This document shows, one piece after another, positions 1 to 43,968 of a stretch of DNA of 43,968 bases. Every line of letters starts with the position of its first letter. Positions within the stretch are counted from its first letter, which is position 1. The DNA comes from an uncultured Candidatus Saccharibacteria bacterium. Lineage in GTDB: Bacteria; Patescibacteriota; Minisyncoccia; Minisyncoccales; Staskawiczbacteraceae. Both the position numbers and the translations under genes were made by a program. Location: NCBI GenBank assembly GCA_964479955.1, contig CAYZNK010000002.1, forward strand, positions 222,955 through 266,922, in the 5' to 3' direction. The notes under the pieces are model-generated. The model worked only from the letters and a program-made list of their open reading frames with translations. It did no database searches and was not told the DNA's origin.

Positions 1-2
1 TC

Positions 3-461
3 ACAATTATAAGGTTTTTTCCTGCAATTCTGGCGGCAATTTATTTTGGCCTTAAAAGCAAAAAAACAGCCGCAATATTCCCCGTTTGCATAGTTTTGTT
101 TTTACTAAATCCAATTGGCCGGCAAGCTTGGATGTATCCTTTGATTTGGCTGATTCCATTTTTTGCAACTTTTGGGAAAAAGAGACTTATTTTAAACAGC
201 CTGGGAGCAACATTTGCCGCCCATGCAACAGGTTCTGTAATTTTTCTTTATTCTTTTGGCTTAACTCCCGCGATATGGATGTCATTGATTCCAGTTGTTT
301 TTATTGAACGCGGCATATTTACAATTGGCATATGGCTAAGCTACATGATAATGAATACCATATTAGACAAAATTACAGGCTTTAAGATAGCTTCCTTTTT
401 AAAACCCATGGTAAACCCAAATTACCTAATCTCCCTAAACTTTTTTAAGTTGTTTGCATGA
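3..461 (+). CDS. Integral membrane protein, 5'-truncated; possibly ECF S-component-like
   Basis: Frame is open from position 3 (TIIRFFPAILAAIYFG...) through the 96..461 ORF; several hydrophobic helices; stop overlaps the next start (ATGA at 458-461). Function is a guess from size, topology and neighbour. Confidence 0.6.
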   Translation, partial: TIIRFFPAILAAIYFGLKSKKTAAIFPVCIVLFLLNPIGRQAWMYPLIWLIPFFATFGKKRLILNSLGATFAAHATGSVIFLYSFGLTPAIWMSLIPVVFIERGIFTIGIWLSYMIMNTILDKITGFKIASFLKPMVNPNYLISLNFFKLFA

Positions 462-1207
462 TAATAAAAACAATAAAAACAAGGGCTCTTATCCCTCCAA
501 GGGATAATTTGCTTTCCGTATGCAAGGAAAGCCTTTTGGGTTTAAAAGAAAAATCAATAATTGTCGTAACATCAAAAATAGTTTCCATTTGGGAGGGCAG
601 GTGCATAAAAATTTCTGAAATAACAGATAAAGACGGTCTGATAAAAAAAGAGGCGGACTTTTTTATTGACAGGAATGATGTCCCAGGAAAATATGTCATA
701 TTGACTATAAAAAATAATATTTTAATTCCGTCAGCGGGGATAGATGAAAGCAACGCAAACGGATATTATATTCTGTGGCCTAAAAATCCATTTTTATCCG
801 CAAAAAAAATTTATGAATTTTTAAAAAAAGAGCATAAGTTAGAAAGTTTTGGCGTTATAATTTCAGACAGCCACACAACCCCCTTAAGAACGGGGATAAT
901 GGGAATTGGAATTGCATATTACGGGTTTAATCCCCTGAGAGACTACAGGGGAACAAAGGATATTTTTGGAAGAGAGTTAAAAATGTCGCAAACAAATATT
1001 GTTGACTCCCTGGCAGCAGCCGCAGTCTATGCAATGGGAGAAGGTGCAGAACAAACTCCAATTGCGGTGATTAAAGATGCCAGAAACATTGAATTTTGGA
1101 CAGACAAGAAAAAAAATAAAAATCAATTAGCTATAAATCCCGATACTGATATTTACGCTCCCATATTAAAAAACAATAAATGGAAAAAAGGAGACAGTAA
1201 CCCTTAA
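458..1207 (+). CDS. CofE-like gamma-glutamyl ligase (F420-0:L-glutamate ligase family; putative folate-type)
   Basis: Motifs VVTSKIVSIWEGR, PSAGIDESNANG, IISDSHTTPLRTG, D+FGR.L, NIVDSLAAAA...MGEGAEQTP typical of the CofE family. Confidence 0.85.
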   Translation: MIIKTIKTRALIPPRDNLLSVCKESLLGLKEKSIIVVTSKIVSIWEGRCIKISEITDKDGLIKKEADFFIDRNDVPGKYVILTIKNNILIPSAGIDESNANGYYILWPKNPFLSAKKIYEFLKKEHKLESFGVIISDSHTTPLRTGIMGIGIAYYGFNPLRDYRGTKDIFGRELKMSQTNIVDSLAAAAVYAMGEGAEQTPIAVIKDARNIEFWTDKKKNKNQLAINPDTDIYAPILKNNKWKKGDSNP

Positions 1208-1242
1208 CAAAAAATCCCTGACAATCAGGGCTTTTTTGTTAA
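1204..1242. terminator. Bidirectional intrinsic terminator between convergent genes
   Basis: TTAACAAAAAA-t-CCCTGA-caa-TCAGGG-c-TTTTTTGTTAA inverted repeat spanning both stop codons. Confidence 0.8.
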
Positions 1243-1988
1243 GCTTCGGCAACCACCCACCTCCATCTGTTATATTGGTCTTTTGCAAACCACCATTTTT
1301 TATATTTATATTTTAAAAGCAATTTTTCTATTTTGTTTTTTTGTTCAGAATCAAACTCCATATATATCCTTCCGCATTCTTTAAGATATTTTTTTGCTTG
1401 CTTTAAAAATTTATCTATATATTTAAATCCGTCTTCTCCGCCAAAAAGAGCTTGCTTTGGCTCGTATTTTAAAACTGATTTTTGAATCTTGCTTTTATTC
1501 TTGGCAGGAATATACGGAGGATTTGCTAAGATATAGTCATACTTTCCTTTTACTTTTGAAAAAATATCAGACTGGATTACCTTGCATTTGGGAACTTTTA
1601 TAAAATTGTTTTTTAAATTTATTTTTATTTGTTTTATCAATTTTGCGTCTTTTTCAGCAAAGTCGCACAATAAATTAGGCACATTGGCTTGTATTGCAAT
1701 TCCTATACAACCAGAACCTGCAAAAATATCCAAAATGCGTAAAACTTCCGGAGAGTTGTCTGTTCTTTTTTTTATGTCTCCTGCCGCATAAGCTGTCCAG
1801 TATTCTGTTTCTTTTCTTGGAATCAGCGGATTTTTTGACAGATCAATTTTGCATCCCAAAAACTCCGAAAAACCTATTACATAATCTATGGGTTCTCCAT
1901 TTTTAATTCTTTTTGCGTCTTTATAAAATTGTTTTGTTGGCTTTCCATTATATTTTTCTTTCAAAAGCCAGCTAATTTCTTTTTCCAT
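1239..1988 (-). CDS. prmC: Release factor glutamine methyltransferase (HemK/PrmC family)
   Basis: LIPRKETE, ILDIFAGSGCIG SAM motif, NPPY, EP..AL.GG.DG. Start moved to the ATG at 1988 (2003 also possible); the longer ORF runs through the pyrB terminator. Confidence 0.9.
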   Translation of the reverse strand: MEKEISWLLKEKYNGKPTKQFYKDAKRIKNGEPIDYVIGFSEFLGCKIDLSKNPLIPRKETEYWTAYAAGDIKKRTDNSPEVLRILDIFAGSGCIGIAIQANVPNLLCDFAEKDAKLIKQIKINLKNNFIKVPKCKVIQSDIFSKVKGKYDYILANPPYIPAKNKSKIQKSVLKYEPKQALFGGEDGFKYIDKFLKQAKKYLKECGRIYMEFDSEQKNKIEKLLLKYKYKKWWFAKDQYNRWRWVVAEA

Positions 1989-2020
1989 ATTTTCTGAATT
2001 CATCAAATTATTTTTACATA

Positions 2021-2055
2021 AAAAATAAAAAGACCCAATTCCCCCTTTGGGTCTT
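2021..2055 (-). terminator. Intrinsic terminator downstream of pyrB
   Basis: Minus strand AAGACCCAA-loop-TTGGGTCTT followed by a T-rich tail. Confidence 0.7.
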
Positions 2056-2070
2056 CCACCTCCCGTTTTT

Positions 2071-3069
2071 TTAGACTGCGAGTAACTCGCAACACTTTTC
2101 GGGAGAAATAACAATTAGCAGCAAGGCCATTCTTATATAAAGGCCACACTTTACTTGGGAAATTTTATCCTCCCTGCTCTTAAGATAAACTGCCCTTGGG
2201 TCGCTATCAACTTCTCCTCTTACAATTTCATCTGTGCAGGGTAACGGATGCATTATGATTGAATCTTGTTTTGCCATATCAAGAATCTGCCTATCTATCA
2301 CGGTGTATCCTTGGGACCTTCTGTCCCATGTCGCTGTTCCAAGATTTGTCTGTGTTCTTGTTTGGTAGAAAACATCTATCTCGCGAGCTACCTCTCTTAT
2401 GTCCATCGTCTCCTGCCATTTAACTCCTTGTTCGGTCAAGTACTCTTTTATACCACTTTTTATCCGTTTATCTCTTGGAGAAACAAAGCAAATCTCAACG
2501 TTGTATTGTCCCCCCAAATAAGCCAAAGAACAAGCCGCCCTGTTTCCTTCAAGCCCCCCCATTATGGCAATCTTGTTTCCGTCAATAGACGGTTTGTGCC
2601 TTTTAATGGTATACGCATCCAAACAAGCCTGCGTGGGGTGCTGGCCAGGGCCGTCGCCTGCGTTAATGATTGGAATATCTGAAACTCTTGCCGCCGCTGC
2701 CGCCCCTCCCTCTTCGTCGTGTCTAACAACAATAACATCTCCTCCATATTCATTAAGCACGGCTATTGTGTCTTCCCAAGATTCGCCTTTTGCCATTGAT
2801 GAAAGTTTTCTGACATCTGTTGAATCAAACGAAACACGTCCTCCCATCCTTTGGATTGGTATTCCAAAGGATGCTCTTGTGCGCAAGCTTTCTCCAAAAA
2901 ACAAAGATATCATTTCTTTGTCTTTTAGCAATCTCTTGCGCAACGCCTGAGGTATTTTTTCCATTTTGTAAGCCAGCGGGAAAAGAACATTTTCCAACCA
3001 AGGGCGCTTGAATTGGCGCGTGTCAATAATGTGTGGCCAGCCGTCAAATTTCACTTCTTGCGAATCCAT
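2071..3069 (-). CDS. pyrB: Aspartate carbamoyltransferase catalytic subunit
   Basis: S(L)RTR, SS..KGES, INAGDG...HPTQ, TR.Q, IMHPLP motifs of the ATCase family. Confidence 0.85.
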   Translation of the reverse strand: MDSQEVKFDGWPHIIDTRQFKRPWLENVLFPLAYKMEKIPQALRKRLLKDKEMISLFFGESLRTRASFGIPIQRMGGRVSFDSTDVRKLSSMAKGESWEDTIAVLNEYGGDVIVVRHDEEGGAAAAARVSDIPIINAGDGPGQHPTQACLDAYTIKRHKPSIDGNKIAIMGGLEGNRAACSLAYLGGQYNVEICFVSPRDKRIKSGIKEYLTEQGVKWQETMDIREVAREIDVFYQTRTQTNLGTATWDRRSQGYTVIDRQILDMAKQDSIIMHPLPCTDEIVRGEVDSDPRAVYLKSREDKISQVKCGLYIRMALLLIVISPEKCCELLAV

Positions 3070-3173
3070 AAACCAGTCTCCTGTCAGGGGTTAACTAAAT
3101 TTGAAAAGAGCCACATTTTTATCAATTCTACGCCTTTAAAAAACTTTGTCAATGATTCCTTACTCAGAATCCT

Positions 3174-3206
3174 TAATCCTTGCGAGGTCAGACCTCGCAA
3201 GGATTA
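3174..3206. repeat. Perfect 16-bp inverted repeat with 1-nt spacer
   Basis: TAATCCTTGCGAGGTC-A-GACCTCGCAAGGATTA. Confidence 0.9.
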
Positions 3207-3214
3207 GTTTGAGC

Positions 3215-3245
3215 AAAAAAACAGCAGGATTTTTCCTGCGGTTTT
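3215..3245 (-). terminator. Terminator of rplU
   Basis: Minus strand AAAACCGCAGGA-AAAA-TCCTGCTG-TTTTTTT. Confidence 0.7.
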
Positions 3246-3283
3246 ACATCTTTATTTTAATACGTATTACAATACTTGTTAAA

Positions 3284-3604
3284 TTATGCCTTGATTGCTG
3301 TTATCTCTAGCTCTGTGTATGGCTGTCTGTGCCCGATTTTTTTGCTGTATCTTTTCTTTGACTTATATTTAAAAACAATTACTTTTTTGGCTTTTCCATG
3401 CCTTAAAATTTTTGCCTGCACTTTGGCGTTTGTTGCAACGGGCTTTCCAATTTCAACCTGACCTTTTTCTGAAGATTCATCGGCTGCCAACAAAACATCA
3501 AAGGAAATTTCTTCCCCTTCTTTTTTGTCTAATTTTTCCACCTTTATTTTTGTTCCGGGCTTAACAAGGTATTGTTTCCCTCCGGTTTTAATTATTGCAA
3601 TCAT
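3284..3604 (-). CDS. rplU: 50S ribosomal protein L21
   Basis: MIAIIKTGGKQY, KVIVFKYK.KK.Y.KK.GHRQPYT. Confidence 0.97.
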   Translation of the reverse strand: MIAIIKTGGKQYLVKPGTKIKVEKLDKKEGEEISFDVLLAADESSEKGQVEIGKPVATNAKVQAKILRHGKAKKVIVFKYKSKKRYSKKIGHRQPYTELEITAIKA

Positions 3605-3649
3605 GTTTTTGCCTATTGTTATAATAATTAAAGTTTAGCAAATAATCGC

Positions 3650-4711
3650 TTAATCGTCAAGCATGGGTCCTGCGACCTCGCCAATTTCTATTTTCTTTTC
3701 TCCGGCGGTTAATTTAACCACATCCTTGTCTATTTTCTCCAGCTCTTTGCCTGCTTTATTGTAGCTTGAAACTGTTGTGTCTAAGTGCTGACCCAGTCTT
3801 TTCATATACTCTGAATAAGTAAATAAATGTTTACCAAGCCTTTCAACTTCCTTGATGATCTGATGGGCCTGCTCTGAAATTTTTTGGTTTCTCAACCCCT
3901 GCAAAACAGTCTGCAAATATGCCAAAAATGATGTTGGTGAAACAACTATCACTTTTTTCTTCCCCGCATAATAAATCAGGTTATTTGTATCTTCCGTAAT
4001 TGTGCCCACTTTGTTTATAAGGAGGTCATAATAGACAGCCTCTGAGGGAATAAACATAAAAGCAAAATCCATTGTTTTTTCTTCCGGCCTGACATATTTT
4101 GAAGTTTCATCAATCCTTAGTTTCAAGTCTCCCACAAACGCAGACTCAAGCCTCTTTTTTTCAGTAAAATCGCTTGTCTGTATCATCCTGTTGTAATTTT
4201 CCAGCGAAAATTTTGAGTCTATCGGGATTATTTTTTTGCCCGATTTATTGTCTGCGCTGTCAACAAAAACAACCGCATCAACAATCTGGCCGTCAGAAAA
4301 TCCGTATTGCATCTGGTAGGAATTTGGGGGCAGAACGTTTTTTAAAACAGTTTCCAGATAATACTCTCCCAAAATTCCCCTCTGTTTTGGATTTTTCAAA
4401 ATATCTTGCAAAGACTTTAATTGGTCCGCAAACCCAACCACCTGCTTATTTGTCTGGTCAAGCTGTGTTAATTTTTCAGTCACATTTCTTATAATATCAG
4501 AAGAATGCCTGAACTGCTCCTGTATGTTTTTGTTTGATTCAGACATTTTTGAATCTAAAACCTGAGAAATCTGGTTTATCTGCTGTTGAAGCATAAGTAA
4601 AGAGCTGTCATCTTTCTTTTCCTCTCGCGCACCTGTTTTTTTAAACATCAAAAAAATCAAGACTAGAATTCCCGCCATAATTATTACCAATAATAAAGTT
4701 ATGATATCCAT
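3650..4711 (-). CDS. rmuC: DNA recombination protein RmuC
   Basis: N-terminal TM, coiled coil, RG.LGE..LE.VL, D...IPIDSKF, DFAFMFIPSEAVY, SPT. Confidence 0.92.
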   Translation of the reverse strand: MDIITLLLVIIMAGILVLIFLMFKKTGAREEKKDDSSLLMLQQQINQISQVLDSKMSESNKNIQEQFRHSSDIIRNVTEKLTQLDQTNKQVVGFADQLKSLQDILKNPKQRGILGEYYLETVLKNVLPPNSYQMQYGFSDGQIVDAVVFVDSADNKSGKKIIPIDSKFSLENYNRMIQTSDFTEKKRLESAFVGDLKLRIDETSKYVRPEEKTMDFAFMFIPSEAVYYDLLINKVGTITEDTNNLIYYAGKKKVIVVSPTSFLAYLQTVLQGLRNQKISEQAHQIIKEVERLGKHLFTYSEYMKRLGQHLDTTVSSYNKAGKELEKIDKDVVKLTAGEKKIEIGEVAGPMLDD

Positions 4712-4727
4712 TTTGTTTTTAATTGGT

Positions 4728-5690
4728 TTAAAAAAATGATTTTAACAGCTCTGATGCTAAAAACATAATATATACAAAGAATAAAACAATTCCCTCTTTT
4801 TTTGTTATTTTTCTGTTGGTCTTAATGGCAATCACAAATATAATTGAAGCTATTATCAAAAACATCCTTGCTATCAGAAACGGGGAAAAATCCTTGATTT
4901 GGAAAGGAAAAATTAAAGCTATTATTCCCAAAACAAGAGTGGCTGAAACTATAACAGCTCCCATTAAATCCCCCAATATCATCCAATTCTCTGATTTTTT
5001 GGCCGATATTATTGAAAAATAAATTTCAGGAAAACAATTTCCCAGGCCAATTATCAAAACTCCCACCAGAGAAAGAGACATGCCAAGTTGTTCTGAAAAA
5101 AATTGAGCCGAACTTACAACTATAAAAGAAGACACTAAAAGTAATACTAAAAAAACAATTATTTTTACCAGGTCTTTTAAAAAGCTAAAAAATCCTTTGG
5201 CTAATTTTTGGGTTTTCCCCTTATAAATTTTTTTAAACCTCTCTTCTTTCGAAAAAAGCCATAGGCTATAAATAAAAAATGCCAGCAGTAAAATTATTCC
5301 GTCTCCCCTATCCAAACTTTTATCAAAAACAAGCAATAAAGGCAAAACAGCGATAATTGCTGTGAATATTGCTGATTTCTGCACCATTTCGCTTTCAGCT
5401 GACAACGGCTTTCTGCCAAAAAAGACAGCTATTGCCATAACAACTGTTAGGTCAACCAAATTTCCTCCAACAATGTCCCCAAAAGCCACTTCGGGCATTC
5501 CCTGCATAGCGGCATTTATGTCAACGAATAAATTTGGCAAGGAGGCGGCAAAAGCCATCACAAAAAAAGCTATTATAAACTCCCTCCATCTTAAATACTT
5601 AGCTACTTGCACAAGCGCCGCAACAAGCCTTGAACTTAACCACGATAGGACAAATATTGATATTATAAAGATTGTTATTTGAAAAACCAT
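4728..5690 (-). CDS. Sodium:calcium antiporter (CaCA/YrbG family)
   Basis: Two alpha repeats (AFAASLPNL...GDIVGGN; GLGNCFPEI...GDLMGAVI); about 10 TM helices. Confidence 0.88.
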   Translation of the reverse strand: MVFQITIFIISIFVLSWLSSRLVAALVQVAKYLRWREFIIAFFVMAFAASLPNLFVDINAAMQGMPEVAFGDIVGGNLVDLTVVMAIAVFFGRKPLSAESEMVQKSAIFTAIIAVLPLLLVFDKSLDRGDGIILLLAFFIYSLWLFSKEERFKKIYKGKTQKLAKGFFSFLKDLVKIIVFLVLLLVSSFIVVSSAQFFSEQLGMSLSLVGVLIIGLGNCFPEIYFSIISAKKSENWMILGDLMGAVIVSATLVLGIIALIFPFQIKDFSPFLIARMFLIIASIIFVIAIKTNRKITKKEGIVLFFVYIMFLASELLKSFF

Positions 5691-5705
5691 AGATAAATCA
5701 AAGTT

Positions 5706-6857
5706 TTATATAAAAAAATAAAAGATTTGATAAACAATTCCCAATAAAAAGACAAAAGACAATGGATAAATAATATTTTTTTTCCCGCCGATTTTTTTAT
5801 ACATCAGCAAAATAAAAATACCATCAATTCCCAACAAAACCCCTCCAATAAATGATATCAATCCGATAAATGATTTAAGTCCAAGCAGATATAAAATCAT
5901 TGGCACAGAACACGTCATGACAAACGCCTGCCAATTTTTAATTTTTAAGTCATATGCAAAAACTTTCTTTAATGTCAGCCCCTGGGCAATGCAGGCAGTA
6001 ATTGTAGACGACATTCCTATGAAAAAAACAATTAAAGAAAGATTTTCTCCCAAGAAATCTCTTAATCCGGTTAAAGCGAATTCCGTTGTTTGCGGGCCTG
6101 TTATTGACAAAATTAAAAATGTAAAAAAAACATAAAAAATTGCAGGAATTAGCGTTGCCGCCAAAACTATTTTTTTTATAAATCTTTTGTCATTGCTTTG
6201 CATTTCTTCTGCTTCGGGAATTAACCCAACTCCCCATAAAGAAAACAATATTGCTCCATAAGGCAAAAAAAGATTTGAAACAGACTTAAAACCAAAGCTA
6301 CTTGAAGAAAAATCCGGACTAAATAAGAAAACATTTAAAAATCTGGACTGCAAAAATCCTTTTGCAAAGATAAAAATAACAGACAAAAACAATATTGATA
6401 AAACCAATAGCTCAATTTTTGACACTGCCCTGATTCCAAGCCATATAACACAACTTACAAATAAAAAATAAAGAATTGCGTAAAGGGTACTGCTTCCCCC
6501 AAAATAAGGTTGCAATATATTTGCCAAAAATTCTGACCCAACTATCAGATAAATTAAAAGTACTCCGTAATATCCTAAAATTGTAGAGAATAAAGAAAGC
6601 GCCTGCGCGTATTTTCCAAAATAATATTTTACAAATCCGGGGAATCTTTTAAAGTCCGGGGTTTTCAGACTTATTTTTGCAAAAATAAGATGAATTGTTA
6701 AAACAACGCCCGTTAAAACAAAAAAGTATACCAACATTACCCAGGTCCCGGATTTTAAGGCGATATACGGCAAGGAAAAAAATCCAACTCCAATTATGCT
6801 TCCTGAAATAACCGCAACAGGATATACATATTTTTTAAAAAAATCAGCCAATTGCAT
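5706..6857 (-). CDS. Aromatic amino acid permease-like transporter (HAAAP/Trp-Tyr family)
   Basis: G.IIGVGFFSLPY N-terminal motif, PYGAILFS, about 11 TM helices. Confidence 0.8.
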   Translation of the reverse strand: MQLADFFKKYVYPVAVISGSIIGVGFFSLPYIALKSGTWVMLVYFFVLTGVVLTIHLIFAKISLKTPDFKRFPGFVKYYFGKYAQALSLFSTILGYYGVLLIYLIVGSEFLANILQPYFGGSSTLYAILYFLFVSCVIWLGIRAVSKIELLVLSILFLSVIFIFAKGFLQSRFLNVFLFSPDFSSSSFGFKSVSNLFLPYGAILFSLWGVGLIPEAEEMQSNDKRFIKKIVLAATLIPAIFYVFFTFLILSITGPQTTEFALTGLRDFLGENLSLIVFFIGMSSTITACIAQGLTLKKVFAYDLKIKNWQAFVMTCSVPMILYLLGLKSFIGLISFIGGVLLGIDGIFILLMYKKIGGKKNIIYPLSFVFLLGIVYQIFYFFI

Positions 6858-6969
6858 AAAAAATAATTATTCTTATATTTTACCTTAATTTAAAGCTTTT
6901 CGCATGTGAATAACTAAAGAAACAAAGAGGTTTTATTTTGCAAATTTACTAATTGAGATTAATACAAAA

Positions 6970-6998
6970 TCGACAAAAATATTTTTTCGTGCTAAAAT
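6970..6998 (+). promoter_or_regulatory. Sigma70-type promoter for tRNA-Glu
   Basis: TCGACA-17 nt-TAAAAT with extended TG, 8 nt before the tRNA. Confidence 0.6.
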
Positions 6999-7006
6999 AA
7001 TATTAC

Positions 7007-7079
7007 GCTCCTATCGTCTAGTGGCCCAGGACACGCCCCTCTCACGGGCGTAACACCGGTTCAACTCCGGTTAGGAGCA
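7007..7079 (+). tRNA. tRNA-Glu (CTC)
   Basis: Acceptor GCTCCTA/TAGGAGC, anticodon arm CGCCC-CT CTC AC-GGGCG, GGTTCAACTCC T arm; CCA not encoded. Confidence 0.95.
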
Positions 7080-7084
7080 CACTT

Positions 7085-7180
7085 AAAAATCCCAAACCCC
7101 AATGACCAATGACCAAAACCGTTTTTGGGATTTAGTTATTGGGATTTTGTTGGGATTTGGGATTTGGAACTTGGGGTTTT
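7085..7180. repeat. Heptamer tandem-repeat element (STRR-like)
   Basis: TTGGGAT TTAGTTA TTGGGAT TTTG TTGGGAT TTGGGAT TTGGAAC TTGGGGT (7125-7177) preceded by a partly complementary arm containing CCCCAAT and TGACCAA. Confidence 0.8.
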
Positions 7181-7184
7181 CGTA

Positions 7185-8897
7185 TTATTCGTAGTCTGGC
7201 GGAATTTGCCAGTAATTAATCATATACTTTGCCAAATCCTTAAATATTGGTACAGCAGACAAAGATGATGTTGAAACTTTTGGATTGTCCAGTTTTATCA
7301 ATGCCAAAAATTGCGGATTATATGCCGGCCCAAATCCTATGAAGCTTTGAATTGTTTTGTCTTTTTCATATCCTTTTTTATTCTTTAGCGCAACTTGAGC
7401 TGTTCCGGTTTTTCCGGCAAAATAATAGCCCGGTATTTTTGCAGCTTTATTAAATCCATTATCAACAACACTAACCAGCATTGAGGTCAATTTAGATGAT
7501 GTTTCTTTTGATATAACCTGCTGAGATGTCCCCTGCTTAACTGTTTTTTCTTCCATACCCGAAAATGTTTTTTCAACTATATACGGCTTTACGGTTTTAC
7601 CGCCATTGGCTATTGCGCAAAAAGCGCTGACAATCTGTATGGGAGTAAGTTCAACTCCCTGGCCAAAAGAAGATGTGGCAAAATTTATATCAGGCGCATT
7701 GTTCATAAGCCCGTCATTGCGGGAATAAATTTCACCTTGCAAATCAATCCCTGTTTTTTCAGTAAAGCCAAAATTTTTAATATATTTTAAATATGTATCG
7801 TGCGAAACCTGTTCTTCTGCAAAAACAGCGCCCGTATTAATTGAGTTTTCCAGCACTTGAGTCATTGTCTGCCCTCCATAAACTTTATTGTCAAAATTGT
7901 GTATTGTGTCTTTGTCAAAAGACACGGTTCCTGTATCAATATAGACAGTTTCGGGAGTTATTCTGCCCTCATTTATTGCTATTGCCATTGTAAAGGGCTT
8001 CATTATGGACCCTGGTTCAAAAAGCTTCTGGATTGAGTCATTTTGAAAAACATCCATATCCTCTACTTTTGAATATTCGTTCAAATCAAAAAAAGGAAAA
8101 TCTGCCATTGCTAAAATTTTTCCGGTGTCGGGCTTTATTATAATTATCTGGCCGCTATCAATATCAAACTTTTCCTTTGCCTCAGCCAACAAAGATTCTG
8201 CTTTAAATTGTATATTGTAATCAATTGTAAGATAGATATCAGAACCATCAAGCGATATTTCGTCATCTTGAGAAAAAATAAGTTCCAACCCTTTTTTCTC
8301 TTCCCTTATGCCGTCTTTTCCCTTTAAAATATCTTCATAATGGCCCTCTATTCCGTATTGCCCTGTATTTTCTCCCCCAAAAAATCCCAGAATATTTGAC
8401 GCCAATTTACCTTGCGGATAATATCTCTTATGATTAAGCTCCCATTGCAAGCCTACCAGCCCAAGCTCTTTTATTTTCTCCAGTTCCTCTTGCGATGCGT
8501 CTTTTTTTATTACAACATAAGAACTCTGGCCGTTGAGCAATGAAATAATACTGTCTTTTTCAATACCAAGGCTTTGGCTTAATGCTTGAGAGAAAACATC
8601 TATATCTTCTATTTCATCTATAAAGGCTGATATTGTCCATTCGTCCTTGTTTATTGCCAGGCTTTTAAAGTCATCTGACAAACTTCCTTTGGTTCGCTGG
8701 CTGTTGCCGCAGTAAATTTGCCCCCTTTGGCCCATTATGCTGGTAAGCCCTACCTGCTGGCCTAAAGCCTGCGCCTGATAAAGCTTGTGTTTTACCACCT
8801 GTAAATAAAACAAGCGGCCGATAATGCCTGCTCCAAATGCCAAAATAAAAAATAAAATTATTTTAGCCTGCCAGTTCCCGATATTTTTCTTTTCCAT
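7185..8897 (-). CDS. ftsI: Class B penicillin-binding protein (FtsI/PBP2-like)
   Basis: N-terminal TM, RG.I, R.YP.G...ILGF, SxxK (EPGSIMKP), SxN (SINTG), KTG (AGKTGTAQ); downstream of rsmH/ftsL. Confidence 0.9.
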   Translation of the reverse strand: MEKKNIGNWQAKIILFFILAFGAGIIGRLFYLQVVKHKLYQAQALGQQVGLTSIMGQRGQIYCGNSQRTKGSLSDDFKSLAINKDEWTISAFIDEIEDIDVFSQALSQSLGIEKDSIISLLNGQSSYVVIKKDASQEELEKIKELGLVGLQWELNHKRYYPQGKLASNILGFFGGENTGQYGIEGHYEDILKGKDGIREEKKGLELIFSQDDEISLDGSDIYLTIDYNIQFKAESLLAEAKEKFDIDSGQIIIIKPDTGKILAMADFPFFDLNEYSKVEDMDVFQNDSIQKLFEPGSIMKPFTMAIAINEGRITPETVYIDTGTVSFDKDTIHNFDNKVYGGQTMTQVLENSINTGAVFAEEQVSHDTYLKYIKNFGFTEKTGIDLQGEIYSRNDGLMNNAPDINFATSSFGQGVELTPIQIVSAFCAIANGGKTVKPYIVEKTFSGMEEKTVKQGTSQQVISKETSSKLTSMLVSVVDNGFNKAAKIPGYYFAGKTGTAQVALKNKKGYEKDKTIQSFIGFGPAYNPQFLALIKLDNPKVSTSSLSAVPIFKDLAKYMINYWQIPPDYE

Positions 8898-8923
8898 TTT
8901 CCGATTATTTTTATGTTTTGGAA

Positions 8924-9283
8924 TTATTTGGCGTTTGCCAAGGAATTATCCAGAATCTGAATATATTTTATTGAAACTGTTTTTTGAAATTCAGAATCTT
9001 CTATTCTGGACAAGATTTTCTCAAGATAATTGTTTTCAGCGAAAAGAACTTCCAGTTTTTTGTTTTCTTTTGAAATTTCTTCTATTGATGATTTACTTTT
9101 TGAAATTGAATATGTCCCTGACGTTAAAATGTTGATTTGATATATATAGAAAAACAACAGCAAAGAACACAAGATAAATCCGGCAAAGCAAACCTTATCC
9201 CAATTTTCAGAAAAGCATCCGAGGGATTTAGAGCTGTCGCGCATATTTTTAGTTATGTAACGGACCAATGCTATTGTTGTCAT
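8924..9283 (-). CDS. FtsL-like bitopic protein
   Basis: Single TM plus coiled coil, at the canonical ftsL position between rsmH and ftsI; sequence not diagnostic. Confidence 0.65.
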   Translation of the reverse strand: MTTIALVRYITKNMRDSSKSLGCFSENWDKVCFAGFILCSLLLFFYIYQINILTSGTYSISKSKSSIEEISKENKKLEVLFAENNYLEKILSRIEDSEFQKTVSIKYIQILDNSLANAK

Positions 9284-9300
9284 TTTTTTTGTTTTTATTT

Positions 9301-10194
9301 TTATAATTTTATTGCCGCCCTCAGCTTTGCAGACCTTGCCCTTGGATTTTTTCTGATTTCATTCTGGCTTGCAATTACGGGCTTTTTGGTTAATATTTTT
9401 ATTATTTTTTCTTTTGACTCTTGGTTAAAAAAATTTTTAACAATCCTGTCCTCCAAAGAATGGAAAGATATTGCAACTATTTTTCCTCCCTGTGGCAAGA
9501 TAGAAATTATTTGAGGCAGAACTTTTCCCAAATTTTCAAGTTCATGGTTTACAGCTATCCTCAAGGCCTGAAATGTTCTTGTCGCACAATGAATTTTTCC
9601 GTTCTGTAATTTTTTAGGAATTGCCTCTTTTATTATTCCTGTTAATTGAAGTGTGCTTTTAATTCTTCCTTTTTTCCTTTCCTCTGTTATTTTCTCTGCA
9701 ATTTTTCTTGCAAATTTTTCTTCTCCGTATTCTTTAATTATTTTTTCTATATCCTCTGTTTTCCATTCGTTTAAAATTTTTTCAGCTGTCAAAAAGTTAA
9801 ACCTGTCGTCATATCTCATGTCCAAACCTTGGTCAAGCTGGAAAGAAAAACCTTTATGGGATTTATCTAAATGTACAGAAGACATTCCCAAATCAAGCAA
9901 AACCCCGTCTATTGGCCCAAATCCTATTCTCTCAACTATTTCTTTTAAATTCACATATGAACTATTTTCCAAAATTAGCCTGTCTTTATAATCTGCCATT
10001 AGCCATTTACCGCTTTCTATCTGCGCAGGGTCCCAATCAATTCCCAAAACTTTTCCCGAAGGCGCACTTTGGTCTAATATCAATTTTGTGTGCCCTCCCT
10101 CGCCCATTGTACAATCAATAAAATTTTTATTATCAGACGGGCTCAAATATTCTAAAACTTTTTCTTTTAGGACCGGGGTGTGGATGTTTTCCAT
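9301..10194 (-). CDS. rsmH: 16S rRNA m4C1402 methyltransferase
   Basis: H.PVL, DCT.GEGGHT, DLGMSS, LDMR, ATRTFQALRIAVNHEL, SFHSLEDRIVK, NPRARSAKLR. Start set to the ATG at 10194. Confidence 0.96.
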   Translation of the reverse strand: MENIHTPVLKEKVLEYLSPSDNKNFIDCTMGEGGHTKLILDQSAPSGKVLGIDWDPAQIESGKWLMADYKDRLILENSSYVNLKEIVERIGFGPIDGVLLDLGMSSVHLDKSHKGFSFQLDQGLDMRYDDRFNFLTAEKILNEWKTEDIEKIIKEYGEEKFARKIAEKITEERKKGRIKSTLQLTGIIKEAIPKKLQNGKIHCATRTFQALRIAVNHELENLGKVLPQIISILPQGGKIVAISFHSLEDRIVKNFFNQESKEKIIKILTKKPVIASQNEIRKNPRARSAKLRAAIKL

Positions 10195-10204
10195 GCTTCT
10201 TTTT

Positions 10205-10636
10205 TTAAATGCCAAGCGAACCGAGTTTTGAAACTATTTCTCCAACTCCTTTTTCAGCTTCTTTTGTGTATTTCTGCCACTCCTCAAAATCCCAAATTTC
10301 AACCCTGTTGGATAGTCCACAAATAATAACGTCTTTTTTCAGCCCGGCATATTCTTTTAAATAATCAGGCACTAAAATCCTTCCAAGTTTATCCAAATTA
10401 ATTTCCATTGCAGAGGCCAGCATTGTTCTCGTAAAACTCCTTGCTTCTGATTGGCTGATTGTTAAGTTGCTTATTTTTTCTGAAACAACTCTGAATTCTT
10501 TTTCTGTGTAAACAACAAGGCAGTTTTCAACTCCTTTCGTAACTATCACTTTTTCTCCAAGCTCTCCCCTAAATTTAACAGGAAGCGCCAAGCGTTTTTT
10601 GCTGTCAATTGTGTGTTGATATTGTCCTATTAACAT
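10205..10636 (-). CDS. mraZ: Division/cell wall cluster transcriptional repressor
   Basis: G.Y.HTIDSKKRL.LP.KFR, D..GRIL.P, EIWD...W. Confidence 0.96.
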   Translation of the reverse strand: MLIGQYQHTIDSKKRLALPVKFRGELGEKVIVTKGVENCLVVYTEKEFRVVSEKISNLTISQSEARSFTRTMLASAMEINLDKLGRILVPDYLKEYAGLKKDVIICGLSNRVEIWDFEEWQKYTKEAEKGVGEIVSKLGSLGI

Positions 10637-10642
10637 GTTTAG

Positions 10643-10793
10643 TTATGCACAGTTTTTTTAAGTTTTCCCACATTTATCCACATCTATCCACTACATCTTC
10701 TTTATAGCCCACTTTATGGGCTTAGGTCAACACTTTTAACAAAAATACCAATTTTAGTCTTAAATATACTTAATTCTTCACTACTTATCCACA
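10643..10793 (-). promoter_or_regulatory. mraZ upstream region with 10-bp-periodic GTGG(A/G) boxes and DnaA boxes
   Basis: (T/C)CCAC at 10667, 10677, 10687 and 10708; TTATCCACA at 10674-10682 and 10785-10793; TTATGCACA at 10643-10651. Confidence 0.65.
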
Positions 10794-10883
10794 GTTCAAA
10801 TTGTCTTCATTTACCCCATATCTTCTCATAAGCATTTACGGGAGTCGGACCTCTGGAGAACTTTTTACTAAATGTCGCACAAT

Positions 10884-10907
10884 AAAAAGCCCCGCATTAT
10901 GCAGGGC
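10884..10907 (-). terminator. Terminator of the orphan response regulator
   Basis: Minus strand GCCCTGCA-TAA-TGCGGGGC-TTTTT. Confidence 0.7.
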
Positions 10908-10916
10908 ATTAGGGAA

Positions 10917-11279
10917 TCAAAGCACGAGCAACAACTCATGGGCATGGCTTTTTATGGTGCTTTGATCGCATCCTGCCTGCAACAACATATCTCCATTATT
11001 GCAATTAGAGCAAAAAGCCACCACCTTGCCCGCAAAACCCATTTTCTTAACTTCTGCCACAAAATCAAGCGTGTCTATTTCGCGCCCGCGCAAGCAGTCG
11101 TCAATAAGAATGACATCAATATCATCCCTATTTTTGAGTATTCTCCTTGCTCCAAAAATATCATAAGCGCTCATTATCTCAAATTCAGTATCTTCCAAGT
11201 ACCCCCTAAGTGTCTTGTGCCAAAAATCCTGGTCATCCACCAGCAAAACATTTACTGTTTTGACAACTTCAACTGTCAT
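10917..11279 (-). CDS. Single-domain response regulator (receiver)
   Basis: VLLVDD, VILIDD (phospho-Asp), terminal IK; purine-rich SD AAAAGGGGAAAG before the ATG at 11279. Confidence 0.8.
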   Translation of the reverse strand: MTVEVVKTVNVLLVDDQDFWHKTLRGYLEDTEFEIMSAYDIFGARRILKNRDDIDVILIDDCLRGREIDTLDFVAEVKKMGFAGKVVAFCSNCNNGDMLLQAGCDQSTIKSHAHELLLVL

Positions 11280-11329
11280 TTCTTTCCCCTTTTTACCAAT
11301 TGTAAAGGTGCCAAACAAAAACCTAAAAT

Positions 11330-11358
11330 CAAAAATCCTCCGGCTGGGAGGATTTTTG
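11330..11358. terminator. Bidirectional terminator-like hairpin
   Basis: CAAAAATCCTCC-GGCTG-GGAGGATTTTTG. Confidence 0.7.
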
Positions 11359-11501
11359 ATGCAAAGTTTTTATTTTTTATTTTCAAAAGTTATCAAAAAT
11401 TTCCAGCCTATAGCCCAACAAAAGCAAATCCAACAATAAATTGGAATTCTTATTCAATATAATTGATTTTTGACAGATATTATTTTTCATATCTTTAACT
11501 T

Positions 11502-11529
11502 ATAGTATCACCCTAAAATTTTTTGTCAA
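11502..11529 (-). promoter_or_regulatory. Sigma70-type promoter
   Basis: TTGACA-16 nt-TACTAT with extended TG on the minus strand. Confidence 0.55.
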
Positions 11530-11539
11530 CAGTACAAAG

Positions 11540-14128
11540 TTAATTTTGCTGGTCTTTTATAATTTCAAAAGACTCCGGATTAATTTTTATATTATCTCCT
11601 TTTTTAATTTTTTCAGCTATCAATGCCTCCGAAATGGCGTTCTCTATCCTGTCTTGAATTATTCTTCTCATTTCCCTGGCGCCATAAGCAGGCTTGTATG
11701 ACAATTCAACTATCTTTGACTTTAGAATTTCCGTTATCTCAAAACCAATTTCTTTTTCTTTCAAATTTTTTCTGATTTCACCTAACATCAGCCCTGCGAT
11801 ATCAAGCAAATTTTCTTTTGTCAGCGGATGAAAAATAACAACAGAATCAAACCTGTTAATGAATTCCGGCCTGAATGTCCCTTTTTCAAACAAATTATCC
11901 AAAAGCTCATCTTTCTTTACGTTTAATCCTTTTTCAGCTTCCTTAAAAATAATATCTGCTCCGGCATTTGAGGTAAATATCATTATTGTGTTGGCAAAAA
12001 CAACTTTTCTTCCCTGCCCGTCAGTAACATGGCCTTCGTCCAAAATTTGCAGAAATAAATTTAAGATATTGGGATGCGCTTTTTCAATTTCATCAAGCAA
12101 TACCAATGAAAACGGAGTTTCCCTGACAGGCGTTGTCAAAAGTCCCTGCATTTCAACGGGGCTGACAGAACCTATCAAACGAGGTATGTCCGCAATTGAC
12201 TGGAATTCAGACATATCAATTCTTATCATTCTATCCTGATTTTGGTTTGATGACTTTGGATTGAAATAAATCTGCGACAATGCTTTTGCCGTTTGGGTCT
12301 TACCCACTCCTGTAGGACCTAAAAATAAAAATGTCCCCATCGGTCTTTTTTTAGAAGATATCCCAGACCTTGCCCGCCTCATTGCAGTTGAAATTTCTTT
12401 TACCGCTTCGTTTTGGTTTATAAGAGTTTTGTGTATTAAATTTTCCAAATTAAGTAAAGTTTCTTTTTCCTTAACTTCCATTTTTCCAACCGGAATCTCT
12501 GTCTTATATGAAATAACTTCTGCAACATGATGAGGCATAACAACCGCCCAGTTTTTACTTACAACAGCTTCTTTATGAGATTGGGCGTATATAACAACCT
12601 CGTCTAACACATCAAGGGCTTTTTTGGGAAAGGGCAAGCTCGGCATATACCTTGCCGTAAGGTTTACAATTTCTCTTATTGTAGGATAAAGTATTAAAAT
12701 TTTATGTTTATGCTCTAGTTCCAGGGCAACTGTCTGCAAAATCCTAATTGTTTCAGACTCTGTAATTTCAGACACTTCAACTTTTTTGAACATTTCTGAA
12801 AAGCCCTGATTCTGTTCTATGTTTTTATGCAATCCGTCATAAGTTGTAATTCCTATGAATTGAAAATTAGGAATAGACAGATATTTTGACAAAATTCCCG
12901 TGATATCAACGCTTCCAGCTCTTTTTTCGGGCTGATAAACAAAGTTTTCTAAATTTTCTATAACTAAAATCACATTTCCTGCCTGCAATGCTTCAGAAAA
13001 TATCTGATTTAACTCGCTTTCCAGTTTTTCAAAATCCTGTATTTGAGCAGAAAGTTTTACCATATCCAACTCAACAACCCTTTTATTATTCAATTCCGGC
13101 AAAGATTTTCCCAGGTAACATTTTTGAGCCAAAGCTTCAACTATGCTTTTTCTGCCAACCCCGGGATTTCCAACAATTAAGACATTGGATAACCCAGACC
13201 TTGCCAAAATCATCTCTGCAGTTTCTATTTCTTTTTTATGGCCTATAACTTCCCTGAATGTCCATTTTGAAACAATATCTCTTAAGTCTGTTGAATATTG
13301 GTTTAAAGTCAAGGTATATCCGGCTGCCCAATCTTTTCCTAGAGACCCTAGTCTCAACAAATTTTCCCGAGACCAAAATTGTTTTCTTTTTTCAAAAGAC
13401 TCTTTTGCAGAATCTGACCACTGGGTGATATTTTCAATATCTTCAAATTTCAAATCATAATCAATCATGAGTTTTTTTAAAAAGCTGTCATTTTTTGCAA
13501 CTGCTACCAATATTTCATTTTCCCCAATCACGCTGCGCTTCCTATTGACGGAAACATTGGCCGCCTCAACAAATATTTTTTTAAAATCTGCAGAAAAGCC
13601 TGAGAAAACTGGCTGTTTGGGCATTTTTTCTAAATAATTCCTCAGGTCTTCTTTTGTTTTTTTGATATCTATGCCCAATTTTAAAAAGATGTAAGGGGAT
13701 TCTGTTCCCTTTTCCAATAAAGAATAAAGAAGAACGGATGAGTCCGGAATATTTTTTTTGTTTTTGCAAAATTTTATCATATTCCTAACAATGCAAAGAG
13801 AACCTAAGCTTAAAAATTCAGCTAAATTATGATTATTATCCTCCAAGTCAGCTTCTGATAGGCTGATTCTTAATTTTGGCTTTTTTATCTTTAATTCTAC
13901 AAATAATTTTATGTGCCAAAAAACAATTCCCATAAGCAAAGAGACAATAGCCGTCTTTATAATAAAAATTTTTTCTGTCCCGTTAAGATACAAAATAAAA
14001 ACGAAAAAACAAGATAATATAAAAACAAAAAAGAATAATTTGTTTAGAAAATCAGCGTATTTAAATAAAAAAAATCTTGACCTTCTTTCAGCTGCGTAAA
14101 TCGGCGTATTTTTGATATTAAATTCCAT
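11540..14128 (-). CDS. Clp/Hsp100-like double AAA+ ATPase with N-terminal transmembrane helices
   Basis: Two N-terminal hydrophobic helices; NBD1 GNPGVGRKS (degenerate); NBD2 GPTGVGKT, LLDEIEKAH, FRPEFINRFD, YGAREMRR. Confidence 0.88.
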   Translation of the reverse strand: MEFNIKNTPIYAAERRSRFFLFKYADFLNKLFFFVFILSCFFVFILYLNGTEKIFIIKTAIVSLLMGIVFWHIKLFVELKIKKPKLRISLSEADLEDNNHNLAEFLSLGSLCIVRNMIKFCKNKKNIPDSSVLLYSLLEKGTESPYIFLKLGIDIKKTKEDLRNYLEKMPKQPVFSGFSADFKKIFVEAANVSVNRKRSVIGENEILVAVAKNDSFLKKLMIDYDLKFEDIENITQWSDSAKESFEKRKQFWSRENLLRLGSLGKDWAAGYTLTLNQYSTDLRDIVSKWTFREVIGHKKEIETAEMILARSGLSNVLIVGNPGVGRKSIVEALAQKCYLGKSLPELNNKRVVELDMVKLSAQIQDFEKLESELNQIFSEALQAGNVILVIENLENFVYQPEKRAGSVDITGILSKYLSIPNFQFIGITTYDGLHKNIEQNQGFSEMFKKVEVSEITESETIRILQTVALELEHKHKILILYPTIREIVNLTARYMPSLPFPKKALDVLDEVVIYAQSHKEAVVSKNWAVVMPHHVAEVISYKTEIPVGKMEVKEKETLLNLENLIHKTLINQNEAVKEISTAMRRARSGISSKKRPMGTFLFLGPTGVGKTQTAKALSQIYFNPKSSNQNQDRMIRIDMSEFQSIADIPRLIGSVSPVEMQGLLTTPVRETPFSLVLLDEIEKAHPNILNLFLQILDEGHVTDGQGRKVVFANTIMIFTSNAGADIIFKEAEKGLNVKKDELLDNLFEKGTFRPEFINRFDSVVIFHPLTKENLLDIAGLMLGEIRKNLKEKEIGFEITEILKSKIVELSYKPAYGAREMRRIIQDRIENAISEALIAEKIKKGDNIKINPESFEIIKDQQN

Positions 14129-14131
14129 ATA

Positions 14132-14518
14132 TTAAAACAAAATAAAAATAAATCCTGCGATTATTATAAGAGGTATGGCTATCCAAATTAAAAGAACCGC
14201 TGTTGCCACCATAATAACAAAAATTTGAAATAAAATTCCTCCTATTATCAAAAACAACCTCATTAATGCCCCTAAAAACCTTGAAAAAATATTTGATATT
14301 AAGGTATTAAAAAATTCTGTGACATTAAATCCTTTGGGGTAATTCCATCTATATTTTCTCCATGGAGAAAACAGCGTCTTTAGGAGCAAAAAAACTGAAA
14401 AAAGATTTGATGCAAAAACAAGATAGTTAATACACACGCCAATTAAAAATTTTGGCATTTCATAAAACTGCCATAATACCCAGGATATAAAAATATTTTC
14501 TTTTGACGAATTTTCCAT
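14132..14518 (-). CDS. Small membrane protein, likely partner of the Clp-like ATPase
   Basis: 128 aa, hydrophobic, TLFSPWR motif; stop lies 3 nt from the ATPase start. Confidence 0.75.
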   Translation of the reverse strand: MENSSKENIFISWVLWQFYEMPKFLIGVCINYLVFASNLFSVFLLLKTLFSPWRKYRWNYPKGFNVTEFFNTLISNIFSRFLGALMRLFLIIGGILFQIFVIMVATAVLLIWIAIPLIIIAGFIFILF

Positions 14519-14565
14519 TATTATTCTATTTTAACATTTATGATAAAAATTAAAATATCGAAAAG

Positions 14566-14940
14566 CTACAAGCTGCGGTAATTTTCCAATTCCCTTCTTA
14601 TGTCTTCTGGCACGGGTATCTGTTCTCCGGGTATTGTAACTCCGGGATACCTCCATGCTGAAATTATTTTTCTGGTTGGTCCTGAATTTGTTCTGGCATC
14701 CTTAAACATTACCCAGATTTCTCCGGGAGATTTTTTGGAGCTCATTTGCGGACTTTTCCAAGCCTGTTTTAAGGTTATTTGCTTCTGATTAAAATAAATC
14801 TTATTTGTTTTCATTGCGGCAACCAAACCCGGCACAATTGCCCTTTCTTTCCTTTCTGGATTGCGTAAAATTCCCATAATTTTCTGCTTTGAAAGACCAT
14901 ATTGCTTCATCTTTATTTTTGAATGGTCTGTCCAATGCAT
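14566..14940 (-). CDS. Hypothetical protein, possibly DUF4258/RelE-like fold
   Basis: WT.HS..KM..YGLS....I.R.PER and IISAWRYP pattern; start uncertain (14940 or 14961). Confidence 0.6.
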   Translation of the reverse strand: MHWTDHSKIKMKQYGLSKQKIMGILRNPERKERAIVPGLVAAMKTNKIYFNQKQITLKQAWKSPQMSSKKSPGEIWVMFKDARTNSGPTRKIISAWRYPGVTIPGEQIPVPEDIRRELENYRSL

Positions 14941-15089
14941 TTTTTTAAAAATTTGAGGCATATTGCTACTAAACTTGCTACTGAGCAAATTCAGCAGCAA
15001 ATAATAATCGATTTTTTTCTTCCCTAAAAAGGTGGATATGCATGGCTAAAACTTGCGGCCTTTGCAATGTTGTCCCGTTAGATATTTTG

Positions 15090-15161
15090 TGGGCTCGAGA
15101 GGTATCGAACCTCTGACCTTTCCGATGTGAACGGAACGCTCTGCCACTGAGCTACGAGCCC
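15090..15161 (-). tRNA. tRNA-Val (CAC)
   Basis: GGGCTCG acceptor, TAGCTCAGTGGCAGAGC, TTCCG-TT CAC AT-CGGAA, GGTTCGATACC. Confidence 0.95.
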
Positions 15162-15330
15162 AAAATCTAACGGAGTAAAAATGCAATGCCAACTTATCTG
15201 GCCCTGCCTACCCACAACAGACAGGCGGCAGGCAGCCAACTAAGTTCATAGTCCGCATAGTCCTTATGTCCTCTTTCTTTATATCTACTGTGTATTTTCA
15301 TTTTTCAATTGTATCCCTTTTTACAACAAA

Positions 15331-15396
15331 AAAACAGTCCTTCACCATGTTCAGGACTATGGTCCTAAACGAACGAAGTGAGTGAAGAACTGTTTT
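15331..15396 (-). terminator. rplL terminator-like stem with a large nested loop
   Basis: AAAACAG..CTTCAC (15331-15345) pairs with GTGAAG..CTGTTTT (15382-15396); T-tract on the minus strand. Confidence 0.5.
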
Positions 15397-15406
15397 AATG
15401 ACGCGA

Positions 15407-15811
15407 TTATTTTATTTCAGCTTTAGCTCCTGCTGCTGTAAATTTCTTTACAATTTCATCTGCTTCTTCCTTTTTAACGCCTTCTTTCACTACTTGGGCT
15501 GTGCCTGCGGCTGCAGCATCAACTAAATCTTTTGATTCTTTCAGTCCTTTTGCGGTGACATCCCTAACAACTTTTATAACTTCGATTTTTTGGGCTCCCA
15601 CTTCTTTCAATTCAACATTAAAAGAAGTCTTTTCTTCAGCGGGAGCTGCTCCTGCAACACCGGATACTGCAACTGGAGCTGCTGCTGAAACGCCGAATTT
15701 ATTTTCCAAAACTTTTACCAATTCAGCCAGTTCAATAACCGGCATCTTCTCTATTTCTGATACAAGTTTCTGAAACTTTTCCGGAATTTCTATATTATTT
15801 TCTTCTGCCAT
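15407..15811 (-). CDS. rplL: 50S ribosomal protein L7/L12
   Basis: [26 protein letters not shown]....[10 protein letters not shown]. Confidence 0.97.
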
Positions 15812-15818
15812 GTTTATT

Positions 15819-15908
15819 AATTTCTAATTTCTAATATCTAATTTCTATTAAATGTCCAATTATTAAATTAGCTAATTTAATGAAAATTGATAATTGAAAA
15901 TTGAAAAT
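15819..15908. repeat. Heptamer tandem-repeat element
   Basis: AATTTCT AATTTCT AATATCT AATTTCT ATTA AATGTCC AATTATT followed by TGAAAAT TGATAAT TGAAAAT TGAAAAT. Confidence 0.75.
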
Positions 15909-16430
15909 TTAGTTGCTTATTTTACTTATTTTATCCAATACTCTTGCAAGGCTTGCCATTGGGCTGGAAATTGAGCCGACCAATCTTCCTAACAACTCAT
16001 CTCTTGGAGGTATAGTTGCCAATGCAAGGACTTTTTCTCTGTCTATGAATTCCCAAGCAGATTTTGATTTTCCTTGGCTTGGGAAAATTCCTCCTAAAAT
16101 TTTAAACGTTTCATGGTCTTTTGCGAATTTATTTGAAACTCTTGCCGGAGCTATCTCATCATCTATTCCCAACACTAAAGCCAGTTGACCAGGAACTGAA
16201 GGTTTTATTTTATTCCAAAAAGAAATGTTTAACTGGCCAAGGGCAATCCTAATTAGTGTCTTTTTGGCTATCTTAAAATTGCAGCCAGATTCTTTCAAAC
16301 CCTTTCTTAAATTAAAAATATCTTTGGAAGGAACTTTGCTAAAGTCAACAAAAACTATTGATTTTTGGTTTGAAATTTTTTCTTTAAGGTTTTCTATTTG
16401 CTTAATTTTTTGTTCTTTTGTTAAAGCCAT
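15909..16430 (-). CDS. rplJ: 50S ribosomal protein L10
   Basis: MALTKEQK, LRK.L, KKTL, LA.IPPRDELLGRLVGS..SP; directly upstream of rplL. Confidence 0.96.
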   Translation of the reverse strand: MALTKEQKIKQIENLKEKISNQKSIVFVDFSKVPSKDIFNLRKGLKESGCNFKIAKKTLIRIALGQLNISFWNKIKPSVPGQLALVLGIDDEIAPARVSNKFAKDHETFKILGGIFPSQGKSKSAWEFIDREKVLALATIPPRDELLGRLVGSISSPMASLARVLDKISKISN

Positions 16431-16479
16431 AATGGTTTAATTTAAAATGTTAAAACCCAAGTTTAAAAATAGTTATAAA

Positions 16480-16590
16480 TAATAAAAAAACTGCGTTTCA
16501 CCGCAGAAAAATAAACATAAAAATGCTTATCCTGAGCAGGATTTATTCCACCTGATCGGCGGATACCTACTGTCTGCGGACTTCATTAAT
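16480..16590 (-). ncRNA. Ribosomal protein L10 leader (cis-regulatory RNA)
   Basis: Minus strand CCGCAGACAGTAGG...TAAATCCTGCTCAGG resembles the AGAC-GUAGG...UAA-CCUAC-GAGG core of L10 leaders; lies between the promoter and rplJ. Boundaries approximate. Confidence 0.7.
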
Positions 16591-16598
16591 TATATTTT

Positions 16599-16627
16599 AT
16601 ACTATTCCATAAATCAATATTTGTCAA
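16599..16627 (-). promoter_or_regulatory. rplJL promoter
   Basis: TTGACA-17 nt-TAGTAT. Confidence 0.7.
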
Positions 16628-16633
16628 TAGCCT

Positions 16634-17701
16634 TCAATCAAGGTATTTTGCTTTAGCTATGTTGTGCTCATCTAATGTCTTACTGAATATTGTTTTTCCA
16701 TTTGACAAATAATACCAATAAGAACTTTTTGTGGGATATAAAGCGGCTATTAATGAATCCAGCCCAGGGTTAGAAATTGGGCCTTTTGGTAATCCCTGAT
16801 ATTTATATGTATTATAAGGAGAGTCAATTTTAGTATCTTTAATTGAAACACCAGGGTCGTTTTTTCCGGTGATATAGTTGACCGTTGAATCTAACTGTAA
16901 AGGCATTCCAGTCTCCAATCTTTTCCATAAGATTCCTGCAACTACTTTTTTATCTTCCAATGTTTTTACTTCTTTCTCTAACAAAGAAGCTATTGTCACT
17001 ATATCAAAAATAGTTTTTCCCTGGGAATCTATTTCTTCCTGCATTTCAATGGTTAATTTTTTTCCAAAGTTTGCTAACATTGCCTCAACTATATCGTGGC
17101 ATGTCTGCTGTTGGGAAATTTCATAAGTGTCCGGAAAAAGATACCCCTCCAAATTTAAACCATCGGGTTTATCCGATAAAAAATAATATTCTCCCGAAAA
17201 ATCTTTTTCTATTTCCATCAAAAACTCTTCTTTTGAACAGACAGAACGTGATTCCAAATACTCTCCGATGTTATCTGATGTCCATCCCTCATAAATAACA
17301 AATCTGTCTTTTATTATATCTCCTTTTGCCATTTTTTTGGCAATTTGGTAAATAGACATATTTGAAGAAACGGTATATTTTCCAGCCTTCAGCTCAGTGT
17401 GATTAAAAGAAGCAACGGTATAAATTTTAAAAAAATAACTGCTTCTTATAATCCCCAAATCTTTTAAATCTTTTGCTATTTCGCTATTTCCGGAACCTTT
17501 CTGGACCAGATAAATAACACTTTCATGAGACATTATATTAAGGGGAACATAAATCTCTATTGCGGAGTAAACTAAAAACAATAAGCATAAAACCAAAACT
17601 ATTTTAGTGCCTTTGATTAACGTTTTAAGATTTATTTTTGAAAAATCAGCGTTTTTGATTTTAAACATTAAATTTTTAGCAATTTCTTTTTGAAAAATCA
17701 T
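16634..17701 (-). CDS. mltG: Endolytic transglycosylase MltG
   Basis: N-terminal TM, LEGYLFPDTY, IAS.LEKEV, LQ.DSTVNY, SPYNTY...GLP.GPISNPG. Start set at ATG 17701 because the longer ORF begins inside tRNA-Trp. Confidence 0.93.
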   Translation of the reverse strand: MIFQKEIAKNLMFKIKNADFSKINLKTLIKGTKIVLVLCLLFLVYSAIEIYVPLNIMSHESVIYLVQKGSGNSEIAKDLKDLGIIRSSYFFKIYTVASFNHTELKAGKYTVSSNMSIYQIAKKMAKGDIIKDRFVIYEGWTSDNIGEYLESRSVCSKEEFLMEIEKDFSGEYYFLSDKPDGLNLEGYLFPDTYEISQQQTCHDIVEAMLANFGKKLTIEMQEEIDSQGKTIFDIVTIASLLEKEVKTLEDKKVVAGILWKRLETGMPLQLDSTVNYITGKNDPGVSIKDTKIDSPYNTYKYQGLPKGPISNPGLDSLIAALYPTKSSYWYYLSNGKTIFSKTLDEHNIAKAKYLD

Positions 17702-17740
17702 GCTTTTCTTATTATTTTTATAACACAAATGAGAAGTTTG

Positions 17741-17811
17741 CGGGGGTGCAAGGAGTCGAACCCTGATCAAAGGTTTTGGAGACCTCTATTCTACCATTGA
17801 ACTACACCCCC
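17741..17811 (-). tRNA. tRNA-Trp (CCA)
   Basis: GGGGGTG/CACCCCC acceptor, GAGGT-CT CCA AA-ACCTT, GGTTCGACTCC. Confidence 0.95.
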
Positions 17812-17854
17812 CTTATTTAATTTAAAATACCATAAAAAAAACATTTTTTCAATG

Positions 17855-17877
17855 AAAAAAGGGCTTTTTTAAAGCCC
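17855..17877 (-). terminator. Terminator of the pilMNOP unit
   Basis: Minus strand GGGCTTT-AAA-AAAGCCC-TTTTTT. Confidence 0.65.
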
Positions 17878-17909
17878 GAAAAACATCATATCCACAATAA
17901 GGCAACGTG

Positions 17910-18233
17910 TTATTTGATTTCCTTAATCTCGTTTCCAATTAGGTTTTCCCCTTCAATTTGAACAGGATTTTCAATCTTCTTTATATTCTTATCCAGCAAG
18001 TCCAGCGCTTCATAATAACCGTTTGCATTAAACTTCAAAACTTTACCCGAAACTCTCCCCTCTTTAAGCTCGGCCAAAAACACATATTTGTAGAAAATAA
18101 ATCCGCTGAAAACCAAATCAATCAAAATAAATAATAATATAAAAGAAAACGCTCGATGCCCCAAAACCCAGACTATCCCTGAAAAAATCTCCTTTAATTT
18201 AGGTAAATTAATTGTCAATTTTAAAAATTTCAT
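17910..18233 (-). CDS. Small bitopic protein at the PilP position
   Basis: One TM; overlaps the pilO stop (18230-18233); call is positional only. Confidence 0.55.
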   Translation of the reverse strand: MKFLKLTINLPKLKEIFSGIVWVLGHRAFSFILLFILIDLVFSGFIFYKYVFLAELKEGRVSGKVLKFNANGYYEALDLLDKNIKKIENPVQIEGENLIGNEIKEIK

Positions 18234-18787
18234 CTTTTTGCAAAAACTTTTATATTGATGACGCTACTATTTTCGCGAAGCGCGTTATTATCTTTTTTGC
18301 TGGCTAAATTCTCCTTTTGATTTTCAATTGTCAGACCATTAATCTCAACCAAATAATCCCCAAATTCCATCTTATTTACAAACGAAAGAATATCCTCAAA
18401 CTTTCCTTTTAAGAAAAGCTGGAATAAAATAAATTTTAAAGAAGAATCTTCATTTCCGGAATAAGGCAGAATTGAAACCTGTAAATTCACACCCGTATCC
18501 GAGGCCGCATCCTCTAAAAATTTTATAAAATTAACGGGATTATCGGAATCTACAAAAAGGTGCTCCATTTTCTCTAAATTTTCTCTGTAAGTTTCGTAGC
18601 TGTTTTTAAAATTTTCTATCTCATTAATTTGGGATTCAAAAGTTGATACTCCGTTTTTTGCCGAAATGAAATCCTCAGAATCTTTTTTGATTCCATCTAT
18701 CAGCGGCCATGATCCAAATATTATCAAAGCCGCTATCATTAAAGAAAAGACAAAAAATATTGTTGGATTTTTTTTATTACTCTTCAT
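18230..18787 (-). CDS. pilO: Type IV pilus assembly protein PilO-like
   Basis: TM, coiled coil, FI..LE..A...GV.L, G.F..IL.F...ME; follows pilN. Confidence 0.75.
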   Translation of the reverse strand: MKSNKKNPTIFFVFSLMIAALIIFGSWPLIDGIKKDSEDFISAKNGVSTFESQINEIENFKNSYETYRENLEKMEHLFVDSDNPVNFIKFLEDAASDTGVNLQVSILPYSGNEDSSLKFILFQLFLKGKFEDILSFVNKMEFGDYLVEINGLTIENQKENLASKKDNNALRENSSVINIKVFAKR

Positions 18788-19328
18788 TTTCGTAAATTTG
18801 AAAAGTTAGTGAAAATTTTACATCATACGGATTTACCCAGCTTGATTTGGAAAAAAATAAATTTTTTATTTGAGCCGTTTCTTCCAGGTTTTTTTTGAAA
18901 ATAAGCAAATCATCCCTTGAGTCGCTTGCGCCCGAAATGTTAACATTTATTACACCATCGCGTTTTTCTAAAGAAAAATTTGTTAAATACAGATTTTCCG
19001 GTTTTTGAATGCTTAATATTACGCCCAATATGTTGCTAAAATATGTTTTATTTGAATAAAAAGAATTTATATCTTCTATTATTGAATTATAATTTTTAAT
19101 AGTTTCGCTAAATGACGAATATTCAGGAGTTTCGCTTCGGCCCTTTATTTCTTCTAATGCGTTTTTTTGGATATCAACGTCCGCCAAAACATAAAATTTT
19201 ATGGAAAGCAAAACTAAATTTAAACAAATCAAAGCAACTAAAATAATGATATTCAGAACTATGGTTAGTTTTCTTCTCTTATCTGAAAATAATTGTTTTT
19301 TTTCTTCTGTTGGTAAAAGGTTAATCAT
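18777..19328 (-). CDS. pilN: Type IV pilus assembly protein PilN-like
   Basis: MINLLP N-terminal motif, TM, I.ISG.S.SR..L..F...L. Confidence 0.8.
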   Translation of the reverse strand: MINLLPTEEKKQLFSDKRRKLTIVLNIIILVALICLNLVLLSIKFYVLADVDIQKNALEEIKGRSETPEYSSFSETIKNYNSIIEDINSFYSNKTYFSNILGVILSIQKPENLYLTNFSLEKRDGVINVNISGASDSRDDLLIFKKNLEETAQIKNLFFSKSSWVNPYDVKFSLTFQIYENEE

Positions 19329-19344
19329 GGGCCAGACTATAAAT

Positions 19345-20442
19345 TTAAAATAAATTTATACCAATATCTTCCTCCCTCATCGCCAATCCTATTGCGGTTG
19401 CAAAAGAAGGAATATTTTTATCTTTAATAATCCTTTTTCGTTTACGCAGCAAATTTATTAATGGATCAGCTACTTCCGTTGGAATATTTAATTCTTTTGA
19501 AATAAAATCTGTTAATCCGTTTAATTTTGCTCCGCCTCCGCAAATCAAAATCTTATTAATTTTTCCTGTCGGCAAAAAATATTCATAAGAAGAATGATTG
19601 CAATAAAAACTTACATATTTGCTAATTTGTTGAACTAATTCTTTGACAAGCGGAGTCAGGGCGTTCGCAACTTGTTGAGACTTCTGGCTTTTTTTTGAAA
19701 CGAGGCCGTGTTCTATTTTTAATTTTTCAGCTTCTTTTAAACTGACGCCCATTGATTCTGATATGGCACTTGTCATTTGTTGGGACGAAAAGGAGACAGA
19801 AGAGGTAAAACGATTAAAATTGGCGGCATGGATAATGAAGTTTGTTGCATCCTGCCCAATGTCAATTAAAACCAAAGATGAGGGATTATTTTCCTTTTTA
19901 ACGACAGATCTTGCAATTGCTTCTGATTCAGTTTCAAATATTACCGGTACAAGGCCGGCTTTTTTAAAACAGGAAACATAAGAATTTATTATTTTTTTAG
20001 GCATAGCCACCACAAGTATTTCAATATTCTCAGAATTATTCTTTTCATCAGAAATCACATGAAAATCCAAATAAACTTCATTTATGGGCAACGGAATATA
20101 ATTCTCTGCCTCAAGAGGAACAGCCAAAAATAATTCTTTTTCCTTCATTCTGGGCATTTGCATTATATGCAAAAAAGACTTTTCTTCCGGCAATGAAGCA
20201 ACAATATATTTTGTTTTTATCTTTTTTCCTTTTACAGATTTAATAGTTGATTTTATAATCTTTGCCAAAGCATCTTCATCTTTGATTACACCCTCAATAA
20301 TTACCCCCGGAGGTATGCTTGATTCTGCCAAAGACGTCAAAACAAAGCCTTTGCGCTTTTTCTTAAGCTTTATTAATTTCAGGGACAAATCATTCAAATC
20401 CAAACCAAATGTTTCTTTTTTTAACGCTAAAAATTTGAACAT
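19345..20442 (-). CDS. pilM: Type IV pilus assembly protein PilM (actin-like)
   Basis: FGLD, EAENYIP....EVYLDF, LIDIG...TN, ILICGGGA.L.GL, A.AIGLA. Confidence 0.92.
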   Translation of the reverse strand: MFKFLALKKETFGLDLNDLSLKLIKLKKKRKGFVLTSLAESSIPPGVIIEGVIKDEDALAKIIKSTIKSVKGKKIKTKYIVASLPEEKSFLHIMQMPRMKEKELFLAVPLEAENYIPLPINEVYLDFHVISDEKNNSENIEILVVAMPKKIINSYVSCFKKAGLVPVIFETESEAIARSVVKKENNPSSLVLIDIGQDATNFIIHAANFNRFTSSVSFSSQQMTSAISESMGVSLKEAEKLKIEHGLVSKKSQKSQQVANALTPLVKELVQQISKYVSFYCNHSSYEYFLPTGKINKILICGGGAKLNGLTDFISKELNIPTEVADPLINLLRKRKRIIKDKNIPSFATAIGLAMREEDIGINLF

Positions 20443-20507
20443 TCTGCTTGTCTATTATATTATTTTGGCATTTTAATAAAATAATATCAACACTACAAAA
20501 ATATATA

Positions 20508-20891
20508 CTAATTCCTTTTATTTTTTTTAATAAAAATCGCGGATATTGTTAAAAAAAACGTAAAAATCACAAAAAAAACAACATACTTATTAAAATAATT
20601 TGCACTATAATTTTTTGTATCGTCTTGCTGGATATAATCAAAGTCACCTGCGTTTTCTTTTTGCAGAATATCGCCTCTATGGGCATCTGGGCCTGAATTA
20701 GATTCATTTAAAATATTATTTTTGCTATTTGACGAATCTATATTCTGCGAAATATCAGCGGTAATACCATCTGGCATTTTTTGCAACCTTGAGCTGTCCG
20801 GAAAATCCGCTTTTATAGCCGCCAGAGAGCAACAAGAAAAACAGAGAAAAATAGATAAAAATAATGATAAAATTATAATATTATTCTTCAT
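20508..20891 (-). CDS. Hypothetical exported protein with C-terminal TM anchor
   Basis: N-terminal signal-like hydrophobic stretch, low-complexity middle, C-terminal TM plus basic tail. Confidence 0.6.
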   Translation of the reverse strand: MKNNIIILSLFLSIFLCFSCCSLAAIKADFPDSSRLQKMPDGITADISQNIDSSNSKNNILNESNSGPDAHRGDILQKENAGDFDYIQQDDTKNYSANYFNKYVVFFVIFTFFLTISAIFIKKNKRN

Positions 20892-20895
20892 ACAA

Positions 20896-22284
20896 CTAAT
20901 CACTTGTCCAATTTAATATTTGATATCCGGAAGAAGAGATAGGAAAACTCGGAGGAGGATTATACAAAAGATTACTATCGTAGACGTCATATGTGTTTCT
21001 GTAACCAGAAACCACAGTCCCATAACTGTTAACCCATGTCCATGTCCATTGGTCAAATGTCATAATTGACCCATAAATATTTATGCTGTTTTTTATATTA
21101 TAAGGATAATAAAAAAATTGAGCTCCTCCGTTTTGTGATATCATGGCCGCATCTATTTCTATGTCATCGGGGGCATGATACGTAACAACAATGTCATTTT
21201 GGGCAATAATTCCCAAGACGTCAGAACCGTCTTTTGTTTCGTAAATTATATTTTTTGGAATATAGATTGTAGGGGCCGTTGAGGGATTATACGGCAATTT
21301 AGCAACAACAACTGTTGCATTTCCGTCAACCGTCCCTTCCACCCACGTTTTATCTTCTATATATATAATTCCATTTTCAGGCATGTCCACAGTATACTGT
21401 AAATTCCTTTGATTATAATCGGTGTATTCATTATGAGCTGACCATTTAGTGTCATAGCCAGTTGGATTATATAAGAGGTTTTTAACCTTATAAACGCTTA
21501 CTGTTCCACTGTCACTAAATACCAGCGAATATCCCTGCTCATTTGATGGAGGCAAGTAAATGCCTGATTCTTGGGCAGCACTTTTCATATCAGAAAAATC
21601 TGAGGTTATAGATGAAAAGTCAACCGTTGGCACCGGGAACTGCCAAAAATTTTGAACTTCTTGAGAGGCAGATCCCCATACGCCGTTTTTAAGAGTAGGA
21701 CAAGGAGACCCCTGGGAAGACGGGCATACATATGTTGACTTAGCTGATTGTATCGGGGCGTTTCCAAATCCATCAAACCTGATTCCGTTATTAGAGTGGA
21801 GAATTCCGTTGACTGACTCATTGTCTCCTATCCAAATAACATCATTGCTTAGAAAGGCATACTTTGCAAGCGAAGGAATTCCGAATTTGGCGATGACCGT
21901 CCTTGTCTTATCAGAACTGCTGTCAATCCAGCCCGTTGATTGCACCGTTACAACGCTTGAGCCAGGAAGTGGAGGGGTTATCGTTAAACTAAAACTGCCT
22001 ATTTTCTGCTGGGTATCAAAATCAACATAATCATGCACATAAGGACCTGGAGCGCCCGTTCCATCTTGATAATCATCCGTGAAATGAGCCAAATGCCACT
22101 GGTAATAATTTATTCCCGACTCAGCTATTTGCAGTGCTTGTTCTCTATCAATAGAAGATCTTAATATTTGAAGTTTTGAACTCAAAACAGCAACAACGGG
22201 AAACATTACTATTACAAAAACAAAAATAGCAACTATCAAATATATAAGCAAAGACCCTTTTTGTTTGTTTATTTTTACAATCAT
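20896..22284 (-). CDS. PilX-like minor pilin
   Basis: KQKG|SLLIYLI prepilin-like site without Glu5, A...AESGINYY, large beta-rich C-terminal domain. Confidence 0.75.
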   Translation of the reverse strand: MIVKINKQKGSLLIYLIVAIFVFVIVMFPVVAVLSSKLQILRSSIDREQALQIAESGINYYQWHLAHFTDDYQDGTGAPGPYVHDYVDFDTQQKIGSFSLTITPPLPGSSVVTVQSTGWIDSSSDKTRTVIAKFGIPSLAKYAFLSNDVIWIGDNESVNGILHSNNGIRFDGFGNAPIQSAKSTYVCPSSQGSPCPTLKNGVWGSASQEVQNFWQFPVPTVDFSSITSDFSDMKSAAQESGIYLPPSNEQGYSLVFSDSGTVSVYKVKNLLYNPTGYDTKWSAHNEYTDYNQRNLQYTVDMPENGIIYIEDKTWVEGTVDGNATVVVAKLPYNPSTAPTIYIPKNIIYETKDGSDVLGIIAQNDIVVTYHAPDDIEIDAAMISQNGGAQFFYYPYNIKNSINIYGSIMTFDQWTWTWVNSYGTVVSGYRNTYDVYDSNLLYNPPPSFPISSSGYQILNWTSD

Positions 22285-22292
22285 TCTAAATT

Positions 22293-22955
22293 TTAATTTC
22301 CTAAATTACTTTTTACTGACCTTATTGCGGCTCCCGATGACACCGAGAATATACCGCTGTCATCTTCAAAGTTTCGATTTAAAATCATTAAATTAATTTT
22401 TATAAATCTCACATCATTTATATTCACCGGATCTTCGAGGGGGTCTAAACTGCCATCATATTCCCCACTATAATAATAAAACAATGGAGTTTCCTCGTTT
22501 TGCAAATCAGACTGAACAACTTTAATTGATTCGGAAGATAAATCATATGTTAACGGATTACCGCTAGGAATAATCGTACCTTTATACAGATTATCGTCTG
22601 AGACATAATAACGTATTCTGTTTGAAATTAATGGATTCCCGCTCCCAAAATTAGAATAAAAGATTATTTCAAATTGGCCGGCTTTATTTAATGGATAAGA
22701 ACCATTATTCCCAATTGTGGCGCTCCTTATTTCATTTGCAAAAGCAAAAGAAATTATCCTTGCCTGGTCAATATTGTCCATTGATAAAAGACTTTTGTTA
22801 GAATCAGAAAAAATGTTGTTGGTCAGCGCAGAAACAAAAAACATAATTGCCAAAAATATTGATATTGTAATTATAATCTCTATCAAGGTAAACCCCTTTT
22901 TTCCACAAAATATTTTATTCTGCCAAATAAACTTGTAAAACATTGTATCCTTCAA
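22293..22955 (-). CDS. Prepilin-type minor pilin (PilW-like)
   Basis: KKG|FTLIEIII N-terminal methylation motif. Confidence 0.85.
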   Translation of the reverse strand: MKDTMFYKFIWQNKIFCGKKGFTLIEIIITISIFLAIMFFVSALTNNIFSDSNKSLLSMDNIDQARIISFAFANEIRSATIGNNGSYPLNKAGQFEIIFYSNFGSGNPLISNRIRYYVSDDNLYKGTIIPSGNPLTYDLSSESIKVVQSDLQNEETPLFYYYSGEYDGSLDPLEDPVNINDVRFIKINLMILNRNFEDDSGIFSVSSGAAIRSVKSNLGN

Positions 22956-24681
22956 TATTAATGTCGCTTATTATTTGAGATTGATATCCGCTTGCATTTA
23001 CCGTCAGCTCATATCCCGAATCTTCCTGAAGGTCAGAAAAAAATATCTGTCCGGGAGTAGAACATCCCGATATATAATTAATATTCACGCTGGTGATCAC
23101 CGGAGTTTTGGCAGAATCAAAGGTTGAAAGAAAAACTTTATATCTGACATAACGATTATTATCCATATCGGCGATGGTTGTTCCGGGAACAGTATAGTAT
23201 GTCTGACTGGTCCCATCAGGCCCCTTATAACTCCATGTTTCATTATCATTATTCGCCGCTATTTGAAACTTAACCTCGGTTAAAGGATCTTGAGAAGCCG
23301 GCTCCCAATTTAATGTTGTGTATAATGTGGAAGCTGTGCCAGTATCAAAGGAAGATGATGTTAATATTCCAGAAGACACATAAGATTCTCCGTTTTTAAA
23401 AAGCCGTAAACCTAAAGGAATTTCATTAACATCAACATTTCCATCGTCTTGATAGTATTTAGACAAATCAATGAAATCTGATTGCCCAGATCCTCCAGAC
23501 CAATCTTGCTGGCTCCATACGCTTCCGCTTGTCAATCCGGTATCGGAAAATTCACCAAGCTTTAATGTTACTTCTGCTGACTCAATGGGGTTTCCATTTG
23601 TCGCATCTTTAATTATGGCCAATAGGCTATTTTCTGTTTTTGGACCGATTATAAGGGTAAAATTCTGGGTTGTGTCGGGTAAAATGTTTGTCTCTTGAAT
23701 TGGTGAGGACCCGTATATCATATAATCAGAACTTATAAGGCCTGGCGTATAATTGTCCCATTCAATTTCTTCAAGAGAAATTTCTCCATTATGATCAGAA
23801 TAATACTCCTCATCAAATTTAAAAACATCCGGAGTGCCAATCAGTTTTGCTCCGCGAACTCCCAACCCTACATCAGAAATCGGGCTGCATGTCCTGTTCA
23901 AAATATAAAAAGTCAAATTACTCAGCTTGTCTATTGAAAAACTTATCTGGGTAACCTGGCCGTCAATAATTGTTGCATCCGGCTTTATAGGGTTTGGATT
24001 TTCTTCTGAAACCGGATAAGTTTTATCAATTGAATAGCCTTCTTTTGAAACTTCTATATTGTAACTTATCTCACTACTGGGCAATCCAACCTCAACCCAA
24101 TTTCCGCTCTCGTCACTAATTCTGGTCAAATCAATATTGGGCGTTATGCTTTCATTTATTATATGTATTGTTGCCCCGGAAACGGGCTGGCCAACAGCAT
24201 CAAAAACTTTTATATAAAGCGCTCCTCCGTCTTCCATCCCTTCAAGGCCTGTTGGAGAAATGTTTGTCAAAAAACTGTTTATCGTGTTTTTGATTATATT
24301 TTTTACATAAAGTTTGACCTGCTTATAATCGTTTGGGGAAGGGTCGCTCCCCAATATGGCAGTTCCATCAGCAGGGTCATCAACATAACTTATGGCATAA
24401 TAAATCTGGTAATTCTCTCCGTTCATTTGGGCGATGACAGGATTAGGAAGGTCGGGAAGATTGCCATGCGGATTTCCTTCGATTGTTCCTATATCGGCAT
24501 AAGCAATATTTCTGACAATTTCCAAATATTGATCAGCAAAAAAAGAAATTGTCATTCTTTCTCTGTAATATGCTATTCCATTTACGATAGAAATAAAAAC
24601 CCCAAAAATACTCACACTCAAAACGGCAAATATTGCCAGACAAACAACTATCTCAATTAAAGTTATGCCTTTTTGAAACAT
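22915..24681 (-). CDS. Large prepilin-type minor pilin (PilV-like) with Ig/carboxypeptidase-regulatory-like domains
   Basis: QKG|ITLIEIVV; P.SGATIHI...SDESGNW...GLP...Y.IEVSKEGY repeats-like modules; 588 aa. Confidence 0.82.
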   Translation of the reverse strand: MFQKGITLIEIVVCLAIFAVLSVSIFGVFISIVNGIAYYRERMTISFFADQYLEIVRNIAYADIGTIEGNPHGNLPDLPNPVIAQMNGENYQIYYAISYVDDPADGTAILGSDPSPNDYKQVKLYVKNIIKNTINSFLTNISPTGLEGMEDGGALYIKVFDAVGQPVSGATIHIINESITPNIDLTRISDESGNWVEVGLPSSEISYNIEVSKEGYSIDKTYPVSEENPNPIKPDATIIDGQVTQISFSIDKLSNLTFYILNRTCSPISDVGLGVRGAKLIGTPDVFKFDEEYYSDHNGEISLEEIEWDNYTPGLISSDYMIYGSSPIQETNILPDTTQNFTLIIGPKTENSLLAIIKDATNGNPIESAEVTLKLGEFSDTGLTSGSVWSQQDWSGGSGQSDFIDLSKYYQDDGNVDVNEIPLGLRLFKNGESYVSSGILTSSSFDTGTASTLYTTLNWEPASQDPLTEVKFQIAANNDNETWSYKGPDGTSQTYYTVPGTTIADMDNNRYVRYKVFLSTFDSAKTPVITSVNINYISGCSTPGQIFFSDLQEDSGYELTVNASGYQSQIISDINIEGYNVLQVYLAE

Positions 24682-24692
24682 ACCTAAATAAA

Positions 24693-25907
24693 TTATATAT
24701 TCCCCATGACTGAATACAGCGGGCCTATTATGGAAACTGCGAACACGCCGACAATCGTACCTAAAATAATTATCAAGATCGGTTCGATTAATGTGGATAT
24801 TGCATATGCATCATTCAAAACTTCTTCTTCATAAAAATCAGCCATTGTTTTTAAAATTACAGATGTTTTCCCTGTTTCTTCACCCATTTCAACCATTTCA
24901 ATTGTTCCATAGGAAAAAAATTTCTGATATGGCTTTAAACTGCTAAAAAGTTTTTCACCCTTTTCAACTCTTTTGGCAGATTCTTTAAGAGCTTGCTTAA
25001 AGTAAAAATTACTTACATTTCCCCCTGTTATTTCAAGAGATTTTATCAACGGAACCCCGGAAGCCATAAGAGAACTTAGCGACCTTGCAAAAGCAGCCGA
25101 GTTGCTTTTAACAATCAAAGAAGATATAAGCGGAATTTTAAGAGAAACCGTATCCATTAAAAACCTTCCTGTTTTTGTCCTTATTGAGAAAATAAATGCA
25201 AAAACTACAGCGACTAGCGCTATTATTAAAATATACCAATAAGTCATAAAAAAATCCCCCATTCCCAGTATTATTTTTGTTGTTATGGGCAGATCTGCGT
25301 TTAGACTCTGGAAAAGTTTTTTTATCTTTGGAAAAACAAATATTAAGATTAACAATCCAACTGCTATCATTGTCAAAATAAGAACAGCAGGATAAATCAG
25401 CGCTTTCTGAACGCTGGACTTCATTTCTTTTTCCCTTTTAAGTTGCAGCGACAAAACTTTTAAAACCTCCTCCAATGTTCCAGACTCTTCTCCCGACTGT
25501 ATCATATTAATATAAAGGTCTGAAAAAATATCAGGATATTTTTTCAAAGAATCAGAAAGATTTTTCCCTTCCCCTATTTCTCTAGATATATCCAGCAAGG
25601 CATATTTCATTTTTCTGTTTTTTGCCTGGGATGCCAGAATGGAAAATCCTCTAACCAAAGGAAGGCCTGTTGCGATTATTATCCAAAGATTTCTTGTCAT
25701 AACTATCTTTTCTGTTATAGAAACCTTTCCTGAAAAAACAGTCCACTTGAAAATTCTTTTTTTGTTCTCCGTTTTAATTTGAGCATCAATTAAAATCAGC
25801 CCTCTCTTTTTTAGATTCTGCGAAAGCTCCCTAAGGCTTTCTGATTCTAAAGTTCCTGATTCTGTTTTTCCGCTTAATGATTTGGCTTTATAAATAAAAA
25901 TCGACAT
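24693..25907 (-). CDS. pilC: Type IV pilus platform protein (GspF/PilC)
   Basis: F.YKA, GLPL...F, G..LSDSLKKYP..F, GEESGTL, YPA, GEETG...L. Confidence 0.93.
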   Translation of the reverse strand: MSIFIYKAKSLSGKTESGTLESESLRELSQNLKKRGLILIDAQIKTENKKRIFKWTVFSGKVSITEKIVMTRNLWIIIATGLPLVRGFSILASQAKNRKMKYALLDISREIGEGKNLSDSLKKYPDIFSDLYINMIQSGEESGTLEEVLKVLSLQLKREKEMKSSVQKALIYPAVLILTMIAVGLLILIFVFPKIKKLFQSLNADLPITTKIILGMGDFFMTYWYILIIALVAVVFAFIFSIRTKTGRFLMDTVSLKIPLISSLIVKSNSAAFARSLSSLMASGVPLIKSLEITGGNVSNFYFKQALKESAKRVEKGEKLFSSLKPYQKFFSYGTIEMVEMGEETGKTSVILKTMADFYEEEVLNDAYAISTLIEPILIIILGTIVGVFAVSIIGPLYSVMGNI

Positions 25908-25921
25908 AGTCTTAAATTTAA

Positions 25922-27673
25922 TTAATCCATAATGACCCTAAGCACCTCTTCTATCGAAGTTAATCCCTGCGCTGCTTTTACAAGCCCGTCTTCAACCATT
26001 GTCCTCATTCCGTTTTTCAGAGCCTGATTTTTAATTTCTATTGTGGGGGATTTTTTTATTATTAAATTTTTCATATCTTCATCAACTAATAAAATTTCAA
26101 AAATTCCGATTCTTCCTTTGTATCCGTCCGGAGAGTCAACAGAGCTTTTTGGCCTGTAAAATTCTATATCTTGGGGCTTGCCGGACTGCTTTAATATTTT
26201 TTCCTGCTTCAATATATTGACAACCCTGTCAATATCGCAATATTTTTTTAAATTTTCCAATTCCTCTGATTTCAGCTTGTATTTGGTCTTTTCTCCGTGA
26301 AACTTTCTGACCAGCCTCTGGGCTATAACTATGTTAAGGGTCGAAGAAAGTAAAAAAGGCTCTACCCCCATATCAACAAGCCTGGGTATGGCTCCCGAGG
26401 ACTCTGTTGTATGAAGGGTTGATAAAACTAAATGCCCTGTCAAAGCAGCATTAATAGCAAGCTCAGCAGTCTCCCTATCTCTTATTTCTCCAACCATTAT
26501 GATATTGGGGTCTTGTCTCAACAACGACCTTAATCCTGAGGCAAATGTCAGATTAATCTTCTCGTTAATCTGAGTTTGATTTACTCTCGGCATCCTGTAT
26601 TCAACAGGGTCTTCCACAGAAGATATATTTACTTTTGGAGTGTTTAAAATCCCCATCATTGCATAAAGAGTGGTTGTTTTACCAGAGCCAGTAGGACCTG
26701 TAATTAATATCATTCCATTGGTTTTTACCAGATTGTCCTTAATCTTCTGTAATTCTCCTCCGTTTAAACCTATGTCTTCCAATGTCAAGGCTTTCGTATT
26801 TTCCGCTAAAAGCCTCATAACGATTTTTTCTCCGTTCAAGACAGGTAGAACAGAAACTCTTATAGAATATTTGAAATCTTCAGTTTCAATTTTAAACCTG
26901 CCGTCTTGGGGTAGCCTGTGTTCGTCAAGCTTTAAATTAGAAAGCACTTTTATCCTTGCAACAATTCCCGGAGCCATATCTATTGGCAAAGAAATAGCAT
27001 CATTTAAAATTCCATCAATTCTGTACCGGACTATAACTTCCTGCTCTAATGGCTCTATATGGACATCAGAAGCTCTTTGTAAAATAGCATGCTTTAATAA
27101 TGTATCTACAACTTTTATAATTGAAACTTCTTCAGCGGCTTTTTTAAGGTCTCGTTTTTTTTCTGTATCTTCATCCTCTTTAATATGCTTTATGTCTCCT
27201 GTGCCCATGATGTCTCCAAACTCTGTCTTTATATTTTCCTGATATTGAGCCAAGGCGTTTTTTATTCCCTCTGAAGTTGTAAGTCTGGATAATATTTTTA
27301 AAGATGAATTTATTTTTTTAATGGATTCTATTGTCCTTAAGTCTTGAGGGTCCAACATCGCAACTTCAAGGTCATTATCCTTTTTTCTGAACGCGACAAT
27401 ATTATGAGACCTTGCAATTGATTCAGGAATTATCTTTAAAACATCAGGATTAATAATTTCGTCCGATAGATCAATAAAAGGAATACCCAAAAGATATGCC
27501 TCTATTTTTGTCAGCTCTTTTTCCGTAATAAAATTTTTTGAAACCAAAATTTCGCCTATATCCTTGCCGGTTTTGGCGCTTTCCTCGGCAACCTTATCAA
27601 ATTTTTTCTCTTCAATAAGCCCTGCCTCTAAAATAAACTTTTTTAATTTTCCCAATTCAACTTTCATAGGCAT
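25922..27673 (-). CDS. pilB: Type IV pilus assembly ATPase (GspE/PilB)
   Basis: ASDVHIEP, RLPQDGRF, GPTGSGKTTTLY, EDPVEY, LRQDPNIIMVGEIRD, TGHLVLSTLHT. Confidence 0.95.
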   Translation of the reverse strand: MPMKVELGKLKKFILEAGLIEEKKFDKVAEESAKTGKDIGEILVSKNFITEKELTKIEAYLLGIPFIDLSDEIINPDVLKIIPESIARSHNIVAFRKKDNDLEVAMLDPQDLRTIESIKKINSSLKILSRLTTSEGIKNALAQYQENIKTEFGDIMGTGDIKHIKEDEDTEKKRDLKKAAEEVSIIKVVDTLLKHAILQRASDVHIEPLEQEVIVRYRIDGILNDAISLPIDMAPGIVARIKVLSNLKLDEHRLPQDGRFKIETEDFKYSIRVSVLPVLNGEKIVMRLLAENTKALTLEDIGLNGGELQKIKDNLVKTNGMILITGPTGSGKTTTLYAMMGILNTPKVNISSVEDPVEYRMPRVNQTQINEKINLTFASGLRSLLRQDPNIIMVGEIRDRETAELAINAALTGHLVLSTLHTTESSGAIPRLVDMGVEPFLLSSTLNIVIAQRLVRKFHGEKTKYKLKSEELENLKKYCDIDRVVNILKQEKILKQSGKPQDIEFYRPKSSVDSPDGYKGRIGIFEILLVDEDMKNLIIKKSPTIEIKNQALKNGMRTMVEDGLVKAAQGLTSIEEVLRVIMD

Positions 27674-27699
27674 TAAAAATCACAATTTTAATTTATTAT

Positions 27700-27747
27700 G
27701 TAATTATAGCATATCAAAAAAAACAAAAATAATTTAAATGTGGATAA
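27700..27747 (-). promoter_or_regulatory. pilB upstream region: extended -10 and DnaA box
   Basis: Minus strand TGcTATAAT near 27702-27710; TGTGGATAA at 27739-27747. Confidence 0.5.
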
Positions 27748-27816
27748 CCCAAAGCAAATAAAAACAACGGGGTGAATCCGCTGCTTCTATTCATCTAATT
27801 ATCTAAAAATGAAAAA

Positions 27817-28200
27817 TCAGGCTATGCATTCTTTAATTTTTTGCGCAATATCAGAAATTGGATGTTGGGCTTTTATAAAATAATCTTTCGCTCCTAAAGA
27901 TAGCGCCTTTTTTATATTCTCATTTTCTGCCAAGTTAGATAAAATAATAACGGGTATATTTTTTAGCAATTCATTCTTTTTAAAATCTTCCAAAACGTCT
28001 AGGCCTCCTTTTTTGGGCAAAACTAAATCCAAAAGAACTACATCAGGTTTTGAATCTATCGCAACAGACAAAGCATCTTCCCCGTCTTTTGCCGCAAAAA
28101 CGTTATATCCCGCATCTTCAAGCTCATTTTTAACAATACTAGATAATGTCTCCTCATCTTCCACCAATAAAACTTTTATATTATTCATTGTTGATTCCAT
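27817..28200 (-). CDS. Single-domain CheY-like response regulator
   Basis: VLLVEDE, VVLLDLVLPKKGG, PVIILSN, GAKDYFIK; no output domain; start at 28200 or 28188. Confidence 0.92.
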   Translation of the reverse strand: MESTMNNIKVLLVEDEETLSSIVKNELEDAGYNVFAAKDGEDALSVAIDSKPDVVLLDLVLPKKGGLDVLEDFKKNELLKNIPVIILSNLAENENIKKALSLGAKDYFIKAQHPISDIAQKIKECIA

Positions 28201-28266
28201 TGTTAATTTTATTCTTTAAATTTTATATATTATAATATCACTTTTTTATTTACTTGCAATACCAAA

Positions 28267-30282
28267 TCACTTGATTGGCAAAACAACAAAAAATGTTGTT
28301 CCCTCGTTTATTTTTGATTTAAACCAAATTTTTCCTCCCATGCTTTCTGTTGTCATTTTAGCCGCATAAAGACCCAGGCCATTGCCATCTGGCGTGTGAG
28401 GAAAAGCATTTTCAGCCCTGAATAATTTTTGGAAAATTCTGTTTTGCTGGTTTTCCGGGATACCTATTCCAGTATCAGATATTTCAAATAATAACTCTTT
28501 TTCATTTTTATTTATTTTAACTCCAACACTACCCTTTTCGGGCGTATATTTTACGGCATTAGATATAATATTCTGAAATATTAACCTTACCAAATCCGGG
28601 TCAACCGAAATTTCACCTATATTATCATCGCATTCAAATTTTAGTTTCTGCTTCCTTTTTTTAATATTAACCTCCTGCTCTATTATTATATCTTCAATAA
28701 GCTTCTTTATGTCTGTCGGGACTAAAGCGATTTTAAGTCTTCCAGCCTCAAGACGGGAAATATTAAGCATTATGTTTATCAATTTTATCATCCTTTCATT
28801 GCCACGATAAATCTGTTCAACATATTCTTTTTGTTTTGAAGATATTTTTCCGGCTTTTCCAGCAAGTAAAATTTCAGCATACCATTTTATAGCAGTAAGC
28901 GGAGTTCGCAATTGATGAGAAGCCAAAGAAACAAATTCTGATTTCGATTTATCAATCTGCCTTTCAACAGTCATATCGCGAAAAACATCAACAGCCCCTG
29001 TTATTTGCCCATTGATAATAACGGGGGTCACTATAATCGCCGCCGGAAATTTTGTGTTATCGCTCCTGACATAAGAATAAATTGTACCGTGCGACCCTTC
29101 AGTTGTTGATGTTATTATCTTTTTTCCGGAAGACAAGGCAATATTCAATGGGTTTTTCTCTTTTAAAACAGCTTCCCCTTTTTCTGTTTCTATTCTTAAA
29201 ATTTCGTCGTGGGGTTTACCCGTGGGGTTTTTCCCCTTGAGGCGCAACATCTCTTCGGCTGCCCTATTTATAAACATTATCTTTCCAAAATTATCTATGG
29301 CCACAACCCCGTCTCCAATTGAGCCTAATAGTGCTTCGTCTTCAATTCTTATAGCATCTATTTGATTTTTGGCTTTCTTCTCCGACTCATATGCCCTATT
29401 TATATCTTCTCTATATTTTATTTCTCTATTTACTCCTTTAATTAAGGAAATGCCAAAAAAGATGAAAACAATTAAAATCCCTGTCCTGATAAGCTGATAA
29501 TACAGGTTTTCAGTAAATATCATTACGTCCATCAGAAGAAGCAGACCTATCAATCCAACCAAAATTGTAGTAAGCACAACCTTAATCCCAAAAAGCTCCC
29601 TTTTAACAATTGCATAAAATGTAAACCCAAGCAAAATAATTGAAGAGTAGTCGCCTATCCAGTATAATCTGTATATTTTTAAAATTAGAGGGAAAGAAAT
29701 ATTAAAAATTCCGTTTGCAAGATAAAATATGGAAATTCCAACCAGTAAATATTCAATTTTTATTTTTTCCTCTTTTGGGCATTTTACATAAGCTTTTATC
29801 AAAAGATATAATGGAGAGACCATAAATAAAAATATTACAGCCAAAAACGGAATCATCCCTGAGCCGTATGTTATGGTAAGTTGAGATTCAACAAACCTTA
29901 TGCCCTTAATAATAAAGCTGCTGAACCCCGATAAAAATGTGGCTATAACTCCTAAAACAAGAATAATCCAACTCCAAACGCGATATTTTTTTTCTTGTTC
30001 CAAATAAGCCACTACAAAGAAATAAAGCAAGACAAAAAGCGGCGGAGTTGCAAACCATGCTATCCTAAGAAAGAGCATGCCCAAATCAGGGTTTGCTTTA
30101 CCAAAAACCCTTGCCATATAAGCAAAATTAACCCAAAGAGCCATAAAGAATATTTTGCCCAAAAATATTCTATTTATCTTGCCTTTTGGATTATTGCGCC
30201 ACATCATAACAGCCAACCACAATCCAAATATATCAATAAGGGCTATAAGGATTTGATTATAAAAAGGCAATATTTCAATCAT
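28267..30282 (-). CDS. Membrane sensor histidine kinase (multi-TM HisKA_7TM-like input, PAS, HisKA, HATPase)
   Basis: About 9 N-terminal TM helices, PAS (SIGDGVVAID...FIN.AAEEM), H-box SLASHQLRTPLT, N-box NAVKYT, G boxes DTGIGIP and GNGLGLY. Start set at ATG 30282, overlapping the upstream TGA. Confidence 0.93.
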   Translation of the reverse strand: MIEILPFYNQILIALIDIFGLWLAVMMWRNNPKGKINRIFLGKIFFMALWVNFAYMARVFGKANPDLGMLFLRIAWFATPPLFVLLYFFVVAYLEQEKKYRVWSWIILVLGVIATFLSGFSSFIIKGIRFVESQLTITYGSGMIPFLAVIFLFMVSPLYLLIKAYVKCPKEEKIKIEYLLVGISIFYLANGIFNISFPLILKIYRLYWIGDYSSIILLGFTFYAIVKRELFGIKVVLTTILVGLIGLLLLMDVMIFTENLYYQLIRTGILIVFIFFGISLIKGVNREIKYREDINRAYESEKKAKNQIDAIRIEDEALLGSIGDGVVAIDNFGKIMFINRAAEEMLRLKGKNPTGKPHDEILRIETEKGEAVLKEKNPLNIALSSGKKIITSTTEGSHGTIYSYVRSDNTKFPAAIIVTPVIINGQITGAVDVFRDMTVERQIDKSKSEFVSLASHQLRTPLTAIKWYAEILLAGKAGKISSKQKEYVEQIYRGNERMIKLINIMLNISRLEAGRLKIALVPTDIKKLIEDIIIEQEVNIKKRKQKLKFECDDNIGEISVDPDLVRLIFQNIISNAVKYTPEKGSVGVKINKNEKELLFEISDTGIGIPENQQNRIFQKLFRAENAFPHTPDGNGLGLYAAKMTTESMGGKIWFKSKINEGTTFFVVLPIK

Positions 30283-31145
30283 ATTATTATTTGCCCCAAA
30301 TAAATTAGTATTCCCCAAAAAATAAACTCTCCGGCCTCAATAATAAATCCGTAGTATTTATTTTTTTGGACAAGAAGAATGCAATAAAGATTTAAAAACA
30401 GCACGGGGATCAAAAATAGAACCAATACCGTAAAAACAGAATATAAATAAGCTAAAACAGGAACTAAAACAGACACAACAACATCAAATATTGTAATAAA
30501 TTTTAGCGCCCGATCCCTACCCATTAAAATTGGAAAAGTAATTAGTCCCTCTTTGCCGTCTGTTTCTATATCTTTTACATCAAGAAAAGCTTGCATTGAC
30601 ATTGTTTTTAAGTACACAAACACAAACAATACTACGGCCGCAGTTATAGTTGAAACGGATTCCGGATAATATGAATAGTAAATAAAAGGGAAAAATACCA
30701 TTAAGGAAAAAAATGCCGAAACATATAAGTTTTTAAAAAGAGGGATATATTTAGTCAATTTTTTAAATACGGTTGTATATAAAACTCCGAGTAAAAAAAT
30801 AATTCCTACAAATATTAATGGAAGAATTCCCCTGAAATAGACCAAGCTTAAAAACATTATTAATATTACCCAAAAAAGTATTGTCGGTATCTTTGATAAA
30901 TATGTTTTTAAATGCTCTGTTCTTTCCTTGTTTGTCAAATAATCAGAATTTATTTCTTTATATCTGTTATATAAATATATAGGATAAAAAGCTAAATACC
31001 CCACAAACAAAATATCCCAACTTAAACTGAGACCCAATAAGACAGAAGAAACAAAAACAATGCTTATGGCCCCAAAGCACTGCAAGTGCCCGCCCCATAT
31101 AAATTCTTTGCCCGCTAATTTTAAAATATTTTTTGTAGAAAACAC
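30279..31145 (-). CDS. UbiA-family membrane prenyltransferase
   Basis: About 8 TM; first motif YLYNRYKEINSD..N.ER, Y....K..P..KN, second motif DVKDIETD.KEG..T.PILMG; GTG start. Confidence 0.82.
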   Translation of the reverse strand: MFSTKNILKLAGKEFIWGGHLQCFGAISIVFVSSVLLGLSLSWDILFVGYLAFYPIYLYNRYKEINSDYLTNKERTEHLKTYLSKIPTILFWVILIMFLSLVYFRGILPLIFVGIIFLLGVLYTTVFKKLTKYIPLFKNLYVSAFFSLMVFFPFIYYSYYPESVSTITAAVVLFVFVYLKTMSMQAFLDVKDIETDGKEGLITFPILMGRDRALKFITIFDVVVSVLVPVLAYLYSVFTVLVLFLIPVLFLNLYCILLVQKNKYYGFIIEAGEFIFWGILIYLGQIII

Positions 31146-31158
31146 TTTTTTAAAAAAA

Positions 31159-31602
31159 TTATTCTCCCATTATTTGAATATTAATTTTTCTGTCCCTTTC
31201 CCTGTCCAGCTCAACAAACAGAATCACCTGCCATCTGCCAAGTTGGAGTTCTCCGTCCGATATATTAAGGGCAACTGACGTAGGCAAGTTTATTGCCTTG
31301 CAGTGACTGTGTCCGTTTCTGCATTCATTGTCGCACATATTTACAGTTCTTCGAGTAAAATCATCATGATTGTATTCTGTTGTTTTTGGAACAATTCTGT
31401 TTAAATAAATTTTTATGTCTTCTAAAAGCAGGGGCTCTTCTTCCTGAATCAAAACCGCCGCCGTTGTATGCATGCTTTGTATATTTACAATTCCGTTTTT
31501 TATTCCGGTATCCGCAATAAAAGATTTCACTTGGTCTGTTATATTAATTATATCAAGCTCTTTCTTTGTTTTTATTTCTATTGTCTTTGAATTTATTTTC
31601 AT
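31159..31602 (-). CDS. yjbQ: YjbQ/UPF0047 family protein
   Basis: I.NG.VNI...HTTAA, Y.HD, NGHSH, L.LG.WQ.I.FVELD..R.RK. Confidence 0.9.
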   Translation of the reverse strand: MKINSKTIEIKTKKELDIINITDQVKSFIADTGIKNGIVNIQSMHTTAAVLIQEEEPLLLEDIKIYLNRIVPKTTEYNHDDFTRRTVNMCDNECRNGHSHCKAINLPTSVALNISDGELQLGRWQVILFVELDRERDRKINIQIMGE

Positions 31603-31644
31603 ATGTTTTATTCTTTAAGATATTTTTATAAATAAAAAATAAAA

Positions 31645-33189
31645 TTATTTTTCTCTTTGGTTTACAATATCAACCAGATTGTTTAACATCAAGTTCCATT
31701 TATTTTCCGGCAAGTCTTTTAGGCTGTCTTTTGCTTTTCTAAAAAAAACTTCTGCTAAGTGTTTCGCTTTTACTTCGGCATCTGTTTTCTTTATAATTTC
31801 AATCGCTTTTTTAACATCTTTTTCGTTTATAATTTTTTTCTGGATTATTTTCAAAAAATCTTTTCTTTGGCTTTCCGAAAAGCTTTCAAATGCAATACAA
31901 ATAACTATGTTCCCCAGTTTTCTCTCTTTTACGTCTTTACCTATCTCTTTCTTAAATTTACTCTCATCTCCAAAAATATCAAGCAGGTCATCTTGGATCT
32001 GAAAAGCCATTCCCAAATTAAAACCGTATTTTCTGAGAGCTTCTAAGTGATTGTCTTTTCCGTCTGCGCAAATTCCTCCTATTTTACAGCACATCCCAAA
32101 TAAAAACGCTGTTTTCTTTTCAATCATCTTATAATAATTTTCCTTGCCAACTTTCAAATACCTGTTTTCAATGACATAAGGCTCATCTTCCCTGCCCCCC
32201 TGCTCAAAAAGGACATCATAAAGCTCTCCATCAAATATTGTTTTTAAAGTTTCAGAAAAAATTTGAGAAATTGCAACCGGATATTTTGAAAAATTAGCGG
32301 CTGAAAAAGCCGTTGCCGTATAGTCAGCTCCTGCGCATTCTGCAACTGAAACTCCAAACTTTTTCCAGACAGTTGGCTTCCCTCTTCTTAAAATTCCATG
32401 GTCTATTATGTCGTCTATAATCAAAGTGTAATTGTGCAAAATTTCAATTCCCGCGGCAGGATAAATTGCATCTTCAATTTTACCGCCCAGCAATCTGCAT
32501 GAAATAATCGCAAGCGCTGGCCTTAATTTTTTCCCGCCTGTTGCAACCTGGTATTTTATTATTTTATGAAATTTTTTGTCAGTATTATCTGTTAACAATT
32601 TATTTACCGCCGGCTCAACTTTTTTTGCCAGAGATTCCAAAAAAATATTTATTTTTTGCTTTTCCTGGGCCTCCCTTTTTTTAATTTTAATATATCTTTT
32701 AAATCCTATTTTCAGCCATGGAGTATATTCTTTTGGATGAATTTTGAATTCTGACAGCAATTTGTCCTCATCAATCCATTTGTAACCCGCAACTTCTTTT
32801 GAATCAGGATTTGGCTTGCCATCATATTGGCCAACTAAAACTGCGCAGACCTCATTTTCAAATCCTGCGTTTTTGTATTTTCTCTTATACACAAATTTAT
32901 CAACTTGCCTTAAAGGGACCTCAAACCCAAGTTCTTCTTTCATTCTTCTCTCGCCTGCTCTCTCATAATCTTCGCCCTCCCTGGGATGGCTACAGCATGA
33001 ATTTGCCCAATACAATGGCCAAAGAGGCTTGAGCTTGCTTCTTTGCTGAATTAAAAGCTGCCCTTTGTTGTTAAATATGTAAACTGAAAAAGCGCGGTGC
33101 AAAAGCCCCTCTTTATGAACACTTTCCTTATCCTTAAATCCCAGCACTTCGTCATTTTTATTAACCAGCAAAAGATTTTTGTCAGTCAT
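31645..33189 (-). CDS. Fusion: type 1 isopentenyl-diphosphate isomerase + trans-isoprenyl diphosphate synthase
   Basis: N-terminal HRAFS.YIF, QQRS..K..WP..W.NSCCSHP, ENEVC, TPW; C-terminal GGKKLRP, FARM YTLIIDDIIDH...RRG, KKTA, SARM FQIQDDLLD, GKDVKERK. Confidence 0.92.
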   Translation of the reverse strand: MTDKNLLLVNKNDEVLGFKDKESVHKEGLLHRAFSVYIFNNKGQLLIQQRSKLKPLWPLYWANSCCSHPREGEDYERAGERRMKEELGFEVPLRQVDKFVYKRKYKNAGFENEVCAVLVGQYDGKPNPDSKEVAGYKWIDEDKLLSEFKIHPKEYTPWLKIGFKRYIKIKKREAQEKQKINIFLESLAKKVEPAVNKLLTDNTDKKFHKIIKYQVATGGKKLRPALAIISCRLLGGKIEDAIYPAAGIEILHNYTLIIDDIIDHGILRRGKPTVWKKFGVSVAECAGADYTATAFSAANFSKYPVAISQIFSETLKTIFDGELYDVLFEQGGREDEPYVIENRYLKVGKENYYKMIEKKTAFLFGMCCKIGGICADGKDNHLEALRKYGFNLGMAFQIQDDLLDIFGDESKFKKEIGKDVKERKLGNIVICIAFESFSESQRKDFLKIIQKKIINEKDVKKAIEIIKKTDAEVKAKHLAEVFFRKAKDSLKDLPENKWNLMLNNLVDIVNQREK

Positions 33190-33283
33190 TTTTTTATGGT
33201 TATTATATTATAAACAAAAAATAATCAAATATCAAAATGATATCTGATTATTCAATCTCCATATCAATTTGTCGCACAATAGA

Positions 33284-33445
33284 TTAACGCTTTGTTTCTT
33301 TATGCGGGGTGTGTTTTTTGCAGGCTTTGCAAAATTTTTTCAGTTCTATTTTTTTCTCAGCAACTTTTTTGGTTTTGTTTGTAAAATAATTTGTTGTTTT
33401 GCAAACGCTGCAAGCCATTTTTGTTAGTGATTTTTTTGTTGCCAT
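33284..33445 (-). CDS. rpmG: 50S ribosomal protein L33 (zinc-binding type), not in the ORF track
   Basis: MATKKSLTKMACSVCKTTNYFTNKTKKVAEKKIELKKFCKACKKHTPHKETKR (53 aa). Confidence 0.93.
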   Translation of the reverse strand: MATKKSLTKMACSVCKTTNYFTNKTKKVAEKKIELKKFCKACKKHTPHKETKR

Positions 33446-33524
33446 GATTTTGAACGAAGTGAATAAATCATCCTGAGCCTAAAGGCGAAGGATAAACCTT
33501 TATTTTTATCGTATTTTTATTATG

Positions 33525-33597
33525 AGCCGATGCGCAGATTTGCACTGCGGACCTCATTCTTACCAAGAATGTGCTCTGCTACCTGAGCTACATCGGC
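33525..33597 (-). tRNA. tRNA-Thr (GGT)
   Basis: GCCGATG/CATCGGC acceptor, CATTC-TT GGT AA-GAATG; T loop reads TGCAAAT. Confidence 0.93.
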
Positions 33598-33633
33598 ACC
33601 TCGACTTTTTTAAGTTTACCCTGAATAAAAAAA

Positions 33634-33719
33634 TGGTGGGCAGGGAGGGACTTGCACCCCCGAAGACCAAAGGTCGCTAGATTTACAGTCTAGTGCGTTA
33701 GCTGCTCCGCCACCTGCCC
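33634..33719 (-). tRNA. tRNA-Tyr (GTA), CCA encoded
   Basis: GGGCAGG/CCTGCCC acceptor + ACCA, CTAGA-CT GTA AA-TCTAG, long variable arm, T loop TGCAAGT. Confidence 0.93.
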
Positions 33720-33754
33720 TAATTTATATTACAAATATAACACAAGAATCATAA

Positions 33755-34471
33755 TTATTCAATGATTTTTCCGTGCTGTTTTTTCCACTCGTTAATTTTT
33801 TTATGGTCTCCTGAAAGCAAAACTTTGGGAACCTTCCAATTTACCCCTTTTCCAGGAGAAAAAATTTCCGGCCTTGTGTATTGGGCATATTCTAAAAACC
33901 CTCCTGATTTTGTAACTCTTTCTTTCAACAACTGAGGCTTTCCCAAAACTCCGGGAACCAGCCTTGAAACAGACTCAATAACAATCATTGCCGGCAATTC
34001 TCCGCCCATTAAGTCATAGTCTCCAATTGAAATTTCCATATCCGCAATTTCTCTCGCTACTCTTTCGTCAACTCCTTCATATCTTCCGCAAATAAAAATT
34101 ATTTGGTCAGCTTTTGCCAATTTGTATGCCAATTTTTGGTCAAATTTTTCCCCCCTAGGAGTAAATAATATAACTTTCGTTTTTCGTTTTGGGACTTGGG
34201 ACTTAGGGCTTGGTTGGGATTTGGAATTTGGGATTTGAAATTTTTTTAAAGCTGATACAGCTTTAAAAATAGGTTCTACTTTTAAAACCATTCCCAATCC
34301 CCCGCCAAACGGCCTGTCATCAACTGTTTTATGCTGGTCTTTGGTCCATTTTCTCAAATTATGGACATTCACTTTTATAAATCTTTTTTTCTGCGCTCGC
34401 GCAATCAAAGACTCAGCCAAATATGACTTAAAAATTTCCGGGAAAATTGTAATGACATCAAACTTAATCAT
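33755..34471 (-). CDS. trmD: tRNA (guanine-N1)-methyltransferase with in-frame repeat insertion
   Basis: FDVITIFPE, VDDRPFGGG.GMV, ICGRYEGVDERV, SIGDYDL.GGELPAM, EY.QYTRP, VP.VLLSGDH. Start set at ATG 34471. Confidence 0.96.
   Translation of the reverse strand: MIKFDVITIFPEIFKSYLAESLIARAQKKRFIKVNVHNLRKWTKDQHKTVDDRPFGGGLGMVLKVEPIFKAVSALKKFQIPNSKSQPSPKSQVPKRKTKVILFTPRGEKFDQKLAYKLAKADQIIFICGRYEGVDERVAREIADMEISIGDYDLMGGELPAMIVIESVSRLVPGVLGKPQLLKERVTKSGGFLEYAQYTRPEIFSPGKGVNWKVPKVLLSGDHKKINEWKKQHGKIIE
34189..34241. repeat. Heptamer tandem-repeat element inside trmD
   Basis: TTGGGAC TTGGGAC TTAGGGC TTGG TTGGGAT TTGGAAT TTGGGAT TTGAAAT. Confidence 0.88.
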
Positions 34472-34499
34472 ATATTTATATATAATATCATATTTTAAA

Positions 34500-34536
34500 A
34501 TGAAAACCGCGCCTTTCGGCGCGATCTTCATTTTTT
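34500..34536 (-). terminator. Hairpin between khpA and trmD
   Basis: CGCGCC-TTTC-GGCGCG core with imperfect ATGAA/TTCAT extension; T tail weak. Confidence 0.45.
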
Positions 34537-34550
34537 ACAATCTATGTAGA

Positions 34551-34862
34551 TTATAAAGAGATATTTTCAATATCTTCTGTAGAGATTTTTTCTTTTCTTG
34601 GAGCTCTTCCGCCTTCTGGTTCCTCAATCTTGAGGTTAACTCTGGCGTGGTTCTTTAATCCGACAATACGGACTAAGTTCCTGATTGCCTTGGCAGTTGA
34701 TCCTTCGCGGCCGATTATTTGGCCCATATCCTCTGGGTTTACTTTCAATGAAAGCAAAACTCCCATTTCGTCAACTTTTCTTTCAACTTTGACGTCTGAA
34801 GGATGGTCAACTAATTCCTTGACAATGTACTCAAGAAACTCTCTGTCATTATCTGCTGCCAT
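34551..34862 (-). CDS. khpA: KH-domain RNA-binding protein
   Basis: EY.VK.LVD.P, V.PEDMG.IIGR.G.TAKAIR; canonical position after rpsP. Confidence 0.9.
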   Translation of the reverse strand: MAADNDREFLEYIVKELVDHPSDVKVERKVDEMGVLLSLKVNPEDMGQIIGREGSTAKAIRNLVRIVGLKNHARVNLKIEEPEGGRAPRKEKISTEDIENISL

Positions 34863-34984
34863 GTTTCTTAAATATCTTAATTTCTTTAATCAATACGACC
34901 TTTCTCTTAATTTTATAATACTCTGTTGTTATTTTTTGTCAACACTATATTTTCACAAAAATCTTACCCTTGTAAAATCTCTCT

Positions 34985-35021
34985 GAAAAGATGGCGAAAT
35001 TTGCAATTGGTATTCGCCATT
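34985..35021 (-). terminator. Terminator after the small membrane protein
   Basis: ATGGCGAA (34991-34998) pairs with TTCGCCAT (35013-35020); CTTTT tail on the minus strand. Confidence 0.6.
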
Positions 35022-35054
35022 CTGCTGATGCAGAACCAATTTGTTTATAGGGGC

Positions 35055-35222
35055 TCAATTCGACTCTCCCCATGATTTGCCTGCAAAAATGCAAACAGAA
35101 AGCACTGCTATGACATCCCAGAAAATAATCCAGAAGAAACACTCTTCTGAAAGAGGAAAAATTGAAAGAACAATGGGGCCTGCAATTAGCGCCGCAAATA
35201 CAGCCGTCCAAATCTTTTCCAT
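35055..35222 (-). CDS. Small 55-aa two-helix membrane protein, not in the ORF track
   Basis: MEKIWTAVFAALIAGPIVLSIFPLSEECFFWIIFWDVIAVLSVCIFAGKSWGESN; SD AGGAAAGGAG before the ATG; own promoter and terminator. Confidence 0.7.
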   Translation of the reverse strand: MEKIWTAVFAALIAGPIVLSIFPLSEECFFWIIFWDVIAVLSVCIFAGKSWGESN

Positions 35223-35394
35223 CTCAGGACTCCTTTCCTGAAAATACCAAAGAACATTTCAAAAAGTACCATACCTTTGCGCTCTTTTTTCAGCTCGCCA
35301 GCCTCGGCTTATAATCCGGGCCCCAGAATTGGCGTTTGTTGGCGGGCTAGAAGAAGGGCGTAAAAGCAAAATAATATTCTACCCCTATATATTT

Positions 35395-35424
35395 ATTATA
35401 CCATATAACAAGTTATAATGTCAA
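35395..35424 (-). promoter_or_regulatory. Consensus sigma70 promoter
   Basis: TTGACA-18 nt-TATAAT with extended TG. Confidence 0.75.
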
Positions 35425-35484
35425 TATTTAAAAACAAAAAAACTCCCCTATGCCAAAAAGCCGGGGGGCTTTTAATTTTTAGCT

Positions 35485-35952
35485 CTATTCAACTGGTTTT
35501 TCTTCTAACTCTTCTGTTTTTTCTGGTTCTGAACTTTGCTCTGAAGGAGTTTCATCCGGGGTCTGTTCTGCTGCTGACTTTTGTTGTTCTACTGCGGCAG
35601 CGGCTTGTGCATCCGCTTTTTCTTTTGCCGCTTTTGCGTCAGCTTCCGCCTTTTTTTCTACGGATATTTTTGCCTGCTTTTTCTTGCTTAACTTTGAGAC
35701 ATGCATTTTTTTGGCGTCTATAATCTTCTCTGAAATCAGCCAGTTATGAATTGTATCTGACGGTTTTGCACCTTTTGAAATCCAATATAAAATTCTGTCT
35801 TTTTTAAAATTTTTCTTTTTTGTCAAAGGGTCAACAAAGCCCAAATTTTCAATGGCTTTTCCGCTTTTTGAAGATTGTCTCTTATCAACAAGAACAACCC
35901 TGAAAAATGGCTGATTTTTTTTACCTTTTCTGGTTAAACGAATAGTTAACAT
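35485..35952 (-). CDS. rpsP: 30S ribosomal protein S16 with long C-terminal extension
   Basis: IRLTR.GKK.QPFFRVV..D.R...G..IE.LG..DP, YW...GA.PSDT. Confidence 0.96.
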   Translation of the reverse strand: MLTIRLTRKGKKNQPFFRVVLVDKRQSSKSGKAIENLGFVDPLTKKKNFKKDRILYWISKGAKPSDTIHNWLISEKIIDAKKMHVSKLSKKKQAKISVEKKAEADAKAAKEKADAQAAAAVEQQKSAAEQTPDETPSEQSSEPEKTEELEEKPVE

Positions 35953-36000
35953 AATATATTAAACTTTTTAAATTATTTTTTAAATTTTAATTTTTCCGCT

Positions 36001-36025
36001 ATCCGCCAACTTGGTTGTGGCGGAT
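36001..36025. repeat. Short GC hairpin downstream of rnc
   Basis: ATCCGCCA-9 nt-TGGCGGAT. Confidence 0.6.
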
Positions 36026-36029
36026 TATT

Positions 36030-36725
36030 TTATTTATTCCAGCCTTTTATACTTAACGCTTCCTTTGCCGCTTCTTCTTCGGCAGATTGTTTTGAAGACC
36101 CTTCTCCTGTTGCAATAAGCTCATTTTCCAAATACACGCCAACAGTAAAAATTCTATTATGGTCAGGCCCCACTTCTTTTACGACCTTATAAGAGGGCGT
36201 TATTCCTGATTTTTCTTGGGCTTCTTCCTGAAATTTTGATTTTGCGTCTTTGTATGAGCCTGTCCTTAAAATTTCAGCAAGCCTTGTTATCAAGTTTTTT
36301 TTTAAGAATTCCTCAACAGTTTTATATCCAAGGTCAAGATAAATTGCCCCCAACAATGCTTCAAATGTATTTGCCAAAATGCAGGCTCTTGCTTTTCCCC
36401 CCTCTTTTTCCTCACCTTTTGAAAGCAACAGAAAATCATTAAACCCCAATTCCTCGGCAATCGATGTGAGCATCTTTGCATTCACTAAAGCAGCCCTCCA
36501 GTTTGTCAATTCGCCTTCCGGTTTATCAGGATATTTTTTATAAAGATGCTCTGTAACTATCAGCTCCATAACCGCATCTCCCAAAAATTCCAATCTTTCA
36601 TTGTGGTCCAAATTAAAATCCGGATTTTCGTTCAGGTAAGACCTGTGCGTGAACGCCTGAATCAAAAGGTCTTTGTTTTTAAAATGTACTCTTATCTTTT
36701 TTTCAAATATTGAAAAATCTCTCAT
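36030..36725 (-). CDS. rnc: Ribonuclease III
   Basis: AFTHRS, NERLEFLGDAV, EG.LT, ANTFEA.LGAIYLD, dsRBD (D.KS..QE, GPDH, G.SK..AE..AA). Confidence 0.97.
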   Translation of the reverse strand: MRDFSIFEKKIRVHFKNKDLLIQAFTHRSYLNENPDFNLDHNERLEFLGDAVMELIVTEHLYKKYPDKPEGELTNWRAALVNAKMLTSIAEELGFNDFLLLSKGEEKEGGKARACILANTFEALLGAIYLDLGYKTVEEFLKKNLITRLAEILRTGSYKDAKSKFQEEAQEKSGITPSYKVVKEVGPDHNRIFTVGVYLENELIATGEGSSKQSAEEEAAKEALSIKGWNK

Positions 36726-36814
36726 TTTCACTTCGTGAAAAACACTGAATCAACGCTAATATCAACGCAGAAATATTTGGCATTATTATATCTGCAATTG
36801 TTATAAGCGGCGCA

Positions 36815-37237
36815 TCAGCGGCTTTCAAGCTGTTTATATATTGTTCCTAAAACTCCGTTTACAAATTTTCCTGAAGTTATCCCCGCAAAAGTTTTTGCCA
36901 ATTCAATGGCTTCGTTTATGGCAACCTTTGGAGGAACTTGTTCTTTGTCGGAAAATAAAAGCTCATATAGCCCTATTCTTAAAACATTTCTGTCAACAAT
37001 CGGAATTTGAGAAATGGGCCATTCAGGCGCTGCCTGCTCAATTATTTTATCAAGCTCATTAAGGCGGTTTTTTATTCCGTCAACAAGCTCCCAGATAAAA
37101 TTAACATCTTCAAGACCAGGGCCGAAATTTTTTATGTTTCTTTCAACAATATCTTTTAAGTCAGGATTTTTGCCGTAAAAATCCCATTCATAAAGAGATT
37201 GCATTGCTATTGAACGTGAAAGGTGCCTTGAAGCCAT
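36815..37237 (-). CDS. nusB: Transcription antitermination factor NusB
   Basis: [44 protein letters not shown]. Confidence 0.96.
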
Positions 37238-37245
37238 AACTGCTT

Positions 37246-37311
37246 AATTTTTAATTTCTAATTTTAAATTTTAAAATAATGATTAAATTTCTAAATTTTA
37301 AAAAATTAGAA
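37246..37311. repeat. Degenerate AT-rich heptamer repeat tract
   Basis: AATTTTT AATTTCT AATTTTA AATTTTA... Confidence 0.5.
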
Positions 37312-37321
37312 CATCAAGAAA

Positions 37322-37606
37322 TTATTTTTTAGACATTCCTTCTGCTGTCGTTGAATGGTCTTGCTTTGGCTGCATTTCCGCCTGCTTAATTTCTTTTTCT
37401 TTTTCCTTCTTCTCTTTTTTGGTAAGTTTGGCTAAAACGTTTATCACTTCTTTTCCTTTATAATAACCGCAGTTTTTGCAAACCGTATGGGATAAAACGG
37501 GCTTTTTGCATTTTGGGCAATAATTCAAAGCAGACTGCCTTATGTATTTATGCATTCTTGTTTTTCCAACTTTTGACCTTGTATGACTGTGTCTTGGAAC
37601 TGCCAT
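37322..37606 (-). CDS. rpmF: 50S ribosomal protein L32 (zinc-ribbon type) with charged C-terminal extension
   Basis: MAVPR..HTRSK, CPKC...H.VC..CGYY.G; start set at ATG 37606. Confidence 0.94.
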   Translation of the reverse strand: MAVPRHSHTRSKVGKTRMHKYIRQSALNYCPKCKKPVLSHTVCKNCGYYKGKEVINVLAKLTKKEKKEKEKEIKQAEMQPKQDHSTTAEGMSKK

Positions 37607-37614
37607 GATACGAT

Positions 37615-37712
37615 AATTTTCAATTTTCAATTTTCAATTTTTATTAAATTATCAATTATTTAATTTTTAAAATTATAAATTTAATAGAAATTAGAAATTT
37701 TAAATTATAAAT
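37615..37712. repeat. Heptamer tandem-repeat element
   Basis: AATTTTC x3 AATTTTT ATTA AATTATC AATTATT plus a partly complementary right arm. Confidence 0.75.
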
Positions 37713-37724
37713 TTATTATCCTTT

Positions 37725-37787
37725 AGTATAACAAATAATCGAGTTTTTTGCAAGCACTTTGACCGTAAAAAATACAAAGGGTATAAT
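37725..37787. promoter_or_regulatory. Back-to-back divergent promoters (rpmF operon / glycosyltransferase cluster)
   Basis: Minus: TTGCAA(37753-48)-17-TATACT(37730-25). Plus: TTGACC(37759-64)-17-TATAAT(37782-87). Confidence 0.7.
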
Positions 37788-37808
37788 TAATAAATATTTT
37801 AAAATTCT

Positions 37809-39635
37809 ATGAAAGACTTTATCCTTAAATTAAAAAAAATATTCAAAGAAGACATTCTTGCATATCATCTGCTGTTTTTGGGATTTTTATTGAGGCTGTT
37901 TTATATTTTTAGCTTTACTGCCCCCAAAAATTATTTATGGTCGGATGCCGGGACATATGACGAACACGCCATGAGAATGGCAAATGGAATCCACATTGCC
38001 CTCTCAACTTATTGGCCGCCATTTTTTCATATTTTTTTAAGCTGGATTTATAGGCCATTGCTTTGGTTTGGATTAGAACAGCAAAGGATTACTATTGATA
38101 TTGTTTTATTTTCCCTGTTTTATATAATAGGATTTTGGTGCATATATCAAATTGCCAAAAAAATATTCCTTTCCAAAAAAATTGCGGCCGTTCTGCTGCT
38201 GGCACTGGTCTTATGGTATCCATTTATATATATGAATGGATTAATAATGAGCGAAAATCTGTTTTTCTTGCTGTTTTTTCTTGGGTTATATTTTCTGATA
38301 GCAAAACCGCAAACCAAAGCTAACGGCATTGTAATGGGACTACTGTGGGGAGTTGCTGTCATAACCAGGCCAATTTTTGCATTGGCAATCCCCTTCTTCC
38401 TTATTTGGGGGTACAAAAATAAAATTAACTTTAAATTTCTTTTGAATTTTACTGTCGTGACAGGGTTGATAATCGCCTCCATGATGATTTTTAACTTTTT
38501 TTATACCGGAGGAAGAGAAAAATCCGTTTCATCAAGCGGAGGATTCAATTTTGCAATGACATGGTGTGATACAAAATCTGTAAAATACACCAACGATGAC
38601 GGATATTGGTACTGGTTTGCATCAGCAGCAAACATTGATTATCCTGATGAAAAATCAATATCAACAACCGTTCCTTTTGAAAACCAGGGATATTATTACC
38701 AAATAGGGATGGATTGCATAAAAAAGAATCCTGTGATAATAATCAACAATCTGTTCTCAATCAAAAAATTATTTCACAGCCATTTATTTCCAACAACAAG
38801 CGATATGGTAGGATGGAAATTTTTCAGGCTTATTTTTAAAATCATTGTCATTGGGCTGTTTTTCTTAGGCGTCTTCTCGCTCATAGGCATAAAAAAGGGT
38901 TGGATAAAAACAAAAGATGAAACAAAAAAATATCTCTGGCTTTTTGCCCTGATAATTTTGGCGCTATTTATCACAATCTATCTGCAAAATGTAGGAGAAG
39001 AACGATATATAATACCATATTCCCCATTGCTGATGATTTTGGCGATTCCCGCAATAAGCAAAATATCTGAACGTATTTTTCCCATAAAATTTGCGAAATC
39101 AAAATTTATCGGCAACCGCAATGTTTGGATTTCTTATGCTGTTTTATTTTTTATTGCATTAATAACTTTTGCAGTTTACTCTGTCAGAATAAAGGCAAGC
39201 TACTTTATAAATCAAGATGGAACAAAAACAGAAATTTCTCTTCCTTTTTCTCAGGACCAAGAAACCAAAAACTTATCTTACGAGATAATAGCAGTTTCGA
39301 ACATAAATCAAACCGCAAAAATAAACATTGCTTTTGACGACATAATAAGAAAATTGTTGGTAAACGGTAAATCTATAGACTTGGAAAAAATTAAAAAAGA
39401 CAATAATCAAAAAGAGCTTTCGGACTGGAAACGGGGATATATTTTTGAGATTCCGCTGAAAGCAGGAGAAAATAAAATTCTGGTCAGCGGAGAAAATACC
39501 GGATGGGGATATTCATTGAAAATGAAACAAAAGCCTTTTTTCTGGATTTGGATGCTTCTTTTTATTTCAATTGCCATACCGATATCCCATATAACGGCGA
39601 TTTTAATTGAACTTACATTAAAAAATAAAAAATGA
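37809..39635 (+). CDS. GT-C fold membrane glycosyltransferase (ArnT/PMT-like) with extra C-terminal domain
   Basis: LWSDAGTYD loop, YWPPFF, SENLFF, TRP, EERY; many TM helices. Confidence 0.78.
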   Translation: MKDFILKLKKIFKEDILAYHLLFLGFLLRLFYIFSFTAPKNYLWSDAGTYDEHAMRMANGIHIALSTYWPPFFHIFLSWIYRPLLWFGLEQQRITIDIVLFSLFYIIGFWCIYQIAKKIFLSKKIAAVLLLALVLWYPFIYMNGLIMSENLFFLLFFLGLYFLIAKPQTKANGIVMGLLWGVAVITRPIFALAIPFFLIWGYKNKINFKFLLNFTVVTGLIIASMMIFNFFYTGGREKSVSSSGGFNFAMTWCDTKSVKYTNDDGYWYWFASAANIDYPDEKSISTTVPFENQGYYYQIGMDCIKKNPVIIINNLFSIKKLFHSHLFPTTSDMVGWKFFRLIFKIIVIGLFFLGVFSLIGIKKGWIKTKDETKKYLWLFALIILALFITIYLQNVGEERYIIPYSPLLMILAIPAISKISERIFPIKFAKSKFIGNRNVWISYAVLFFIALITFAVYSVRIKASYFINQDGTKTEISLPFSQDQETKNLSYEIIAVSNINQTAKINIAFDDIIRKLLVNGKSIDLEKIKKDNNQKELSDWKRGYIFEIPLKAGENKILVSGENTGWGYSLKMKQKPFFWIWMLLFISIAIPISHITAILIELTLKNKK

Positions 39636-40978
39636 TTTTTAAAAAAAATTTATCGAACTATCTTCCTATTGTTTTATTAACTCTTGGAATAGCGGCCAGG
39701 CTGTTTTTCGCGGGCAATTTTGGCATAGAATCGTATGCAAATTACAAAGACTATAGTTTTTTCCAATATACTCACGACACTTTGTACCACGTAGAATATA
39801 TCCAGTTTGTGGCAGACCATTTGTCTTTACCACCCGTTGAAAAAGGTCTTGAGTACCCCCAACAACCGCTTTATTATATTTTTTCTGGAGTCTTATATAA
39901 CATAATCAATGTGTCTTCTTTGGAAAAAATGGACGCGCCTGAAATTTTAAAAATTCTGGTATGGATATCCTGTTTATTTTCAATAGGAACTCTTGTCTTT
40001 GCTTATTTTCTTGCAAAAAAAATAACCGAATCTGTTTGGCTGCAATCTTTTATCACAGGACTTATGGCATTTACTCCGGCTTTTATATATCAAGCAGGAA
40101 TGCTAGGGAACGACCCTTTCTCCTCTTTTTTATCGGCAGGGGCTTTTTTTTATTTAATCTGCTATATAAAAAAAGAAAATCTTACAAATTTTATACTAGC
40201 AACCGTATTTTCTGTCCTTTCTTTTTTTTCAAAAGCCACAGCCGGAATCCTTCTAGTAATGATTTTGATTACTGTTGTATATAAATACTGGAAACAAAAT
40301 AAAAACGAATATTTGAAAATGGCCTTTTTAACATTGATAATTGGCATTGCATGTTTAGCTGTTTCATTATATAGAGCATATATCCCGTCAACAGGAGAAT
40401 TCAGATTTGTTGAAAGCTATACTTATATATATCAAAAAACAGACCCGAGTCGCTTAACTTATTTTTTGACTTTTAATATTCCTGAACTCTTAAGAGAGGG
40501 ACAATCTTTTGTTTTTGGAAACGAAAAAGTCGCCAGAACTCTACCAACTTTCTTATACGGTTCTTTTGTTTTTGGAGAATACAGCTTTGAAAACATAACA
40601 AAACCGTACCCTCTTGTAAAAAGCCTGATGCAGATAATTTTGTTATTGGGATTGCTATTCCCCCTGGGAATCATTTTTAACTTATTTTATTTTAAAAAAT
40701 GGGACATTATAGATTATATCTCCGGATTTGGAATTTTGATGAATCTGATTCTGCTTGTGTCTTTTTTCTCAAAATATTCTGCTGTATGCAATTCAGACTT
40801 TAGGTACTTTGGCCCGTTGTTTCTTGGCATTTTGGCCTTTTCTGGCAACGGGCTTTCAAAGCTTAATGAGAAAGTAAAAAATAAACACATTATTCCTGGA
40901 TTGGTCTTTACTTTAATATTCTTTGAAATCTTATGGGTTGCAATGAGAATCTACATTAGATTTTCTGCAAACATATAA
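39632..40978 (+). CDS. GT-C fold membrane glycosyltransferase (ArnT/PMT-like)
   Basis: HD..YH.EYI, EY.QQPLYY, GND, SK; ATGA overlap with the previous gene. Confidence 0.75.
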   Translation: MIFKKNLSNYLPIVLLTLGIAARLFFAGNFGIESYANYKDYSFFQYTHDTLYHVEYIQFVADHLSLPPVEKGLEYPQQPLYYIFSGVLYNIINVSSLEKMDAPEILKILVWISCLFSIGTLVFAYFLAKKITESVWLQSFITGLMAFTPAFIYQAGMLGNDPFSSFLSAGAFFYLICYIKKENLTNFILATVFSVLSFFSKATAGILLVMILITVVYKYWKQNKNEYLKMAFLTLIIGIACLAVSLYRAYIPSTGEFRFVESYTYIYQKTDPSRLTYFLTFNIPELLREGQSFVFGNEKVARTLPTFLYGSFVFGEYSFENITKPYPLVKSLMQIILLLGLLFPLGIIFNLFYFKKWDIIDYISGFGILMNLILLVSFFSKYSAVCNSDFRYFGPLFLGILAFSGNGLSKLNEKVKNKHIIPGLVFTLIFFEILWVAMRIYIRFSANI

Positions 40979-40993
40979 AACAACATATTAAAA

Positions 40994-41725
40994 ATGAAAA
41001 CAGTTTCCATATTGATCCCCGCTTACAATGAAGAAAAAAGGCTTCCAAAAACCCTTGAACTTTGGAAAGAGTTTATGTTGCACCCTCCTAAAGAGACAGG
41101 CAATAAAACAAATGACAGCCATTTTGAAATAAGTGAATTCATAATAATAGACGACGGTTCCCAAGATAAAACCGTTCAATCAGCAGAATCATTCAGGGAT
41201 TTGCCTATAAAAATAATACGCATAATGCCAAACAAAGGAAAAGGAAACGCTGTAAGACAAGGGATAAAAAACGCTAGAGGGGATTTTGTTTTTATCTATG
41301 ACGCTGACGCCGCCGTTTTACCCGAAGTTCTTAATACCCTTTTTGCAGAAAAAGAAACCTCAGATGTAATAATTGGCTCCAGGACATCTTTGGATTCCAA
41401 AACAAAAATGTCTTTTTTCAGGAGATTTGTGGGGTTTTGTTTTCATATTTTTTGCTATCCTTTACTGCCAAAAATAAAAGATGCTTCCTGTGGAGCAAAA
41501 CTGCTTAGAAAAACAGCTGCCCAAAAAATCTTTTCTAAACAAAAAATAGACAGATTTGCCTTTGATATTGAGATACTATGGCTGGCAAAAAAAATGAATT
41601 TTAGAGTAAAAGAAATTGGCATAACATGGCAGGAAATTCCGGGCTCAAAAGTAAATGTGTTAAGAGACGCCCCTGAAATGTTTTTTTCAGTATTGGGCTT
41701 GTATATAAGGGCAATTTTTGGTTAA
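40994..41725 (+). CDS. GT2 polyprenol-phosphate glycosyltransferase (Dpm1/Alg5-like)
   Basis: SILIPAYNEEKRL, IIDDGS.D.T, N.GKG.AVR.G, YDAD, D..CG.KL, F.FD.EIL.LA. Confidence 0.88.
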   Translation: MKTVSILIPAYNEEKRLPKTLELWKEFMLHPPKETGNKTNDSHFEISEFIIIDDGSQDKTVQSAESFRDLPIKIIRIMPNKGKGNAVRQGIKNARGDFVFIYDADAAVLPEVLNTLFAEKETSDVIIGSRTSLDSKTKMSFFRRFVGFCFHIFCYPLLPKIKDASCGAKLLRKTAAQKIFSKQKIDRFAFDIEILWLAKKMNFRVKEIGITWQEIPGSKVNVLRDAPEMFFSVLGLYIRAIFG

Positions 41726-41748
41726 ATTATATAAATCTTTAATTCATT

Positions 41749-41820
41749 AAACCAAAACTCAAAAATCAAATACCAAAACCATATATTTTTGGTTTTTGGT
41801 CTTTGGATTTTGGTATTTTA
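41749..41820. repeat. Heptamer-repeat hairpin
   Basis: AACCAAA ACTCAAA AATCAAA TACCAAA ... TTTTGGT TTTTGGT CTTTGGA TTTTGGT. Confidence 0.7.
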
Positions 41821-41824
41821 ATAA

Positions 41825-42889
41825 ATGAATAAAAAAATAAAGCTTATTATTTTAAACTTAATAGTCTACGGCGTACCAATTTTTATTTTATCTTTTATTC
41901 CCTACACAAAAAATCTATGGGGAGACTTTGAATCTTCGTTTATTTTTAACTTTTTGTTTTACGGAAAAAAAATATTTCTGCCAATGGGAATAATAACAGA
42001 CTTTCTGCTGTTTTATTTCCTGTACATAATACTTTTCAAAAAAGATATTGATATTGGAAAAGAAAGAGCTTATTTTATATTGTCTGCTACAAAAAAAATA
42101 CTGGCTTGGATTTTCAAAGATAAGCTGAATAAAGATTTGTCATTATCAAAGGAAGAAAAAACTTCTCTTTTGTTTTACTTGGTAAAAATATACTTTACTC
42201 CGGTAATGTTGAATTTTTTAATCAATAATCTGCATTCTTTAATAAATCTTTTTCCGATTTTTAAAAGCTACCTTTTAACAAAACCGTTTTTATTTTCTGA
42301 AAACAAAATAACGGGCATTGTTTTTCAGACAATCCTGTACGCAATATTGGTACTGGACACACTTATATTTTCCTTTGGATATTTATTTGAGTCTTCCGGC
42401 CTCAAAAATAAAGTGAGGTCAGTTGAACCTACAATGCTGGGATGGATGGTTGCAATTATATGCTATCCCCCCATAAATAGTTTATCGGGCAATATTTTAG
42501 GATGGTATACTTCTGACTTTGGAGAATTTGGAAATCCAAATCTGAATATAACGATGGGGGTTGTTTCTATTTTATTTTTTATGATTTATGTATGGGCATC
42601 TATTGCTTTGGGAACTAAAGCCTCAAATCTTACCAACAGGGGAATTGTTTCAAAGGGGCCATATAAATTTATAAGACATCCTGCATACGCGGCAAAAAAT
42701 CTTAGCTGGTGGATTATGGGAATTCCTTTTATAGTGGAATTTGGTTTTATTGCTGTATTCAGTTTGTCTTTATGGACCTTTATATATTATTTGAGGGCGC
42801 TAACTGAAGAAAGGCACTTATTACAAGATCCGGACTATATTGAATACTGCAGAAAAGTAAAATATATGTTCTTGCCGGGAATATTATAA
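41825..42889 (+). CDS. ICMT/PEMT-like integral membrane methyltransferase
   Basis: C-terminal GIV..GPY..IRHPAY...RALTEE.HL..DP.Y..Y...VKY.FLPG. Confidence 0.8.
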   Translation: MNKKIKLIILNLIVYGVPIFILSFIPYTKNLWGDFESSFIFNFLFYGKKIFLPMGIITDFLLFYFLYIILFKKDIDIGKERAYFILSATKKILAWIFKDKLNKDLSLSKEEKTSLLFYLVKIYFTPVMLNFLINNLHSLINLFPIFKSYLLTKPFLFSENKITGIVFQTILYAILVLDTLIFSFGYLFESSGLKNKVRSVEPTMLGWMVAIICYPPINSLSGNILGWYTSDFGEFGNPNLNITMGVVSILFFMIYVWASIALGTKASNLTNRGIVSKGPYKFIRHPAYAAKNLSWWIMGIPFIVEFGFIAVFSLSLWTFIYYLRALTEERHLLQDPDYIEYCRKVKYMFLPGIL

Positions 42890-42938
42890 CGAATTTTCAA
42901 TTTAATATAGTTTTTAAATTTTGATTTTAACATTTTGA

Positions 42939-42998
42939 ATTCTAATCAATAAAAAAATCAGCTTCAATATTGAAGCTGATTTTTTTATTGATTAGAAT
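42939..42998. terminator. Perfect 60-bp palindrome acting as probable bidirectional terminator
   Basis: ATTCTAATCAATAAAAAAATCAGCTTCAAT|ATTGAAGCTGATTTTTTTATTGATTAGAAT between convergent genes. Confidence 0.8.
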
Positions 42999-43968
42999 GG
43001 AGACACTTCTTTCCAATTTGGTAGATTGAAATCACCCGTTGCACTCACTGGAATATTTTTTGTTACAAGACAACACCCTATGTCATCACAAATTTTAAGC
43101 GAGGAAGGAAACACTTTTGACTGGGTGTATGTGTGGCTTACATTTCCTTGCGTATATACTATAGGAGGATTTCCTATCGGATCGCTGTTATATCCTGAAT
43201 CTCCAAAATTCCAAGTATAACAATGTCCGCCAACGCATTCAGAAAGGCTTTGACAGCTGAATAGCCCGGAAGTATTATAGCAAATTGACGAATCTGTAAA
43301 GTTAACGGGATAGGCAGGGGCGGGATTTGAAGGAGAATATGAATAAGCGGGAATTGGGAATGGATGCGCATATTCATACGTATAAGACACCTTTAAATTT
43401 GGGTTTATTGTTCCAATAGAATTATCGTAATATGTCCAATCAGAATCATATCCATCTATGTTTTCAACTTTTACTCTCCAATAATAAGAAGTATTATATT
43501 TAATATAATCTCCCGCCAATATTGTAGGTTTTTGCTTAACTAAAACCAATTGTTGCTGCAAATCTCCTGAATCTATATATGTATTGGTTACTACTCTGTT
43601 TACTTCAGGAGAGGAAAAATCAGAATTGTCGTCAACCTGAAAATAAAATTTGAATTGTTGCAAATCGCAATCATCCAAATAATACCACGAAAAATATGCT
43701 ATACCCGCCCCCTGTATACCGGCACAGTAATTTCCGGCATTAGCATCAAGATTATATGCTATTGGAGAAGAACAGTCCGCTCCACCACCCGATGACGAAC
43801 TTGATGACGATCCTCCGCTAGATGAAGAGGAGGACGAAGACGAGCTTGAAGATGAAGAACCTCCACTGGATGATGATGAAGAGGACGAGGAAGAGGAAGA
43901 GCTAGAGGACGAAGACGAGCTTGAAGATGAAGAACCTCCACTGGATGATGATGAAGAGGACGAGGACG
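42992..43968 (-). CDS. Large surface protein C-terminus (5'-truncated): Ser-rich linker, FN3-like segment, PKD domain
   Basis: Frame is open from the window end through poly-Ser/Gly to the 42992..43678 ORF; FQVDDNSDFSSP, L.YNTSYYWRVKV, V.FTD.S, YTWNFGD, SHTY. Confidence 0.8.
   Translation of the reverse strand, partial: SSSSSSSSSGGSSSSSSSSSSSSSSSSSSSSSSSGGSSSSSSSSSSSSSSGGSSSSSSSGGGADCSSPIAYNLDANAGNYCAGIQGAGIAYFSWYYLDDCDLQQFKFYFQVDDNSDFSSPEVNRVVTNTYIDSGDLQQQLVLVKQKPTILAGDYIKYNTSYYWRVKVENIDGYDSDWTYYDNSIGTINPNLKVSYTYEYAHPFPIPAYSYSPSNPAPAYPVNFTDSSICYNTSGLFSCQSLSECVGGHCYTWNFGDSGYNSDPIGNPPIVYTQGNVSHTYTQSKVFPSSLKICDDIGCCLVTKNIPVSATGDFNLPNWKEVSPF
43830..43966. repeat. 62-bp direct repeat (75-bp period) within the Ser-rich tract
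   Basis: Identical copies at 43830-43891 and 43905-43966. Confidence 0.85.

Follow-up and report, generated by a model that had tools for sequence, protein, structure and literature searches.

Organization of the locus

Five minus-strand genes make up one compact unit in the window, by which we mean the whole stretch of 43,968 nucleotides that was analysed. From the 5' end these encode a fusion of isopentenyl diphosphate isomerase (IDI) and prenyl-diphosphate synthase (33189..31645, 514 aa; NUDIX/type-1 IDI and polyprenyl_synt domains in Pfam and NCBIfam), a YjbQ/UPF0047 protein (31602..31159, 147 aa; TIGR00149, 112.8 against a cut-off of 67.75), a divergent UbiA-family enzyme with a GTG start (31145..30279, 288 aa), a 7TM-PAS histidine kinase (30282..28267, 671 aa; HisKA_7TM, PAS, HisKA and HATPase_c) and a single-domain receiver, a CheY-like response regulator with Response_reg only (28200..27817, 127 aa). 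All five open reading frames are as an earlier note on this DNA had described them, and the sequence also bears out its two junctions: yjbQ ends 13 nt before the UbiA start, and the UbiA stop codon TGA overlaps the kinase ATG in an ATGA at 30282-30279. The receiver gene lies 66 nt 3' of the kinase and 143 nt 5' of pilB.

A promoter-like site found in a consensus scan (TTGATA-17-TATAAT, 11/12; 33207..33235, minus strand) stands about 18 nt 5' of the fusion gene, the first of the cassette, and a terminator-like hairpin with a T-run (27755..27793, minus strand) begins 24 nt past the receiver stop codon; both are pattern matches only. The upstream border of this variable slot is formed by rpmG (L33; 33445..33284), tRNA-Thr (33524-33597) and tRNA-Tyr (33634-33719), all on the minus strand, after which comes trmD. 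Downstream, also on the minus strand, are genes for a PilB/GspE-like ATPase of the type IV pilus/T2SS kind (27673..25922) and a PilC/GspF-like protein (25907..24693), both named from their translations and not from a family scan. A receiver gene is found directly 5' of the same pilB in 5 of the 11 same-genus relatives examined. Since almost every gene between about 1.2 and 37.6 kb of the window is on the minus strand, co-orientation by itself is weak evidence of a functional association.

Isoprenoid supply and the accessory nature of the cassette

In the fusion protein a type-1 IDI (approximately residues 1-170) precedes a short-chain trans-prenyl diphosphate synthase (approximately 180-514), with Pfam scores of 62.6 bits for IDI and 202.3 bits for polyprenyl_synt (PF00348). 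The IDI part passes the NCBIfam type-1 equivalog models NF002995 (161.6 against 127) and TIGR02150 (133.3 against 105.8). The synthase part has the FARM motif DDIID, the SARM motif DDLLD and a tyrosine five residues before the FARM, which predicts a C15-C20 product. Its exact chain length is one that we infer, since no specific equivalog cut-off was reached in NCBIfam, where the top models are archaeal IdsA/GGPPS. The prenyl synthases of module loci elsewhere mostly have an aromatic residue at the same -5 position and are likewise of the short-chain type.

Neither the MVA nor the MEP pathway was found in the host genome, meaning that of the bacterium that carries the cassette, so that IPP has to come from outside the cell, and an IPP pathway of any kind is missing in 20 of 27 carriers of the module. 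This sharpens an existing puzzle, in that UppS and, here, IDI and a prenyl synthase are kept without MVA or MEP, implying that precursors are imported. YjbQ accompanies the prenyl synthase in about seven module loci, with either of the two types of terpenoid enzyme described below. Its inclusion by the earlier note among the core members of the module does not hold, as it is a companion of the prenyl synthase in fewer than half of the loci.

Sister genomes do not have the unit, which is therefore accessory. Among 25 same-genus genomes sampled the prenyl synthase is missing in 24 and the UbiA gene, which is the sole UbiA-family gene of the host (50.3 bits in a genome scan), in all 25. The same sister genomes retain UppS, which makes a housekeeping role for the cassette unlikely, in agreement with the earlier view that such a role is not obvious.

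The UbiA-family enzyme

Membership of the UbiA superfamily is indicated by PF01040 (53.9 bits, over the curated cut-off of 34.2). The reference motifs of the superfamily are NDxxDxxxD and DxxxD. The host protein has N60-R-x-x-E64-x3-D68 as motif I and D189-x-K-D192-x3-D196, an extended form with three aspartates, as motif II. Across 146 representatives of its family motif I reads (N/D)(R/H/Y)xx(E/D/G)xxxD, the middle residue being G in 18 of them and E in the host protein, and D68, R75, K128, K138, D189, D192 and D196 are 97-100% conserved. Because the conserved positions include those that bind metal and diphosphate, the enzyme looks catalytic. Known UbiA-type terpene synthases have Nxxx(G/A)xxxD as motif I and QDxxDxxxD as motif II (PMC9835599). 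Motif II of the host protein fits the DxxDxxxD of these enzymes, but is preceded by L or F and not by Q, while its motif I, NRxxExxxD, fits neither them nor canonical prenyltransferases.

The best NCBIfam matches are models of the digeranylgeranylglyceryl phosphate (DGGGP) synthase type, all far under their cut-offs (NF009521, 35.3 against 296; NF009523, 45 against 269), as are the quinone models (TIGR00751 menA, 18.1 against 102; NF004751, 19.2 against 264), and a PDB profile search gave no more than a weak match, which was to chlorophyll synthase. PcrB/GGGP synthase (PF01884) had no match in the 99%-complete host genome. An ether-lipid role is thus not supported, there being no GGGP synthase and no DGGGP synthase model near its cut-off, nor is a quinone role, given the MenA scores. 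These results agree with the assumption in the earlier note that the product is neither a quinone nor an ether-lipid intermediate.

Coupling of the enzyme to a clade of 7TM kinases

The kinase consists of a 7TM bundle (residues 1-290), a PAS domain (about 316-438), HisKA and HATPase_c, with scores of 36.7 for HisKA_7TM (PF16927; cut-off 28.6), 64.9 for HisKA and 89.4 for HATPase_c. Seven transmembrane helices are seen in the predicted model of the bundle (pLDDT 89.8). The ligand of the HisKA_7TM family, of which roughly every second genome in the class has a member, is not known (PMC5847659). In the kinase tree the host protein belongs to a HisKA_7TM clade linked to terpenoid enzymes, whose split from the others has a support of 99. 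This clade has its own conserved residues in the transmembrane helices, F53, Y87, N190, F193, Y212 and S213, with N190 found in 100% of the clade against 2% of generic HisKA_7TM kinases.

The earlier note had suggested a gene-neighbourhood survey and took an adjacency unique to this genome as evidence against its proposal. In such a survey of 45 other UbiA loci, a 7TM kinase of the same kind follows immediately and in the same direction in 39, with gaps all between -49 and +18 nt and a 4-nt overlap in 20; 24 of the loci also contain a polyprenyl synthase and 19 a receiver. The module recurs across Patescibacteria with differing flanks. One such locus (G049) encodes IDI-prenyl synthase, IDI, YjbQ, UbiA, kinase and receiver, with the same ATGA overlap of UbiA and kinase, and the pairing is also seen in three metagenome loci (L004, L007 and L008). 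From the side of the kinase we took 401 genomes of the host's class, sampled without bias, in which HisKA_7TM profile scores are bimodal, the high scorers being the module clade. The gene directly 5' of a module-clade kinase encodes UbiA in 16 loci and a class I terpene-synthase-like (TS-like) protein in 8, making 24 of 25, while for generic 7TM kinases of the same genomes neither gene lies directly upstream in any of 39 (Fisher test, p = 1e-16). The coupling of enzyme and kinase is far beyond chance, and the UbiA subfamily and the 7TM-kinase clade are joined in dozens of independent loci rather than in this genome alone. A synthase gene adjoining a putative receptor gene, the quorum-sensing type of arrangement, is here conserved across genomes. 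Some modules also contain tailoring genes, for a GGR-like reductase (5' of UbiA in about 8-11 loci) or a CMAS-like methyltransferase, which are types typical of small-terpenoid clusters.

It could be supposed that UbiA is a non-catalytic membrane partner of the kinase, as accessory membrane proteins are known to be encoded beside kinases (LiaF-LiaS, YycHI-WalK), or that the adjacency has arisen by chance in a densely packed genome, given that this part of the window has nearly all of its genes on one strand. Both appear highly improbable to us. The first is at odds with the near-complete conservation of the metal- and diphosphate-binding residues and with the dedicated prenyl-diphosphate synthase that accompanies the pair, and the second with linkage that persists through dozens of loci whose flanks are unrelated, and that none of the controls shows.

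Exchange of UbiA for class I terpene-synthase-like enzymes

On well-supported branches of the kinase tree the UbiA and TS-like partners have been exchanged at least three times in operons that are otherwise identical. Thus UbiA, a kinase of about 760 aa and a 357-aa prenyl synthase are matched by TS-like protein, kinase of about 760 aa and 357-aa prenyl synthase, and the order IDI-prenyl synthase, YjbQ, UbiA, kinase, receiver is matched by prenyl synthase and IDI, YjbQ, TS-like protein, kinase, receiver. This kinase also follows 28 of 32 close TS-like homologues in a survey from the TS-like side. Class I enzymes are recognised by DDxxD and (N,D)Dxx(S,T)xxxE motifs and an alpha-helical class I fold. 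The TS-like proteins have invariant DDxxD and NxxSTWERE, as in class I metal motifs; one of them (P0008) scores 39 bits with Terpene_syn_C_2 of Pfam, over the cut-off, and five of the seven others fall just below it. A structural model (pLDDT 84) has class I terpene synthases as its best Foldseek matches, and all of the top 35 are terpene synthases, at a TM of about 0.6. Going by motifs and predicted fold, these soluble proteins are class I terpene-synthase-like.

The earlier note had left a choice between prenyl transfer and terpene cyclization for UbiA. Its repeated replacement by class I TS-like genes favours a cyclase-like activity, and we propose that the host protein is a UbiA-type terpene synthase. 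The alternative is that UbiA is a prenyltransferase making a structural prenyl lipid, whether an ether lipid of archaeal type or a prenylated carrier, and that the kinase monitors membrane composition. We regard such a lipid homeostasis role as improbable, even though DGGGP-synthase-type models are the closest for UbiA and archaeal IdsA/GGPPS models the nearest for the prenyl synthase domain, and GGR-like reductases, which saturate archaeal lipids, are encoded 5' of UbiA in the loci mentioned above. The DGGGP synthase scores of 35-45 bits are set against cut-offs of 269-296, the host genome is without PcrB/GGGP synthase, and soluble class I TS-like enzymes, which have replaced UbiA, are incapable of glycerol-ether prenylation. 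The cassette is moreover missing from sister genomes, so it is not an essential lipid route.

More distant TS-like homologues are found in haloarchaea. One (L199) is fused to a receiver-like domain, with a Response_reg score of 27.8 bits that is just under the cut-off, and others adjoin Bat-type PAS-GAF-HTH regulators. These associations show that a TS-like enzyme can be a signalling output.

A candidate make-and-sense module

The best explanation of the region is that it is a self-contained accessory module that both makes and senses an isoprenoid. We put at about one half the probability that UbiA is a membrane terpene synthase acting on FPP/GGPP and that the 7TM bundle of the kinase senses its lipophilic product. 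The prenyl synthase would build FPP/GGPP from externally obtained IPP, and UbiA would ionise the prenyl diphosphate and free a lipophilic C15-C20 terpenoid, needing no aromatic or glycerol acceptor, as a terpene synthase and not a prenyltransferase. The terpenoid would enter the membrane and bind within the GPCR-like seven-helix bundle of the kinase, where F53, Y87, N190, F193, Y212 and S213 may line the ligand site. Binding would alter how the kinase phosphorylates itself and passes phosphate to the CheY-like regulator, which may work by protein-protein contact, possibly here with the neighbouring type IV pilus machinery as its target. Such a terpenoid may be a quorum or host signal between cells or a readout of the cell's own isoprenoid supply.

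Adjacency alone is equally compatible with a kinase that senses the product and one that controls the enzyme. In the latter case the kinase would sense another cue, such as a host membrane component or the state of the envelope, and the receiver would switch the terpenoid pathway, making the terpenoid an output and not a ligand. Operons are often adjoined by the two-component genes that control them, the haloarchaeal fusion and Bat-type neighbours described above speak for such wiring as well, and the UbiA gene of a Calditrichaeota locus (L027) is flanked by genes for a receiver protein and a sigma-54 activator. We nevertheless consider this explanation rather unlikely. Profile scans of the regulator show a receiver and no output domain, DNA-binding or other, the enzyme gene is 5' of the kinase and translationally coupled to it, which fits co-production better than control, and the clade keeps its own intramembrane residues with either enzyme partner. 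Kinase residue 211 is Asp with UbiA (45/47) and Asn with TS-like enzymes (7/7), a difference that comes down to three independent contrasts and is not significant. Control of the enzyme and sensing of its product would both be true in an autoinduction loop.

More tentatively, we speculate that these 7TM kinases form a terpenoid 'hormone' system of Patescibacteria, detecting a self-made C15-C20 terpenoid for which UbiA-type and class I enzymes are interchangeable. Since most of the carriers lack an IPP pathway, the signal would also report host-derived isoprenoid precursors, and a CheY-like output that steers the type IV pilus would tie host contact to pilus behaviour. The Patescibacteria (CPR) are abundant and mostly uncultured episymbionts whose sensing of partners is hardly understood, and in the tiny symbiotic bacterium studied here the genes of an add-on cassette point to a possible undescribed terpenoid-sensing system. 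If the make-and-sense reading is true, this would be the first bacterial two-component signalling system based on a terpenoid, the HisKA_7TM sensors, a widespread family, would have their first candidate ligand, and several hundred sequence clusters that form a UbiA clade would gain a function.

Comparison with known systems

No published description of such a system of terpenoid enzyme and 7TM kinase was found in the literature. In CqsA/CqsS of Vibrio and LqsA/LqsS of Legionella an autoinducer synthase gene adjoins that of a polytopic membrane histidine kinase; CqsS and LqsS have no large extracytoplasmic domain and detect a hydrophobic ligand in the membrane, and the Legionella Lqs cluster also carries an unusual regulator. 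The present locus is similar in having a small-molecule synthase gene beside a multi-TM kinase. In contrast, its parts for synthesis and sensing are not homologous to theirs, and it has isoprenoid chemistry, a HisKA_7TM bundle for which ligand sensing is only proposed, and a receiver-only regulator.

The archaeal DGGGP synthase is the second-best curated model for the host UbiA, and genes for a GGPP synthase and a GGR-like reductase are nearby in some loci. The host enzyme differs from it in lying far under the equivalog cut-offs, in the absence of GGGP synthase and in being replaced elsewhere by soluble TS-like proteins. The kinase shares its domain family and its 7TM-HisKA-HATPase architecture with the generic HisKA_7TM kinases of Patescibacteria and archaea, but forms a separate well-supported clade with its own transmembrane residues and a terpenoid-enzyme neighbour in 24 of 25 loci.

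Fma-TC, EriG and Tps1A/Tps2A are characterised fungal UbiA-type terpene synthases from secondary-metabolite clusters and have no kinase partner (PMC9835599). The host UbiA resembles them in its fold, in the DxxDxxxD of motif II and in an altered middle residue of motif I, the comparison being one of fold and motifs; it differs in the (N/D)(R/H/Y)xx(E/D/G)xxxD form of motif I and in its kinase partner. The fungal enzymes ionise FPP/GGPP and need no second substrate, a feature that we infer for the host UbiA from its displacement by class I TS-like genes.

Organization and accessory nature of the cassette

Scans for ORFs and protein families confirm the five minus-strand ORFs of the earlier note, in both position and domain content. 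They encode a fusion of a NUDIX/type-1 IDI domain and a polyprenyl synthase (33189..31645), a YjbQ/UPF0047 protein (31602..31159), a UbiA-family protein (31145..30279), a histidine kinase in which HisKA_7TM and PAS domains are combined with HisKA and HATPase_c (30282..28267) and a receiver-only regulator without an output domain (28200..27817). The ATGA in which the UbiA stop overlaps the kinase start and the gap of 13 nt between yjbQ and UbiA, both described there, are likewise seen in the sequence. By pattern match only, a strong promoter-like site lies ahead of the first gene (33235-33207, minus strand) and a terminator-like hairpin, the sole intergenic one on that strand, follows the regulator (27793-27755, minus strand). 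The cassette is bordered upstream by tRNA-Tyr, tRNA-Thr, rpmG and trmD and downstream by PilB- and PilC-type genes. Its co-orientation is uninformative alone, because nearly every gene over ~36 kb of the window is on one strand. The TrmD encoded at the upstream border (33755-34531) has a low-complexity insert, KSQPSPKSQVPKRK, of a kind that is lacking from typical TrmD proteins.

The cassette is accessory. The genome that holds it, G000, is 0.70 Mb in size and 99% complete. Of 61 related genomes two have a UbiA homologue, and all 25 same-genus genomes lack it; the IDI-synthase fusion is almost absent from relatives, a prenyl synthase being missing in 24 of the 25 same-genus genomes. The idea that IDI and the prenyl synthase merely feed the undecaprenyl synthesis enzyme UppS was considered and rejected. 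UppS is encoded in G000 and in 23 of 26 related genomes checked; since it is widespread while the prenyl synthase is nearly absent from relatives, the latter does not simply supply undecaprenyl synthesis as a housekeeping enzyme.

In sister genomes the interval from trmD-tRNA-rpmG to pilB is a variable slot (window 27817-33445 compared with the sister loci L143-L150). A receiver gene lies immediately upstream of pilB in five of the 11 same-genus relatives fetched. Upstream of the receiver there is nothing more in G006, a generic 7TM kinase in G012 and G013, and other kinases in G025, and in G009 pilB directly adjoins a generic 7TM kinase, without an intervening receiver. PilB identity among the window genome and these sister genomes is 66-77%. 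The sensor genes in the slot have evidently been replaced. Orthology of the window regulator to the sister pilB-adjacent regulators was considered and finds no clear support in sequence identity, which is 34-37% to these as against 37-43% to module regulators elsewhere.

Linkage of UbiA and terpene-synthase-like genes to one kinase clade

The adjacency of UbiA and kinase extends beyond this genome, a point that the earlier note had proposed to test by a neighbourhood survey. The sole other relative with the UbiA gene, G049, belongs to a different family and has the whole cassette between different flanks, in the order IDI-synthase, second IDI, YjbQ, UbiA, 7TM kinase and receiver, again with an ATGA overlap between UbiA and kinase. 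The UbiA clade is rare, with seven clusters at 90% identity in a word-indexed search; an exhaustive search gave 345 clusters at 50% identity (E <= 1e-30). On metagenome contigs with members of the clade UbiA is again followed by the kinase. A scan of species-representative genomes (one genome per species, many of them fragmented MAGs, with genes called by a simple longest-ORF script) yielded 46 UbiA loci, mainly from Patescibacteria with a few from archaea. A homologous 7TM kinase is the next co-directional gene after UbiA in 39 of the 45 non-redundant loci, at gaps of -49 to +18 nt, with a 4-nt overlap in 20. These loci also contain a polyprenyl synthase (24 loci), a receiver (19), a geranylgeranyl-reductase-like flavoprotein (about 8-11) and, in only five cases, YjbQ. 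Among the exceptions, two have tailoring genes separating UbiA and kinase, namely a geranylgeranyl reductase (GGR) and a class I terpene-synthase-like (TS-like) gene in L044 and a CMAS-like methyltransferase in L048; two are archaeal, and in one UbiA is followed by a methyltransferase gene. The remaining exception, in a Calditrichaeota MAG (L027:4378-8662), has UbiA flanked by a sigma-54 activator and a receiver-containing protein of 431 aa, which places the UbiA clade in a signalling context outside Patescibacteria without a 7TM kinase. Tailoring-type genes inside modules, encoding geranylgeranyl-reductase-like flavoproteins or a CMAS-like SAM methyltransferase, were seen at L044:1247-3363, L048:7827-8669, L014:5832-6863 and L008:2471-3586, and in one such locus both UbiA and a TS-like gene precede the kinase.

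In a second survey, starting from the kinase, 401 genomes sampled evenly from the class (again one per species, many of them fragmented MAGs) were searched with a profile built from 36 UbiA-linked 7TM domains; genes in all surveyed loci were called with the longest-ORF script. The scores were bimodal, with 26 matches at >= 224 bits and then a gap down to <= 157 bits; low-scoring matches occurred in roughly half of the 401 genomes. All high scorers, 37 low scorers and four loci found earlier were compared. The gene immediately upstream of the kinase in the high group is UbiA in 16 loci, a TS-like gene in eight and neither in one, while UbiA, a TS-like gene or a prenyl synthase was beside the kinase in none of 39 low-group loci (Fisher p = 1e-16). 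Phylogenetic trees of the 7TM domain unite the enzyme-linked kinases in a single clade, split from the generic ones with support of 99.

The TS-like enzymes occupy the place of UbiA in otherwise equivalent operons. In one pair, UbiA, a kinase of ~760 aa and a synthase of 357 aa correspond to a TS-like gene, a kinase of ~760 aa and a synthase of 357 aa; one of these ~760-aa kinases (L029) has a confirmed GAF domain. The window order IDI-synthase, YjbQ, UbiA, kinase, receiver is matched at locus L088 by synthase plus IDI, YjbQ, TS-like gene, kinase, receiver. Among close TS-like homologues on metagenome contigs with room downstream, the 7TM kinase follows directly in 28 of 32, and at two loci (L187 and L191) a TS-like gene and UbiA are both ahead of the kinase. 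In a careful tree of the 7TM domain the UbiA/TS partner switches at least three times on well-supported branches.

One TS-like protein, P0008, has a Terpene_syn_C_2 match above the Pfam cut-off. The other seven form one family with invariant DDxxD and N-x-x-S-T-W-E-R-E motifs, and their Pfam matches are just under the cut-off. A profile search of the PDB with the family gave no match. The best PDB matches of an AlphaFold model (pLDDT 84, pTM 0.85) are tolypothrichol, 5-epi-aristolochene, aristolochene, abietadiene and other terpene synthases, with prenyl synthases ranking only lower.

Two further arrangements were observed around these kinases. Within the enzyme-linked clade the kinase at L090:5365-6936 branches basally, and L090 has no UbiA/TS gene. 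Two genes away is a second 7TM kinase, of the generic clade (8487-9521), and upstream of this one lies a gene for a FeeM-like N-acyl amino acid synthase (L090:9604-10236, minus strand; PF21926, 36 bits), which may be another lipophilic-signal synthase near such a kinase. At L071:2810-3757 and L083:448-1515 an extra copy of the 7TM domain, without the kinase core, lies just upstream of the enzyme gene.

The sensor domain

The model of the 7TM domain (pLDDT 89.8) has seven helices, the fourth and fifth separated by a short beta-hairpin. Foldseek matched it only to GPCR 7TM bundles (TM about 0.5, E about 1e-3), a likeness of shape that says nothing about homology. Helix residues conserved specifically in the enzyme-linked clade, by comparison with the generic kinases, are F53, Y87, N190, F193, Y212 and S213; N190 is present in 100% of the clade as against 2% of generic 7TM kinases. 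These residues are common to UbiA- and TS-linked kinases, and they fit a common, putative intramembrane binding site. Residue 211 (window 29650-29652, minus strand), in the conserved G-D/N-Y-S motif, is Asp in 45 of 47 UbiA-linked and Asn in seven of seven TS-linked kinases. We considered it as a specificity switch and retain it just as a lead; the covariation is not significant, because there are only three phylogenetically independent contrasts, two of them concordant.

Nature and substrate of the UbiA protein

Pfam identifies the window protein as a true UbiA-fold protein, and all curated equivalogs (DGGGPS, MenA, UbiA and others) score it far below their cut-offs. The sole match of the clade in a PDB profile search was marginal (E about 0.01), to chlorophyll synthase in the region of motif II. 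Across 146 clade representatives D68, R75, K128, K138, D189, D192 and D196 are 97-100% conserved, so the protein looks like an active, metal-dependent, diphosphate-binding enzyme. This conservation, together with the statistics of the linkage, speaks strongly against a non-catalytic partner or a chance neighbour. Two features set characterised UbiA-type terpene synthases apart from prenyltransferases, the absence of the middle Asp of motif I and a three-Asp motif II, DxxDxxxD (PMC9835599). The clade has the three-Asp motif II in common with them, while its motif I, (N/D)(R/H/Y)xx(E/D/G)xxxD, is variable at the middle residue. The resemblance is suggestive and not decisive.

A role in ether-lipid (DGGGPS) or quinone synthesis was rejected on the model scores and on the lack of a GGGP synthase in the genome. 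The genome has no second UbiA gene. More broadly, the module might build and monitor a structural prenyl lipid, as the GGR genes at some loci would suggest. Three observations speak against this, namely the displacement of UbiA by TS-like enzymes, the lack of a GGGP synthase and the accessory distribution. The strongest argument for terpene-synthase chemistry in UbiA is its repeated swap with a soluble class I synthase, an enzyme whose chemistry is limited to ionising a prenyl diphosphate and releasing a terpene. We infer that UbiA, like the TS-like enzymes, releases a terpene from a prenyl diphosphate. Product length in prenyl synthases is linked by an Ohnuma-type rule to the residue five positions before the FARM. 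This is Tyr or Phe in nearly all of the accompanying synthases, which predicts C15-C20 products.

The window genome encodes neither a GHMP kinase, which excludes mevalonate kinase and IspE, nor IspH, and is therefore without the MVA and MEP pathways. Of 27 module-bearing genomes only three have IspH and six any GHMP kinase; 20 have neither and so have no MEP or MVA pathway. In G049 the module has MEP genes within a few kb of it. The general scarcity of these pathways indicates that most carriers must have an external supply of IPP or a precursor, presumably the host, and the IDI at the head of the cassette would fit the use of imported IPP.

A candidate synthase-receptor system

The best-supported reading of these gene arrangements is a make-and-sense module. 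IDI and the synthase would supply FPP/GGPP, from which a lipophilic terpenoid would be made by UbiA, or by a class I synthase elsewhere. The co-translated kinase would sense this terpenoid with its 7TM bundle and pass its phosphoryl group to the CheY-like regulator. The place of the regulator upstream of pilB, kept in five same-genus relatives whatever the sensor, weakly suggests type IV pili as the target.

A distant, GC-rich, apparently haloarchaeal branch of TS-like proteins showed kinase linkage in none of 14. Its members adjoin Bat-type PAS-GAF-BAT-HTH regulators and HalOD1 proteins (L199:3551-4957; L197 and L209 around 4000), and the one at L199 carries a fused receiver-like domain, whose Response_reg score of 27.8 bits is below the cut-off. 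Another reading, that the kinase and regulator control the enzyme, is favoured by this fusion and by the archaeal Bat-type neighbours. An autoinduction loop would unite control of this kind with the sensing proposed for the make-and-sense module.

The earlier note knew of no described system of this kind, and full-text literature searches agree: they found no paper linking a terpene synthase or UbiA enzyme to a histidine kinase in bacteria, no proposed HisKA_7TM ligand and no account of such a system in Patescibacteria. The module is a candidate ligand-synthase/receptor two-component system. In CqsA/CqsS and LqsA/LqsS a synthase is paired with a receptor, a polytopic kinase that reads a hydrophobic signal. 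These pairs are the closest to the module in logic and have no specific parts in common with it; the chemistry, the receptor clade and the host group would all be new.

Follow-up and report, generated by a model that had tools for sequence, protein, structure and literature searches.

Why should a UbiA-fold membrane protein with a deviant first Asp-rich motif be encoded directly before a sensor histidine kinase, and what, if anything, does it make? The question arises in an uncultured Candidatus Saccharibacteria bacterium (family Staskawiczbacteraceae in GTDB) of the CPR, or Patescibacteria, ultra-small organisms of minimal metabolism with a presumed life attached to hosts. To our knowledge, almost nothing has been established about sensing in this phylum. 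The locus lies in a 43,968-nt stretch of the genome, which we call the window and to which all coordinates refer.

The UbiA-like gene (30279-31145, minus strand) has a GTG start and encodes 288 amino acids, with an N-terminal helix and nine predicted transmembrane (TM) helices. The protein matches the Pfam UbiA family (PF01040) with 53.9 bits (cut-off 34.2) over residues 43-256. Its AF2 model (pLDDT 97.4) has the nine-TM UbiA fold and aligned by VIA-align with ApUbiA (4od4; Z 20.2, 260 residues, rmsd 3.5), AfUbiA (Z 18.6) and the DGGGP synthase MjDGGGPS from M. jannaschii (6m31; Z 17.4), while Foldseek returned an E value of 2.4e-6. The archaeal DGGGP synthase (6m31/7bpu), ApUbiA and AfUbiA (4tq3) thus have the same N-terminal helix and nine TM helices (Z 17-20), provide the best PDB sequence match (E 3.5e-9, 18-20% identity) and have three catalytic motifs in common with the protein: N..D/E..D, Y-x4-K and D-x2-D-x3-D.

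The original prediction had read the first Asp-rich motif as NRYKEINSD instead of NDxxDxxxD, and the second, DVKDIETD, as canonical. Both readings agree with the translation, which places the first at residues 60-68 (N60, R61, E64 and D68; 30942-30968, minus strand) and the second at residues 189-196 (D189, D192 and D196; 30558-30581, minus strand). The motif alignment was also correct, since a profile alignment to the M. jannaschii DGGGP synthase puts N60/R61/E64/D68 on N62/D63/D66/D70, and D189/D192/D196 on D180/D183/D187 (PMC9385802). The N..E..D triad is therefore kept with an Asp-to-Glu change, and it is the second Asp of NDxxDxxxD (D63) that has become a conserved Arg; D66 corresponds to Glu, Asp or Gly across the family. 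The second Asp-rich motif and the Y...K motif are both present. A non-canonical first motif is also found in the active ApUbiA and AfUbiA and in UbiA-type terpene synthases (PMC9835599), so the variant is compatible with membership of the superfamily.

MjDGGGPS requires N62, D66, D70, Y125, K130, D180, D183 and D187 for activity (PMC9385802). These residues align with N60, E64, D68, Y123, K128, D189, D192 and D196, positions that are conserved or invariant in 147 family representatives. Because the only change among them is one Asp to Glu, the product is probably an active enzyme. The first motif takes the form [N/D]-R-x-x-[E/D/G]-x-x-x-D throughout the 147 representatives: position 60 is Asn or Asp, R61 is Arg in 129, position 64 is Glu, Asp or Gly (Gly in 28) and D68 is Asp in 144. 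K128, D192 and D196 are invariant, whereas D189 and Y123 each differ in a single sequence (146/147). It is very improbable, in our judgement, that the protein is a catalytically dead pseudo-enzyme serving the kinase purely as a structural membrane partner. The departure from NDxxDxxxD would suit such a role, and the 28 sequences with Gly64 mean that one metal ligand is dispensable within the family; however, D68, R75, Y123, K128, K138, D189, D192 and D196 vary little or not at all among sequences averaging <40% identity, and active UbiA-type terpene synthases likewise have Gly or Ala at the position equivalent to 64 (PMC9835599).

Judged by this pattern of conservation, the deviant first motif is not a product of chance and defines a family. 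Six other UbiA proteins from the same phylum retain NDxxDxxxD. A conserved N-terminal signature, E-x4-G-H, is peculiar to the family, whose second motif takes the form L-DxxDxxxD and is preceded, four residues earlier, by a conserved Gln. Searching 1.84 billion representatives with phmmer gave only 672 matches, and the orphan clade numbers 370 or more clusters when sequences are grouped at 50% identity. The scores against NCBIfam models lie far under their cut-offs: 35.3 versus 296 and 21.5 versus 353 for the DGGGPS equivalogs NF009521 and NF009522 (roughly one tenth), 18.1 versus 102 for menA and 19 versus 181 for ubiA_other. The distinct subfamily that had been proposed is upheld by these searches together with the family-specific motif. 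By the same token, an ordinary quinone, heme O, chlorophyll or DPPR-type prenyltransferase that stands beside a kinase by chance is a reading largely refuted. Generic Pfam UbiA membership would be in its favour, but the MenA, ubiA_other and DGGGPS models overall give 18-45 bits against cut-offs of 102-353, the gene is the only UbiA in the 703-kb genome, an acceptor pathway was not detected there, and the adjacency to a kinase is conserved across 35 loci, as described below.

The distribution of the family is patchy. Carriers account for 8 genomes in a 401-genome sample of the phylum (about 2%) and for two of the six genomes of the source order, the source genome included, as would suit an accessory function. 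In archaea the family occurs without the kinase, a point against the synthase-receptor reading given below.

The kinase gene (28267-30282, minus strand) encodes HisKA_7TM, PAS, HisKA and HATPase_c domains according to Pfam, and is the genome's only 7TM histidine kinase of its type. At the junction (...ATA ATA TGA) its likely ATG start, at 30282, lies within ATGA, so that the two genes overlap by 4 nt, and the translational coupling originally predicted is borne out. The TTG start at 30318 chosen by the ORF finder is probably an over-extension, since the overlap in relatives is 4 nt. Neither the Pfam annotation nor the AF2 model of the 7TM part (pLDDT 91) gives the kinase an extracellular domain. 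Foldseek searches of the PDB with the 7TM domain gave weak, generic GPCR-like matches (E about 1e-3, TM 0.45-0.54), and hence no informative relative.

The arrangement is far from a local peculiarity. An alignment of seven UbiA-like family sequences was used to find related loci, and 45 were obtained from genome contigs. A HisKA_7TM kinase directly follows the UbiA gene in 35 of the 45, its start at most 30 nt from the UbiA stop and mostly overlapping it by 4 nt. The adjacency persists down to 27% UbiA identity and holds in all eight carrier genomes of the phylum sample. In a tree of 7TM domains from 86 homologues, the domains of the 35 UbiA-adjacent kinases, four UbiA-near kinases and two kinases adjacent to terpene-synthase-like genes form one clade (SH-aLRT 100). 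The UbiA-like clade and the HisKA_7TM kinase thus form a fixed two-gene unit with coupled translation, and the two partners are conserved neighbours across divergent lineages, as expected of a synthase and its receptor. We found no published description of this pairing in the literature on UbiA, kinases and Patescibacteria, on HisKA_7TM or on CPR prenyltransferases. The presence of a 7TM sensor on the sigma-54 activator that follows the Calditrichaeota UbiA homologue was considered and rejected, as hhalign detected no similarity.

The partners also diverge in step. The distance correlation between UbiA and the 7TM domain is r = 0.82, compared with 0.46 between UbiA and the kinase core and 0.51 between the two halves of one kinase polypeptide, its 7TM domain and its core. 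We count this towards a synthase-receptor pair, although the difference could stem from rates that are not equal, or from a saturated kinase core, and not from co-adaptation. Such figures would be welcome also to an explanation that we regard as unlikely yet worth weighing, in which UbiA and the 7TM domain form a stable complex and the kinase reads the occupancy or turnover of the enzyme instead of a released product. The pair might then signal how much prenyl diphosphate, or how much of a host-derived acceptor, is available, and would resemble BceAB-BceS and DctA-DcuS, in which the actual sensing is done by a transporter or enzyme. That UbiA tracks the 7TM domain more closely than the kinase's own halves track each other agrees with such a complex, as does the ATGA coupling, which suggests equal stoichiometry. 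Natural fusions of the two proteins, in contrast, were not found among the longer proteins searched, which is weak evidence against it. The original suggestion of a membrane co-sensor was right about the coupling, which proves far more general than one locus, but the conservation of the catalytic residues makes a co-sensor with no catalytic role at all unlikely.

Two genes upstream of UbiA, on the same strand, a fusion gene (31645-33189, minus strand; Pfam NUDIX and polyprenyl_synt) joins a type 1 (Nudix) IPP isomerase to a trans-prenyl diphosphate synthase of the short-chain (C15/C20) type. The isomerase part scores above the NCBIfam cut-off and the best model for the synthase part is IdsA/GGPP synthase. 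Between the fusion and UbiA is a YjbQ/UPF0047 protein gene (31159-31602, minus strand; PF01894 and TIGR00149), which ends 13 nt ahead of the UbiA start; YjbQ likewise stands between a prenyl synthase and the slot of the UbiA or terpene-synthase-like gene in five related loci. The original prediction that partner genes were lacking therefore stands for an acceptor pathway and for GGGP synthase, and falls for the prenyl donor. The proximity of the fusion is not specific evidence, however: the genome has no other trans-prenyl synthase, and this single copy therefore also serves undecaprenyl phosphate synthesis.

Downstream of the kinase is a single-domain response regulator of 127 aa (27817-28200, minus strand; Pfam Response_reg, 81.8 bits). 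It consists of a receiver that lacks an output domain and hence points to no regulatory target, which weakens the case for a signalling role; 17 related loci have receiver genes of about 125 aa close to the kinase. The five-gene series is bracketed by two sites, each a consensus match only: a promoter-like TTGATA-17-TATAAT (33207-33235, minus strand; 11/12) just upstream of its first gene and a terminator-like hairpin (27755-27793, minus strand), with a 16-pair stem and then a T run, directly after the receiver gene. Upstream, a 53-aa ORF (33284-33445) resembles ribosomal protein L33 and is the only small ORF nearby.

No HMG-CoA reductase, GHMP kinase or IspH was seen in the genome at 99% completeness, so prenyl precursors may be imported and worth monitoring, a consideration that would also favour a kinase reading substrate supply through a UbiA complex. 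The genome is thus without a recognisable route to IPP, yet must build undecaprenyl phosphate from that pool.

The replacement of UbiA by another enzyme argues for a product that the kinase senses. In the genome G226, which belongs to the same taxonomic order as the source genome, a prenyl synthase, YjbQ, a 351-aa protein and a 7TM kinase follow in series. The 351-aa protein and its homologue in G317 (locus L080) contain DDxAD and, about 137 residues on, N-x3-T-x3-E; for the latter, the ESM Atlas indicates the terpene synthase family (feature score 0.97; TM 0.92 and 0.73). A soluble, class I terpene-synthase-like gene therefore fills the UbiA slot twice inside the clade of UbiA-linked kinases. 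All five terpene-synthase-like genes in the sample are directly followed by a kinase, two with a 7TM sensor and three with GAF-GAF sensors. A 7TM identity was considered for the N-termini of the three kinases behind terpene-synthase-like genes in G100, G019 and G116 and rejected: they are GAF domains, unrelated to the 7TM domain. That a soluble protein can occupy the UbiA slot speaks against a UbiA-7TM complex as the sensor, and the pairing of three of the five with a soluble GAF kinase fits a small shared ligand better than a protein interface.

Paralogous 7TM kinases of the phylum have genes for other small-molecule enzymes in the same slot, namely FeeM/LuxI-like acyltransferases (7), methyltransferases (5), ThiF (4), adenylating enzymes (4) and BioF/CqsA-family genes (2), counts from a survey of 7TM kinases only, in tiny gene-dense genomes where adjacency overstates functional linkage for paralogues with such mixed neighbours.

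A role in membrane-lipid synthesis is the remaining alternative, and we consider it improbable. The enzyme would transfer a geranylgeranyl or phytanyl chain onto a glycerol-type or lysolipid acceptor, with the kinase sensing the state of the bilayer, as DesK does, whose gene lies beside the desaturase gene des. DGGGP synthases are indeed the nearest solved and NCBIfam relatives, and the kinase without extracellular domain is in keeping with this idea. So are the geranylgeranyl-reductase family genes (TIGR02032 above cut-off) found near UbiA in eight loci, within about 140 nt upstream in five of them, and the dedicated prenyl synthases in about 10 related loci. A reductase beside UbiA suggests, in some loci, a linear saturated chain, more like a membrane lipid than a diffusible signal. 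By contrast, GGGP synthase (PcrB, PF01884) has no match in the genome, which is 99.15% complete, the DGGGPS equivalog scores fall far short, the receiver has no DNA-binding output, unlike DesR, and a soluble terpene-synthase-like replacement is hard to reconcile with lipid assembly. Presence in about 2% of sampled genomes and two of six in the order further indicates that this is not a core lipid step. The family also differs from archaeal DGGGP synthases in its own N-terminal signature and in that the gene, with no GGGP synthase as partner, is tied to a histidine kinase and not to lipid genes.

UbiA-type terpene synthases offer another parallel. Fma-TC, EriG and Tps1A/Tps2A have NxxxG/AxxxD as motif I and QDxxDxxxD as motif II (PMC9835599). 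Compared by these published motifs, the two groups have the UbiA fold and the DxxDxxxD form of motif II in common, both have lost the second Asp of NDxxD, and both have relaxed the middle residue of motif I (Gly/Ala there, Glu/Asp/Gly here, with Glu in the source protein). Unlike the present proteins, they are fungal secondary-metabolite enzymes with no link to kinases. The acceptor-free cyclase originally proposed gains indirectly from Gly64 in part of the family and from the two genomes with a class I terpene-synthase-like gene in the UbiA slot; it loses from the geranylgeranyl reductase close upstream in five of the eight loci carrying one, which suggests an uncyclised chain.

We thus arrive at a terpenoid signal synthase paired with its receptor kinase as the best reading of the unit, to which we would give an even chance. 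The upstream fusion would supply FPP or GGPP, and the UbiA-like enzyme would ionise the diphosphate through Mg2+ held by N60/E64/D68 and D189/D192/D196. The membrane-resident terpenoid that might then be released would be a prenylated acceptor or, if the enzyme behaves like UbiA-type terpene synthases, a product formed with no acceptor. The co-translated kinase would use its seven-helix domain to detect this lipid, or the enzyme making it, and would phosphorylate the receiver-only response regulator. We infer the enzymatic activity, the donor, the product and the identity of that product with the kinase ligand; the fold, the conserved catalytic residues, the coupling, the single kinase clade, the terpene-synthase-like replacement and the correlated divergence are direct observations.

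Such a pair would work like an autoinducer synthase and a polytopic receptor kinase. In the Vibrio CqsA/CqsS and LuxM/LuxN systems, the synthase of a hydrophobic molecule adjoins a kinase with a membrane-helix bundle and no periplasmic domain. The locus matches this arrangement, and the phylum's paralogous 7TM kinases themselves follow LuxI/FeeM-like and BioF/CqsA-family genes; here, however, the enzyme is a UbiA protein, the presumed ligand a terpenoid, the sensor HisKA_7TM and the receiver devoid of an output domain. In Bacillus, ComQXPA comprises the isoprenyl transferase ComQ, the peptide ComX, the multi-TM kinase ComP and the regulator ComA, an operon that likewise brings an enzyme acting on isoprenoids together with a multi-TM kinase and a response regulator. 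Unlike UbiA, ComQ is a soluble prenyl-synthase homologue, and the present locus has no ComX-like mini-gene. A ComX-like peptide was rejected as substrate, as the operon has no room for one and no small ORF is conserved upstream of UbiA in related loci.

We know of no description of terpenoid-based autocrine or quorum-type signalling in bacteria. In this locus, a membrane enzyme that would make a terpenoid is coupled, in a conserved unit, to the genome's only kinase of its type. Were the pair instead a lipid-homeostasis module, it would still represent a new circuit of the DesK kind, one based on isoprenoid lipids. If the signalling reading is true, it would assign a function to the orphan UbiA clade, give the uncharacterised HisKA_7TM sensor domain its first candidate ligand class, and place the UbiA-kinase pair within a larger group of synthases paired with 7TM kinases in this phylum. 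More tentatively, CPR bacteria may make terpenoid signals for themselves, a UbiA-type or soluble class I enzyme yielding the ligand for a 7TM or GAF kinase encoded on the same transcript. The two proteins would then provide a tractable system for asking whether terpenoids serve bacteria as signals.

The UbiA-like gene (30279-31145, minus strand; 288 aa from a GTG start) is the third of five co-oriented genes lying between a promoter-like site (33235-33207, minus; 11 of 12 matches) and a terminator-like hairpin (27793-27755, minus), both of them consensus matches only. It is preceded by a fusion gene for IPP isomerase and short-chain prenyl synthase (31645-33189, minus) and by YjbQ (31159-31602, minus), and followed by a 7TM-PAS histidine kinase (28267-30282, minus) and a receiver-only regulator (27817-28200, minus). 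The translational coupling to the sensor kinase suggested in the original prediction is real: the UbiA-like gene ends in ...ATA ATA TGA, the kinase frame (MIEILPF...) opens at the ATG of that ATGA, and the same 4-nt overlap occurs in most relatives. The TTG at 30318 proposed by the ORF finder as the kinase start is probably an over-extension.

Directly downstream of the receiver gene stands a type IV pilus set (22293-27673, minus), encoding a PilB-like ATPase, a PilC-like platform protein and two proteins with prepilin-type N-methylation motifs, one of which has a CarboxypepD_reg domain; this neighbourhood shows no conservation among related loci. Between tRNA-Thr and the operon sits a short ORF (33284-33445, minus; 53 aa, two CxxC pairs) that by inspection looks like ribosomal protein L33. 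Further polyprenyl-phosphate-dependent or isoprenoid-related functions are encoded in series some 9 kb away from the operon (39632-42889, plus): a glycosyltransferase of the PMT family (dolichyl-phosphate-mannose type), a second one of family GT2, and a membrane methyltransferase resembling ICMT/PEMT.

The protein matches Pfam UbiA with 53.9 bits (threshold 34.2), and translation returned the two motifs as originally read, NRYKEINSD at residues 60-68 and DVKDIETD at 189-196. The register of the first was also correct, since in a profile alignment of 110 family members N60, R61, E64 and D68 pair with N62, D63, D66 and D70 of MjDGGGPS, the Methanocaldococcus jannaschii DGGGP synthase (6m31). Phmmer recovered 672 matches at E ≤ 1e-3, of which 370 reached E ≤ 1e-10, among 1.84 billion cluster representatives, a small and well-separated set for a superfamily of this size. 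Across 147 full-length representatives, position 60 is D in 78 and N in 68, position 61 is R in 129 and H in 12, position 64 is E in 68, D in 43 and G in 28, and position 68 is D in 144; N72, R75, Y123, K128, K138, D189, D192 and D196 are invariant or almost so, and E14, G19 and H20 form a conserved N-terminal signature. Six other UbiA proteins of the phylum keep NDxxDxxxD, so neither base composition nor lineage explains the variant. Another UbiA type of ~500-540 aa, common in the phylum (L010:640-2238, L013, L016, L018 and other loci) and not found in the source genome, carries the canonical motif in its C-terminal half, its N-terminal ~250 aa being without a Pfam match.

All NCBIfam equivalog tests failed by a wide margin: PRK12884, 45 against a cut-off of 269; the DGGGPS models NF009521 and NF009522, 35.3 against 296 and 21.5 against 353; MenA, 18.1 against 102; and ubiA_other, 19 against 181. 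These scores and the family-wide motif support the proposed distinct subfamily, and by sequence the variant first motif defines a family within the UbiA superfamily. That the protein is an ordinary quinone or heme enzyme is most improbable.

The AF2 model (pLDDT 97.4, pTM 0.93) shows nine long helices in addition to one at the N terminus. It matches the archaeal homologues ApUbiA (Z 20.2, 260 residues, rmsd 3.5) and AfUbiA (Z 18.6), MjDGGGPS (Z 17.4, with 20% identity the highest among the structures compared), UBIAD1 (Z 16.7) and a membrane phosphoribosyltransferase (Z 15.9). MjDGGGPS is impaired by mutating N62, D66, D70, Y125, K130, D180, D183 and D187 (PMC9385802, a review), and all of these have counterparts here (N60, E64, D68, Y123, K128, D189, D192 and D196), which makes the protein look enzymatically competent; D63, replaced by Arg, is absent from that list. 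It therefore appears to be a functional enzyme that binds Mg2+ and diphosphate and differs by a single conservative substitution. These residues speak against a dead pseudo-enzyme, and we give very little credence to an inactive partner protein of the kinase. Characterised UbiA-type terpene synthases carry NxxxG/AxxxD and QDxxDxxxD (PMC9835599); the family likewise tolerates Gly at position 64, whereas the protein of the window has Glu.

The source genome (702,865 bp in 4 contigs, 99.15% complete) encodes an IPP isomerase, a single UbiA, a single trans-prenyl synthase (the fusion in the operon) and a single UppS. Searches of this genome found no PcrB/GGGP synthase, HMG-CoA reductase or IspH, no GHMP-family kinase whatever, and no geranylgeranyl reductase over cut-off; with HMG-CoA reductase, GHMP-family kinases and IspH missing, neither the mevalonate nor the MEP pathway to IPP can be recognised. 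The claim that partner genes are lacking therefore holds for the acceptor pathway, but it overlooked the prenyl-donor gene two positions upstream.

A species-representative genome scan returned 46 loci, mostly from Patescibacteria (Parcubacteria/Paceibacteria, Nealsonbacteria, Minisyncoccales and others), with a few archaea and one Calditrichaeota genome. By ORF calling and BLAST, the UbiA-like gene is present at 45, a 7TM kinase at 38 and a kinase start no more than 30 nt from the UbiA stop, in most cases as a 4-nt overlap, at 35; a prenyl synthase lies nearby at 22 and a receiver-only regulator at 17. Adjacency persists down to 27% UbiA identity; the 7TM kinase is absent from the archaeal loci. 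Among 401 evenly sampled genomes of the phylum, the UbiA-like family occurs in 8, always beside the kinase (8/8), and the 7TM kinase family in 51, which indicates that the enzyme depends on the kinase and not vice versa. At L056:448-3441, a stand-alone 7TM protein (355 aa, lacking a kinase core), a UbiA-like gene and a 7TM kinase all overlap or abut. At L042:960-8662, from a Calditrichaeota MAG outside the CPR, the homologue is flanked on one side by a histidine kinase of FG-GAP type and its NtrC-type regulator and on the other by a second sigma-54 activator, again a signalling context but without a 7TM kinase.

Eight loci have a gene of the geranylgeranyl-reductase family close to UbiA, at five of them within ~140 nt upstream. 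Together with the nearest relatives of the protein, these neighbours would fit a lipid enzyme that resembles DGGGPS and is controlled in a DesK-like way; the patchy distribution (2% of genomes), the missing GGGP synthase and a receiver without an output domain make this unlikely.

In a quick IQ-TREE run (LG+G4) on 86 7TM domains, whose deeper branches are not to be trusted, every UbiA-linked kinase falls into one clade (SH-aLRT 100). Two kinases within it are preceded by a soluble protein of 324-351 aa in place of UbiA. One, in G226, a genome of the same order, lies in exact synteny with the window (prenyl synthase, YjbQ, soluble protein, kinase); the other is in G317, and the two soluble proteins share 35% identity. 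Both show DDxAD and, ~137 residues on, N-W-I-S-T-W-E-R-E (N..T..E), in sequence the metal-binding pattern of class I terpene synthases. Pfam gave a sub-threshold match only; in the ESM Atlas the G317 protein groups with clusters of terpene synthases at a feature score of 0.97, and structural comparison with a plant myrcene synthase cluster gives TM values of 0.92 and 0.73. Five of the 401 genomes encode this family, and all five copies have a histidine kinase directly 3', two with the 7TM sensor and three with GAF-GAF sensors. The latter are patescibacterial (L120:1-2510, L121:5104-8826, L122:4355-7530), and two of the three junctions overlap or leave a gap of ≤4 nt.

Pairwise distances of UbiA correlate with those of the 7TM domain at r = 0.82 (32 pairs) and with those of the kinase catalytic core at r = 0.46; 7TM and core of the same protein give 0.51, and the maximum of 1000 permutations was 0.35. 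This strong correlation and the ATGA coupling would also suit a complex in which enzyme and kinase sense flux together, a reading we consider somewhat unlikely.

The same slot before one kinase clade is occupied by two unrelated enzyme types, both predicted to ionise prenyl diphosphates, and the soluble type is found with soluble GAF kinases as well. What these cases would most simply have in common is a small hydrophobic product made by the enzyme and bound by the kinase. CqsA/CqsS and LuxM/LuxN are pairs of a synthase and a receptor kinase, and by analogy the UbiA-like protein and its kinase may form such a pair, a proposal whose chances we judge to be even. A ComQXPA-like peptide substrate was sought and not found.

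At 40 of 45 informative loci, a gene on the same strand lies no more than 600 nt upstream of a paralogous 7TM kinase. The recurrent enzymes among these neighbours are only suggestive, as 7TM kinases alone were surveyed, with no control set of unrelated kinases: FeeM/LuxI-like acyltransferases (7), SAM methyltransferases (5), Acg/Rv1355c-like nitroreductase-fold proteins (5), PaaK/GH3-like adenylating enzymes (4), ThiF (4), alpha/beta hydrolases (2) and BioF/Kbl/CqsA-family alpha-oxoamine synthases (2). The acyltransferase loci (L077:3320-3931, L084, L086, L089, L091, L104 and L118) are spread over five or more families of the phylum, with TIGR03694 over cut-off for L077, and are possible N-acyl signal synthase/receptor pairs. 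In two genomes the alpha-oxoamine synthase lies directly 5' of the kinase (L108:2740-3969, L119:2598-3908), an arrangement resembling CqsA/CqsS; scoring 422 against a bioF cut-off of 426, it may be an ordinary BioF.

In the literature searched we found no description of the UbiA-like clade or of its pairing with the kinase, and PMC5847659 lists HisKA_7TM only among sensor domains, naming no ligand for it. UbiA-superfamily enzymes and synthase/receptor-kinase pairs are known in kind; the UbiA-like clade with its variant motif, and its putative partnership with a 7TM kinase, would be a variant of both.
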